Assembly (NCBI RefSeq): GCF_000143415.4
Contig: NW_003314340.1
Location: forward strand, 193,141 to 257,140
Direction: 5' to 3'
DNA from: Selaginella moellendorffii
Lineage: Eukaryota; Plantae; Lycopodiophyta
DNA length: 64,000 nucleotides
Shown here: one piece after another, positions 1 to 64,000 of the stretch
Position numbering within the stretch: the first letter of the stretch is position 1
Layout of the letters: each line of letters begins with the position of its first letter
The notes under the pieces: generated by a model
Told to the model about the DNA's origin: nothing
The model's database searches: none
Seen by the model: only the letters and a program-made list of their open reading frames with translations
Program-made: the position numbers and the translations under genes

Positions 1-120
1 GAATAGGGAAGTGTCTCGAGAATCAGGAATAGGGAAGTGTTCGAGAGTCAGGAATGTGGTTTGCAGGTCAGGAATCCGGCGAGAGTCAAGAATGTGGCAA
101 GAATTGGGGGATTCCTGACA
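1..120 (-). repeat. 3' LTR (partial) of the chromovirus
   Basis: Near-identical to ~5605-5725 and ends ...ATTCCTGACA. The PPT reverse complement gcaccccctcctc is adjacent at 121-133. Confidence 0.92.
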
Positions 121-131
121 GCACCCCCTCC

Positions 132-416
132 TCAAGAACGAGTGGAACGAGGATGTGAACGAGAACGAAGAGGAGGATGAGATGAGCGGCGAAGGATGGG
201 AGATGGAGAAAAAGAATGAGGACTAGGACGAGAAGGATAGCAGCGGTGGAAGTCTTGAACAAGGTCAGGAGAATGAATCAGGTTGTCCGCAGGTTCCCAA
301 GTGCGTTCCTCAGGTCCGTAACCCTTCCAGTCCACCAAATAGTAGAGTTTAGACCGTGAAATCTTGGAATCAAGGATGTCCTGAACCTCGTACTCAGACC
401 CATCCTCGAGCTGCAC
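132..416 (-). pseudogene. Integrase C-terminal group I chromodomain
   Basis: EYEVQDILDS...YYLVDWKGYGPEERTWEPADNL with the aromatic-cage Y/W/Y retained; frameshifted relative to the integrase core. Confidence 0.9.
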
Positions 417-3232
417 TGGTGGAGGTGGAGGAATGACCCGATTTGGAATAGGACTGGGATTATAAGGCTCAAGGAGAGAGGAGTGAAAAACGGGGTGAAT
501 TTGATATGAGGAGGGAAGTGCAAGGCGATAAGTGACAGGATTAATGATGGCAGTGATAGGGAAAGGACAAAGGCGTTTGAAATTGAGTTTTGGATAGGGC
601 CTGGTGGTGGAGATATTTCGCTTGAAGAGCCAGACTTATCCCCGATATTGTAAGGGGGACAATCCTGACGATGGACATTGGCAAATGTTTTATGAGATTC
701 CTGAGCACGATGGAGGTGGAAGGAGATGGAGTTGTGGATTTCCTGGAGGTTGGAGATAAATGCCTCAGAGCGGGGATTTGAACGAGAGGATTCAGATGGA
801 GAAGGAAGTGAGAGATTGAATTGGGGATTTCGGCCAGAGTTTGCAAAGAAGGGGGAAACTCGAAGAGAGGAGTGAACAGAGTTGTTATAGGAGAACTCAG
901 CAAGAGGAAGGATATCGAACCAGTTATCCTGATGATAGTTGATGAAGCACCTCAAGAATTGTTCCAACATCTGAATCGTTCGCTCGGACTGCCCATCAGT
1001 TTGAGGATGATATACCGAAGAGAGGTTGGCCTTCACTCCAAGCAGCTGCAAAAACCGTTCCTAGAAATGAGAGATGAACTGAGGCCCCCGATCCGAAACC
1101 ACATCTGTAGGAATCCCATGAAGTCAGAAAATTTCCCTAAATACNNNNNNNNNNNNNNNNNNNNNNNNNNNNNNNNNNNNNNNNNNNNNNNNNNNNNNNN
1201 NNNNNNNNNNNNNNNNNNNNNNNNNNNNNNNNNNNNNNNNNNNNAAGCCTCCAGAACTCGGAAGATCACTCAAGAAATCCATGGAGATGGATTCCCAAGG
1301 ACCTGAAGGGACCGGAAGGGAACGAAGCAAACCTGAAGGAAGGTGGCGAGGTACCTTATTCCGGGCACAAGTATCACAGGAGGTAACAAAAGCTTTGATG
1401 TAGTTGTCCATGTGAGGCCACCAAAAGTCCCGTACAACTAGCTCATAGGTTTTCGCAATGCCGAAGTGACTAGCAGTCGGGCTATCGTGGCACGCCATCA
1501 GGACCAACCTTCGAGCATCACCTTCAGGAACGTAAAGCTGCTCCCCACGGTACAATAAACCATCTAAGAACTCGAACTCGTCAAATCGCCGGCAGTCGGG
1601 AGTCACTGGGTGTCCAGCCTGAAGATGGGGGAAAATGTCGCTAGCGAGATCATCGGATTGAAGATCGTTTTTGATTGCATCCATCAAGGAGGAGTCCTGA
1701 GGGGCCAGGGAAATTGCCATAACTTGAAGCCGATCAGGACCGAGGATAACTTGATCCTGTTGATCGAAGGCAGGATTACCAGGCCTGAGACTGAGATAGG
1801 AGCGCCTTGAAAGAGCATCAGAAAGGCCTTGAAACTTTCCAGGTCTGTACTTGATAACAAAGTCAAATCGACTTAGGAATTGTGCCCACCTTGCTTGACG
1901 ACGGCTTAAAACTCGGGAAGTGGCAAAGTACTCGAGATTTTTGTGATCCGTCCAGACTGTTGTTTGATGGCTTGCCCCCTCCAAGAAACGGTGCCACTCT
2001 CCAAAGGAATCCACGATGGCAAGGAGCTCCTTGTCGTGGATTTCGTAATTGATCTCTGCAGGCTGGAATTTCCGAGAATGGAAAGTGACCGGATGAAGTT
2101 TGTGATCCGCTCCGAGTTGAGACAGCACAGCACCAATGGCAAAGTCGGAGGCATCAGCCTCGATGAAGAAAGGTTGTGAGGAATCAGCATGGATCAAGAC
2201 AGGAGCAGAACTGAAGGCTACCTTGAGTGTGTCGAAGGCCTGTTGGGCAGCGGCAGACCAAGAGAAGGGAACATCCTTGTGAGTGAGATGTGTGAGAGGA
2301 AGGACAATGTCAGAGTAGTGATCAATGAATTTGTGGTAGAAGTTGGCGAAGCCAAGGAAAACCTGAACGTCTGACATTGATTGTGGAGGCTCCCATTCGA
2401 GAATAGTCTTGACTTTGGCAGGATCCATCGTGATACCCTCAGGAGTGACAATGTACCCAAGGAACTCCACAGACTGCTGATCAAAGGAACATTTCTCAAG
2501 CTTCGCGTATAGGCCGTGTTCTTGCAGCTTCGCTAGCACCTTGTGTACATGTTCGTCATGCTCCTCCTGAGTTTTTGAGTAGATGAGGATGTCATCGAGG
2601 TAGACGATCACCATCTGATCAAGAAACTCCCGAAAGACGTCATTCGCCATGTGTTGGAAAACTGCTAGAGCATTTGTCAAGCCAAATGGCATAACAGTGT
2701 ACTCGAAGTGGCCATAGCGGGTTCGGAACGCAGTCTTCCATTCATCACCAGGCCGGATCCGGATCAGGTTGTATGCTCCACGGAGGTCGATCTTGGTGAA
2801 GAAGTGGGCACCGCCGAGACGTTCTAACAGGTCCGAGATCAGGGGCAGCGGATAACGGTTTCAAACAGTCACCTTGTTCAAACCTCGGTAGTCGATGACT
2901 AGCCGCAAGCTCCCATCCTTCTTCTTGACAAAGAAGACAGGCGCTCCAGCCGGGGACTGCGAATGCTGAATGTAGCCCGAGGCAAGGTTCTCATCCACGT
3001 ACTCTTTGAGGGCCTTAAGCTCGGACGGGGATAACCCATAGATAGGCCCCCACGGAGGTGACGCTCCTTCCTGTAAATCAATGGAACAATCATAAGGTTG
3101 ATGAACAGGCAGTACACTAGCTTTTTTCTTGTCAAACACATCCCCAAAATCATGATACTTCTCAGGAAAACTGACAGGAAAAACATGCAAAGCAAAAAGA
3201 AAAAGAGGTTCTTCATAAAGGAGTTCTTTCAT
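278..3232 (-). pseudogene. pol (RT-RNaseH-integrase) of the chromovirus, interrupted
   Basis: ORFs 2861-3232, 1124-2692 and 278-1051 carry DYRGLN, MPFGL, YLDD, TDHKNL, the HHCC zinc finger and HPQTDGQSER. Confidence 0.92.
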
Positions 3233-3414
3233 AGTGATTGTGGAGATAGGAGGAGGTGTACGACTAAATGGAATGATGAGACGAGGATACGGTCCAGTGT
3301 AAGATGGAAGAGAGGAAAAAGAAGAGGGTGAAAACTTTATAGAGTCAGGAACAGAACCCCGATTTGAGTTTAGGGAACTTTTCCTGATTCGGACTCGATG
3401 AACAGCTTACCAAA

Positions 3415-3811
3415 TGTAAGCTCCTGAGTTTGGACTTCCCGGGAGGTCACCCAGCCCAGTACTATTCAAACCCAAGGACACTTAACTCCAACTATCCCAA
3501 GACCCTTAACCGATTGGAAAAGGGGGTGCACTCTTGTTCATGGGCCCTTTCCCTCTATATTTGAACCCCATGGATCGTCTCTCAAGTCATTCCCTTTGGT
3601 TGCTTACAATCCACCACGCTTCCCTGCAAGTTCACGCCCTCGTGAATGGAAGCTGAGAGCCGCAGCTCTCCCGAGAGCCTCGCTCTCTTGACACCCTACC
3701 CCTCGGGTCGAGCCCAGCGAGAGCAAACTGGACCAGCCAGATGTCCATCAACATGTGGTGTGAATCCCTTAGCCAACCAACAGAGTCGGACCCGAGACAG
3801 CTCCGATACCA
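3415..3811 (-). mobile_element. Cassandra-like TRIM unit (one 194-bp LTR with a 5S rRNA-derived segment, PPT, non-coding internal part, Met-tRNA PBS) inserted into chromovirus pol
   Basis: LTR 3415-3608 is bounded by TGTAAGC...GCTTACA. The minus strand of 3432-3487 reads AGTTAAGTGTCCTTGGGTTTGAATAGTACTGGGCTGGGTGACCTCCCGGGAAGTCC, matching the plant 5S A-box/IE/C-box region. PPT-like sequence at 3609-3625; PBS TGGTATCGGAGC at 3800-3811. Confidence 0.85.
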
Positions 3812-5290
3812 CATTACTCGTGGGAGAGATGAGCTGTAATTCCTTCCAACAGATTTGAGGCTGATGTAGTTGGAACCAAGGAAGACCGAGCACCACAGAG
3901 GAGGACTTGCTGTTGATGATGTTGAAGGCGATATCGGTGACGGTGGACCCGATGTGTACTCGAACGGGCAACGTTTCCCTAAGTCCAGAAGATGGAGACA
4001 CAAAATGCCCGCTGATGCCTTCAACCCTCAAATCCCGTATGGTAGGAGAAAGAGGAACGTGATGTCGTGCAGCAAAGTCTGTGTCCATGAAGCAGGAAGT
4101 TGCACCCGAGTCCAGTAACGCCAGAGCCTTGAGTCCTGATTGTCCGGTGAAAGAAAGGAGACATGGGACGCGGAAGTTGCGGGAATTGGTGGTGGCTTTG
4201 ATGAAAAGTGGTGAGGAGCTTGATAAAGAAAAGTGATTTTTATTCGGGGAGTCCAAACAGGCAGCTCCTACTCTATTTGGACAGGGTCGTTTCCCGACTG
4301 CAATAGAGGTGGACTTTGAGGCAGAGTGAACTCGAGCAGTCGAGGAGGCTTCTTGGGACATACAGCTGCTTTGTGATTAGGATCAGCACAATAGAGGCAA
4401 AGATGATGAGATATTCGACGTTGCTTCTCAGCAGGACTCAACTTCCCTCTAATGAGTCGGGGAGTACCAGAAATATCCATCGGAACCGGAGCAGTAGGTT
4501 CAGGAGTATGCCCCGAAGACTCAAGCTGGGATTCCTGAGTCTGGGACGGAAAAACAGCGGCGCGGTGACTTTCCTGATGTCGTTCAAAGAGACGATTGTC
4601 ACATCGAACAGCTTTGTTAATGGCATCCGACAGGTCCTTGGGATCCTCCATGGTGAGCAACAAATCCTTGACACCGTTGTTGAGGCCGAAACGAAATTGG
4701 TCAATCAGGGCCCGCTCATCCCACTGAGTGTCCAAAGCAAGGAGTTGGAACTCTGCAGCGTAGATCGAGGCAGGACGAGACCCCTAAGAGAGACGTCTCA
4801 TCTTTGTGGTAGCAGCCCGAACCCAATCCGTCTCGCCAAAACATGCTTCGAGCTTCTCTTTGAACAATTGAAGATCCATCAGTTCTGGAACCACGACCCC
4901 TTTCATGCTCTTCTCCAAAAGAGGAGAAAACCATGACAAAGCTGCACCTTTGAGCAACGTCCCAATCGCGCCGATTTGAGACTTGGGAGTAGGGTACTGC
5001 CGATGTTGAAGTGCAAAGATCAACTCCATCTGGTTCAGGAATCCGCGAAGCTCCGAACGCTTGCCTGAAAATTTTGCCAGGAAGCTCACCTTCGGTTCAG
5101 GAACTTTGCTGGATCCTTGAGCCGAAAGTGAAGCAAGCTCCTGCTGCATGCGAAGAAGGGTCGCCTTCAGCTCGGTATTCTCAGACTGGATTTTTGCAAG
5201 GACTTCAGCAAAGAAATCAGGATGGCTTGGAGACTCCATTGGCAAGAAGAAAGAAAAAAGGGGGAAAAAAAGGCAAAGGTAATCAAACAA
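3696..5290 (-). pseudogene. gag and aspartic protease of the chromovirus
   Basis: Retrotransposon gag (FSGKRSELRGFLNQ, PMDI, CCHC knuckle) with an internal stop at 4784. Protease LLDSGATSCF lies in the -1 frame, with a GGGAAAC slippery site at 4289-4295. Confidence 0.88.
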
Positions 5291-5338
5291 TCAAAACGAG
5301 CTAAATCAAAAAACGAAAAAGCACAATCTGAATCAAAC

Positions 5339-5725
5339 TGTCAAGACCCCTGACAAGATCAAGACTGGAAAATGCAAAAAGACAAAGAGAAAAGCTAGTG
5401 GAAACAAAGAAGAGGCCTTAGACTGGCGTTGATTCAGATTGTGGAGAAATGGAACAAGGCTAACCTATATATACTATAGGTTGATGAAGCTCCACCACTC
5501 TTGGATCGAGGACGACCTAAATATAGCTGAGGTCGAGGAGGCGCCACATCATCATCAGGAATGTGGTTCGAGACTCAGGAATCGGGAAGTGTCTCGAGAG
5601 TCAGGAATAGGGAAGTGTCTCGAGAGTCAGGAATAGGGAAGTGTCTCGAGAGTCAGGAATGTGGTTTGCAGGTCAGGAATCCGGCGAGAGTCAAGAATGT
5701 GGCAAGAATTGGGGGATTCCTAACA
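5339..5725 (-). repeat. 5' LTR of the chromovirus with internal 26-bp tandem repeats
   Basis: TGTCAAG...CCTAACA ends; about 3 copies of GAGAGTCAGGAATAGGGAAGTGTCTC at ~5571-5660; TATA-like run at 5466-5473. Confidence 0.9.
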
Positions 5726-8294
5726 TTGACTACCGTGCTTTGAACAAGAAGACAGTGAAGGATAAGATGCCGATGCCACGTGTGGATGATATCCTAGACA
5801 AGCTTGGTGAAGCACGAGTGTTTACCAAGATTGATCTGAGGAGTGGATATCATTAGATTGCAATGGATGATGCATCTATCTCCAAGACGGCATTCAACAC
5901 AAGCTTCGGACATTTTGAGTTTACAGTCATGCCGTTTGGTTTGACGAATGCACCGGCCACATTTACTCGGTTGATGACAGAGGAATTTGGGCATTATCTT
6001 CATGAGTTTGTGGAGATTTTCTTGGACGATATTCTTGTTTTTAGCAAGAATATGGAGGAGCATAGGGTGCATTTGCGCAAGGTTCTTTTGTTACTTCGAG
6101 ACAGCAAACTTTATGCGAAGAAGAGCAAATGTGAATTTGCAAAGTCGGAGGTGGAATATCTAGGCCATATTGTGACATCTAAGGGTGTCAAGACGGATCC
6201 AAGGAAGGTGGCTGTGGTGGAAAACTAGCCTACACCGACTACAGTGGCCGAGTTGCGCAGTTTTCTTGGTATGGCTAGTTACTACCGACGTTTCCAGCAT
6301 AAGTTTGCAGAGGTGGCTATTCCTTTGACACGGATGCTACGCAAGAATGTGCCATTCGAGTGGAAGACGCCACAAGAGGAGAGTTTTGTGGCGCTGAAAC
6401 GATTGTTGAGCGAGGCTCCAGTGCTTCGCATAGCTGATCCATCGAAACCTTACAAGGTGACATGCGATGCGAGTGGTTATGCACTGGGAGGAGTTCTCAT
6501 GCAAGAGGGACAGCCTATTGCATATGAGAGTCGAACTTTGAATTCCACGGAGCAACGCTATTCCACATATGAGCAAGAGTTACTCTCTATTGTTCATGCT
6601 TTGCGGACGTGGCGACACTATCTTTATGGTGCAGTGTTTGTGGTGTTGACAGATCACAAACCACTTGTGTATCTTTTCACACAGAAGGAGTTGAACACTA
6701 GGCAAGCTTGTTGGATGGTCAAATTCATGGAGTTTGGGGAGTTTCCTACTGAGCATCGTCCGGGAAAAACAAATGTAGTGGCGGATGCTTTATCTCGTGT
6801 TCGTCATGTGACGACGTTACAAACACGATTTTGTCATCATTTGAGTAAGGTGGTCAGCGAGTTTGGGCAATTGGTTGAGCATGCTCAGGCTCAAGATGCT
6901 GAGGTGGCCTCTTTGCGAGACCAGATGGAAGCTCCTTTCTCATTGGTGGCTGGGATTCTCTACTACAATGGCCGTGTCTATTTGCCACAGGTGGATGCAT
7001 TAATTACTCAAGTTTTATTCCACTATCATGATCGTCTAGAGGCCGGTCATTTTGGGGGGAAGAAGACGTATGAGTTGATTAAGCGGAACTTTTATTGGAG
7101 GAATATGAAGGCTGATATCCTCAAGTATTGTAAATCATGCGAGCTTTGTCAGCGGGTTAAGGTGCCACGGGAGAAGCCATGGGGACTTTTGCAACCTTTA
7201 CCTATTCCTTAGAGCCGTTGGTGTGGAAATCATTAGTGATCGAGATTCAAAGTTCACTAGTGGATTTTGGAAAAGCTTTGCAAAGGCTATGCAAGTGACT
7301 TTGAAACTCTCGAGTGGAGATCATCCTCAGACGGATGGGCAAACTGAGCGTGTGAATCAGGTGGTGGAGGATATGCTACGTTGTAGCATTGGTCAAAGGC
7401 AAGGACAGTGGGATCTATATCTTCCGTTAGTGCAATTTGCTTACAACAATAGCCAACACAGTGGAACCAAGCTAAGTCCTTACTTTGCCATGTTTGGAAG
7501 GCATCCTCGAACAGCGGTGGAGTTGGGATTGCATTTGAGTAAGGACGTTCAAGATAAGCTTGATTCCGAGGCAACTGATCTGGCCACAGAACTTGATGAG
7601 ATTCTGGTGGTGTGTAAACGGAATTTGCAAGCAGCTCAGGATAGAGCGGAGAAGTTTGCCAATGAGCATTGCCAATTCCGGGAATATAAGGTGGGTGATC
7701 TCGCCTTTGTGCGAGTGATCTTTCCGTCAAGTGAGCGGCGGAACACCTTGGTGCCTTTACGGACAGGGAAGAGTGATAAACTTTCCCATCGATATGCTGG
7801 TCATATGAAGTGCTGGAGCGCATTGGTAAAGCGGCTTATCGGGTGCGGCTGCCAGTTGGGGTGAAAATTCATCCAGTATTTTATGTCAGCCAGTTGAAAG
7901 GTGTACTATCTCGGAGTGACGGGCCCAATGCCTCCTTGATGTATACGGCTGTGGAAGATGGACCAAGAGTTTGAGCAGGATTCCCCAGAAAGGGTGATCA
8001 CCGGTACAACTCGTCCTTGGGACAAGGACTTTGTTGGGGGAAAGAATTGTTAGGCGCCAGCTTTGACTACGTGGTCAACATCGGTCAAAGGGAGGCTCAA
8101 GGGTATATTAAGGCATGTTAGGGTAAGGGACTTAACCTACCCTAAGGCTCACAGTGGAGTGGCGGCGCAGTGGAGCTTTTGAGGTAGCTTGGGTGTGGTT
8201 GGGTGGTGAGGAACCTCAAGAGGTGAACCTCAAGAGGTGGCGTAGCATAGTCTAGGGCAACTAGATCTTTGTCTTTTTGCGCCGGATCATAACA
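5726..8294 (+). mobile_element. 3' half of a second Ty3/gypsy element (RT, RNase H, deleted integrase, PPT, 3' LTR), split by the chromovirus
   Basis: Sequence resumes in RT at (I)[13 protein letters not shown] directly after the LTR. FLDD, CDASGYALG and HPQTDGQTER are present, with an integrase-core deletion near 7212-7223. Purine tract at ~8036-8046; putative LTR TGTTAGG...ATAACA at 8048-8294. Confidence 0.88.
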
Positions 8295-8296
8295 TT

Positions 8297-8787
8297 GCTC
8301 CGATACCAATGTTAGGATCCTATCCCTTACACCCTAAGCCAACTGGCTAAAGGGGTGATCACTTGATTGTAGGGCCCTTTGCTCCGATACCAATGTTAGG
8401 ATCCTATCCCTTACACCCTAAGCCAACTGGCTAAAGGGGTGATCACTTGATTGTAGGGCCCTTTCCTTATCCTATTATCCTGACCTGGTGCCTAACAATC
8501 CTCCCCCTCGTCAGGGAATGATCATCCGCGATCATACTTAGGCCACCATCCGGTCACCATGGTCCTTCTCTTAGGGTCTACCAAACTTTGGTTCTCCCTC
8601 TAGATCCACCATGTTGAATATTCCTTCAGAATATTCTTGCTCCACTTGTCAGCCATGAGAATCGAACTAGGTTCCGATACCAATGTTAGGATCCTATCCC
8701 TTACACCCTAAGCCAACTGGCTAAAGGGGTGATCACTTGATTGTAGGGCCCTTTCCTTATCCTATTATCCTGACCTGGTGCCTAACA
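8297..8787 (-). mobile_element. TRIM (104-bp LTRs) in partial tandem array, inserted in a GH3 gene
   Basis: Identical LTRs TGTTAGGATCC...GCCTAACA at 8394-8497 and 8684-8787, plus a partial third copy at 8310-8380. Met-type PBS (rc of TGGTATCGGA) occurs three times; PPT rc at 8498-8510; the internal region is ~186 bp and non-coding. Confidence 0.88.
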
Positions 8788-9947
8788 GAGTCAACGTACT
8801 GTCACTTGCTCTGCAGGCTCATTCAACGCATGGAAGTGGATTATATTACCTCTTTCTTTGCTTACACCCTTGTCCAGGCGCTCAGCATGCTGGAGGCTGA
8901 ATGGAGGAACCTCTGTCATGACATAAGAACTGGAAAACTGGATGAGAGAGTCAAAGATGTCAAACTGAGGGCACATGTTGCAGGGGTGCTGCATGAAGAT
9001 CCAGATTCAGCTGGCTTCATAGAAGTGGTCTGCACCAGCAAGAAGTCATGGGATCAAGGGATATTTCCACAACTTTAAATACTTATGGACTGTGGTAACA
9101 GATAGTTTTTTGCTTTCCTTTGTAATGTGTGTGGTTTTGCACCTGTAGGTGGCATGAAGCCGTACATTCCTCCTCTACGGAGGTATGCAGGATGTGTGCA
9201 TATTATAGGAAGGGCGTACATGGGTTCCGAAGGAGTATACGGAATAAACATGGATCCCGCTACTGAACCCAAGAACGTTGTCTTCACACTTGTCCCTACG
9301 ACATTATATATGGAGTTTCTTCTGCTCAGAGACAACAAGCTGAGCAGTACGAGCTAGTTATTACCACACATTCAGGTGAGCAGTCGATCTTGTTTCATTT
9401 CTCATTCACTGGCATGGGCTTTACAGGTTAGTATCGGTACAAAGTGGGGGATGTGGTCAAAGTCGTTTCTTTCTTTCACCAGAGCCAACAAATGGCCTTT
9501 GAATATCGTACCAGTGCGCTGCTAAGCGTAAACCTGGACGTAACTAGTGAACAAGAGCTCCAGAACGTGGTAAGAAGAACATGCAACGAAGAAAACCTGG
9601 AAATCGTGGATTTCACAAGTCACTCAAACCAGACGGAGCAGCCTGGCTACTATATCTACTGGGAGCTGAAAACCGAGCCAGATTACTCCAATCATGAGCT
9701 TCTAAACAGGTGTTGTGATGTTCTGGATTGCTCCTTCACTTCTTCCGCATACATCATGGGGAGAAGAAGTGGCACAATCGGACCCCTCAAGCTTGTCATC
9801 CTGGAAAGAGGCAGCTTTGGCAGGATTATGGAGCATGCTGTGAGCAATGGCTCCGCACCTGGACAGTACAAAACTCCAAGGTGCATCAAGACCCCAAAAG
9901 TGCTGAAGATTTTAGAAGAGGGCATTAAATATCCAAGAAAACTATAA
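8788..9947 (+). pseudogene. GH3: GH3 acyl-acid amido synthetase (JAR1-like) 3' remnant
   Basis: ESTYCHLLC, WRNLCHDIRTG, MKPYIPPLRRYAG, YMGSEG..GIN, YRYKVGDVVKV, GPLKLVILERGSF and QYKTPRCI motifs. In-frame stop at 9076-9078, deletions, and the 5' part cut off by the TE nest. Confidence 0.88.
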
Positions 9948-10901
9948 ATAACTAGCCCAACATGTACTTAGCAAAATATTGTTTTAATTTTTTAATATAT
10001 TAAAAACTAAATTAGAATTGTATCAAAACAACAAATATTGTATTCCACTTTGATTGAGAGAGAATTATGCCTAGAAAATGCTACATGAATACAAAAATAA
10101 ATTCTTGGAAACTTGATAATATAACTATTTAAAACAAAATATATTCCTAGGTATAAATAAGAATAAATATTCATTCATTAAAATGTTATATATAAATTAT
10201 TATTTGGAAATATGAATATATTTAGAAAATTAACTGAAAAAGAAAAAATTAAAAATAAATTTTATATTATTAAAAATATGTTATATGTAAATTATATTTT
10301 TACTTGGGATAAAATTATTATGAATTTATCAAATAAAATAAAATAATTTCTGCAAGACATTAATTAATTATAATTTTTACTCAAAATATAGAACAATAAG
10401 TTTTTAGGAACATTAATATATTACTACCCAGATCCAATCAAGAAAATAATTATTTTTAAATATATATGATAAATTCAAATTTTATAATGTAGTAATAAAC
10501 TATATTTGTGGTTAGTAAAAAAAAAAAATATTATTGTTTAATCAAATACTACATACATTATCATAGTTTTTCTGATAATTAGTTAAATTGTAAATAGCTA
10601 AGGCTACATATAAAAATATAATATGTACTTTTATTGTAAAAATTATTTAGTGTTTTTGTATTAACACTTGAAACTTTAATTATGCTCCTATATATTTATA
10701 AAACTAAGTTAACCTACATTTGATATACCATCACCTAGTGTTAAATTTTATATATTTTAATGATATTTAGACAGGCCATTTGTACAGAATATAATTTTTT
10801 ATTATATTTGTAAATACTGTTAAAATTAAATTATAAAAGTTAATTTTGACATAAACTATTCAAAGATTATAATACTTTATAGAAAAGAATATATTTAGGT
10901 A

Positions 10902-13900
10902 TGTGAGTGCATGGAATATGGAAAGGGAATACAAAAATGTGCATCAATTAGCCCAAAAACCCTAGCTTATATACAGGAGCGAGTGGTCCGGATTGAAACC
11001 AATCCGACGGCTACCAAAATCCACTACGCTAATATTAGTATACGACATCGTAGCCGTACACTTGGCCCTCACATCATCCCTTCCTCTCGGAATAATGGAA
11101 GGCCGTCAGGGTTCTCTTGTAGATGGGCCGGGATCTAAAGGAACGTCAGGAGGAGGCATCGGTGGATCTGTAGACGGTATTAATTGCTCCTGATCCCTTT
11201 GTATGAAGCGTTTTAACCGCTACACATGCACAATCTCCGGAGGATCTGTCGCGAATGTGACTTCGGGTATCGAAAGTTACCTGTCGACCAGTCCTTACGG
11301 ACACTCTTTCCTTACTGCCATGACGGCAGGAGGTCGGTATTGCTGGACCCTTTATTAGTCCCTCTTGTTCAAGTGTTAGTAAACTGGACTTTGCATCTGT
11401 ACTTGGCCGGATGAGCATAAGGAAGGAATTCCTAAGTGTCTATTTAGCTGAGCATACTCGGCCCGGCTTGTTAGTTCTCTTTTGCTCTGTCTTGCACTGG
11501 CTTGACAAGAACCCTCGCGTATTGAGATTGGTCCCTCAATATCGCTACATGATAGCTTACCGTGTCTGCCAAACACCCTCGCTATCATGCCCTTTGTGTT
11601 AGTCTCATTTCGGTCCCAAATACTATTTATGGAAAGTGTTTAGATTCGCTCATTTGGCATATCTACGGAATGTAGAGATCGGCCCGCACACAATGGTGTT
11701 CGTCCCGTGTCCAAATTCACAATCTAGGGACATTCCATATTTAGTAAATTTCGAGTTTGTCCCAGAGACTAACTCCTGATACTAAGGGAGGCTTGGGGTG
11801 AAAGCCCAAAGCATGTGTTCCTCAAGGGGGGGGGGCTATGGGGGGTTCCAAATGTATAGTAGGGATAGTGGGTAGGTCAGGCATGGCCGACCAACCTGAG
11901 GCATAGTCTAGCTCCCGCTTGCGTGCCTGTCCTTGTTCTGTGTCCGGCTTGGGTCTAAGCCCAAGTTCCATTCCATGCTAGCTGGTGGAGTACCCATGTC
12001 CTCACGTTAGGCCACCGGTATGCCGAAATAGCGCCAGACTCCGTTTGGCTCCGTTTTGCGTGCTGGTCCTGGCATTGGGATGCTGGTTGCTCTAGGACTG
12101 TTCCAAGTCGCTCCAGGCCCCTGTCCCTTCGCTCCTTGGGTTGTATGCTCGGGAGTTGCTCTGTGGTTCGGTTCCATCACTCCTTGGCTCCACGCTTGGG
12201 AGTTTGGCACCGTTCGCTGGTTCAGTGGCCCAAGGCCCTGAACTTTGGGTTCCTATGGACACGTGGCATAGACACGTGGCATGTGACACGTGGCATCTGT
12301 CACGTGGCACAAAGAGGGTTTAGGTTCCGCTTCTTGGTGTTATCCTTGATAAAGGGTCAAAACCACGTGCGCTACAGGATTGGCCTGCTGAACGGCATGC
12401 CGAACCTCATAAACTTGTGGTCCAACTTGCCGCAACACCCGATACGGTCCTTTCCACTGCGCAAAGAGCCCCTTAGATAAACCACATACCGTAAGATGGG
12501 GAAAATGGACTAACACTAAATCATCCACTTTGTACTCCGCTGGTGGACGATGATGGGAATTGTAGCGCCGTTGTTGTCCCACTTGTACGCGGCCTAAGTG
12601 TTCAGCAGACTCTGCTTAGACAAGTGGAAGAATGCTTGTCAAATATTGATCCCATGACCTAGCATCAGGAGCTCGTGGCAATCGCGAAGGTAAACCCAAC
12701 TCTGTTGGTAATATTGGATCATGACCATATAGAAGTTTATATGGTGAAGCACCAACAGAACTCTGCACCCCTGTGACATAAGCATACCGAAGAGACGGCA
12801 AATAACCATCCCAATCCGAATGTTGAAAGTTCACATACTTTGCAATCATCCCTTTGAATGTCCGAACGAGCCATTCCACCAGACCGTCTGATTGTGGATG
12901 ATAAGCACTCGTAAAAGTGTGGCGTATCCCCAACCGAGATGTCAAAACATGAAATACCTCAGCCATAAATGCAGGACCATTATCTGAAAAAATCCGTTCT
13001 GGACAAGAATGCTGGAACACCACTCGATTGAGGAGGAAGTATCCAACAGTAGTTGCAGAGGCACTAGCAAGAGCACCAACTTCCACCCAACGAGTCAAGT
13101 AGTCTGAAGCAATAATAACATACTCATTGCCAGCAGTCGATCGCGGAAAAGGTCCCATAAGATCAAACGCCACCAACTCAAACGAACGAGAAACTGCAAT
13201 TGACTCCAACTGTCCTTCCGCAGCACAAGGGGGAGTATTACGAGCTTGGCACCAAACGCAACTACGCACATACCGGATAATATCACGTCGCATCTCTGGC
13301 CAATAGAAAGATCTGCGCAGCTTCTTGGTGACACGACGGTGTCCCATATGCCCACCTAGAATAGGAGAATCATGGTAGGCATGGAGAAACCGCGGAATAA
13401 ACACCGAAGGCACCACCAGCCGTAAATGAGCATCAGGATCCGTCCCCACAAAATAAAGAAGGCCATCTTCAAGGCGATATTGAGAATGTAAATGCCGAAA
13501 AGGCAAGTCATCAGCAAGTGATGCAGGATTCTCAAACCCATCTCGAAGCCTTCGAATCCATGGCTCAATCTTTTGAGCCTCGTGAACCTCATCCAGAGAA
13601 GGTAGATCTTGCTCTACGCCCTATGGACACTGAACGTCAAGGACAGCAACCGCTGACGGCACAGAATCCTCATCTAGAAAATCCACAGATGTTGGAACAA
13701 CAGGTTCGTCAGAAACATGAGAAGTGAGTGGAGAAGGAAGAGGAGCTCGAGAAAGGGCATCAGCATCAGCCATAGAACTCCCTGGGCAATGAACAACATC
13801 GAAATCATATATCTGAAGCTTCAAAGCCCATCGAGCCGTACGACCAACCAGGTTCTTCCGCTTCAATAATGAAGTAACAGTAGCATGGTCACCTTCAAGT

Positions 13901-16900
13901 AACGTCTGAGAACCATGTAGATAGGCATGAAGTTTCTCGAAACCCCAGACTGCTGCTAAACACTCCTTCTCCGTCGTGGAGTAGTTGATCTCCGCTGGTT
14001 GTAATGTACGGCTTATGTATGCAATGGGATGGCGCTGACCAGGCACACTCAAGCTGTCTTGCATCAACACACCTCCAAGACCAATGTCAGAAGCATCCAC
14101 GCGCAAAATAAAAGGTCGAGTGTAGTCAGGATATGCCAAAACCGGAGGAGTCGTCAATAGCTCTTTGAGATTCACGAACACCCGCTCACAATCGGGAGAC
14201 CAGATGAAAGATGACGTTGATGACTTCAGCAACGCTCGCAATGGTGTAGTGCGATCGGAAAGATGATCCACAAAACGACCGAGATACTGCACCTTACCCA
14301 AAAAGCGCTGCACATCATTCACACACTTCGGAGTAGGGAACTTTAGAACAGCCACAAGTTTGTCAGGATCAACTTGCAAACCCTCACGAGAAATACGGTA
14401 CCCAAGATAAGTTGTGTCCTTGGACCCAAACACGCACTTCGACCGCTTCAGCTTTAAACCAACGTCACGTAGCCAATCCAACACTTTACAAATATCACGA
14501 ACATGCTCCTCCCACGTCCCCTCCGAGTGGATCAAGACATCATCAATGAAGTCAGCCGTCACCTCCAGCATATCGCAAAGAACCTCATCCATCATTCGCT
14601 GAAAAGTTGCTGGAGCATTGTTCAAACCAAACGGCATCACCAAAAACTCGTACAAACCAAATGGTGTACGAAAAGCAATCTTAGGAATATCGTCTTTAGC
14701 CATTGGTACTTGCCAATACCCAGAAGCAAGATCTAGCTTGGTGAACCAACGACTTCGCCCCAGACGATCCAAGAGATCAGCAGTGTGAGGAAGAGGGTAC
14801 ACGTCCGGGATCGTCACGTCATTTAACGGACGATAGTGGATGCAGAAACAAATACTCCCATCAGGCTTCGTCACAAGATGAGGTTCACATGCCCAAGGAC
14901 TCCATGACTTCCAAATAACACCCTTCTCCAACATCTCCTTGACGTTTGCACGTAAAATCTTGATCTCCTTGGGTGACCGACGACGAACAAGAACCTTGAT
15001 TGGACGAGCATCCCCGGTTGGAATGGGATGACATATGGCAATCTTGGCCCCAGACGATAGGTCAAATTCAAAGAGATCAGAATACTCCTTCATGAGCTAG
15101 TCAACAGCTGCAACACAAAGATCATCGGAGGGATCGGAAAAGGGAAGAGCAGAACAAGATGGAAACACAAGAGGAAATAATGGGGGAACAAAAGTAATGG
15201 AAGCAGAGGTAGAAGTAGAGGGACGAAGAGGTACGGAAGTGAGAGGAATGGATGAAACATAAGGAAGTATGAGACAAGGGGGAAAAGCCTCAAAGTCACA
15301 CTTGGCATGATTGTGCTGCAACCAATCCATACCAAGAATGAGGTCAAAAGCTTGACTTGGCACCACCCGCAACGACTGCAACTCAATCTCGAGATCACCC
15401 ACACGCACAACCAGGTCCGCCTCATCTCGTGCACATGCATGTGTACGGCCGTTGCCATAAAGAATGAAAACTGGATCCGCCGCACGACGCAAGTGTAGAC
15501 GACAACGTGTGGCAACAGGTCGAGCAATAGAAGATAAACTCGAACCTGTATCAACCAACACGGAGAGAAGAATAGAAGACCTCTTGTTATAAAAACGAGC
15601 TTGGAAAGTAAACACTGGATGAACCGGTGCCGAGTGAACCCCTTGATGATACTCCCGAAAGAAAGATGGAGGGGTCACTAACTTATTCGCGCAAGGTCCC
15701 TCCATTACTCGCGCGACTCCTCGTTTCCCGAATGCACCCCGGTATCCAAACCTTCCACCGCAGCAGCACCAACGAGACGTTGCTGACGCCAAGGTCTCCA
15801 CCCAGGAAATGGAGGTCGCCAATTCGGAAAGTGCCGACAACGCCGATAAGTATGACCAACTTCATCACACGCCCAGCAACGAACGTCACGGCCACGACCA
15901 CGTCCTCGCCCTTGTCCTTGGACTCGAGTAGCAGCAGCATCAACCTCCATGGGAACAGGACCATCACTCATAGGAAGTGGAGCTGAAGGACGTGTAGCAA
16001 GAAGTGGAAGAGGCGACGTCTCATAACGTTGTGCCAAGCGAAGAGCATCGTCAAGAGTGGCAGGAGCAAGTGCATGCACAAGTCCGACAAGATCTTGACA
16101 AAGTGCTGGCCACAGCATTCCTAGCTTGATCCGCTCCGACATATTTGGCTCCGCACGAAGCAAAAGACTTCGGAAACAAATGCCAAATTGCATCACCGAC
16201 TCAGATGGCCCTTGGCGAAGACGATGCAATTGTTAGAAGGCATCATCACAATCGTCGGCGTGTCCAAAGGCGCGTTTGAAGATGTCCGGAAGAACACTCC
16301 AATCGCCACGAGTAGCTGCGCTCAATCCATTGTACCACTGCAATGTCATCCCTTGAAGACATGTGGGGAACTCACGCAAACGTCGAGCATCATCCCAAGA
16401 ATGATATGTGGCAATCACCGTGAAGTGATCGAACCAATGGTACACATCATCCCCAGGATTCCCACGAAAGAACTCCAGCCGAATGCGAGGTTTAGCACCA
16501 AAAGCAGGAGGAGTTGTACCATGTGCCGTGAATGCCGCCATCAACTGAGTTTGGTTGTTCAATTGCAAGCGCATAGCATCAAACAATTGAACCAACTGCT
16601 GCTCTAGAGTCAAAGGAGGAGATTGCGGATCGGCCATGAAAATGAATGAGAAAGAAAGAGCAAAAGAAGAGAAATGACAAAAAGCTGGAAAGAAATGGTA
16701 GATCTAGACATTGCAAAAAGCTAGATCTAAACCAAAATCCTGAAAGGAAAGAACAAAAGAAAGGAAATGGAAAAAGCTAGATCTAGACAATGCAAAAGCT
16801 AGATCTAAACCGAAATCCCAAATCCAAACACTCCCCAGGGACAATCAAAAGTGCCCCTCATCTCCACCAATGTGAGTGCATGGAATATGAAAAGGGAATA

Positions 16901-17042
16901 CAGAAATGTGCATCAATTAGCCCAAAAACCCTAGCTTATATACAAGAGCGAGTGGTCCGGATTGAAATCAATCCGACGGCTACCAAAATCCACTATGCTA
17001 ATATTAGTATACGGCATCGTAGCCGTACACTTGGCCCTCACA
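10902..17042 (-). mobile_element. Full-length Ty3/gypsy LTR retrotransposon with 172-bp LTRs and a tRNA-Ala-type PBS, degenerate
   Basis: LTRs 10902-11073 and 16871-17042 (6 transitions by eye). PBS TGGTGGAGATGAGGGG at ~16854-16869; PPT rc at 11074-11088. gag 15705-16637 (CWACDEVGHTYRRC), protease VDTGSS, RT FIDD, RNase H DASDIGLG, integrase HPQSDGLVE. GGGAAAC slippery site at 15723-15729. Confidence 0.93.
11247..12376 (+). mobile_element. Solo LTR (~1.13 kb) inserted in the 3' end of the Ala-primed element
   Basis: TGTCGCG...GCTACA flanked by GGATC/GGATT 5-bp target duplication. The empty site is visible in the paralogous copy at ~60220-60235, and the sequence is homologous to the LTR at 61956-62867. 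Confidence 0.88.
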
Positions 17043-17129
17043 TAGTTGATTATTTTATTCATAAAGCATTAAAATAAAGTTATTCACAAAAAAAATATTC
17101 ACTCTCTTATGGGGTAACCCGTGAAATAA

Positions 17130-17620
17130 ACTTTAAATCTCTACCAGTTTTGGAATTTGATCTGATAATACCACCAAAGACATCCATAATCTATCAACTC
17201 AACAAAATGGGCTTTAGAATTGCAGATCATTTCGTTTCATTCACTAAAGAGTGAAGCACAAAAGACTACATTGCAGACATTCACAAAGCCAATTAACAAA
17301 GCAGCAGCACCACTTTTTGTTGAAATTATATTGCCACCATCCACTACAATCGTAGGTCTTACTTTTGAACACATTAGAAAGGCCACACATTCAGAAATCG
17401 TTGAAAGGCTAGCCATGGCGGGGAATTCTTGTGCAAGGCTCCATAACAGAGTTGTTTCCAGATTCTCATAGGACCTTCGAGCATCAAGGAAAATCATGTG
17501 GCAGCCTTCTTGAGAAAGGTATCTCACAGTGGCATGGTGGACTTTCCAGTGCCGGCTGGTCTGATAATATACCGAAATCCATACATATGTGTTGCCTTGC
17601 CTCTCATCGCGACTCAGAAA
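17130..17620 (-). pseudogene. Degenerate coding remnant with a P-loop-like motif
   Basis: The minus strand near 17537-17575 encodes YIIRPAGTGKST (Walker A-like), followed by ORF 17237-17527; stops are present. Confidence 0.3.
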
Positions 17621-17669
17621 TTACACCCTCTTCCAGTGCTACTTATGGGCATCTGCAGATGAAATCAAT

Positions 17670-18090
17670 CAGCCTTCCTTGCCCATACAATGGCAAGGGA
17701 TTGAGCATGGGCCAATCTTAAGGATCCTAGCGAAGAAATCCAGAAAAAAATCACTTTTTCTTTTCCGTGCTAGAACTCATCTCTTACCTTGGAGGTGAGG
17801 ATTGTGGCGTCTTGTTCCAAGAAGAGAGTCATGTGGCTCATGAGATTGAAGCATTCGGTGAGCTGATCATCACACTTCCCAGCTCGCCAAAGCTGCTAAT
17901 GTGATTGATCACCTTCTGGAACGCCTTGGTGTTAAGCGTGATCCCATCACTCACTCCCCCAAAATCGGCAATGGAGAAAACGCACAGCTGCGCCATCGGT
18001 AGCCTCGGGGCCAGCCTGCTCTCCACGCTGTTGCATCCCTAGATAGCCAGCGAGCAATCACCCAACAGAAACAGTGATGGCAATGCATTT
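17670..18090 (-). pseudogene. GH28 polygalacturonase N-terminal remnant
   Basis: FSIADFGGVSDGITLNTKAF, SHMTLFLEQDATIL and WPMLNPLPLYGQGR motifs; truncated and with stops. Confidence 0.7.
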
Positions 18091-18626
18091 TTCATGGTGC
18101 TTTCTTCACTCGACAGTCAACACTTTGCATGGATGCTGCAACACCTCATTCCACCGCCAGGAGGATGATCGATCCTGCTCCAGTTGCCAGATCTTCCGCG
18201 AGGCCTTGGGCTACTGCTACTGCTTGAGCCCGATGACGAGCGCAGTTACAGTCAACACATTTCTATGTGACGTGTGTCGCAGCACGTTCCTCTCCCGCTC
18301 CATGCAGCTTGGCCGCCTCCCATTGGCTGAGAGCAAACATTAGTGCAATCATTCGCAAACACGTGGTTAAAGAAATAACCCTTTTACAGTTACCCCGCCC
18401 CCCCCCCCCATCGGACGGTTGCGATTGGCTGCATCCAGCAGCCCAGAAAGTTCGGTAACTGATAGATATGTAGGATATTCGATAATCTTGAGTGTCTAGT
18501 ATTCCACTAAGGTAACGTGTTTGATTTGGCTTCCACTTCTTCAGAGTTTATAACAATTTCCTGACGTCCAATCCATCTTCCTGCCACCTTTATAAATCGG
18601 TGTCAATCCTCCCCAAAGAACCAGCA

Positions 18627-19846
18627 ATGGATCTCCGACTCCAAGCACTGCTTGCGCTGCTACTCATCGTCGCGGCCTCCGCCGAAGATTGTGGCCGTCA
18701 GGCCGGGGGAAGAACTTGCCCACCCGGAATTTGCTGCAGCAAATGGGGGTGGTGTGGAGTCACCCCGGATCACTGCGGCCATGACTGCCAGAGCCAGTGT
18801 GGCGGATCAACCCCCCCAGGTGACGGCATTGGGTCGATCATCACGTCCTCGATCTTCGAGGACCTGCTCAAGCACCGCAGGGATTCCGGCTGCGCTGGCG
18901 GCTTCTACACTTACACCGCCTTCATCACCGCCGCGAGGTCCTTCCCGAGCTTTGGAAACGAGGGATCGCTGGAGGAGAGGAAGCGAGAGCTGGCCGCGTT
19001 CTTGGCACAGACATCCAAGGAGACCACGGGTAAGTAAGAATGATCGAGAGATCGATCATGCCACCACTCTGTTGGCTTCCAGAGCTTTGAGTTCTCGAAT
19101 TTCTTGGAATTCCAGGGGGATGGGCGACTGCTCCAGATGGGCCATATCGCTGGGGCTATTGCTTCGTCGAGGAGAGGAACAAGGACACTTACTGTCAAGC
19201 ATCGCAGCAATGGCCCTGCAATGGGGGCAAGAGATACTTTGGTCGAGGACCCATCCAGCTGACATGGTAGTACCAAAATCTCTGTTCTTGCTTTTTTTTT
19301 CTTGCGTTCTCGTGTGGAGTTTCAAGCGAATTTCTCTTGGTTGGAGAGTTTGACTTGATATGACAATGTTCTTGCGCTTGGATAGAGCTACTCATCTCTA
19401 GATTGTCATTTCTTGGCAGTGCCACTTACAAATCTTCTCTCTGTGGCAGGAATTTCAACTATGGGCTGGCCGGATCACAGCTTGGCTTCGATGGGATCAA
19501 CGATCCAGACATTGTTTCGAGAGATCCGGTGGTTTCCTTCAAGACGGCGATCTGGTTCTGGATGACTGCGCAGAACCCCAAGCCTTCGTGTCACGACGTC
19601 ATTCTCGGGAAGTGGAGGCCATCTGGCGCGGACTTGGCCGCTGGGAGAACCGCGAGCTACGGGACGGTGACCAACATCATCAATGGCGGACTTGAGTGTG
19701 GGATAGGCGAGGATCCCCGTGTCAAGGATCGCATTGGCTTCTTCCAGAGCTACTGCCAGGTCTTGGGGATCAATCCAGGATCAAACCTTGACTGCTACAA
19801 CCAGCGGCCTTTCACACAGCTGCTGATGGAGAAAGCAAGCCAGTGA
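18627..19846 (+). CDS. Class I chitinase (signal peptide + hevein domain + GH19), 3 exons ~18627-19029, 19116-19266, 19450-19846
   Basis: [23 protein letters not shown]; [24 protein letters not shown]; [15 protein letters not shown]; IINGGLECG; GT-AG introns; TATAAA at ~18591. Confidence 0.95.
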
Positions 19847-20302
19847 TAAAATCTACAGGAATAAGAACTTGCAAAGAATAAGGACCTAACTCTCAAGATG
19901 CAAACTGGAAAAACTTGAAATGTGCTCCTTCATCTCGCCCTTTCAGCTCTCGAAATCTTCTCTAAAAGCCCGCGAAGATTTGCTTTGCTGCTCGTCAACC
20001 CTGCGAAATACAAAGAAACAACGCATTAGAGAGACGATAGAGGTAGTGATCGATTGATGGTTTTTCCAATCACTGTACGAAATGAAATGAGACAGTAAAA
20101 CTCGTGCACAGGTAAAGGTTAATGCATAGAAGGAGAAAGACAACACTCTACCTGGAAGCTATCCACAGTGCTCCTATAATCCACAATGCTCCACACGGGC
20201 AAAATCTTGTGCTCCATCGACGCATATTTGCGAAACTTTCTCTGGAAAGAGAGCGAGGAACAAGGATTAAATCCAGAGGAAAACCAGCTAGTACCTGGAG
20301 CT

Positions 20303-22570
20303 TTAGACCCACCAACGGTCTAGATCTGCCCAGCCCGCAGGATCCGACGCCCGAAATTCAATCTCCCGGCTCAGCCGCTCCGCGCGCTCGCTGTCGTCGT
20401 GGGTCTGGCAAGCTCCGAACACCGCCGTGAGCGCCACCCTGTTCTTCCCCAGCGGCATGGATCTCGCCAGCTTCTCCGCCTCCTCCAGCCACCCAGCTCG
20501 CCCCAGGAGATCCACCAAGCAATCCAGATGCTGGACAGAGCTCTCAATCCCGTGATCGCCCACCATAGCCAGAAAGTAGCGCCGGCCTTCCTCCACCATC
20601 CCAGAGTGGCTGCAAGCGAAGAGGATGGTGATGAAAGTCACGTCGTCCGGTTTGATCCCTTCCAAGTCCATCCGCTGGTAGAGCTCGAGAGCTCGCTGGC
20701 TATGGCTGTGCTGAGCGAAAGCCGAGATGATAGCAGTCCAGGAGATAAGCGTCGCCGCTGCCATCCTTCCAAAAACTCTGCTTGCCTCCGCCAGGCTCCC
20801 GGACTGGCCGTAGAAAGTTATTAGCGCGTTGGACACCGAGGTGCTCGCTTCTAGTCCCTCCTCAACAATCCTGGAGTGGATCATCCTCCCTCTGGCCAGG
20901 GAGTTTTGATCCATGCACACCGCCACCAGCCGCATGAACGTTGTCTCGTCGCCTCTCACTCCTTCTAGCTCCATCCTCCAAAAGAGCTCGAAAATCTCCT
21001 CGCCGCGGCCAGCGTTCACGTAGCTCGTGAGCAGCGCGTTCCAGCTCGCCACCGTTCTCGCCGGCATCTCGTCAAAAGCCGACTTTGCTGCCTCCAAGCT
21101 CCCATACTTCCCGTAGCAGCTCACGAGACTGGTCCCAAGAACAGCATCCCTCTCCGACTCTGTCCCCGTTATACACTCGTGCAGCGTCCTTGTCTGTTCC
21201 AAGCTCGAGCAGCTGAGAAGAACCGTGGCAAAAGTCACCTCGTTCGGCCTCACTCCATCCAAATCCATGCTCCGGAACAGCTTCATTGCTTGATCCGAGA
21301 GACCCTCCTGCTGATAAGCCGAGATCATGGCTGTCCACGCCACCACGTCCCGGCTGGAAATCTTCTCAAACATCCTCTTGGCGTCGACGAGGCTCCCGCA
21401 GCGAGAGTACATGTCTAGAACGGCGGTCGCGACAACGGGACTGCTACTCTCCATTCCCAGTGACTTCGCCACCCCGTGCACCACTCTCCCATCTCCAAAA
21501 TTCTTGGAGAAGCTACACGCATCCAAGCAGTTGACGAGCGTGGCATGGTTGGGAGCCACGCCTTCGGCGAGCATTGCTCTGAACAGCAGCAGCCCCTCGT
21601 CTGCGAGCTCGTGCTGCGTGAGAGACGAGATCACGACGCTCCACGAGACGACGTCCTTGCGTGGGATCCGATCGAAAGCTTGTCTGGCGGAGCTCGGATC
21701 TCCACACTTGCTAAACATGTTGGCGATGGAGTTCCCGACGATGGTGTAGCAGTCGTAGCCGCTCTCGTAGACATGCTCGACCAAGGCTTCTCGCTCCAGA
21801 AAACTTGGAAAGCTGCAGCAGGCCTCGCATATAGCCACGAAAGTCACCTCGTTCGGCTTCACACCGTCCAGGCTCATCCCGTGATACATGCTCCAAGCTT
21901 GCCGGCCGTGTCCTCCCTGGGCATACGCTGTGATCATAGCACTCCAAGTGATCACATCCCTCTCCGCCATCCCGTCGAATACTGCTCTTGCTTCTCTCAC
22001 CCGCCCATATTTCCCATACATGTTGACGAGAGCTGTCTGGAGAGGCCGATACGTTTCAAACGAGCTCCCAGTGATACACCCATGAACTGTTCTTCCATCG
22101 GCTAGACGATCCAAGCTCGCCGAGCAAGAGCTCAAAACCGTGATAAGCGTCACCTGGTTGGCCCTCACACCTTCCTGATTCATCCTCCGGAAGAACTGTA
22201 CTGCTTCCCTGTGATCTTTGTTCTCAGCGTAGGCAGCGATGATAACTGTCCAGGAGAAGACGTTGGGCTCCTCAATCCCGTCAAAAACCTTCCTTGCGTC
22301 ACTGACACTGCGACACTTCCCGTATGCTAGCACCAACATGTTCGCCAGGTGCCTGTTCTCCGGAAAACACTTGACAATGTGATTGTCAAGCCGCTTCACA
22401 CCTTCCAGAGATTTACACTCGCGTAGCCTGGAGACAATGCTCGAGGGATCTAGCAGCTCCAACCCATCTTCATCTTGACTACAACGATCCTGTGATAACG
22501 CTGCAAGACCAGAAAACGAGAACCTCAGTCGCCAACTATGGACTACTTGGTGTCTCTTGAATACGAGCAT
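20303..22570 (-). CDS. PLS-class pentatricopeptide repeat protein with truncated E domain, intronless
   Basis: Repeated P-L-S motifs (DVVSW..MI.AY, PNEVTF, ALVNMYGK) and CLVDLLGRAGWLEEAE; no DYW domain. Confidence 0.9.
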   Translation of the reverse strand: MLVFKRHQVVHSWRLRFSFSGLAALSQDRCSQDEDGLELLDPSSIVSRLRECKSLEGVKRLDNHIVKCFPENRHLANMLVLAYGKCRSVSDARKVFDGIEEPNVFSWTVIIAAYAENKDHREAVQFFRRMNQEGVRANQVTLITVLSSCSASLDRLADGRTVHGCITGSSFETYRPLQTALVNMYGKYGRVREARAVFDGMAERDVITWSAMITAYAQGGHGRQAWSMYHGMSLDGVKPNEVTFVAICEACCSFPSFLEREALVEHVYESGYDCYTIVGNSIANMFSKCGDPSSARQAFDRIPRKDVVSWSVVISSLTQHELADEGLLLFRAMLAEGVAPNHATLVNCLDACSFSKNFGDGRVVHGVAKSLGMESSSPVVATAVLDMYSRCGSLVDAKRMFEKISSRDVVAWTAMISAYQQEGLSDQAMKLFRSMDLDGVRPNEVTFATVLLSCSSLEQTRTLHECITGTESERDAVLGTSLVSCYGKYGSLEAAKSAFDEMPARTVASWNALLTSYVNAGRGEEIFELFWRMELEGVRGDETTFMRLVAVCMDQNSLARGRMIHSRIVEEGLEASTSVSNALITFYGQSGSLAEASRVFGRMAAATLISWTAIISAFAQHSHSQRALELYQRMDLEGIKPDDVTFITILFACSHSGMVEEGRRYFLAMVGDHGIESSVQHLDCLVDLLGRAGWLEEAEKLARSMPLGKNRVALTAVFGACQTHDDSERAERLSREIEFRASDPAGWADLDRWWV

Positions 22571-22623
22571 AGGCCACTGACCTAGGCAGCCAAGATTCTC
22601 CTTTAAGAAAATAAAGAGTCTGC

Positions 22624-24765
22624 TTACTTTTTAGCAGGTTTAGGACCCACTCCTCCAGCAAGCTCGTATACTGCTACTGCCACATTTGCTGCGAGCTCGT
22701 CCGCTAGCTCTTGAGTTTCAGCTTCCGCATATACTCGCACCACGTCCTCCGTTCCAGAGGGCCTCACAAATGCCCGACCTTTGGTAAAATTCTCTGCAAA
22801 GACAGCTTAGCAAGGAGAAAAAACATATTTTGCAGAAAAGCCGGACTTACCGACTTCCTTGTCAATCGCAGTTTGGAGCTCCGCTGGCCTGGACACCTTT
22901 GTTTCGGCATTTGTCGTGGTGATGCATGTCCGGTCCTTGACTTTCACCTGAAGAAAACGAGAGAAAAATCAGCCTCTCAAAGCCTCAATCGGTAAGTTGC
23001 GACCTTCAGCTGCCTGCTTGGCACGTCCTCGTACAGAGCATCCCACTCCCGGACATCCCACGCTGAATACGTGAGGACCACCTCGACCATCAATAATCCA
23101 CTGATTGCATCTCCTATAGCTTGATTTACCATCTCGCTGACTGCAAGCAATCTTTTGCAGGCTCGCAAACGACTGTTCACTGCAGTCACAAAATGCTTTT
23201 AGCTGCCAGAAAGAATATCAGCAACTTACGAATTTCACTGCTGGCGGACTCTCGCCGAAGAAAGTCCAGGAAGCGTTCGCTGAAGAGAACGGTACCGTGC
23301 CCGTTTGCTTCGAAGTACACTCCAATGTCGAGCTTCTCTGCTTCTTCATGGAGATACTTAACACCTGTCGGGGTTAAGACAACCTCAAGTCCGAGAACTT
23401 CCTGCAGATATTTGGTTGAAGATCCATTTGCATACGCTGTCTGTACTGCCCCCAAATTCACCCTTCCATACCCTGGAATTATACAGTCTTTCTCGGAACC
23501 CATTAGTGCTTCAAGTTGTTGCTTCAAGAAACGTGCGAACAGTGATAAGATCTTGTCCCCATCCAAAAGGTGGAAAATTCCATCGCCGGATACGTAAAAG
23601 TACGCCAAGCGATCTGCATCGCCATCAACAGTCACACACCTGAAAAGGAGTTAAACAACGAACAGAAACATTTAAAAGTTCACACAAATACCTTCTGTCT
23701 GAATCCGCGGAAGCAGCAAAACCTGCGGGAAGGACTTTTTCCTTCTGCACAAAATCAGCACCAACAAGATGGTTGAGCTCTCCCTCCCCAGAATTCCGCA
23801 CCTCCAAATTCAAGTCCTCGATAAGCATTTGCAAATCAAGTAGCTTTCTCGCACCAACACCATTCGCACCATCGACAACTATGTCTAGGCATCGAGGTAC
23901 GGCCGGCTTACGAGGATTGAGATCCAGTAGCAATCTGAAAGCAAACAAAGAGAGCTCAGTAAGCACGCATTGAAAGTTCCATCTTTACTCACTTAAAAGC
24001 TTCCGAGAGTTTGGTATAGTAAGCTAGCTCGTTTACTTGTGGCTCACCTTTGTTCGTAGCACGAACCATCCAGTGTAGCTGGGGAGTTGTCAAAACTCCC
24101 ATGTTCACAGGAGCTACTCCCATCGCTTCAATTCCCTTCCATCACAAAAACAAAAGTAAGAAGAAGAAGAAGAGGACAAAGCGAGAAAAAAAACTTTAAA
24201 CTGACCTTTACAGCAGCGGCAACCAAAGCCTGGCCACTCGGTCTAGTATCTCTTGCAATCAAAACTTTTCCTTTCCAATTTTCGTGGACGCTCTCGTTCT
24301 TGATAATTGTCTCCACAACCTGTGACAATTCTTCAACACAAAGAGGAAGAAAACGAAGAATCCATCGTGACTTACCTCCAAAACATCCACCGCATTGGCA
24401 ATATCTTCGGCGAATGGCTCCCAATTCCTGGCGAGCATACCTCCGGACGGATCCACCATCTTAACTCCATTGTCCGTCGCCTGGTTGTGCGACGCGGTGA
24501 TCACCAATCCAGTCGCCTTGCCCGTCACCAGCGACCTCAATCCAGCCAGGACCCCGGCCCGGAACGCGACCGATCCCAGCACCGACGCCTCGGTGCGAAA
24601 TCCGGAAGTGCCATACGAGAATCGCAGCCCTGATCGAGCAATACATTAGAAAATCCCGCCCTCTCAACCCGACCAACCGATCGATCGATCCATCAGTAGC
24701 AAACCTGGATATTTTGGAAACGCGAGCGCGGCATTGTGGAGACGATGGCGCCATCTCTCCGCCAT
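22624..24765 (-). CDS. Phosphoacetylglucosamine mutase (AGM1/PGM3, DRT101-like), multi-exon
   Basis: [42 protein letters not shown] and [21 protein letters not shown] at 24765, stop at 22624; exon limits approximate. Confidence 0.93.
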
Positions 24766-25377
24766 GCTCTAAGCTCCGCTGGCAAAACCCTAAACCTAAG
24801 CATTCGTTAAAAGAGAATAAAAGAGAATAAAATCAAAAGATCCTTTCATTCCAAAAGTTGGTGTATCAAACCTTGTCGTGCTTTAATTTAGCGACTGTAT
24901 TATTAATCAAATTCCATGCCGCATTAACATAATGTTCTTGCGCAGCACGGCAGAGAAGAGCTATCCATGATTAGAGTGGGACAAAGGCCGTACCACAGAG
25001 TTCCTTTTTCTCCACCAAAAAAATGGAAAATATATCCCGTATAATCTTTTCGCCCTTCTTTACTCATTTTTTGCGCGCAGTGGCAAGTTGCGTCCCAGCG
25101 CACAGCAATTTGTCTGCTGCTAGAGTACTTGATCGTGCAAAAATTTCCACTCGCGAGCCAGAAGATCATCGATCGATGGATCCCTTCACCACTAGGTAAA
25201 ATCAATCGAGCCCGGAGATTGATGATCTAAGCATTTCCTATACATCGATGCCAAATCCAGTGACGCATAACACTCGCAAGCCTTTATCCTCGTCCCGGCC
25301 AGATCTGGGCGATTAGTGATCTCAGTGCAAACAGTCCACAATACGGCCCCACCATGCCTCCAAGGGAGTGCGCAGGG

Positions 25378-25521
25378 GTATATCCACCGCGATCGGAATA
25401 TTCCACCGCGACAGGGATATTCCCTGCTTGAGTTTGGCGGGCGCACACGGGCAAGCTCTGGTCTGGGGATCGCACCAACACGTGCAGTCGCTACCTCCGT
25501 CCAAGATCCCTTTGAATATTC
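25378..25521. promoter_or_regulatory. Cluster of four P1BS-like (GNATATNC) motifs
   Basis: GTATATCC 25378-25385, GAATATTC 25396-25403, GGATATTC 25415-25422 and GAATATTC 25514-25521, between the divergent AGM and bHLH genes. Confidence 0.55.
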
Positions 25522-27050
25522 ACTCCTTAAGAAGATTTTTCTCTGGTCACTTTCTCTCGCGGCATGCTTTTCTTTCCACTTATCAAAACTCTTTGGAAAA
25601 GTTTGGCTATGGAGCTTTGACCCGGCGTTCCCGCCTTCCTACCGTGACGATCACTTATACAAAAATTAGGGTTTATAAAAAAAATCCATCACCCATGTTA
25701 GCCAAACCAGATGCCCGATCTGTTGCTGTCAATGACTTCTCTCTTTCTCCAATCTTATCCCTCGAGATCCGTTCGTCCCGGGGAATCGAACCCTCCCCAC
25801 TCCCACCTTGCCGTACGCGTTCCAGGGGCGTACGAAACCTTGCCCCGGGTGTTCCCGCAACCCGGAACAAGGGGCATCAATCGTCCTGGAGGATGGAATC
25901 TACTCTCCATTCTCTGGCGGATTCGCTCTCGTTGTTTAACCGGGAGCTTAAAGGTGGGTGTCCAGTTAGCGCAATATTTTATTTGGTGGCCGGGCCAATC
26001 ATCGTCTCTTTCCTCCATAGCGCTCTCTCTCTCTCTCTTTCTCTTCCATTCATTCTTCTTCTTCTTCTTCTTCTCCTTCCACCAGAGCGCTACTTGCAAA
26101 GCCACCTCTCAATCCCTCTTTTTTGTGACTTGGGACTGCCACTGGCGCTGGCGACCGCTGGCTGGGAGTGTGTGATTGGGATGATGACGGCAGCGATCGA
26201 TGATTCGCTTGATTGGCTGCCCGATTTCCCCGAGAATCGTTCGCTACCGGGCAATGCATCATCCATCCATCGCCCTCAAGCACAAGGAGATTCTAGTGTG
26301 TTGCGTTGCGCGCGCTCATTCCTAGTTCTTCCTTGATTCTCTTCTTCCAAGAATTTCTTTCCTCGTTCTCAGCTTCGTCGTTACTGTGCTGGGCAAGTTG
26401 CAAGCTTCCAGAGCTTCGATTTCTCAGATCTTCCCACTCCCAAAATCTCTCCTTCGTTTTATCTTCTGTCGCCCTCGCCCAAGATCTTCTGGGCAGTGGT
26501 TCCCCTCAATCCCGGCAAGAACACCTCTTCCTCTATCTCCTCTCCCGCTAGATCAATCGCCCAAAGCTCGCTCGGTGTGTTCTTCCTCTTCGCTCTCCCG
26601 CTTGTGTTCTTCCCAAATTTGCCCTTTCCAATCGATTGCCCGGACAGCGATGGATACGGCAGAGTCGCGCAGGGATCTCATCGAAGATTTGGAGCAGTAA
26701 GTGTGGGAAATTTCTCTCCTGTGGAGCGATTTCTCGTGGAAGATCTCTCGTGTGTGTGTGAGTTGTGTGCCCCGTTTTCGAGTTCCGTGTGTCCGGTGTG
26801 TCCGGTGTCCCGGTGTCCGAATTTCTCTCGCTACGTAGGCCGCGGTGACAGCGACAAGCCATCGAATTCGCGCGACCGATCCCAAATCCAATCGCCGCAG
26901 CGAAGCCGCGAGAAGAAATCTCCACGCCATCGCCCACAAAACCCATGGATCGATCGATTGGAAGGCTCGCACCTTGGTAGATCTTCCAGGAAGAAGAAGG
27001 GGGCTTTTGGTTTGGGCGCACTGGAGCGATCAATCGGCCGATCGATCGAC

Positions 27051-28745
27051 ATGGGCAGCAAGCAGCAGCAGCAAAACACCCAGCACTTCCAGCGATTGGG
27101 GAATTACAATCCCCACTCCTCGCTCGCCACCGCGGCTTCTTTCAGCTCGCCCAACAAGAAATGGATGCTCAACGCCAAGAACGATGTGGTGGAAGTGGCG
27201 CCGGACCATCTCCACCACGGCTATGGAGACCAATCGCAGTTCCAAGCGATCAATCTCTCCGCCCAGCAGCAGGGATACGTGGGCGAATGTGGGCGAGGAG
27301 GAGGAGGAGGAGGGGGAGGATCTGGAGGATCAGTGTTGATGCGCTACAACTCGGCTCCGAGCTGCCTTTTCTCCGATCTCGACCAGATTGCCAGATCTCT
27401 CAACGAGGCCGCCGCCGCCAGCGCCGCCCCTAGCGCCGCCAATGCGCCGCTCTTCTCCCCCGACGTCCTCCCGCCGCTACCGTCCGCCATGGCCGCGACG
27501 AGCAAGAAAAAGATTGGCAGCCCCACGCACAGCTCCAGCCGCTACTCCGCCCAGAGCTCCACCTCCCTGGGCATGGATTTCAGCGTCATGGATCACCACC
27601 ACCACCACCATCGCCAGCAGCAGAATGGATTCACGGGCTTGCTCACGGGAACATCTTCCAGCACTGCCGCCGCCATCGCCAAGAACACCACGGCGACGCC
27701 ATCGCCAGCACCATCGCCAGCCAATTTGACGCGGCAGAGCAGCTCCCCCGCGAGCTTGCTGTCGCGGCTGGAGATCGATCGCCAGGGGCTGCAGCATGGT
27801 AGCAGCGAGGAGGACAGCCCGCTAGAGATGCGATCGCCCATCACCGATCAAGAGATGATGGTGGCCAGCGTCTCGGGTGCCATGGATTTGGGGGCGGTCT
27901 CTTCCGTGGATTGCGGCTTCTGGGATGGCAGCTCCGCGGCGGCAATGGCTGTCCATCCCGCCGCCGCTCACCATGCCGCGGCGCAGCAGCAGCTCCATGG
28001 CTCGGTGTTCATGGGGAATGGGAATTTGGATCAAGGCGGGCGAAAGAGAATCCGGGACGTGGACATGGACATGTTGGACGCGGCGTTGGATCACAGCAGT
28101 AGTAGCGGCGGTGGTGGCGGAGGTGGTGGCGGTGGCGGCGGCGGAGGTCATGTAAGTTCTTCAAAGTTACCTCTTTCTTCTTTGTTCTTGGAGTGGTTCT
28201 CTATAGCTTTGCTAGAATTCCTTCTTTCTTTCTCGCGAGCGTCCTTGATCGATTCGATCGGATCGATCGACGTCCATTTTTTTTTTTCTTCTTTCTTCTT
28301 CTGATGGAACTTTCATTGCTTGTTTGTTTTCTAGTCCGCTGCATGCTTGATGAAACGGGCTTGCTACTGCAAGCAAGCTCGCCGGGACTGATTGATGAAG
28401 AGAGTCGGGTTAAAAGGTTGGTTGGATCTTTCTCTCCACTTTTTTCTCCCATTTTTCCGAGACTATCTAAGTTGCTGTTTTGGTAATCTTTGTTTTTGTT
28501 CCTCATGGAAGTTTGGATTCTAACGAGCTTTGTCTCTCTCCTTTTGTTTTCCAGCAGCAGCAGCAGCAGCATCACACGTTGACACGACACTTGAGCTTGC
28601 CGATCTCGACGGGGCGATCGAGTGGCGGATTGCTAGCGGCGGAGAACTTGCTCCAGGATTCGGTGCCTTGCCGGCTTCGAGCAAAGCGAGGGTGTGCTAC
28701 TCATCCACGAAGCATTGCCGAGCGTGTAAGTTGTCACACTATACG

Positions 28746-28776
<31 letters not shown>

Positions 28777-29322
28777 CAATCGCATCGATCGCTTTTAAGT
28801 TCTCCCAAGTTTCCGAGGGATCTTCGCATGCTTTTCGATCGATCGCATAGTTTTCCCGTATAGAACTTTACTTCCAGTCAAGTCTGTTTGATCGACTCGA
28901 GTTCTTCCAGGTCCGCCGGACGAGGATTAGCGAACGCATGCGAAGGTTGCAAGAGCTAGTCCCAAACATGGACAAGGTAACTTCCTCTCCTCGATCTCGA
29001 TCTTCTCATTGCTAGATCTTTTCATTCGCATCTTTGCTTTGATTTCCACGGGAGTTCTTCTATACTTTGGCTAAAGTTTCTAACAGTCTTTGGCTGTGAT
29101 CCAGCAAACCAACACCTCGGACATGCTAGACGAGGCGGTGGAGTACATGAAGTTCCTCCAAAAGCAAGTAGACGTGAGTATATCCTCCTCTTCACACACA
29201 TTGTTTAGTCTCATCGATTTTCCTCGTCCCAGGATCTCCAAGAATGCCGCGAGAAGTGCCAGGGACTTTGCAAGATGAGCCAGCAACAAGGCAAAAGTGC
29301 TAGCAATGGATCGCAACAATAA
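27051..29322 (+). CDS. bHLH transcription factor, FBH/bHLH122-130-like (subfamily IX), multi-exon
   Basis: [91 protein letters not shown]. The start codon is uncertain. Confidence 0.88.
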
Positions 29323-29873
29323 CTCCGAAGAAATCTCCTCCTGTGCGCGAAAGAGGGAAAAAATCGAAACTTTCCTCTCTGATCGCGTGAACTCGCTGGA
29401 AAGAATTGGAACAAAGTGAAGAACGAGAAGAAGAAGAAGAAATTTGTAAGTTCGTTCCAACAGTGTAACATATATCCATCCTCTTTGGCGAGCGTTGACC
29501 AATAAAAGATTCCCCTCCCGGCCGTTGACCATCGGGCGTCCATCCCGCGTTGACCGGGATCCGACGGCTGAGCTCAGTCCGGCCTCCTTCCTAGACCGCG
29601 GAGGACCACGTCTTTGATCCTTCCTTGTCCGCGCATTGTTTCTACCGCGAATAAATGCAAAGGAAGATCTTTTCTAGTCTAGGGCTCTTGGAGCGAAGAA
29701 TGCGCGTTCTTTCTTCCAATTGGGGCAAGGATTTCCTCGCCACAGGTTCGTAGAATTCACGGCTGTAGATCATAGATAGATCGACGCGCAGCGCCTGGGC
29801 AATGATTAATCAAGCGATTGATCGATAGATTGGGGGGGAATTTCTAGATCCAAGAATCCATTCCAGCGCAGCC

Positions 29874-30878
29874 ATGAACGATCTGATGAGCCGCTCCTTC
29901 TCGGGGCCGCGGAGCTACGTGGATTTGCGCCACGATCGCGACCTGGAAGCCGGCGGCGAGACGGAGATGACAGTGGTGGACTCAGAGAGAAATCTGGCGC
30001 TCTTCCTCGAGGAGGCCAACGAGATCCAGGCCAAGATGAAGAGCGTGGAGGGATTGCTCGCGCGCCTCCAGCAGGCCAACGAGGAGAGCAAGAGCATCCA
30101 CAAGGCACAGGCCGTCAAGGCAATCCGGCAACGCATGGACAAGGACGTGGAGCAGGTCCTCAAGCTCGCCAAGTCGATTAAAGCCCAGCTCGAGGAGCTC
30201 GACAAGGCCAACGCCGCCAACCGCAAGATCGCTGGATTTGGAGCCGGCACTCCCACCGATCGAACGAGAACCTCCCTGACCGCGAGCATGAGGAAGAAGC
30301 TCAAGGACATCATGGGCGATTTCCAGGAGCTCCGGCAGAGGATGAAGGGCGAGTACCGCGAGGCGATCGGTCGGCGCTACTTCACGGTCACTGGCACCGA
30401 TCCGGACGAGGAGACGCTGGAGACGATGATCGAGACCGGCGAGAGCGAGACGTTCCTCCAGAGGGCGATCCAGGAGCAGGGGCGCGGCCAGGTGATGGAG
30501 ACGATCCGGGAGATCCAGGAGCGGCACGATGCCGTGCGAGAGATCGAGAAGAACTTGCTGGAGCTCCACCAGATCTTTCTCGACATGGCGGTGCTGGTTG
30601 AGGCGCAGGGCGAGCAGCTCAACAGCATCGAGGATCAAGTCCACCGAGCTTCTTCGTTCGTGGCGAGAGGAACCACGAATCTCCAAGTCGCGAAGAAGCA
30701 CCAGAGGAGCGCCAGGAAGTGGACTTGCATCGGGATCATCATCTTGATCATCGTGGTCATCGTGATCCTGGCACCCATCCTGGTTAGAGCCAGGAACAAC
30801 AGGTCCTCGCCGTCACCATCGCCGAATCCAGTGACACCATCGCCGCCACCACCGGTGGCGCCGCCGCCACCAACTTAG
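29874..30878 (+). CDS. Plasma-membrane Qa-SNARE syntaxin, SYP12 group, intronless, with a Pro-rich C-terminal tail
   Basis: MNDLMSRSF, DRTRTS, RRYFTVTG, ETFLQRAIQEQGRGQV, ELHQIFLDMAVLVEAQGEQL, then a TM helix. Confidence 0.94.
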   Translation: MNDLMSRSFSGPRSYVDLRHDRDLEAGGETEMTVVDSERNLALFLEEANEIQAKMKSVEGLLARLQQANEESKSIHKAQAVKAIRQRMDKDVEQVLKLAKSIKAQLEELDKANAANRKIAGFGAGTPTDRTRTSLTASMRKKLKDIMGDFQELRQRMKGEYREAIGRRYFTVTGTDPDEETLETMIETGESETFLQRAIQEQGRGQVMETIREIQERHDAVREIEKNLLELHQIFLDMAVLVEAQGEQLNSIEDQVHRASSFVARGTTNLQVAKKHQRSARKWTCIGIIILIIVVIVILAPILVRARNNRSSPSPSPNPVTPSPPPPVAPPPPT

Positions 30879-31195
30879 CTTGCTCGATCTGGTGTAAAAA
30901 AACAACTATTTTCCGTTAAAGTTTTGATTTTGGATGCTTACCAGATGAGTTCCAGCTTTTGTTCGATCGATCCCATCCAAGATAACAATTTCTCTTTCCA
31001 GCAAAGTGCTAAAGTTTCGAGTTGCCCCACTCTCTCGTAAAGTGTTAACTTTGCTTGAAAGCCTTCCCATCGCCGCAAAGCTTCACTCGATCGATCAAAC
31101 TGTTTCAAAGTGTGAGAGAGAATGGCTAGAAAAGTTTTAGATCACGATGGCGTACCTTTTCTCTTTTCTCGCTTTCTCTTTCCTTGTAAAGTCTT

Positions 31196-31752
31196 TCACG
31201 AGTTTGGAGCGTGAAAGCCGATAACTCCCCGCTTCTCTCCCGTGCCGAGGCAGCGCGAGCAATACGCAAGCCCGGATCCCCGGCATTCTTCACACCTACG
31301 AAAGAAGGAAGAAGAAGAGAGAGAGAGAGAAGATCAAACCATGATCGTGATGATCCAGCGGAGAACAAACCATTGCGGCCAAGCTCCATCGGGTAGCATG
31401 ACGTGTTCTATACAATTGGTCCGACCTGGACGCATTGCGCTATCGTCAAAAAAAAAATTAAAACTTCCCCTTTCATGTCGCGAGATTCTTCTCTCATTTT
31501 TTTCTCTCGATCGTGAGCCTATACCTCGTCCAGCGCATCTCCAGCATTTGACCTTGCGATGGCCACGGCAAACCTCGCAGCAGGGCTGAGGAATCGGTCG
31601 CGGCTGCCGCTTGACATTGGCCTGCGAAGAAAACGAGAGATTATCGCAAGAATGCGATGGATGATCGAGCGCGCTACCTCCGTCTTGACGATTAGTACGC
31701 GCTTGGGCAATGGCACCCACGGATTGCCCATCACGGTCCAGTCCCCAGCCAT
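31196..31752 (-). CDS. Small DnaJ-type zinc-finger protein (DNAJE1-like, no J domain), spliced
   Basis: Reconstructed exons give CEVCRGHRKVKCWRCAGRGRTN...MLPDGAWPQWCEECRGSGLAYCSRCLGTGEKRGVIGFH (four CxxCxG-type motifs). The start is uncertain. Confidence 0.75.
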
Positions 31753-31853
31753 CGATCACTAGAACCCTAATCTTGCCCAAATGAAGAACCCTAAATCTTA
31801 ATCTTTGGGCTTACTTTAGCCCTTAATTAATCTTTCCTTTTACCTTTAAAGCT

Positions 31854-33890
31854 TTACAAAGCTTCCATCAATATAACACACCATTGCTTCTCCTTCTCTC
31901 CTTCGCAAGCGTCGAAAACCTTGGCTATGGTGGTGCCAAGCTTCGCGTCTCTCAATCCCTGGAGAAGCATCCTTCTCGCAAATCTAATGGCCTCTTCCAC
32001 ACGCCCGTTCTGGGAAAGCGCGCTCACGATCACGCTCCAGGACACAGCGTTCTTCACCGCGATCTTGTCGAAAGCCTCTCTCGCCTCCGCGCAGCAGCCA
32101 CAGCTCCCATACATCTGGACGAGCGAGTTCCCGACGATGACGTTCGTATCGAGCTTCTTCTCCACGGCCTGGACGTGGATTTCTTTCCCCCGATCCAAGT
32201 CCCTGATGTTCGAGCAGGCCGCTAGAACAGCGACGTAAGTCACCTCGTTGGCTCTCGTCCCCGTCTCCTCCATCTTCCGGAACAGATCGATCGCCTCTCG
32301 AGCGCTGTCGTTGCGAGCACACGCCGTGATCATCGTCGTCCATGTCACGACGTTCTTCCTCCGGATCCCCTCGAAAACTCTCCTGGCATCGCCCAAGCTT
32401 CCACACCTCCCGTAAGAAGTGATGAGCGAGTTTGCGACGTCGGCGGAGCTGCTGCTGTATCCCAGATAGTAAGCTCGCCGGTCGAGCGAATTCACCTCCG
32501 GGAGGCTCGAGCAGGCACCGAGAGCCGCGGCTAGAGCGACGTGATCCAGCTTGATACCTTCCAAGTCCATTCTCCGGAAGATCACCAGTGCCTGCTTGAG
32601 CTGGCCGTGCCGAGAGAACGCCGAGAGCATGCTCGTCCAGAAGAGAAGACTATCGGATGGAGCTCTTTCGAAGACGGCCTTTGCGCTGTCGAGACTTCCA
32701 CACTTGCTATACATGTTGATCAGCCCCGCCCCGATGCTTTCGCTGGATTCAAGCCCGCTCACGACGACGTGACCATGGATCTCTCGTCCGTCTTCGAGCA
32801 AACCAGCCTTGGCACACGCTGCTAGAGCCGAAACATACGTGATCTCGGTCCTCTCCACGCCTACAAATTCCATCTTCCAGTAGAGCTCGAGCGCCTTCTT
32901 CGTGTAGCCGTTCTGGGAGTAAGCCGCTACCATCGAGTTCCACACCGCAGGGCTGCGGTGTTTCATCGAGTTGAAGACCCGCCTCGCGTCTTCCACGCTT
33001 CCACACTGCCCATACATGCTGATGAGCGAAGTTCCCACGGCGTTTAGATCCAGCCCGAGCTCCTGGAGCTTCTCGTGGAGATTCTTCCCTTCTTCCAGCC
33101 CCTGGATCTTGGAGCAAGCACCGAAGATGGTGGCGAAGGTGATCCTGTCGCCCTCGAGACCCTGCTCGAGCATCTCCACGTAGAGCTCCACTGCCTGCTT
33201 GAGATGCCCGAGCTGGGCATAAGCTCCGATGATGGAGTTCCATGAAACCACGTCCCTCTTCTCCATGGTGTCAAACACCCAGCGCGCGTACTGGATGTTG
33301 CCACACTTGCCGTAGAGCGCGATGAGAGAGTTCTCGATCTTGGCGTTGAGCTCTAGATCCAAATCCAGCACCGCGGAGTGGAGCTTCTCCCCTTCGGCCA
33401 GAGATTTCACCGCGCAGCACGCTCGCAGCAAGCTTATGATCGTCACTTCGTCCGGCTTGGTCCCTTCCAGCTGCATCCACCGGAAGATCCCCAGCGCCTG
33501 CCAGGAATCCCCATTCTCTACGTAGGCTGCGATCATGATGCTCCACGAGTAGAGATTCTTCTCGAGGATTCTGTCGAACACCGCGCGAGCGTCGTCCAAA
33601 TGCCCGCATTTGCCATACATCTGGACTGTAAGATTTCCCAGAAACGTGCCCTGGTCCTGCTCCCTCTCCCGGAGCTGGGAGTGGATGCGCTTACCTTGCG
33701 CGAGGTTCCTCGTCCGGCTACATTGCCGGAGAAGCTCCGAGTAGCGCGCGATCTCGATCTCGCTGAATTCCACATCCTCCGAGGCGGGGAGCGCAATCTC
33801 GTGCTGCTGCTGCTGCGCACGAATCGAATCGTAGAGGAATCCTCGGCGCTTGCCCTGGAAAACACCGGCATGGGGCACGAAATACGCCAT
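31854..33890 (-). CDS. PLS-class PPR protein lacking E/DYW
   Basis: 678-aa intronless ORF of P-L-S triplets. Confidence 0.9.
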   Translation of the reverse strand: MAYFVPHAGVFQGKRRGFLYDSIRAQQQQHEIALPASEDVEFSEIEIARYSELLRQCSRTRNLAQGKRIHSQLREREQDQGTFLGNLTVQMYGKCGHLDDARAVFDRILEKNLYSWSIMIAAYVENGDSWQALGIFRWMQLEGTKPDEVTIISLLRACCAVKSLAEGEKLHSAVLDLDLELNAKIENSLIALYGKCGNIQYARWVFDTMEKRDVVSWNSIIGAYAQLGHLKQAVELYVEMLEQGLEGDRITFATIFGACSKIQGLEEGKNLHEKLQELGLDLNAVGTSLISMYGQCGSVEDARRVFNSMKHRSPAVWNSMVAAYSQNGYTKKALELYWKMEFVGVERTEITYVSALAACAKAGLLEDGREIHGHVVVSGLESSESIGAGLINMYSKCGSLDSAKAVFERAPSDSLLFWTSMLSAFSRHGQLKQALVIFRRMDLEGIKLDHVALAAALGACSSLPEVNSLDRRAYYLGYSSSSADVANSLITSYGRCGSLGDARRVFEGIRRKNVVTWTTMITACARNDSAREAIDLFRKMEETGTRANEVTYVAVLAACSNIRDLDRGKEIHVQAVEKKLDTNVIVGNSLVQMYGSCGCCAEAREAFDKIAVKNAVSWSVIVSALSQNGRVEEAIRFARRMLLQGLRDAKLGTTIAKVFDACEGEKEKQWCVILMEAL

Positions 33891-33964
33891 AGCCGGGAAG
33901 AACCCTAAAAAATCTAATGTGACCGTTAAGTAAAGTCGTCAACTTTACCCCTCCACTTCAGTGC

Positions 33965-34340
33965 ACAGGTTTCTCTTCGATTTCTCCTCTCTTCCATGGC
34001 GCGCGTCGGCTCCACGGTGCTGGAGCCAGAGAAAATCGGTGGCCTAGACGGAGATGGTACGACAGTGATGATCTTCGCAGAAATCGACGTTCTGGCTGAT
34101 AGAGCGAGAATCAGGCCAAAGGACAGGATAGAATCACCATATCCAGCGCGTTTTCCATGGCAAGGAGATCTCCAATTGCACACACGAAGTAGACGCGTGC
34201 CAAGGTCCAGCTGATCTGCCATGTTTTTACGGTGACTGGTGTTCTTAGCAGCGGATCGTTTGATGTTGTTCTTGCCGATTGGTTTTCTGTTGCCGAAGGG
34301 GCAACTCGACTACATGATCCACGAAGAATGCGAGGTAGAA
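33965..34340 (+). pseudogene. Fragmentary copy of the unknown gene at 41015-42126
   Basis: Shares segments such as CTTCGATTTCTCCTCTC, GACAGTGATGATCTTCGCAGAAATCG, AGAATCAGGCC..GGACAGGATAGAAT and TGGCAAGGAGATCTCCAATTGCACA with 41230-41930. Confidence 0.75.
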
Positions 34341-34754
34341 ATACTGAGCATTCGGTACGCAGCCTAAGCATATAGGATATAATCCTTATATCAAGCAACA
34401 AGCTGTGAGTCCTGGCAGGGCAGCTTTCAGAGCTCCTAGGCCTAAGGCCCTAGGTCTGCGTGCATTATGTGTTCTAATGTGGAGTTGACCTTACTGCGGA
34501 AAAGCAAAGTTAATTTGCTCGTAGGCCAATGGTGGCGAATCGTAGATAGGAGACTTGAGAGAGTAGGATCTTGAGTTGCATAGAGTTGTCAAAAAAGTTT
34601 AGAAATAGTACTGAAATCTTACTGCATGAGTGTACGACCAATGGCTTTCCCCAAAAGGAAAAGATTGTACTCGTAATGGTTTGAAACGAATTGAAGGATT
34701 GTATCTACAAAAACAGCAAGCTCCCAGAAGTGCTGTGTGGGGCGAAAAAGAGCG

Positions 34755-36526
34755 ATGATCAAACTCTGGTTTGGGAAGCACAAAGGAAAAGCTTTGCAAG
34801 ATGTTCCTAAGGATTACTTAGAATGGATGGCCAAAAAAATGAGTGGTGAAAGAATTGGAATGCTTGCTAAGCAGGTTTTGGATGGAGGACCCATTAACGC
34901 TGGAAGTTGTGTCGGGCAGTCTTCTCCAATCTCTTGGATTTTCCTTCTTGGGCGCTACTCGGAGAAGCTCGAGATGGCGAGGAAGATCTTCAGGATGATG
35001 CCTGCTCTCGATCGCACCTCCGCCACAATGATGCTGTCCATATTCGCCCGTCACGAGTGCATAGAGGAGGCCAGGGATTTGTTCGACAAAATGCCAGAGA
35101 GGGACCCCATTTCTTGGAATGCAATAGTGGCTGTTACGCGACGGCACATTCTCCGACTGAGGCTCTGGGGATTTTCAATCTGGCACCGCAGTGGAGCAGG
35201 AATGCTTGCATTTCGATGATGGATGTATTCACAGAAGAGTATATGATCCCAGATGCCAAAGATCTGTTCGATTCGATGCAGCAGCAGGACGTCGTGTCGT
35301 GGACAAAGCTCTTAGGTGTTTATGCGCGATCAGGAGATATGAACAAAGCTGTCAGTGCGTTCAATCTCATGCCAGCAAGGGATGCTGTCGCGTCGACTGT
35401 GCTGCTGCGAGGATTCGTGGAGCTCAACATGATCAGCGAAGCGGAAGGCGTCTTCCAGGCGATGCCGGAGAAAGACATCCATGCACACACAGTTCTCGTT
35501 ATGGCTTCTGCTGAGGTGGGAGCGGCTACTAGCTTGCAAATGGAGGAGGCCAGCAAGGCGGTCCTCATGGAAAAGGATCCTATAGCGTGGAATGCGTTGA
35601 TTGCAGCAAATACTAGGCAAGGGGATCTGCGGTATGCGCTGAAGCTGTTCGAGTCTATGCAGCTCTATGGCGTAAATCCAGATGGTGCAACCATGATATG
35701 TCTTCTGCAGACTTGCAGCCACAGACTTGATGTGCAAACTGGGCGTGAAGTTTTCAGAAGAATGGGTTCGGACTTTGCCATTCCAGCAGAAAGAAAGCAC
35801 TACTGCTGCATGGTTGATTTGCTCGCAAGAGCTGGCCATCTGGATGACGCCGAGGAATTGGTTTGTGCGATGCCATTTATTCCCTCTGCTGCAGAATGGA
35901 ACGCTCTTCTAGGGGCATGCAGAAGCCAGGGCGATGGAAACGTACGGAGAGCAGAAAGAGTAGCGAAGAAAGCAATGGAGTTAAACAACGAGGCTTCCTA
36001 CGTCCTTATGGGAAACATCTACTCGGGCAGCAAGAATGACCAGGTAGATATTGATATGGCTCTGGAATCTCTCAGGGAGAAAATGAGAGAACAAGGTCTA
36101 ACGAGAAAGCCTGCAATAAGCGTTGTCACTGTCGGGAAGGAAACTCATAGGCTTATGGTGGACGACAAGAGTCACCCCAATATCCAAGAAATCAACGCAG
36201 AATTGGCAACGTTAACCAGACTACTTAAAAATGAAGGGTATGTTCCCAGAATTGATCTTGTATTCAGTGGGAAGGAAGAGGTTCTCGCGGAAATGGCTCT
36301 GGCCAAGCACAGCGAGAAATTGGCTTTAGCCTGTGGCATCCTTTACTCCAAGGAAGCAGCAGGGGCGCACATCAGGATTAAAAACAACCTTCGGATGTGT
36401 GGAGATTGCCATCAGATGATGTGTCTTGCTAGCAAGATTTATGATGGGAGGAAAATTACTGTGAAGGATGCTAGCCGAGTCCATTGTTTTGAACAAGGCG
36501 TTTGTTCCTGCGAGAACAACTGGTGA
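34755..36526 (+). pseudogene. PPR-E-DYW gene with an N-terminal FGKHKG module; single frameshift near 35134
   Basis: ORF 34737-35219 (LWFGKHKGKALQDVPKDYLEWM, then PPR) continues in ORF 34907-36526 (PPR, E, KPAIS, HSEKLA, CGDCH, CSCENNW). The frames join at ...NAIVA/YATAH by comparison with the next gene. Confidence 0.8.
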
Positions 36527-36632
36527 ATCAACAAGAGAGTAAATATAAAGAAAAGATAAATAATGTTTTTTTACTTCTAATATAACAAAAAACGAATTTA
36601 TTTTTGTGTTCCTAATACGATTCTATTGGGGC

Positions 36633-38888
36633 ATGTCTCATCGTGTGGTCTCAGAGACTATCGTCCCCTTCGGTAAGCACAAAGGTAAGTCGCTCATAGA
36701 TGTTGAGGAGAAGTATCTTAAATGGATGGCACAAGCATTTCCACCGACTTCCAAATGGGCGAAACTTGCAAAGCTGGCCCTAGATCATCATCGTCAAACT
36801 TCTTCAAGCAATAAACTAGGAGATGTGGTCCTCCAATTTGGGAAGCACAAAGGGAAGGCACTGAAAGAGGTTCCCAAGTCGTACTTAAGCTGGATGGCTA
36901 TCAAGATGGCTGGTGAGAATGTGGGGGTTACGGCGCAAAGATTTCTTGATGGATGCAACATGGACATCATCCCTGATTTGGCTCCAGATGAGAGACAACA
37001 AATGTTCCGTTCTACTGGTTTGATCCAGAAGATGGGGTCTACTGGTGAAGTGAAACAAGCCAAAGCTTTGTTTGATGATATGCCTCGAACAGATGCAGCA
37101 GCCTGGAATGCCATGATCACTTGTTATGGCCAGAATGGATACATTGCAGAAGCAAAGGAGTGTTTTGATGCAATGCCCTGTGACAAAACCAAGTTTTCAT
37201 GGTTTGCACTATTTGGGGCTTATCATCGCAAAGATTTGGTGGAGGAAGCAACTGAACTGTTTCACCAGATGCCACGGAGAGACCAAATGGTATGGATCAC
37301 TCTGCTTCGGCTTCATTCACAGAAGCTTGACATGTTGAAAAAGATCTTCCAGATTATGCCGTTTCACGATTTAACGTCGTCTACTTTGATTCTGAGCGCT
37401 TATTCCAGCCACGAATACTTTGAAGAAGCTAAAAATTTGTTCGACAAAATGCCAGAAAGAGATTCGGTATCTTGGAATGCAATGCTTGCAGCATATGCCA
37501 ATTCAGGGCATGGTTCTGAAGCACATGAGCTGTTCAAACTGGCCCCGCACTGGAACAGAAGCATTTGCCTTTCTATAATAAAGGTCTACGCAGAAGACTA
37601 CATGCTTCAAAATGCAGAGAGCTTGTTCCACTCAATGCTGCAGTGCGACATAGTCTCATGGACCAAGTTCATGGATGTTTGTGCTCGATGTGGTGATATG
37701 GAGAAAGCAAATGAAGTCTTCAGATTAATGCCTGCCACAGACATTGTAGCATGGACAGTGATGCTGGGAGGTTATGCCGGACGGAACATGCTGAATGAAG
37801 CAAAGCTAATCTTTGAGGAAATGCCTGAGAAGGACACGCATGCCTATACTATATTCCTCATGGCCTGTGCTGAAGAAAGTGGGAATGTGAAGGAGAAGGA
37901 TATGGAAGCCTTCATGGATATGGCTGAAGCGGATACAGTTGCGTGGAATTCTCTGCTTGCAGCAAATGCCAGGGATGGCCAGTTGCAACTTGTAGCGAAA
38001 GTGTTCGAGTCAATGCAGTTACAGGGCGCAAGTGCAGACAGTATTTCCTTCGTGTGCATCCTACAAGCTTGTAGTCACAATGCCAAGGTGCAATTGGGGC
38101 GCGATTTCTTCAGAAGTATGGGTTTGGATTACGGCATTGGAGCGGAAAGGAAACACTATTGCTGCATGGTTGACTTGCTTGCCAGATCTGGGCATTTGGA
38201 CGATGCAGAAGAATTGATATCCAGCATGCCTTTTCATCCTTCGGCTGCGGAATGGAATGCTCTTCTAGGTGCATGCAGGAACCAGAAGAAAGAAGGCTCA
38301 GATCGAGCGGAAAGAGCAGCAAAACATCTAATGGAGCTCAGAAATGAGGCATCTTATGTGCTCTTAGGCAATGTCTATGCAAATAGGCGTGTTGACTTGG
38401 TTGACTGCAATTCCCACCCAGTCAACGTAGACATGGCTCTTGAGTCTTTGAGGGAGAGCATGAGACAACGGGGTTTTAGGAGGAAACCAGGCATAAGTAC
38501 CGTCAACTTTGGTAAAGGGACATACACTTTTGTGGTTGGTGATAATCACCCTGAGATTAATGCAGAGCTTGAAAGGTTGACCGGGCTGTTAAGAGCAGCG
38601 GGTTATAAGCCAAAGACTGAAGTTTCGTTTTGTGGTGGTGATCAGAAAGAGAAAGAAGAGCTCCTTTGTCAACATAGTGAAAAACTAGCACTTGCATTTG
38701 GGCTGCTGTCCACTCAAGAAGGGGGGGATGAAATTATACGGATAACAAAGAACTTGAGAATGTGTTATGACTGCCATGATGCTACTAGGGTGATATCTGG
38801 ATTGGTGAAAAGAAAGATCGTTGTGAAAGATGCTAATAGGTTGCATAGATTTGAGAATGGCATGTGCTCCTGTGGTGATTTTTGGTAA
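36633..38888 (+). CDS. PPR-E-DYW cytidine deaminase-type protein with two N-terminal FGKHKG (DUF3820/ExoX-C-like) modules
   Basis: Intact intronless ORF: PFGKHKGKSLIDVEEKYLKWM and QFGKHKGKALKEVPKSYLSWM, short PPR array, E domain, KPGIS, HSEKLALAFG, NLRMCYDCH, CSCGDFW. Confidence 0.9.
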   Translation: MSHRVVSETIVPFGKHKGKSLIDVEEKYLKWMAQAFPPTSKWAKLAKLALDHHRQTSSSNKLGDVVLQFGKHKGKALKEVPKSYLSWMAIKMAGENVGVTAQRFLDGCNMDIIPDLAPDERQQMFRSTGLIQKMGSTGEVKQAKALFDDMPRTDAAAWNAMITCYGQNGYIAEAKECFDAMPCDKTKFSWFALFGAYHRKDLVEEATELFHQMPRRDQMVWITLLRLHSQKLDMLKKIFQIMPFHDLTSSTLILSAYSSHEYFEEAKNLFDKMPERDSVSWNAMLAAYANSGHGSEAHELFKLAPHWNRSICLSIIKVYAEDYMLQNAESLFHSMLQCDIVSWTKFMDVCARCGDMEKANEVFRLMPATDIVAWTVMLGGYAGRNMLNEAKLIFEEMPEKDTHAYTIFLMACAEESGNVKEKDMEAFMDMAEADTVAWNSLLAANARDGQLQLVAKVFESMQLQGASADSISFVCILQACSHNAKVQLGRDFFRSMGLDYGIGAERKHYCCMVDLLARSGHLDDAEELISSMPFHPSAAEWNALLGACRNQKKEGSDRAERAAKHLMELRNEASYVLLGNVYANRRVDLVDCNSHPVNVDMALESLRESMRQRGFRRKPGISTVNFGKGTYTFVVGDNHPEINAELERLTGLLRAAGYKPKTEVSFCGGDQKEKEELLCQHSEKLALAFGLLSTQEGGDEIIRITKNLRMCYDCHDATRVISGLVKRKIVVKDANRLHRFENGMCSCGDFW

Positions 38889-38919
38889 TTGACAACCAGT
38901 CACTTACAGAGGCCAGTAC

Positions 38920-38993
38920 TGTCTGAACCCAGGTTCGAACTGGGGACCTCTAGTGTGTGAGACTAGTGTGATAACCAACTACACCATCCAGAC
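38920..38993 (-). tRNA. tRNA-Val(CAC)
   Basis: GTCTGGATGGTGTAGTTGGTTATCACACTAGTCTCACACACTAGAGGTCCCCAGTTCGAACCTGGGTTCAGACA folds into a cloverleaf with anticodon CAC and A/B boxes. Confidence 0.93.
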
Positions 38994-40712
38994 ATGTACA
39001 ATTAATCAATAAATAATTGTTAAAATTTTTAACAAACTTAAGTAGTTCTATAGAAGCATATTATTTGAATAAATTCATTTCTCCTACTTAACAATACTAA
39101 AATATTTGTGCACTATGCAAACCCACTTAATTTGCTTTGTAAAAGTAATATTTTATTGTTTTTGTTATTAATGCTATCTAGAATATTAAAAATATAATAG
39201 AATTGTGTATTTTTATAACTAAAAAATATTATGAAATAGATAATTTATTAAATATATCCAAGAATTTTATATATACCCTAAAATTGATAATATAATTTAT
39301 TCTAAACTATTAAGTTTTTATTTCAAGCATATAATAATTCAAAAATATAAATAATTTTTAAATATAAACAACTATCCTATAATATGCAGTATGCTCTCTA
39401 AAGACCATGTTATATTAGTGATAAGTAAGAAATATTACTATTAAATTTTAATTAATAGCAAAACCATTACGAATATCTTAAAATATACTAACATAATTAA
39501 CTATTTAATAGAAGTGAATTTATTTTTTCATATACAGTGATAGTAACCAAATTCTTTATATTTTTTATTAAAATAATTTTTGATTTAGAAAAATTATATA
39601 AGGAATAGAATATATAAGTATATTCTAGGATATTAATTAAATGATTGTGACTTTCCACAATTATACATTTTTACTTTTTTATAATTTTTACTTCACTTTA
39701 ATAATAACAAATAAAATATATTAAACTATCCAATATTGTAGTTGTCAATCTTTTAGATCTTTATAGACCGCTAAAAAGATTTATCCACCTACATAAATTC
39801 TAAACCTTAAATTTAATTTATTAAACTTATGAAAAGAATATTATTGAGCTTTAGAATTTTACATTCAATTTTTTTCTATAATCAATGTCTGAAATTTCAT
39901 TTACTGAAATATAAATAAATTCTTTCTTTGGCATAATACCAAAATAAATCCATCTTTAATAAGAAAATAATGTAATTTTTATAATAATTTTTACATTTAA
40001 TATAAATATTTACTTTAATAAAAATTATATATTTTTTATAGTTTAAATAATTAATAGGTTAAGGTATTTTAAGTTATATAAAAATGATTAAATTTTTATT
40101 AGAGATTGTTTTTCTTAATACATAATTTTAAGATTAAATTTACTTTATATGTATAATAATTTTTATATTATATGCAAAAATGATTGGTTTACTTTCAAAA
40201 CTAAAATGGGAGTATAACAAAAACCTTAGATAAGCAAACAAGCAAATAAAAATTACAAATAAATGAAATTCATAAATGACATGCAGAAGGGTATAGAGAT
40301 AACAAACAAAAAAATGAATGCAATAGTTGTAAAATAAAACAAAAACCTCATATTATATTATTGTCAAATAAACATAGAGAAAATAAATCTAAATAGTGTT
40401 TAATGAAAAGCACTTTAACCAAATATTATTGTGCCATAGTTCAAAATGTTTTATAATTTAAAAGAAACTAAAAGATATGAGTGTCTCCCTCTAATTTAAA
40501 GTATAGTATTACAAGTAATTTCATAATTAAAACGTCCAAAATTACTAAAAAAGAAAAAGAAAAGAAAATGTGCATCTACCACCAATTAATTTACTATATT
40601 AGAAAAATTAACAGAGAAATTTTAAAAGCGAAAAATCACAATTGTTAGATTGACATATATCCTAGAATATACCTAGAGATTTTTAATATATTCCCAAAAA
40701 TAAAATACTAAC

Positions 40713-40885
40713 TGTGAGGGCCAAGTGTACGGCTACGATGCCGTATACTAATATTAACGTAATGGGATTTTAGTAGCCGTCGGATTAGTTTCAATCTGGA
40801 CCATTCGCTCTTGTATAAGTTAGAGTTTTTGGGTTAATTGATATGCACATTTCTATATTCTTTTTTTATATTCCATACATTCACA
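40713..40885 (+). mobile_element. Solo LTR of the 172-bp-LTR family, opposite orientation
   Basis: Reverse complement of 10902-11073 (TGTGAGGGCCAAG...TTCACA). Confidence 0.88.
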
Positions 40886-41014
40886 TAATGAAAAGCTTAA
40901 ATAAACACATTTTTCTAAAATAAAACTCCAGTAAAAATGTTATTAAAAAGGAAGAACCCGACCGTTATAGCAAACCCTGATCTTAGGGTTCATCCGAGCA
41001 GTGGATCCGCGACG

Positions 41015-42126
41015 ATGAGCAGTGGGCGCGGCAGCTACTTCCCGAAATGCAGGAAGGACGCGCAATGCAAGTGCTCGATGTGTGTGGATAGCTTGAATGC
41101 TACTCGAGATCTTCGCCCCAGCGGCTCCTCTTCTAGGCGAGGAATGCTTGGGCCTCTCAGAAATGCCCTCAGCAGAGCATTTGGATCCCCTCTTCCTTCA
41201 CCTGGAGATCAAAGGTTTAGTAACCCCTCTCTCTTCGATTTCTCCTCTCCGAGTGTTTCTTCCACGGCGCGCGGCGGCTCCGCGGTCCTGGAGCCAGTCT
41301 TTGAAGAGATTGCGGCAGAGAAATCGGTGGCCTCCTCGAAGAGGGATTCCTTCCCCAGATCTAGACGGAGATGGCTCCTCTGGGTGTTAGCGGTGGCCAC
41401 GGCAGTGACGATCTTCGCAGAAATCGTTGCGCCGGTGATCCTGGCTCGCCAATTTCGAGCCCATCTCAGCCCTGGAGCAGTGATCGAAATGGCCACCGCG
41501 TCGAGAGCTAGAATCAGGCCCGCGGACAGGATAGAATTCCTCCAGCACAGGATCCAGCGCGTGTTTCGTGGCAAGGAGATCTCCAATTGCACAGGGAGCT
41601 CCACGAAGTGGACGCTTGCCGAGGTAGACCTCCCTCCTCTCCTTTTGGAAAACTCTTTTGATCTGCGATGCTTCCACAGGATGGAGCATTGATCCACTCG
41701 AGATGCCGCCTCTACTCGTCCCCCGCGGAAGAGCTCTCCATCTGGGGGTACCCGATCGTCACAGCCGGTGTTCTTGGCAGGAGACCCGCGGATCGTTTGA
41801 TGTTTGTTCTTGCCGGCCGAGTGATCGAGGTACTGCTTTGCTTCCTTTCCTTCTTTTATGATCGATCCATGGTTTTCTCATGCCAGTGGAAGGAGGGACA
41901 ACTTGACTACACGATCCACGAAGAAGGCGAGTGGTGGAACCACCATCGCTGGGCAGCCTCGGTGATCCATCTCGACAACAACACTTGGATCGCGCAGTAC
42001 AGCGCTGGAAGCATTGATGCGTGGAGTTTTCTTGCGGGCGCTGGTTACATGACAAAGAGGATCGTCAATTCCTGTTTAAAGTATCGCTTCACATTTCCTT
42101 CCACTGTATTGACAATTCCAACGTAG
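41015..42126 (+). CDS. Conserved plant protein of unknown function with an N-terminal Cys motif and one TM segment; exons ~41015-41623, 41680-41829, 41887-42126
   Basis: YFPKCRKDAQCKCSMCVDSLNATRDL, hydrophobic WLLWVLAVATAVTIFAEI, SRCRLYSSPAEELSIWGYP, WAASVIHLDNNTWI; GT-AG introns keep the frame. Confidence 0.75.
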
Positions 42127-42813
42127 AAGATTTTACACCCTTGTAAAGTTGACGTTAAGTTCTCTTATCAAATCTCGTTTCATATCAATATCAATATATG
42201 AACAATATCAATATCAATGTTTCTATCCCTGCTTCTTGCTCCAGTGCTTGAGTTATGTCCTTCGCTCCAGCAATTCTCTGGAGCAAATCACCCACAAGAT
42301 TTCATCGCTTGTAGAAAGAAAGAAATTTAATGTCCTAGCTTAGGAGAAGTTTAGGGCAAATGCAAAAAATGAACGAAACTTAAAAAAGAAAATGGCTGAT
42401 TAAGTTTAACAGTTACACTTAGAAAATAAAAAACATTTCATACTTAAATTAAAATATACAATCTAGAACATAGTCTCGGATTCTAATTTCTTCACTACAA
42501 ATCTGGGAGGTGAAGCTTCTCCTCGATAGGACCAAAGAGATTGAGTCGAAAATGTTTTGTGACACAAATAGAAACATGGTTGCCTTGTTTTAATCTCGTT
42601 TTAGAACTTCAAGTTTTTCCATAGAAACTTTCGGACTATCAATTCAACAGCCTGATCTCCTCTGGCGGCGATGCCATTCGTGCCCGACGATGTGGCGCTG
42701 GGGGCGTGCTGGACGCAGAGTGATGTGAGGTGAGGGGAGAGTGTGGGGGTTTGGTGCTGGAGCCCATCCAGGTAATTGACGAAAACAGCAACACTCCTGT
42801 CTCCAATCTATCA

Positions 42814-45800
42814 TGCTAAAAGAAATCAAACCTCACTTTTAGCTTGCTCAGCCCATCCACGTGGACAGCCAAATCACTTTTAAGTATATGTGAAGTGCAC
42901 TTCAAAACAATGTTCAAATGTCAAGAAACTGATTCCAGTTTGGTCATAAAGTAATGTCCTTCCTGAATCATATACATAGTAGATATGTAATTGTGACAGT
43001 AGAGAGACAAAACTGTGGTCAAGGTTCAAGAAGTGTAGTTTTTTAACGGCTATCCATTGTAGCTTTTATTTCTCTCGCACTCTTCAGGTTCACTCGCACT
43101 CTTCAGGTTCACAATGCTTTTTCCTATCTTCTTCTGCCTTCTTGCTTGCTTACAATGGTGGAGCAAGCTATGGTGGCTCAGGATCATGCTCCCCTTGGAG
43201 AAGTTAATTTTTTAGTGCTCTTCCTTCCATTCTCAAAAGCGAGTTGTAAAAATCTGGCTTCAATGCTAGAAACTGCTAGAATTTGTGTTAACATTGTCTA
43301 GATTCTTGAGTCTTGATTCACCTTTCTATTGCACGGTTATGCTGGTGTAAGACTTTTATAAAAAGTTTTCTTTCCAGTAAATCCACTCCTGCCAGCTCTA
43401 AGTCTGGCAATTTGAATCAGCCCTGCAAACAATCCCCAATCTCTTGTAAATGTCATAGGAATATCATCAAAAAAAGATATCGACATTGAAGCCATTGCAA
43501 CTATTATCCTACCATAGAGCCAACCTTGCTTGGTAAAACCAAAATGTTTATTATGGGAATCACAGCCCAGTCCTTCAGGTTGGACTCAACTTGTTATTGC
43601 TATCGCACTAGCTCATCTCTTAGCTGCGCAGCTATAAGATGAGTTGATGTTCCTGCAAAGTGCCACGTAACAGAACATTATAATTTCTTACAGTCTGCCT
43701 TAAAAAACAGCTGATGCAAAAAGAGAGGATGTCCGTCTACATGTGTGCTACTGCTCTAGCACTCAACAGATCACTGCAATTTCTACATTGAAGCCCTGAA
43801 TAAAAAGTCAATCTAAGATCAACATATTGTAAGGAAGGCCGCTCCTGTATCCTTTCTCTTCATTGCTTCATTTGAATGCCAAGCCAAGGGAGAACTAGCA
43901 GGTCCAATTCAGATGAAAGCTGTAAAAGAAAGATCAAGTGTGGCATCTAAAAAAGCTTTCCATGCAGTAGAAGGAATCCACCATACTAACCTGCAGTGCA
44001 TTGGGCGTCATTGATGAAGGAGATTGCAATTGATGAGATTTTTAATGCGTTCAGCTTGGTAACATAGCAAACATCACACCATATATATAAAAAGAGAATA
44101 GAGGACGCCAGTGCTTATTTAGATATTACTCGCAACTTTCATGTTGCAGGTGTCTAGCACATTAGATGGAATATTTAGTTGCATCTCCCATAGCCGCGCT
44201 GGCAGCCCGCGCCACAGTACTCAGATGTCGATCCGCAGTAGCCAAACTGGCTGCAGCACAGGCCCGAGTTGCAGCGGCGTCCTCTACCCTGACGACCGCA
44301 ACAGGGACCGCTTGTACCACATTGAGCTTCCACCACATTGGCGTGCTCCACCATTGCAACAACGAGCATGCACAAGAAGAAAGCAGCGAAAGCACGAAGG
44401 GACGCCATTGCAAACAGTAGCACTTTAACTATGGATAGAGCTGAGCAGTGTTTGATTGAATGGAGAGGCGGGGCGCATTTATATAGCGGGGGGGTTGCAA
44501 GCAAAGTCCATCACAACTTTTGAAAACCTAGAGTGCAGTTTTGTTCGCATCGCAATTACATATTTGCTAAAAGACTTTAGCTCCATGATCTACCAGTTTC
44601 TGGAAAGACTTTGGCTCCATGATCTACCAGTCTCTCGATTTCGCCCATAGATTGAATTTTGGAGGAAGGTGACACAGTGTACACAGGTCTGCGGCCAAAC
44701 CCGACCATGACACATTTGCATTTGAAGTGTGACACAAGACCTTATCGCTTGACCATTGAGCGAAGTTTCGTAAGAAGCATGCGGGTTGAATCTTGTGAAG
44801 GACATTAACCAAATCAGTAAACTCAAGTTCAGATTGTTTTGAAAACCACGAAGACCATGCTCCTTCCTAATGTAGGGACATGGCACAATATTCAGCCAGC
44901 TATCTTCAAAAGACTGCATGTAAATAAAGCATCATTAGACAGGGTGCGAGGCGTGCAATGGAAATGCAGCTCGCTTGTAAGTTTGTGGTTGGTTTATACT
45001 ATGCATTGTTGGGGAGAAACCAAAATAGGTTGAAGCAAAATCTCAGGCAGCAGTAACAGCTACTCGGGCAGCTAAAGCAGCGCAAGCCCACACACCAGCT
45101 GCGGAATCAGTTAACTCTGAGACAGAAGTTGATAGAAGGGAGCAGCAACCCACAGGAGGGAACGCTTTGATGAAAAAAAATCACCATCTTGCCAACTGTT
45201 GAGATTGCTAAAAAGCTCGAGCTGATCTAGACGTGTATCAGACGCAAAGCTTTGGGGAGGCTAAACGAGGAGCATCGAAAGATGAAGGCTGAGGCGGAAA
45301 AGAAGTCGAGGAGAACCGATGAGAGAGCACAGTTGGACAGGCCGGTTGCCGTGGAGCCGCGCTCCAGAGGTTGACGGATCAAATGGACACCACATGCGAC
45401 GAGGAGGAGCATCGATGTTGAGGAGCCTATTCATACTCAAGAACCGAGGCCAGTCTTAGGTAATTCTTGACTTTGCTTTCCGTTTGCTCTGACTTATCTA
45501 ATTCTATCGCATACGCTCCAATGACGGGGGACTTCTGGCTAAACGATGAGGGGCAACAGGAACATATCTTCTAGGCAGCGTCAAGTGTGCAAGGCTGTTA
45601 CTTGCAAGGCTCAAAGATTCACGCCCTGTTGATCGGATATATCCATTCGTTTGGGCGGAATTATAATACAAGTACTCGTACTCATCAAGAGGGGTCCGAG
45701 TTGAAGCAAGTTCATGTTTTTATATTTTTGTAGCATTAACTAGATACCTTGGTGATGTCTCTGCCGTGCGTGAACGACTCTGAACGTCTTTCCCGGAGAA

Positions 45801-47789
45801 CTCATACAACAAATGTCCACGAGAACTCAGACAACAAATGTCCACTTCGGAGTTTACAGTGATAGACGACCGTTTTTACATGGAGGTTTGTAAATGTAAG
45901 TCCACTTATCAAGCGGTTCGTGATGGCCAGAGCTCCTTGGCAGTTTGGTTTCATGGAACCCTGAGGATTGGGCACATGGTGGAAAATCACAGTTTTGGAT
46001 CAGCGTGTTGTAAGTCTTCTCTGGAATGAAGAGTGACTGCAGTAAAATTCAACATCGCCTCACATGTCATGAGCAGGATCAGTCCATGCATTCCCGAACT
46101 GCAGTATAAAAGGTTCTCTTTTGTGTTGTCCATTTCACACTATCTTACTGAGAATCCTTTCAGGTTGATGATGTTCTTACCATCAATGTGGTCCAAAATT
46201 TTCATAAGTGACCTGCTTATGGCTTGATCACGGTGACTTGGTAGCATATCTTACCAGAGCAGCTCTCCCCCACCAATTCCTTGAGTACTCCGGAAAGTTT
46301 TTAAACCACTCAAGCAGGAATTCGAGACTATTAGAGGCTACACAAGAATTCTCATAAGGAAAGAAAGTCAATTTTCACTTAAATGCTATTATTAATCATC
46401 CCAAATCAGAGGTGATGTTGGTGTAAGGGAAACCAGTGCTATGAGGAGACTTGCTTATAAAAATCTTCAAATGTATAATAGGCACATACATCCGTTAACG
46501 TGTCCGTTAACGGACACGTGGAAGAATGTTTGACCAACTTGTGTCATTATTTTGTGTTTGGGTTCAAAGCTTAAATTTTATACCATATGAGTTGGTGAAG
46601 TATCTATATTTTTACGTTAGACCATCAATTTTATTTGGCTCTATTTTGCTTATTAGTTTTAGGCATATTTATATAGTTTTTTCATTGACATGTCAGTTCC
46701 ACTGTTGCATTTAATCTATGGTATTGGATTATATTGAGTTGTAGACATGAATATTCACTCTTTATTAATGTGTAGCTAGGTATTACTGAAGGATTAATTT
46801 CAAATACTAAATATAGTACTTTTGACTTTGGTTATTTTGGTGTTGAGTAGTGATTCATTCTTATTTTTCTTTAGTTTTGTTTTAGTGTTGATGATATTAA
46901 AGTAATGTTTTATGAAATATTTCTCCATGGATAAATTTTCCATCTGTGATGATTTAAATGGTTGGTGATCAATTGCTTTCTTTAGATATCAACATTTAGT
47001 TTTACTAGTATTGATAAAGATGATATTGATGATTTGGCTATACATTTGTGTTATTAATATTTGTGCATTTTGCTCGTTTACAATTAATTATATTGATGTT
47101 CAAATGAGTTGAGTGGCAAGTTGGGGTAATTGTTGTTGGATCTGATTTGAGGGTATTGATCATTGATGATTTTGATTGCCCTTGATATTAACAAATGGAT
47201 TCATATATGATCAATTTGGTGATTATTTATTAAGTATAATTTTATCATATTTAAGCCATAATATTCTTAATTTGATCCACTCCGACATATTTGGCTCTGC
47301 ACAAAGCAAAAAACTTTGGAAACAAACACCAAATTGCATCACTAACTCAGATAACCCTTAATAAAGATAATGCAATTATTAGAAGATATCATTATAATCA
47401 TTAGTATATTCAAATACACACTTGAAGACATATGAGAGAATGCTTTAACCTACATGAGTGGTTGCACTTAAATTATTATACCATCCCAATGCCATCATTT
47501 GGAAGCACATGGGAAATTCATGTAAATATTGAGCATCATCCAAAAAATGATAGATAATAATCATTGTAAAGTGATCAAATCAATAAAAACATTTTAGTGA
47601 ACAAAAAGTTTGGCAACAAGAGTAAGAAGAGTTTTACCACATGTTGTAAATGCTATCATTAATTAAATTTGATGATTTAACTACAACTACATAGCATTGA
47701 ATAATTGCATTTACTGTTACTTCAAAAAGTACTATTTTGCCATGAAGATGAACAAAAAAGAAAAAAAAAACAAAATAGAAGAAATTGAA
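42814..47789. repeat. Left arm of a ~5-kb inverted duplication
   Basis: Reverse complement of ~52344-57383, colinear throughout (e.g. ORF pairs 44175-44504/55691-56020, 46033-46227/53884-54081, 46526-46714/53316-53600). Confidence 0.92.
44175..44408 (-). CDS. Secreted 10-Cys hevein-like (CBM18) peptide, copy 1
   Basis: [77 protein letters not shown]; TATA box at 44478-44485. Confidence 0.9.
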
Positions 47790-47991
47790 GTGCTGGCAGT
47801 GATGCCATTCGTGCCGGATGATGTGGCACTAGGGACGCTAGTGGGGCGTGCTAGATGCAGAGTGATGTGAGGCAAGGGGAGAGTGTGGGGGGTCTGGTGC
47901 TGGAGATGGAGCAGCGCAGCCCATCCAGGTAATTGACGAAAACAGCAGCACTCCTGTCTCCAATCTATCACGTTTGTTTGAAGTTTTTGCA

Positions 47992-48223
47992 ATGGCATCC
48001 TTCCGAGCTTTTGCTGCTCTCTTCTTGTGTGTGCTCGTAGTTGCAATGGTGGAGCATGCCACTGTGGTGGTGCAAGCTCAAGGATCCTGTGCAAGTGGGC
48101 CTTGTTGCAGTGCTCAGGGTGGTGGACGCGTCTGGCCTGTGCTGCAGCCAGTTTGGTTTCTGTGGATCTTCAAACAATCACTGTGGTTTGGGATGCTAGA
48201 GGGGATATGGCAGCAGCAGCTAG
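47992..48223 (+). pseudogene. Third hevein-like peptide paralogue, disrupted
   Basis: [22 protein letters not shown]...SCASGPCC, frameshift at ~48130, then [26 protein letters not shown]. Confidence 0.85.
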
Positions 48224-48524
48224 AGCTAAAACACAACACCAGATGCTGCTGCAATCTCCTGTTGCAAATCGCAGCTGAATAAGTTGTTTCGCTTTACAAT
48301 AATTAATGTAAGTGTGGTTGAAAGTTCTATGCTGGAACTCTGAGATTTTCAGCAAGGAAATTGGATGACTAGTCTTGACCAAGTTGCCGTGCTCGCAAGA
48401 GAAGTGAACGTTTCAGGTGCGCTAGGAAATCTTTCCATTTGGCTACTTTGACTAGTGGTCAATGATAATTGGATGGAAACGCCAACCAGGTCTTGATCAA
48501 GTCCCAAGAAACTGCAGTCAAGGA

Positions 48525-48930
48525 TTATCGGTGGCCTGTGGCTCCTCGAAGAGGGTTTCCTTCTTCTCTAGACGTCCTCTAGTGGTGATCTTTGTATCGT
48601 TGCCTAGCGCACCAAATTCGAGCCTATCTCAGCCATGGAGCAGTGCTTGAAATGCCAACGAGTCTAGAGCTAGTGGACTCACGCCAAAGTAGATCTCATC
48701 TGCGATATGGTTCCATAGGATGGAGCATTGATCATTAGAAATGCCCCATGTACTTGTGCACGGCTCTCCATCTGGGCTCTGTCACCGCCAGTGTTCTTGG
48801 CACAGATCGTTTGATGTTTGTTCTTGCCAGCTGAGTACCTTACTGTGTTATATCTTTCCTTGTTTTTATGACTTGGAAGGAGGGACAATAGGATCCATGA
48901 AGAAAGCAAGTGGTGGAACCACTATCGCTA
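48525..48930 (+). pseudogene. Degenerate fragment of the 41015-42126 gene
   Basis: CTCCTCGAAGAGGG, GGATGGAGCATTGATC, GATCGTTTGATGTTTGTTCTTGCC and GTGGTGGAACCAC match 41325-41950. Confidence 0.75.
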
Positions 48931-49839
48931 GTGATCTATATCCAGAAAACCTTAGATCATACAAGGTCCTGAATTCTTTGCAAACCGTTTTCATTTAAAA
49001 TGGTAAATAAATAAAATTAATGTTTGAAAGTAGAAGTTTTAGTGTTATATTAAAACACTAAATAATTAAATAATTTTTTAAATATTCTTTTAAAATTAAA
49101 AATTATAATATGTATATGTTTATTTAATGTTGAAAGAAGCATTTTCACATAAATATTTTACTTTAAACATTAGTATAATACACATGAATTTGTCATAACA
49201 AAGATTGTTAAAATATGTGATAAACTAAGTACTATTGGAGTGTGTGGCCAATTAAAGTGGTGGTGGAACAATCAATGAAGAGGAATAAAATAAAATATGC
49301 CAATGTAAATAGAAACAAATAAATAAATATAGGTTATTTAATAATAAATATAACAACAAAAAATAATTTTAAAATTTTCAATAATTTTCTTTATATTATG
49401 ATTGATTAATCAAAATATAAGTATTATCTATATCTTACAAATTTTTATTTTATACAAAAATTCCTTATAAAACCTTTATTAAAAGACATTTAACCTTATC
49501 TTTTTTATATTATTTTATTTTATATAAGTAATAGTAATATGTTTTTAATTAAGTCCAACTGTATTATTTTTCTATCTTTTAGACCATATTTGTGCTTGTT
49601 TTTTAATACTAAATTAAAATAAAATAAAATCTAATAATATTTTATAAACTTCACAATATAAAAGAACTAAATTTGAATGCAAAAGCTTTATTCTAAATTA
49701 AAACATTAAATATATAAATATTCATTCGTTCAAATAATCATATATACTATATATAAAATATAAATATTTTGTTTCTTAAATGTTGAAATTAAAATAATTA
49801 TTTTAACATAAATATATATTAAATATTACGATTCTCTCT

Positions 49840-51410
49840 TTAGGGCTTGACCATGTTGGCTAGAAGTGAGAGCCACGAAGACGAGCTATCCCCATCTATA
49901 CGGAGGAGATCCCTGGCCACCACCACTCCCCGCGCGACATCCTCGTGAGTCCTACACGCCGCCATCAAGCTCACCCTGGCCGCGGCGTCGCCCGGGAAGG
50001 GCATCGCCTTGAGCAGCTCCTGGGCGTCGCCCAATCGCCCGCACCGCGCCAGGACGTCGATCACACTGCTGTAGTGATCGTGGCTCGGGGAGTCGATCGT
50101 CCCGGCGAAATCGCCGCTCGCGATCGACGCGAAGCAGCAGCACGCGGCGCGCGAATCGCCGCCGTGGCTCAGCGCCGCCAGCACGCTCTTGATCGTCGTG
50201 GCGTCCGCGGCCACGCCCTCGAGCAGCATCTCCTGGAAGAGATCTAGCGCAGCGGCGCCGCCTGGCCGCCGCCCATACGCCGCCACCATCGCATTCCACG
50301 ACGCGGGATCCTTCTCGGGCATGGCGTCGAAGAACACCCTCGCGCGATCAATGTGGCCGGATTGGGAGAAGATCGCGACGGCGGCGGTGAGGGTGATGAG
50401 ATCCCAGGCGGGCATCCGGTGGAGGAGGAGATCCGAACTCTCGAAGCTCTGGGCGCTGGCGGCGAGCATCGCGTTCCAGGAGGCGATGTTCTTCCCGGGC
50501 ATCGCGACAAAGATCTTGCGCGCGGCGGCGGCGGAGTCTCGCGCATGTGCTCGCAGCAGCGCTGTCCACGACACGATGCTCCACTGCGGCATCTTGTGGA
50601 AGATGGCAGTGGCGGCGCCAAGGTGGCCGGAGTCGCCATAGCCGCCCACCATCGCCGTCCACGCCGCCACGCTCCGGATCTCCGCGAGGGAATCGAATGC
50701 GTTCTTGGCGGCCTCGAGCTGGCTGATTTGGATGTGTTTTTGCAGCGTTGCGAGGTTGGAGACGCTGTTCCAGGCGGGCATTTTATCGCGGATCGCTAGA
50801 AACTCTTGGTTTTCTTCTCTAGAGGCATTTGCTTGGAGAAGGCACGTCCAGCTCACAATGTCTCGGTTGGTCATCTCGTCAAAAAGGCATCTTGCGTCAT
50901 TAACAAGGCCTCGGTCTCCTAGAGCGGCTAGAACAGTGTTGCAGGACACGGAGTCTTTAACCGGCATCTTAGAGAACAAATCCTTCATTTTTTGCAGATG
51001 CCCGTGCACGGCATATGCTGCAAGCATGGCATTCCATGACACTTGATCGTACATGGGCATTCTTTGATAGATTAGCCCAACTTGTGAGAAGCAGTCTCTT
51101 GTTATCATGGTGTTCCAGGAAACGAGACTTTCAGGGCATCACATAAAAAATCTCCTGGGCTTTAAGTGTTTGCCCGCACTTGGCATATGCTAGGAGGAGA
51201 ATGTTACACAAGATTGCGTTCCACTGCGGCGAGGCGTTGAACATTTCTATGAGATTTTCGAGGTAACCATTGTCTCCGTACATTTTAAGCATGACGCCCC
51301 ACGTCACGGCGTTCTTTTGTTGCATATCATCAAAAGAAGACTTTGCCAGAGAAAAATGCCCATTATGGGCATAAGTTACTAGCAGAAAATTCCTCGACTT
51401 TAGCATAACC
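49840..51410 (-). pseudogene. PPR (short-motif-rich, E-type) gene, broken near 51110-51131
   Basis: ORFs 51131-51424 and 49840-51108 are both PPR-like; degenerate E domain HYSSVIDVLARCGRLGDA; no DYW. Confidence 0.75.
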
Positions 51411-51449
51411 CTAAACCCTTCCACGTATAATTTCAGTTTCTTTGATGTT

Positions 51450-51640
51450 TCTCGAGGTACTCCTTCCTATGATCGATCCAGTAAAAGGAGGGACAAAGTT
51501 GACTATATGATCCACAAGGACGGAAAAAAAAAACCTGGATCAGCGGCAGAAGCTAGTTTTCTCGCGGGCACTGGCTACATGGCAAAACTGTTTTGACAAT
51601 TCCAACGCTACGCAGGTTGACGCTAAGATAAATCTCGTAG
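51450..51640 (+). pseudogene. Fourth fragment of the 41015-42126 gene (3' part)
   Basis: TCGAGGTACT..TATGATCGATCCA, AAGGAGGGACAA.GTTGACTA, GCGGGCACTGGCTACATG and TTGACAATTCCAACG match 41825-42160. Confidence 0.65.
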
Positions 51641-52343
51641 ATTTTTCTATCACAACTAACTTGGTGTTGTTCACTTTAGGCTATTGTTAAGAAAAGTCTT
51701 CATCTCGGGTCATTAATTGTTGCGTTTGGAAGTTTGCTTGCAGCATTGGCAACACTTGGAGACACAATGTTCCATGCTGGTATCCTTTTGCTAGAGAGGC
51801 ATAACACCCGGGTTGTTGCAAATTATTCTGTAGGTCCAATTACAACTCTCCACATGCCCATCCCACTGCTGCTAGTGTGCCAGGAAATGCGGCAAGGTCA
51901 CCAGTCTCAAGAGCCTGATAGCAATTCCGATGGACAGGAAAGAAAGATTCTTTAGAAAGATTCTGCTTGTAAAGATTCTTTAGAAAGTTTAAGTTATTGT
52001 ATGAATATTTTATTATTTTTGTTGTTAATGTTATTATTAATATAGCAGTATTAGTTATTTTCATGACTAACAAGTTAGATTTTAGTAATTATATTCATTT
52101 TTAAATAAGAACATTTTACATATATAATAGCCTAAAAATGATAATATAATGTTTCTGTAAAGTCTAAGTGTACAAATACAATGCCATATGTTAATATTAG
52201 CGTAGTAAGATCTTGATCTTTTGGTTTTTTTGTATTCTTTTTCCATACTCCACTCACATTGGTGGAGGTGAGTGCTTTGATTTTGAATTTTGGTTTAAAT
52301 TTGGTTTTTACATTTTTTTAAAATTTCACTTTCTTTATAGTTT

Positions 52344-55300
52344 TTTCAATTTCTTTTATTTGTTTTTTTTTTCCCTTTTTGTTCATCTTTATCGCAAAGC
52401 AATAGTTTCCTCCTTTTTCGACTCTAGAGCAATAATTAGTGGAATTATTTGATGCTATATAGTTGTAGTTAAACCATTAAACTTAATTAATGATAACATT
52501 TACAACACATCGTAAAACTCTTTTTACTCTTATTGCCAATCCTTGTGTCCACCAAGATTTTTTTTATAGGAACTCTAGGGATGGTATGTACTATTGATTT
52601 GATCACTTTACAATGATTACTATCTATCATTTTTTGGATAATGCTCGGCATTTACATGAGTTTCCCATGTGCTTCCAAAAGATAGCATTGTTGTGTTACA
52701 ATAGTTTAAATGCAGCCACTCATGCAGATTGAAGCATTCTCTCATATATCTTCAAGTGCATATTTGAACATGCTAATGATTATAATAATATCTTTTAATA
52801 TTTATCAAGGAGTGATGTAATTTGGTGTTTGCTTCTAAAAGCCTCTTGCTTTGTGCAAAGCCAAATATATTGGAGCAGATTAAATTGAAAATATTATGCC
52901 TAAATATGTAATCACAAAATTGATCTTATATGAATCCATCTATTAATATCAAGGGCAATCAGAATCATTAATGATCCATACCCTCAAATCAAATTCAACA
53001 ATAGTTACCTCAACTTGCCACTCAACTCATTTCAACATTAATATAGTTCACAAATGCATATCCAAATCATCAATATCATCTTCATCAATACTAGCAAAAC
53101 TAAATGTCAATATCTAAAGAAAGCAATTGATCACTAAACATTTAAATCATCACAGATGGAAAATTTAACTTTCTTAATATATCCATGGAGAAATATTTCA
53201 TAAAACATTACTTTAATATCATCAACATTAAAACAAAGCTAAAGAAAAATAAGAGTGAATCACTACTCAACACTAAGATAACCAAAGTTGAAAGTACTAT
53301 ATTTAGTATCTGAAACTAATCTTTCAGTAAGCTCCACGTAATAAAGAGTGAATATTCATGTCTACAACTCAATGTAATCCAATACCATAAATTAAATGCA
53401 ACAATGGAACTGACATGACAATATGAAAAAACTATATAAATATGCCTAAAACTAATATGCAAAATAGAGCCAAATAAAATTGATGGTTTAACATAAAAAT
53501 ATAAATACTTCACCAACTCATATAGTATAAAGCTTAAGCTTTGAAACCAAACACAAAATAACAACAAACACACTCCCACATAATGTCTCAAGTTAGTCAA
53601 ATATACTTAATTTACCCATTATCCCTATTATACATTTGAAGTTATAAGCAAGTCTCCTCATAGCACTAGTTTCCCTTACACCAACATCACCTCCGATTTG
53701 GGATGATTAATAATAGCATTTAAGTGAAAATTAACTTTCTATCCTTATGAGAATTCTTGTGTAGCCTCCAATAGTCTCCAATTCCTGCTTGAGTGGTTTA
53801 GAAACTTTCCAGAGTACTCAAGGAATGAGTTGTACTTGTTGGGGTGAGCTGCTCTGGTAAGTTATGCTACCAAGTCACTGTGATCAAGCCATAAGCAGGT
53901 CACTAATGAAAATTCTGGACCACATTGCCCATGGTAAGAACATCATCAACCTGAAAGGATTCTCAGTAAGATATTGTGAAATGGACAACACAAAAGAGCA
54001 CCTTTTATACCGCAGTTCGGGAATGCATGGACTGATCGTGCTCATGACATGTGAGGCGATGTTGAATTTTACTGCAGTCACTCTTCATTCCAGAGAAGAC
54101 TTACAACACACTGATCCAAAACTGTGATTTTTCCACCATGCGCCCAATCCTCAGGGTTCCATGAAACCAAACTGTCAAGGAGCTTTGGCCATCACGAACC
54201 GCTTGATAAGTGGACTTACATTTACAAACCTCCATGTAAAAATCTATCACTGTAAACTCCGAAGTGGACATTTATTGACTGAGTTCTCGTGGACATTTGT
54301 TGTATGAGTTCTCCGGGAAAGACGTTCAGAGTCGTTCACGCACGACAGAGACATCACCAAGGCATCTAGTTAATGCTACAAAAATATAAAAACATACCTT
54401 TGATATGAACTTGCTTCAACTCGGACCCCTCTTGATGAGTACGAGTACTTGTATTATAATTCCGCCCAAACGAATGGATATATCCGATCAACAGGGCGTG
54501 AATCTTTGAGCCTTGCAAGTAACAGCCTTGCACACTTGACGCTGCCTAGAAGATATGTTCGTGTTGCCCCTCATCGTTTAGCCAGAAGTCGCCCGTCATT
54601 GGAGCGTATGCTAGAAAATCCTCTGAAACATGATAGAATTAGATAAGCCAGAGCAAACGGAAAGCAAAGTCAAGAATTACCTAAGAGTGGCCTCGGTTCT
54701 TGAGTATGAATAGGCTCCTCAACATCGATGCTCCTCCTCGTCGCATGTGGTGTCCATTTGATCCGTCAACCTCTGGCGCGGCTCCACGGCAACCGACCTC
54801 TCCAACTGTGCTCTCTCATCGGTTCTCCTCGACTTCTCTTCCGCCTCAGCCTTCATCTTTCGACGTTCCTCGTTTAGCCTCCCCAAAGCTTTGCGTCTGA
54901 TACACGTCTAGATCAGCTCGAGCCTTTTAGCAATCTCAACAGAGCCTCGAAGGCTGGCAAGAAGATAATGTTGGTGATTTTTTTTCATCAAAGCGTTCCC
55001 TCCTGTGGGTTGCTGCTCCCTTCTATCAACTTCTGTCTCAGAGTTGACTGATTCCGCAGCTGGTGTGTGGGCTTGCGCTGCTTTAGCTGCCCGAGTACCT
55101 GTTACTGCTACCTGCGATTTTGCTTCAACCTATTTTGGTTTCTCCCCAACAATGCATAGTATAAACCAACCACAAACTTACAAGCGAGCGGCATTTCCAT
55201 TGCACAGAAGACTGCCTCGCACCCTGTCTAATGATGCTTTATTTAAATGCAGTCTTTTGAAGATAGCTGGCTGAATATTGTGCCATGTCCCTACATTAGG

Positions 55301-57383
55301 AAGGAGCATGGTCTTCGTGGTTTTCAAAACAATCTGAACTTGAGTTTACTGATTTGGTTAATGTCCTTCACAGGATTCAACCCGCGTGTCCTTACGGAGC
55401 TTCGGTCAATGGTCAAGCGATGAGGTCACAAGTGTCACACTTCAAATGCAAATATGTCATGGCCACAGACCTGATAGCGACACGGTGTCGCCTTCCTCCA
55501 GATTTTCGTCTTGTGGTGCGAAAAATTCAATAGGGTTTGTCGCCCTATGGGCGAAATCGAGAGACTGGTAGATCATGGAGCCAAAGTCTTTCCAGAAACT
55601 GGTAGATCATGGAGCTAAAGTCTTTTAGCAAATATGTAATTGCGATGCGAACAAAACTGCGCTCTAGGTTTTCAAAAGATGTGATGGACTTTGCTTGCAA
55701 CCCCCCCGCTATATAAATGCGCCCCGCCTCTCCATTCAATCAAACACTGCTCAGCTCTATCCATAGTTAAAGTGCTACTGTTTGCAATGGCGTCCCTTCG
55801 TGCTTTCGCTGCTTTCTTCTTGTGCATGCTCGTTGTTGCAATGGTGGAGCACGCCAATGTGGTGGAAGCTCAATGTGATACAAGCGGTCCCTGTTGCGGT
55901 CGTCAGGGTAGAGGACGCCGCTGCAACTCGGGCCTGTGCTGCAGCCAGTTTGGCTACTGCGGATCGACATCTGAGTACTGTGGCGCGGGCTGCCAGCGCG
56001 GCTATGGGAGATGCAACTAAATATTCCATCTAATGTGCTAGACACCTGCAACATGAAAGTTGCGAGTAATATCTAATTAAGCACTGGTGTCCTCTATTCT
56101 CTTTTTATATATATGGTGTGATGTTTGCTATGTTACCAAGCTGAACGCATTAAAAATCTCATCCAATGCAATCTCCTTCATCAATGACGCCCAATGCACT
56201 GCAGGTTAGTATGGTGGATTCCTTCTACTGCATGGAAAGCTTTTTTAGATGCCACACTTGATCGTTCTTTTACAGCTTTCATCTGAATTGGACCTGCTAG
56301 TTCTCCCTTGGCTTGGCATTCAAATGAAGCAATGAAGAGAAAGGATACAGGAGCGGCCTTCCTTACAATATGTTGATCTTAGATTGACTTTTTATTCAGG
56401 GCTTCAATGTAGAAATTGCAGTGATCTGTTGAGTGCTAGAGCAGTAGCACACATGTAGACGGACATCCTCTCTTTTTGCATCAGCTGTTTTTTAAGGCAG
56501 ACTGTAAGAAGTTATACTGTTCTGTTACGTGGCACTTTGCAGGAACGTCAGCATTTTTTAGCACATATGAGCATTACTATCACACTAACTCATCTTCTAG
56601 CTGCGCAGCTAAGAGATGAGCTAGTGCAATAGCAATAACAAGTTGAGTCCAACCTGAAGGACTGGGCTGTGATTCCCATAAAAAACATTTTGGTTTTACC
56701 AAGCAAGGTTGGCTCTATGGTAGGATAATAGTTGCAATGGCTTCAATGTCAATATCTTTTTTTGATGATATTCCTACAAGAGATTGGGGATTTTTTGCAG
56801 GGCTGATTCAAATTGCCAGACATAGAGCTGGCAGGAGTGGATTTACTGGAAAGAAAGCTTTTTATAAAAGTCTTACACCGGCAAAAACGTGCAATAGAAA
56901 GGTGAATCAAGACTCAAGAATCTAGACAATCTTAACACAAATTCTAGGTTACAAATAGCAGTTTCTAGCATTGAAGCCAGATTTTACAACTCGCTTTTGA
57001 GAATGGAAGGGAGAGCACTAAAAACTAACTTCTCCAAGGGGAGCATGATCCTGAGCCACCATAGCTTGCTCCACCATTGTAAGCATGCAAGAAGGCAGAA
57101 GAAGATAGGGAAAAGCATTATGAACCTGAAGAGTGCGAGAGAAATAAAAGCTACAATGGATAGCCATTAAAAAACTACACTTCTTGAACCTTGACCACAG
57201 TTTTGTCTCTCTACTGTCACAATTACATATCTATGATTCAGGAAGGACATTACTTTATGACCAAACTGGAATCAGTTTCTTGAACATTGTTTTGAAGTGC
57301 ACTTCATATATACTTAAAAGTGATTTGGCTGTCCACGTGGATGGGCTGAGCAAGCTAAAAGTGAGGTTTGATTTCTTTTAGCA
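52344..57383. repeat. Right arm of the ~5-kb inverted duplication
   Basis: Reverse complement of ~42814-47789. Confidence 0.92.
55787..56020 (+). CDS. Secreted 10-Cys hevein-like peptide, copy 2
   Basis: Same protein as copy 1 except G->D (QCDTSGPCC); TATATAAA at 55710-55717. Confidence 0.9.
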
Positions 57384-58049
57384 ATGGCGCTGCTGTTACT
57401 TTTGAGCTATGGCACATGCAACTTTGGAGATGCAAGGACAAGCAGCAGTGTCAATGAAGGTCCATCATGGGAGTGTTACAGAAGTAGAAGGTTGCTGTGA
57501 TCATGCCACTGGATGGACAGCAGCATCTATAAAAAGAATCAGATAATAGGGCTAAAAACTAAAAAACACCCAAACTTTTATTACTTATTTTGACAATGCT
57601 TGTTATGTGAAGTGTGAAAGTTTAACTACCCAAATACTCTCCCTGTCTCTCTCTCACACATTCCAATTTTGGTATTTGATGTGGGAATAGTGATTGCCAG
57701 CATTTTTTAAGGACCAAGTGGTGAGTGATCACATGATTAGTCGAACCTCTTTATTTGAAAACTAGATTGCTCCTGCTTTCATAACATCACTTGCACTATT
57801 TTTGCTCCATGTTGAAAATTTCCAACTTTTTGATGCAAACAAGCTTCACTGACTTAGAGATCCTTGCCCTTGATGAGCAGCACAAGGCCTTAGGCAGGTA
57901 GTTTCTTGTTGCAAAGAACAAGCTTAAGGTGGTCATTGACTCCTTAACTAGTTTTGAATCTATTACCGTCATTTCATCCCACCATTTATTACATTCATCA
58001 CCACAAAGTCACAACTAAATCACACACCATTCTCTCTACACACCATTGC

Positions 58050-59870
58050 CCATTCTTCATGACAGTTACCTACATTAGGATCATAGCAATTTCATCTACT
58101 TTCTATCTATAGTCTTTGGTATTCATATCACTCCACTATAGCCACAAATACCTTTTGATAGCAGTAAAAATTATCCAAATCCATCATACTATTTACAATA
58201 AAGATTTTACAACATTGTAACATATTAGCACTTTTGGAGTGATGTTTCTTGAGCTAGCATCATCCAGCATATAAAGAATGCCCAAGCCATTTTTTTGAGC
58301 AAACTGACAATTGACAACACTTTTCTTTGGCCCTAAGCATTTATGGATAAATGCACCACTGAATAAGCAATGTTCCAACACTTTAAATTGTCCATAGTAG
58401 TTGTGACTTGTAATTTCAAGCCTCTTCACTATCATAACCATTCATTTCCACATTTTTGGCCTTATTCATTCCTTCACACTTTCACTCACTTTAGCATTTA
58501 CCACTATTGGGATCCATCACCATATTACTAAAACTTTTGAGGGTGACATTCTATAAGTTTGTAAACCTTGCATTTATAATCAAAATTTAGTTTTTGCTAT
58601 CATTTAGTCTCTTTACCTCTTTCTTTTTCTCTTTTTGTTTCATTTCTATTTTTTCTCTTTTTTTCCTCATTTTTTCTTCTTTATTTTTCCAAGTGTCTAG
58701 TTTGCATTTAACATTTATCTTATTGGGTTTTTCCCTCTAGTATTAAATTTTACACTACATTTCTCTTTATTTCTTTGTTTCTATTTCTCTTCTTTTCTTT
58801 TGGTTTTTTATTTTATTTTTCTTTCTTTGTTTGCATTTTTCTCTTTTGGGCATTTGAACAACATGATTTTTACAACTAGGCTGTGGGTTCTCTTTTCCCT
58901 AGAGCTTACTCACTCAATTGTTGTTGGTCACTTGTTGGGATGCAAAATATAGCTTAAAGCACTTAAAATAATTTTAATTCCTAAAATATCCTTATCTCTT
59001 TGTATAAAAGCCTAATGAGTGAATAACATTTATGATATTTAGGGCATTTGGTTGTGCAATGAAGGTGATGAAAGTTTGAGTTAGAAAGGTTAGGAAATAG
59101 CATTTATCTCCTAATAGTCAAAGTGCTTGAAGAGTGGCAGCATAACATTTCAAGGTATACATAGATAATGTGGGACTGAAACACTTATTGTCACAACCTA
59201 ACATTTGGGGAAAATAAGGTTGGTGGGGTAATGCTTTAATTAAGTTTGATTGCATAAGTTAGAGAAGATCAATATTGTGGCAAATACTATAATTTGGAAA
59301 GCAAGTCTGGAGTTGATGGTATCTAACACAATAACAACCTTCTAAAATAATATGTGGATAGTGTATAAGGACAATGAATCAACATAGAAGGTGTTGCTAA
59401 GGAAAAATGCGACATGAAACATTCTTTATTAAGACAATTTGCCTAATAAAGAGAAAGTAGGTTATATAAAATGTAATGGATTCATTTATTATAAAAAAAT
59501 GAGGGTGCATATTCCAAAAGAGGAAATAAGGAAATTAACATTAAAAAAATGTCATAACAGGCTTCTTAAGGGATATAATAAAGTACCCAAGACTATAGGT
59601 TTGCTCAAGAGAAGTATCATTGATTGAATATAAATAAAAATATACAAAACTATGTAAATACATGCCAAATATATTAGTAGTGAAAGTTATGACTAAAACT
59701 AGTGGGGTTTATAACAAAACCTCCCAATCCTTGATCATTCGTAGAAACTTTTTATAATGAACTTTATCACAAGATTCCCCCCAAGCAAGGGTTGTGAAAT
59801 GGTTTTTGAAAATGACATAATTTATACCCACAAAAAAAGTGAATGCAAAAGGTATGGTTGTGAGTGTTTG
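58050..59870. mobile_element. Highly decayed retrotransposon pol remnants
   Basis: AT-rich, stop-riddled stretches resembling RT (minus, ~58100-58560) and RNase H/integrase (plus, RVHIPKEEIRKLTLKKCHN, ~59000-59800). Confidence 0.45.
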
Positions 59871-59879
59871 GAATGTGAA

Positions 59880-61622
59880 TGTGAGTGATTGGAATATGGA
59901 AAAGAAATACAGAAAATGTGCATATCAATTAGCCCAAAAACCCTAGCTTATATACATGAGCGAGTGGTCCGAATTGAAACCAATTTGACGGCTACCAAAA
60001 CCCCACTACATTAATATTAGTATACGGCATCATAACTGTACACTTGGCCCTCACATCATCCCCTTTTCTCAGAATAATGGAAGACCATCAGAGTTCTCTT
60101 ATAGACAGGCCGAGATCTAAAGGAACGTTAGGAGGAGGTATTGGTGGATCTATAGGTGGTATTAACTACTTATGATCCCTTTGTATGAAGCGTTTCAACC
60201 ACTACACATGCACAATCTCCAAAGGATCGGCCTGCTGGATGTTATGCCGAACCTCATAAATTTGTGGTCCAACTTACCGCAACACCCGATATGGTCCTTT
60301 CCACTGTGCAAGGAGCCCCTTAGATAAACCATGTTTCGTAAGATGGGGAAAATAGACTAACACCAAATCATCCACTTTGTACTCTGCAAGTGGACGATGA
60401 TGGGAGTTATAACGCTGTTGTTGTCCCACTTGTATGCGGCCTAAGTGTTTTGTAGACTCAGCTTGAACAAGTAGAAGAATGCTCGTCAAATATTGATCCC
60501 ATGATCTAGCATCGGCAGCTCGTAGCAATCGTGAAGGTAAACCCAGCTCCATTAATAATATTGGATCATGATCATATAGAAGTTATATGGTGAAGCACCA
60601 ATAAAACTCTACACCCCTGTGATATATGCATACCAAAGAGACGGCAAATAACCATCCCAATCCAAATGTTGAAAGTTCATATATTTCACAATCATCCTTT
60701 TGAATGTCCAAACGAGCCGCTCTACCAGATCATTTGATTGTGAATGATAAGCACTCGTGAAAGTGTGGCGTATCCCCAACCGAGACATCAAAACATGAAA
60801 TGCCTCAGCCATAAATGTGGGACCATTATCCGAAAGAATCTGCTCTGGACAAGAATGCAGAAACACCACTCGATTGAGGAGGAAGTACCCAACAATAGTT
60901 GCAGAGTCGCTAATAAGAGCAGCAACTTCCACCCAACGAGTTAAGTAGTCAAAAGCAATAATAACATACTCATTGCTAGTAGTTAACCATGGAAAAGGTC
61001 CCATAAGATCAAACGCCACCAACTCAAATGGAAGGGAAATGGCAATTGACTCCAACCATCCTTTTGCAACACGAGGGGGAATATTACAAGCTTGGCACCA
61101 AATGTAACTACGCAAATACCGGATAATATCACGTCGCATCTCTGGCCAATATAAAGATCTGTGCAGCTTCTCGGTTACACGACAATGTCCCATATGCCCA
61201 CCGAGAACAGGAAAATCATGGTAGGCATGGAGAAGCCGCGGAATAAAGACAGAAGGCACCACCAACCATAAATGATCATCAGGATCTATCCCAAAAAAAT
61301 AAAAAAGGCTGTTTTCAAGGTGATATTGAGAATGTAAATGCCAAAATGGCAAGTCATCAGCAAGTCATCAGCAAGTGATGCAGGATTCTCAAATCCATCT
61401 CGAAGCCTTCGAATCCATGGCTCAATCTTTTGAGCCTTGCGAACCTCATCAAGAGAAGGTAGATCTTTCTTTGCACCTTGTGGACACTAAATATCAAGTA
61501 CAGCAACTACCGATGGCATAGAATCCTTGTCTAGAAAATCCACAGATGCTAGACCAATAGACTTGTCAGAAATACGATAAGAGAGTGGAGAAGGAAGAGG
61601 AGCTCGAGAAAGGGCATTAGCA
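59880..61622 (-). mobile_element. Second, older copy of the 172-bp-LTR Ty3 family (3' LTR + integrase)
   Basis: LTR 59880-60055; integrase ORFs 60274-60552 and 60609-61352 are paralogous to 12340-13506. Confidence 0.9.
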
Positions 61623-61955
61623 TGTAAGCGACTAAATTTTCCATTCTACTTTAGTCACTTAACCACACCTCTGACCACTTGGAGGAGTCTCACTCACAAC
61701 CTCTATAAGTCCTATTTCGGACTTGGGCTTGCTAGCCCCGAGAATGGCATCCCTGCCACTCAACCTTTGCACTTGGTCCAAGTGCTCCACGTGTCCGATC
61801 CCATGACCAACACCCCAAAGTACTATTGACATATCAGCCTGTTATGCTAAGGCCATGCCCCTTCATCTTGGTCACACTGGTGGTCTAACACCACCTGCAT
61901 CACAATCCCGTCTCTCAAGGACTGGGCCATCCATCCATGAGTGATCATCCCAGAT
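61623..61955 (-). mobile_element. 3' LTR and PPT of another LTR element nested in the previous one
   Basis: TGTAAGCG...GCATCACA at 61623-61904, followed by the rc purine tract ATCCCGTCTCTCAAG; interrupts the RNase H/integrase junction. Confidence 0.6.
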
Positions 61956-63750
61956 TGTCACGAATGTGACTTTGGGTATCGAAAGATACTTGTCGGCCAG
62001 TCCTTACGGGCACTCTTTCCTTACTACCACGACGGCAGGAGGTCGGTACTGTTGGTCCCTTTTATAGTCTCCACTCAAGCTAGTTGAGAAACTGGTCATC
62101 GCATGTGCACTTGACCAGATGAGCATAAGGACGGAATTCCTACATGCTATTTGTCAAGCATACTTGACTTGGTTAGAGAAACTCATTCGCTGACTTGCAC
62201 TTGCTAGTGTTGGGAACCCCCGTGATATTGAGACTAGTCCCTCAATATTCGATTGATGATAGCTTACCGTGTCTGCCAAACACCCTCGCTATCATGCCCT
62301 TAGTGTTGGTCTCATTTCGGTCCCATATACTATTTATGGAAAGTGTCTAGATTCGCTCATTTGGCATATCTACAGAATGTAGAGATCAGCCTGAACACAA
62401 TGGTGTTCGTCCCGTGTCCAAATTCGCAATCTAAGGCCATTCCATATTTAGTAAGTTTCGGACTTGTCCCAGAGACTAACTCCTGGTACTAAGGGAGGCT
62501 TGGGGTGAAATCCCAAAGCGTGTGTCCCTCAAGGGGGGGGGGGGGGGGTTCTAAATGTATAGTAGGGATAGTGGTTGGAATGCATGTCCGACCACCTGAG
62601 ACATTAGTTTGGCTCCCGTTGGGCTGTGTCGCTCTTTGTTCTGCGTCCGGCTTGGGTCTAAGCCCAAGCTCCACGCTGCTCTAGTCGGTGGAGTACCCTC
62701 CTCCTCACGTTGGGCCATCGGTATGCCAAAATTGTGCCAGACTTCGTCTGACACCATTTTGTGTGCAGGTGCTGGATACGGGGAGCTGGTGCTCGTGGGA
62801 TTGTACCGGACCCTCGTTTCGTAGTGCAACGGGCTTGGAGTTCGGCTCCAAATTCAGGTGTGCTACATTTGGTATCAGAGGAATTGTCTTAGCGATTTCT
62901 ATCCAACTTTTGTCAGATTTTCTGACTCAAGTTGCATACACAGAGACTTTTCTAGTAGATCCGAAGCGACCTGTGTAGGATTAGTTGGATAGCACCATTC
63001 GGTAAGAACGTTGTATGCATGTTCAGTTACTGATAGAGGCATGCATGCAGCTAGCAGGATGGTGAAGAGGAACCGTGCTGATGACGCTGAAACCTCTAGA
63101 CGGGCGAATCGAGAGGACGAAACTCCTGCTAGAGATGCTGTGGAAGGGGCTGAGGCCGAGTCGGAAGAGGATGAGCCAAATGCTGCAGCACTGCAGCGCA
63201 CGGCTCATGAAGTCAAGATCGAGAATTTGCGAAAGGAGATTCGCAAATTGAAGAAGGAGAACAAGAAGAGGAAGAAAGAAGCTGAGGCAGCTAAACCAGC
63301 CAAGCCTAAGCAACCGGACTCCTCCTCTAGTTCTGAGGACGATGAAGTTCTGTAGCCACCCCCGGTTGCACGAGTTTCAAAGTTCAAGCCTCCAAAACCA
63401 TCCAACTTCAGAGGCATGTGGGACTATCAAGTTTTGGAAGACTGGGTCTACGATATGGAAAACTATTTCATAGCAGCAGACGTAGATGATCGTACGAAAG
63501 TTGCGTGCGCGCAATCCTTTCTCACCGATCATGCCAAAACTTGGTGGTGCCAGGTGTGTGCTGAAAAAGGGCAGACTAGAAGTTGGACCAAGATGCGGTC
63601 TCGTATCCGTAAGGAATACTTGCCGGATAATCTTGGTCTGAGACTTTGCGCAAAGCTGCGGCGGTTAAGGACCTTATGCATTACGTTAATGCGTTTGCTC
63701 AGAAGCGCATTATGATTGCAAATATGAGTGACGAAGATGCTCGAAGCTCT
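61956..63750 (+). mobile_element. 5' LTR, Met-PBS and degenerate gag of a further nested LTR retrotransposon
   Basis: LTR TGTCACG...GCTACA at 61956-62867 (homologous to solo LTR 11247-12376); PBS TGGTATCAGAG at 62870-62880; gag-like KPPKPSNFRG..EDWVYDMENYF at 63011-63715. Confidence 0.85.
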
Positions 63751-64000
63751 ATTTCGTTAAAGTGGGAATTGTCATTATCCCACTTGTAAAATAAGGTTTC
63801 CAAACCTTTATATAGTATATAAATATAACAAAATTCAATTGCATTGAGGCACATGCCATTTTATTTTAAACAAGGAAATGTCTACTCAATCACTTCTCCT
63901 CCCCTTGCCACTGCTTCACCTCTCTCTTCTCCTTGTCATCGTCGTCCAATTTCTTTCCATCCTTTTAATATTAAGCTCTATTTCGTTAAAGTGGGATTTA

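What the first reader, a model, noticed from the sequence alone, without database searches (positions are those of the whole stretch)
36633..38888. DYW RNA-deaminase PPR protein fused to two N-terminal FGKHKG (DUF3820/ExoX-C-like) modules and apparently lacking a transit peptide
Seen: the ORF starts MSHRVVSETIV-PFGKHKGKSLIDVEEKYLKWMAQAFPPTSKWAKLAKLAL, repeats the module (VLQFGKHKGKALKEVPKSYLSWMAIK), then runs through PPR motifs, an E domain and a DYW domain with intact HxE and CxxC. Known: PLS-E-DYW proteins are organellar C-to-U editing factors and normally start with a transit peptide. The '(M)PFGKxKG...P..YL.W' module is the signature of the DUF3820/QSregVF_b/ExoX C-terminal-like domain of bacterial and phage nucleases and helicases; I also recall a similar module in a small uncharacterised plant protein. 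I know of no description of it joined to a PPR-DYW. Inference: a new editing-factor architecture with an extra nucleic-acid- or partner-binding unit. The module begins ~11 residues after the ATG and only ~106 bp separate this gene from the upstream stop, so the protein may act outside organelles.
Basis: partly seen in the sequence, partly recalled or inferred. Interest (0 to 1): 0.85.

Follow-up and report, generated by a model that had tools for sequence, protein, structure and literature searches.

The report
RNA-editing PPR-DYW gene with DUF3820 didomain
A spikemoss (Selaginella moellendorffii) gene for an organelle-type C-to-U RNA-editing enzyme really does begin with two copies of a small accessory domain otherwise attached to bacterial, phage and giant-virus DNA/RNA enzymes; the combination recurs in this genome and I found no paper on it, but its role and the protein's location are untested.

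Summary
Window 36633-38888 (+) is one intact 751-aa ORF. It holds two N-terminal DUF3820 modules (PF12843, 49.9 bits against a cut-off of 22; PF20600, 38.2 against 26.5). About 13 PPR motifs, E1/E2 and a DYW deaminase with intact HSE and CxDCH follow.

The window is Selaginella moellendorffii scaffold GL377644.1. The other haplotype carries an intact, gap-free allele, 97% identical. Stranded RNA-seq shows weak + strand transcription from 36760 to 38783.

The fusion is not an artefact:
- The gene just upstream (34755-36526) is a tandem paralog with its own module. It is frameshifted in this haplotype and 5'-deleted in the other.
- Module and body are equally conserved between the two genes (pN 0.27 and 0.28) although synonymous sites are saturated.
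- A third Selaginella gene (XP_024524277.1) and a transcript-sized contig from an unidentified organism also start with the module.
- Module 1 fits a "first module" profile and module 2 a "second module" profile, so the didomain came in as a unit.

No solved structure and no experimental function exist for the domain. I found no paper on the architecture.

The non-organellar idea is not supported: many Selaginella PPR models start without an obvious presequence.

This scan had already reported the same architecture on other DNA of this genome.

The parts
36633..38888 (+). Complete single-exon CDS (751 aa plus stop) of the DUF3820-didomain PPR-E-DYW protein
   Evidence: ORF list. Called as exactly this 751-aa product on GCA_000143415.2 GL377644.1. 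The allele XP_024536929.1 on the other haplotype is 97% identical with no gaps.
36654..36806 (+). DUF3820 module 1 (aa 8-58): FGKHKG hairpin at 36669-36686, then YLKW and the KWAKLAKLAL helix
   Evidence: PF12843 best stretch aa 8-38. AF2 pLDDT 94-96 over aa 11-50. Scores 62.9 bits on the 'first module' HMM against 42.6 on the 'second'.
36822..36968 (+). DUF3820 module 2 (aa 64-112): FGKHKG at 36837-36854, then SYLSWM and a helix
   Evidence: PF20600 best stretch aa 68-90. Scores 54.7 bits on the 'second module' HMM against 46.0 on the 'first'. Stranded RNA-seq reads cover 36760-36943.
36969..36998 (+). Short linker between the didomain and the PPR tract
   Evidence: pLDDT falls to 56 in the last block of the model, aa 111-120. 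Motif parse.
36999..38243 (+). PPR tract, about 13 motifs (ten roughly 31-aa S/SS-type, then P2-L2-S2), aa 123-537
   Evidence: PF01535 171.6 bits and PF13041 155.2 bits. Manual motif parse with position 5 and last residues. The best non-Selaginella relatives are At4g02750- and At1g56690-like proteins.
38244..38483 (+). E1/E2 motifs (aa 538-617). E2 carries an insertion shared with the upstream paralog
   Evidence: PF20431 35.2 bits. Alignment A2.
38484..38885 (+). PG box and DYW cytidine-deaminase domain (aa 618-751): HSE at 38673-38681, CYDCH at 38763-38777, CSCGDFW at 38865-38885
   Evidence: PF14432 116.9 bits over aa 657-751. Catalytic and zinc-ligand columns are invariant in A2. Coordinates.
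36527..36632 (+). 106-bp AT-rich spacer between the upstream paralog's stop and the ATG
   Evidence: Sequence. Conserved apart from an 18-nt length difference and a few substitutions in the other haplotype. No RNA-seq read in the 12% subsample.
34755..36526 (+). Tandem paralog, a pseudogene. One DUF3820 module (34758-34886, MIKLWFGKHKGKALQDVPKDYLEWM...), a shortened PPR tract, E/E+ and DYW. Frameshift at about 35133-35135
   Evidence: tblastn: module 63% identical to target aa 65-107. PF12843 29.7 bits. Body 53% identical to target aa 288-751. Two reading frames joined at about 35134. The other haplotype lacks about 620 bp including the module. + strand RNA reads cover 35472-36207.

Best explanation
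This is a real, intact, weakly transcribed nuclear gene of Selaginella moellendorffii. It encodes a PLS/SS-class PPR-E-DYW protein, a site-specific C-to-U RNA-editing factor of the kind that works in mitochondria and chloroplasts. It belongs to a small lineage of PPR-DYW genes whose N-terminus is a DUF3820 (QSregVF_b / ExoX-like_C) module, here a complete didomain.

Shown:
- The architecture, with intact PPR, E and DYW catalytic features.
- An intact allele in the second haplotype.
- Protein-level conservation of the module across an old duplication.
- The same module on at least two more PPR-DYW genes.
- The two modules keep the 'first' and 'second' identities of a didomain that is widespread in bacteria, phages, giant viruses, fungi and protists.

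Inferred:
- The PPR tract reads the RNA upstream of a target C and the DYW domain deaminates it. This is established knowledge for the family, not tested here.
- The didomain is a non-catalytic accessory unit. It is a small basic Gly-rich hairpin plus two helices. Elsewhere it forms the tail of DnaQ-type exonucleases, helicases and RNase H proteins.
- It most likely docks the editing factor onto a partner protein or a nucleic acid in the organelle, for example the nucleoid or RNA-processing machinery. It is unlikely to replace import.
- The didomain was probably gained once, as a unit, from a bacterial or viral type of gene. It was then reduced to one module in some paralogs.
For: Architecture and scores.

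Genome identity and independent gene call.

Second-haplotype allele: intact, 97% identical, gap-free. The surrounding alignment has 76 gap columns in 4229.

Transcription: stranded RNA-seq reads from 36760 to 38783 all have the first mate on the - strand, which means + strand RNA. No splice joint was seen.

Tandem paralog: it carries the module (63% identical) and a body 53% identical. pS is 0.73 (saturated) and pN 0.27 in the module, against pN 0.28 in the body.

Other genes with the module at the very start:
- XP_024524277.1 / XP_002971768.2 start MHTILPFGKHKG, with in-frame stops upstream and PF12843 at 33 bits.
- Logan contigs from SRR5499394 and ERR2020652 encode a 777-aa PLS-DYW protein starting ...RRIPFGTHKGKSL, after a 5' leader with an in-frame stop.

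The didomain as a unit: 81 of 264 local domain hits span 70 or more query residues. Alignment A1. First- and second-module HMM scores.

Accessory, non-catalytic nature:
- Matches to the tails of epsilon-like and ExoX NCBIfam models and to phrog_192.
- Atlas shape matches to phage ResIII/Helicase_C and giant-virus RNase H clusters that carry PF12843.
- ExoX residues 1-167, without this tail, stay active (PMC3753628).

Model quality: AF2 mean pLDDT 86.5.
Against: - No experiment exists on the module in any organism, and no solved structure: best VIA Z 5.0, Foldseek E above 1.
- Organelle import is assumed from the family, not shown. There is no recognisable presequence ahead of the module.
- Expression is very low: 49 reads in 12% of three runs. 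No raw RNA read covers module 1.
- dN/dS between the alleles is 0.58 (22 non-synonymous against 10 synonymous changes), so constraint may be relaxed.
- The neighbouring paralog is a pseudogene in both haplotypes.
- The called gene range for the allele on the other haplotype puts 984 nt, containing the upstream paralog's ORF, ahead of the ATG. If that is the real mRNA, translation would suffer.
Confidence: 0.6

Rival explanations
1. Non-organellar editing factor. Because the didomain sits where a transit peptide should be, the protein stays in the cytosol or nucleus and acts on nuclear-encoded RNA or on DNA.
For: The module starts 9-12 residues after the ATG in this gene. It starts 2-5 residues after the ATG in XP_024524277.1 and in the upstream paralog. 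In-frame stops lie upstream in three genes. The first 40 residues carry 4 acidic residues.
Against: Other annotated S. moellendorffii PPR proteins (P0194, P0207, P0254, P0258) also start without an obvious presequence. From general knowledge, no plant PPR-DYW protein is known to edit outside organelles. The module-bearing P0186 has an Arg/Ser/Leu-rich leader with one acidic residue in 40. A Euglena didomain protein has a presequence-like leader ahead of the didomain. No localisation predictor was available.
Confidence: 0.1
2. Decaying gene. The fusion is real but this copy, like its neighbour, is drifting towards a pseudogene, and the module no longer does anything.
For: dN/dS between alleles is 0.58 overall and 0.46 in the didomain. 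Read depth is very low. The upstream paralog is frameshifted in one haplotype and 5'-deleted in the other. Several PPR motifs carry non-canonical residues at position 5 and the last position.
Against: Both alleles keep a 2256-nt ORF with no indel or stop, while the flanks are full of gaps. All catalytic DYW residues and both FGKHKG...YL.W motifs are intact, and the five allelic changes in the didomain avoid them. The module is as conserved as the body over a duplication old enough to saturate synonymous sites.
Confidence: 0.15
3. The module has been co-opted as an unconventional import signal. The Lys-rich hairpin and amphipathic helix would be recognised by the import machinery and either cleaved or retained.
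For: The module sits at the extreme N-terminus in all four genes seen. The first 20 residues carry a net positive charge, 4 K/R against 1 D/E. The leader of P0186 resembles a presequence.
Against: The module is predicted to fold stably (pLDDT 94-96). It keeps the same conserved motif as bacterial and phage homologs that need no import. It contains acidic residues. A didomain would be redundant for targeting.
Confidence: 0.1
4. Gene-model artefact. Translation really starts at a downstream Met (for example M124 or M133) and the modules lie in the 5' UTR, or the join is an assembly error.
For: No raw RNA-seq read covers 36576-36759 in the subsample. An older annotation gave only a 395-aa product (EFJ22471.1).
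Against: The module is conserved at the amino-acid level although synonymous sites are saturated. Two independently assembled haplotypes agree. Contigs of run X1 cover 36619-36775 and carry the other haplotype's variants. The same join is seen in two other genes.
Confidence: 0.05

Closest known systems
PLS-class PPR-E-DYW organellar C-to-U RNA-editing factors (At4g02750- and At1g56690-like subgroup with runs of 31-aa S/SS motifs)
   Same: PPR tract, P2-L2-S2, E1/E2, PG box and a DYW deaminase with HxE and CxxCH. 33-37% identity over about 82% of the length to angiosperm At4g02750-like proteins.
   Different: These carry no DUF3820 module. Among the 120 best PPR-DYW relatives, only the Selaginella XP_024524277.1 cluster and the unnamed Logan protein P0186 have one. 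Here the N-terminus has no obvious presequence.
DUF3820 / QSregVF_b (PF12843) and ExoX-like_C (PF20600) modules of bacterial, phage and giant-virus proteins
   Same: The FGKHKG...P..YL.W motif occurs twice with the usual didomain spacing. Scores exceed the gathering cut-offs. End-to-end alignment to stand-alone 100-130-aa didomain proteins at 24-40% identity.
   Different: There it stands alone or forms the tail of DnaQ-type exonucleases, ResIII helicases, RNase H or SNF2-like helicases. Here it is N-terminal to an RNA-binding PPR array and an RNA deaminase.
Other S. moellendorffii DUF3820-PPR(-DYW) loci reported by this scan (s1-424077, s1-420497, s1-375031, s1-398941, s1-351525, s1-419455), and XP_024524277.1
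   Same: Same genome and same kind of fusion. XP_024524277.1 was checked here.
   Different: Some have FGKYKG-type motifs or a single module. Apart from XP_024524277.1, I could not read those loci.
PPR-DYW proteins with an N-terminal OSB-type PDF motif (scan notes s1-361227, s1-353420, s1-355619)
   Same: Another small accessory motif known from nucleic-acid-binding proteins, reported at the N-terminus of Selaginella PPR-DYW genes.
   Different: An unrelated domain. Not examined here.

Membership tests
PPR-E-DYW RNA-editing factor (PLS class) | Tandem PPR motifs | tested here: met
   PF01535 171.6 bits, PF13041 155.2 bits. About 13 motifs parsed.
PPR-E-DYW RNA-editing factor (PLS class) | E1/E2 extension after the PPR tract | tested here: met
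   PF20431 35.2 bits against a cut-off of 27.3.
PPR-E-DYW RNA-editing factor (PLS class) | DYW deaminase domain with HxE and CxxCH zinc and catalytic residues and the C-terminal triplet | tested here: met
   PF14432 116.9 bits. HSEKLA, CYDCH and CSC..W fall in invariant columns of A2. The triplet is DFW instead of DYW.
PPR-E-DYW RNA-editing factor (PLS class) | Import into mitochondria or plastids | not testable with these tools
   No localisation predictor or data. No obvious presequence, but the same holds for other Selaginella PPR models.
PPR-E-DYW RNA-editing factor (PLS class) | Site-specific C-to-U editing activity | not testable with these tools
   Needs the organelle transcriptome and editing-site list, and an assay.
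DUF3820 / QSregVF_b (PF12843) | Profile score above the curated gathering threshold | tested here: met
   49.9 bits in the whole protein and 56.5 bits in the first 120 aa, against a cut-off of 22, two stretches.
ExoX-like_C (PF20600) | Profile score above the curated gathering threshold | tested here: met
   38.2 bits whole protein and 40.3 bits in the first 120 aa, against a cut-off of 26.5, two stretches. Also matches the tail of the NCBIfam ExoX model NF005937, positions 171-217 of 220.
DUF3820 didomain | Two modules at the usual spacing, aligning end to end with didomain proteins; conserved F-G...G and Y..W | tested here: met
   81 didomain-spanning hits. In A1, G14 and G70 are invariant, and Y28, F69, Y84 and W87 are at least 90% conserved. 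Positional HMMs.
DUF3820 didomain | Shared fold with other family members | tested here: inconclusive
   TM by query 0.40-0.51 to Atlas models of PF12843-bearing clusters. No solved structure of the domain exists for comparison.

The most novel reading that the evidence does not exclude
The DUF3820 didomain is a functional adaptor that ties RNA editing to a DNA- or RNA-processing complex, such as the organellar nucleoid or the replication and repair machinery. Alternatively it keeps the enzyme outside organelles. Either way, lycophytes would hold a PPR-DYW deaminase that is recruited by protein docking or acts in a new compartment. The domain came from a bacterial or viral type of gene.
Probability: 0.12. 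Interest if true: 0.85.

Novelty: new variant of a known kind. Interest (0 to 1): 0.5.

Why it matters
PPR-DYW editing factors are usually seen as self-contained: a PPR tract for recognition and a DYW domain for catalysis. They are being engineered as RNA base editors.

A conserved extra N-terminal domain taken from the toolkit of bacterial and viral nucleic-acid enzymes would be a new accessory element for this family. It could point to a partner or a tethering mechanism in the lineage with the heaviest organellar editing known.

It would also give a first eukaryotic, experimentally tractable context for DUF3820. That domain is very widespread and has no known function and no solved structure.

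If the protein proved to be non-organellar, that would be a major surprise. The present data do not favour it.

Tried and rejected
**Architecture census**
- The search for homologous proteins restricted to residues 1-115 returned only the query itself, at E 0.001 and at E 10. One search was an out-of-range parameter.
- E-values scaled to 5.8 billion sequences are too strict for a 30-50-aa module, so the census could not be completed.
- The 50%-identity representative library did not list XP_024524277.1 among its best 150 hits. Its silence on other PPR fusions therefore means little.

**Structure**
- No solved relative by sequence.
- None by Foldseek against the PDB: best E 1.2.
- None by VIA-align wide: best Z 5.0, myosin VI, 42 residues.
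- BFVD gave only weak rows, E 5e-3 or worse.
- The Atlas feature search gave no usable hit.

**Literature**
- DUF3820 with pentatricopeptide: 0 papers.
- DUF3820 alone: 4 unrelated papers.
- QSregVF: 1 unrelated paper.
- PF12843 / PF20600 / ExoX-like: 2 unrelated papers.
- Selaginella, PPR, DYW and N-terminal domain: 2 papers listed; neither title nor abstract concerns this domain, and I did not read them.
- Gutmann et al. 2020 (Mol Plant) is not held.

**Organism of P0186 / P0272**
- Could not be identified: no paper cites SRR5499394, that accession prefix, or ERR2020652.
- The look-up of scan findings by sequence was blank.

**Other points**
- My recollection that the ExoX tail binds MutL was not supported by the papers I opened. 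I dropped it.
- The X1 joint 37084 to 38154 has TC..AA ends, comes from one contig and has a 23-nt side. I read it as a chimeric or paralog contig, not an intron.
- I considered a whole-protein AlphaFold run and left it out, because the tool returns no inter-domain confidence.
Full report
**1. Observation**

The window holds an uninterrupted + strand ORF. Its first ATG is at 36633 and its stop at 38886-38888, giving 751 aa. An in-frame stop lies just upstream; the mechanical ORF begins at a GTG at 36606.

Pfam on the whole protein:

| Family | Bits | Cut-off | Note |
|---|---|---|---|
| QSregVF_b / DUF3820 (PF12843) | 49.9 | 22 | two stretches |
| ExoX-like_C (PF20600) | 38.2 | 26.5 | two stretches |
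| PPR (PF01535) | 171.6 | 25 | |
| PPR_2 (PF13041) | 155.2 | 30 | |
| E_motif (PF20431) | 35.2 | 27.3 | |
| DYW_deaminase (PF14432) | 116.9 | 24 | aa 657-751 |

The first 120 residues alone score 56.5 bits (PF12843) and 40.3 bits (PF20600).

A motif parse gives this layout:
- module 1: aa 8-58
- module 2: aa 64-112
- a short linker
- about 13 PPR motifs: aa 123-537. Ten are roughly 31-aa S/SS-type and are followed by P2-L2-S2.
- E1/E2: aa 538-617
- PG box and DYW domain: aa 618-751

HSEKLA, NLRMCYDCH and H..G.CSC..W fall in columns that are invariant among six PPR-DYW proteins. The preceding ORF stops at 36526, 106 bp before the ATG.

**2. Source and independent copies**

An exact-sequence look-up places the gene on Selaginella moellendorffii assembly GCA_000143415.2, scaffold GL377644.1. 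There it is already called as this same 751-aa product, with the PF12843 hit on record.

Its 90% cluster holds XP_024536929.1, from scaffold GL377595.1, the other haplotype. This allele is 97% identical over all 751 residues with no gap. Both FGKHKG...YL.W motifs are untouched.

At the DNA level the two coding sequences differ by 32 substitutions (22 non-synonymous, 10 synonymous) and no indel. dN/dS is 0.58 overall and 0.46 in the didomain. The surrounding 4.2-kb alignment is 95% identical with 76 gap columns. The ORF is therefore maintained, but under only moderate constraint.

**3. Transcription**

I laid three stranded RNA-seq runs of the same species label (12% of each read) and one set of Logan contigs on 34000-39500.
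- 49 reads map in total.
- From 36760 to 38783 every read has its first mate on the - strand. In most stranded libraries this means + strand RNA.
- No splice joint is supported by raw reads.
- No raw read falls in 36576-36759, so module 1 and the transcription start are not covered at this depth.

Contigs of run X1 cover 36619-36775 and 36832-37219. They carry the other haplotype's variants (K30E, I90V, D111N). X1 is only guessed to be RNA. Its 31 Mb of contigs, against about 200 Mb for the DNA runs, fits a transcriptome, but this is not proof.

The called gene range for the allele on the other haplotype is 3240 bp. It therefore starts 984 nt upstream of the ATG, inside the upstream paralog. 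The true 5' end remains open.

**4. The neighbour is a paralog with the same module**

tblastn with the N-terminus finds a second module at 34758-34886. It reads MIKLWFGKHKGKALQDVPKDYLEWMAKKMSGERIGMLAKQVLDG and is 63% identical to target aa 65-107. It scores 29.7 bits on PF12843.

This module opens a frame that continues into PPR motifs up to about 35133. The homology then continues in another frame to a DYW end at 36526. That second part is 53% identical to target aa 288-751. This tandem paralog therefore has one frameshift. It also lacks module 1 and roughly target aa 108-220.

In the other haplotype about 620 bp, including its module, are missing. It is a pseudogene in both haplotypes, although + strand reads cover 35472-36207.

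Between the two genes, synonymous sites are saturated: pS is 0.73 in the module and 0.77 in the body. Non-synonymous divergence is the same in both, pN 0.27 and 0.28. The module has thus evolved as coding sequence under the same protein-level constraint as the rest of the gene. This excludes a UTR or assembly artefact.

**5. Further members**

Only two clusters among the 120 best full-length relatives carry the motif.
- **XP_024524277.1 / XP_002971768.2** of S. moellendorffii: 888 aa, two haplotypes. It starts MHTILPFGKHKGKSLLEVPESYLRWM, 226 bp after an HSP20 gene, with in-frame stops upstream. PF12843 scores 33 bits.
- **P0186 / P0272**: a 777-aa canonical PLS-E-DYW protein on 2.8-kb Logan contigs from SRR5499394 and ERR2020652. 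It starts MVSTEVLPARNRRIPFGTHKGKSLRSLPSAYL...KWAQLAEEVL, after a 218-nt leader with an in-frame stop.
  - Its Pfam score is 19.3 bits, just under the cut-off.
  - It scores 34 bits on a first-module HMM built from didomain proteins.
  - Its organism could not be identified.
  - Its PPR backbone is only 31% identical to the target's, so the module sits on at least two very different backbones.

Notes of this scan list six more DUF3820-PPR loci in this genome. One was followed up with the same conclusion. I could not read those loci. They are leads, not evidence.

**6. What the module is**

A search of 1.84 billion representatives with residues 1-115 gave 239 hits at E 0.001 or better.
- Re-scoring the best 149 locally gave 264 domain matches. 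Of these, 81 span 70 or more query residues. The two-module unit is therefore a common, pre-existing didomain, and it includes stand-alone 100-130-aa proteins.
- In the 49-sequence alignment A1, G14 and G70 are invariant. Y28, F69, Y84 and W87 are at least 90% conserved.
- I built HMMs from the first and the second modules of the other 48 sequences. They score target module 1 at 62.9 against 42.6 bits, and module 2 at 46.0 against 54.7 bits. The didomain was therefore inherited as a unit and was not duplicated inside the plant gene.

Named holders of the module:
- IMG 'DUF3820 family' proteins.
- Dothideomycete and other fungal proteins with several modules.
- A Euglena gracilis 147-aa didomain protein with a presequence-like leader.
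- An SNF2-like helicase with three C-terminal modules.
- A phylloxera protein with six modules.

The single closest module is P0131, 72% identical over 32 aa. It lies on a metagenomic contig of small ORFs with a phage integrase.

The module also matches the C-terminal tails of NCBIfam epsilon-like and ExoX models and of phrog_192, 'DNA polymerase exonuclease subunit'.

AlphaFold with A1 gives mean pLDDT 86.5. Each module is a short hairpin carrying FGKHKG, followed by two helices. A shape search of the ESM Atlas returns PF12843-bearing clusters:
- phage ResIII/Helicase_C helicases (TM by query 0.51),
- stand-alone bacterial proteins,
- ExoX-like_C proteins,
- giant-virus RNase H proteins.

No solved structure matches. 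This agrees with the ExoX crystal structure, which covers residues 1-167 only; that truncation was still active (PMC3753628). The domain is therefore a recurrent, non-catalytic appendage of nucleic-acid enzymes, and its function is experimentally unknown.

**7. Mechanism**

Best reading, confidence 0.6: this is an organelle-type C-to-U editing factor.
- Its PPR tract selects the RNA site and its DYW domain deaminates the target C. This is established for the family and inferred here.
- It carries an accessory didomain that most likely docks it to a partner protein or a nucleic acid.
- Several PPR motifs have canonical code pairs (T/D, N/D, N/N) and others do not. No target could be predicted without the organelle sequences.

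**8. The 'no transit peptide' inference**

The module does start within 2-14 residues of the ATG in all four genes seen. However, other annotated Selaginella PPR proteins (P0194, P0207, P0254, P0258) also begin directly with PPR motifs. Absence of a recognisable presequence therefore does not discriminate in this genome.

The RefSeq name 'mitochondrial' comes from homology only. No predictor was available. I put the non-organellar reading at about 0.1. The rival readings are given separately: a decaying gene, the module as an import signal, and a model artefact.

**9. Novelty**

The sequences are public and auto-annotated. No held paper mentions DUF3820, QSregVF or ExoX-like_C together with PPR proteins.

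This scan had already found and followed up the same architecture on other DNA of this genome (s1-424077). This locus is a further member of that group, and it is informative in three ways:
- it has the complete didomain;
- it has an intact allele in both haplotypes;
- it has a tandem paralog that shows protein-level constraint on the module.

I rate it a new variant of a known kind, of moderate interest.

**10.
- The census across plants could not be done with the tools left.
- The 5' end of the mRNA and the protein's location are open.
- No step needed referral.

Noticed in passing
window 34755-36526 (+): Tandem PPR-E-DYW paralog with its own N-terminal DUF3820 module. It is frameshifted at about 35134 in this haplotype, and the other haplotype (L005) lacks about 620 bp of its 5' part. 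It is annotated only as a 435-aa (this haplotype) or 364-aa (other haplotype) truncated product, yet + strand RNA reads cover it.
   Followed up: yes
L005:4001-7240 (GL377595.1): The called gene range for the allele on the other haplotype extends 984 nt upstream of the ATG and overlaps the upstream paralog. This suggests read-through or a transcription start inside the pseudogene.
   Followed up: partly
window 278-2692, 3696-7864, 12616-15840: Fragments of Ty3/gypsy-type retrotransposons, with RT, RNase H and integrase zinc-finger and core domains.
   Followed up: no
window 20306-22570 (-), 31857-33890 (-), 49843-51108 (-): Three more PPR ORFs of 755, 678 and 422 aa. No DYW domain or DUF3820 module was detected in them, so the region is PPR-rich.
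   Followed up: partly
window 25368-26336 and 26496-28304 (+): Two long ORFs (322 and 602 aa) in a GC-rich stretch (58%) with no Pfam match. The public annotation calls a 498-aa product of unknown family here.
   Followed up: no
window 29874-30878 (+) and about 41015-42126 (+): An intronless syntaxin/SNARE gene and an ERG2/sigma-1-receptor-family gene flank the PPR cluster.
   Followed up: no
P0050 (Euglena gracilis EG_transcript_27970), P0128, P0021: DUF3820 didomains or arrays also occur in eukaryotes. A 147-aa Euglena protein has a presequence-like leader, an SNF2-like helicase has a SAP-like motif and three C-terminal modules, and a phylloxera protein has six modules.
   Followed up: partly
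L006:562-1035: The non-plant module most similar to module 2 (72% over 32 aa, including the LGDVVL lead-in) lies on a metagenomic contig of small ORFs with a phage integrase. This hints at a phage or bacterial origin.
   Followed up: partly
window 37084 to 38154: One X1 contig joins these two points, skipping 1069 nt, with non-canonical TC..AA ends and only 23 nt on one side. It is probably a chimera between similar PPR repeats or paralogs and not an intron.
   Followed up: no
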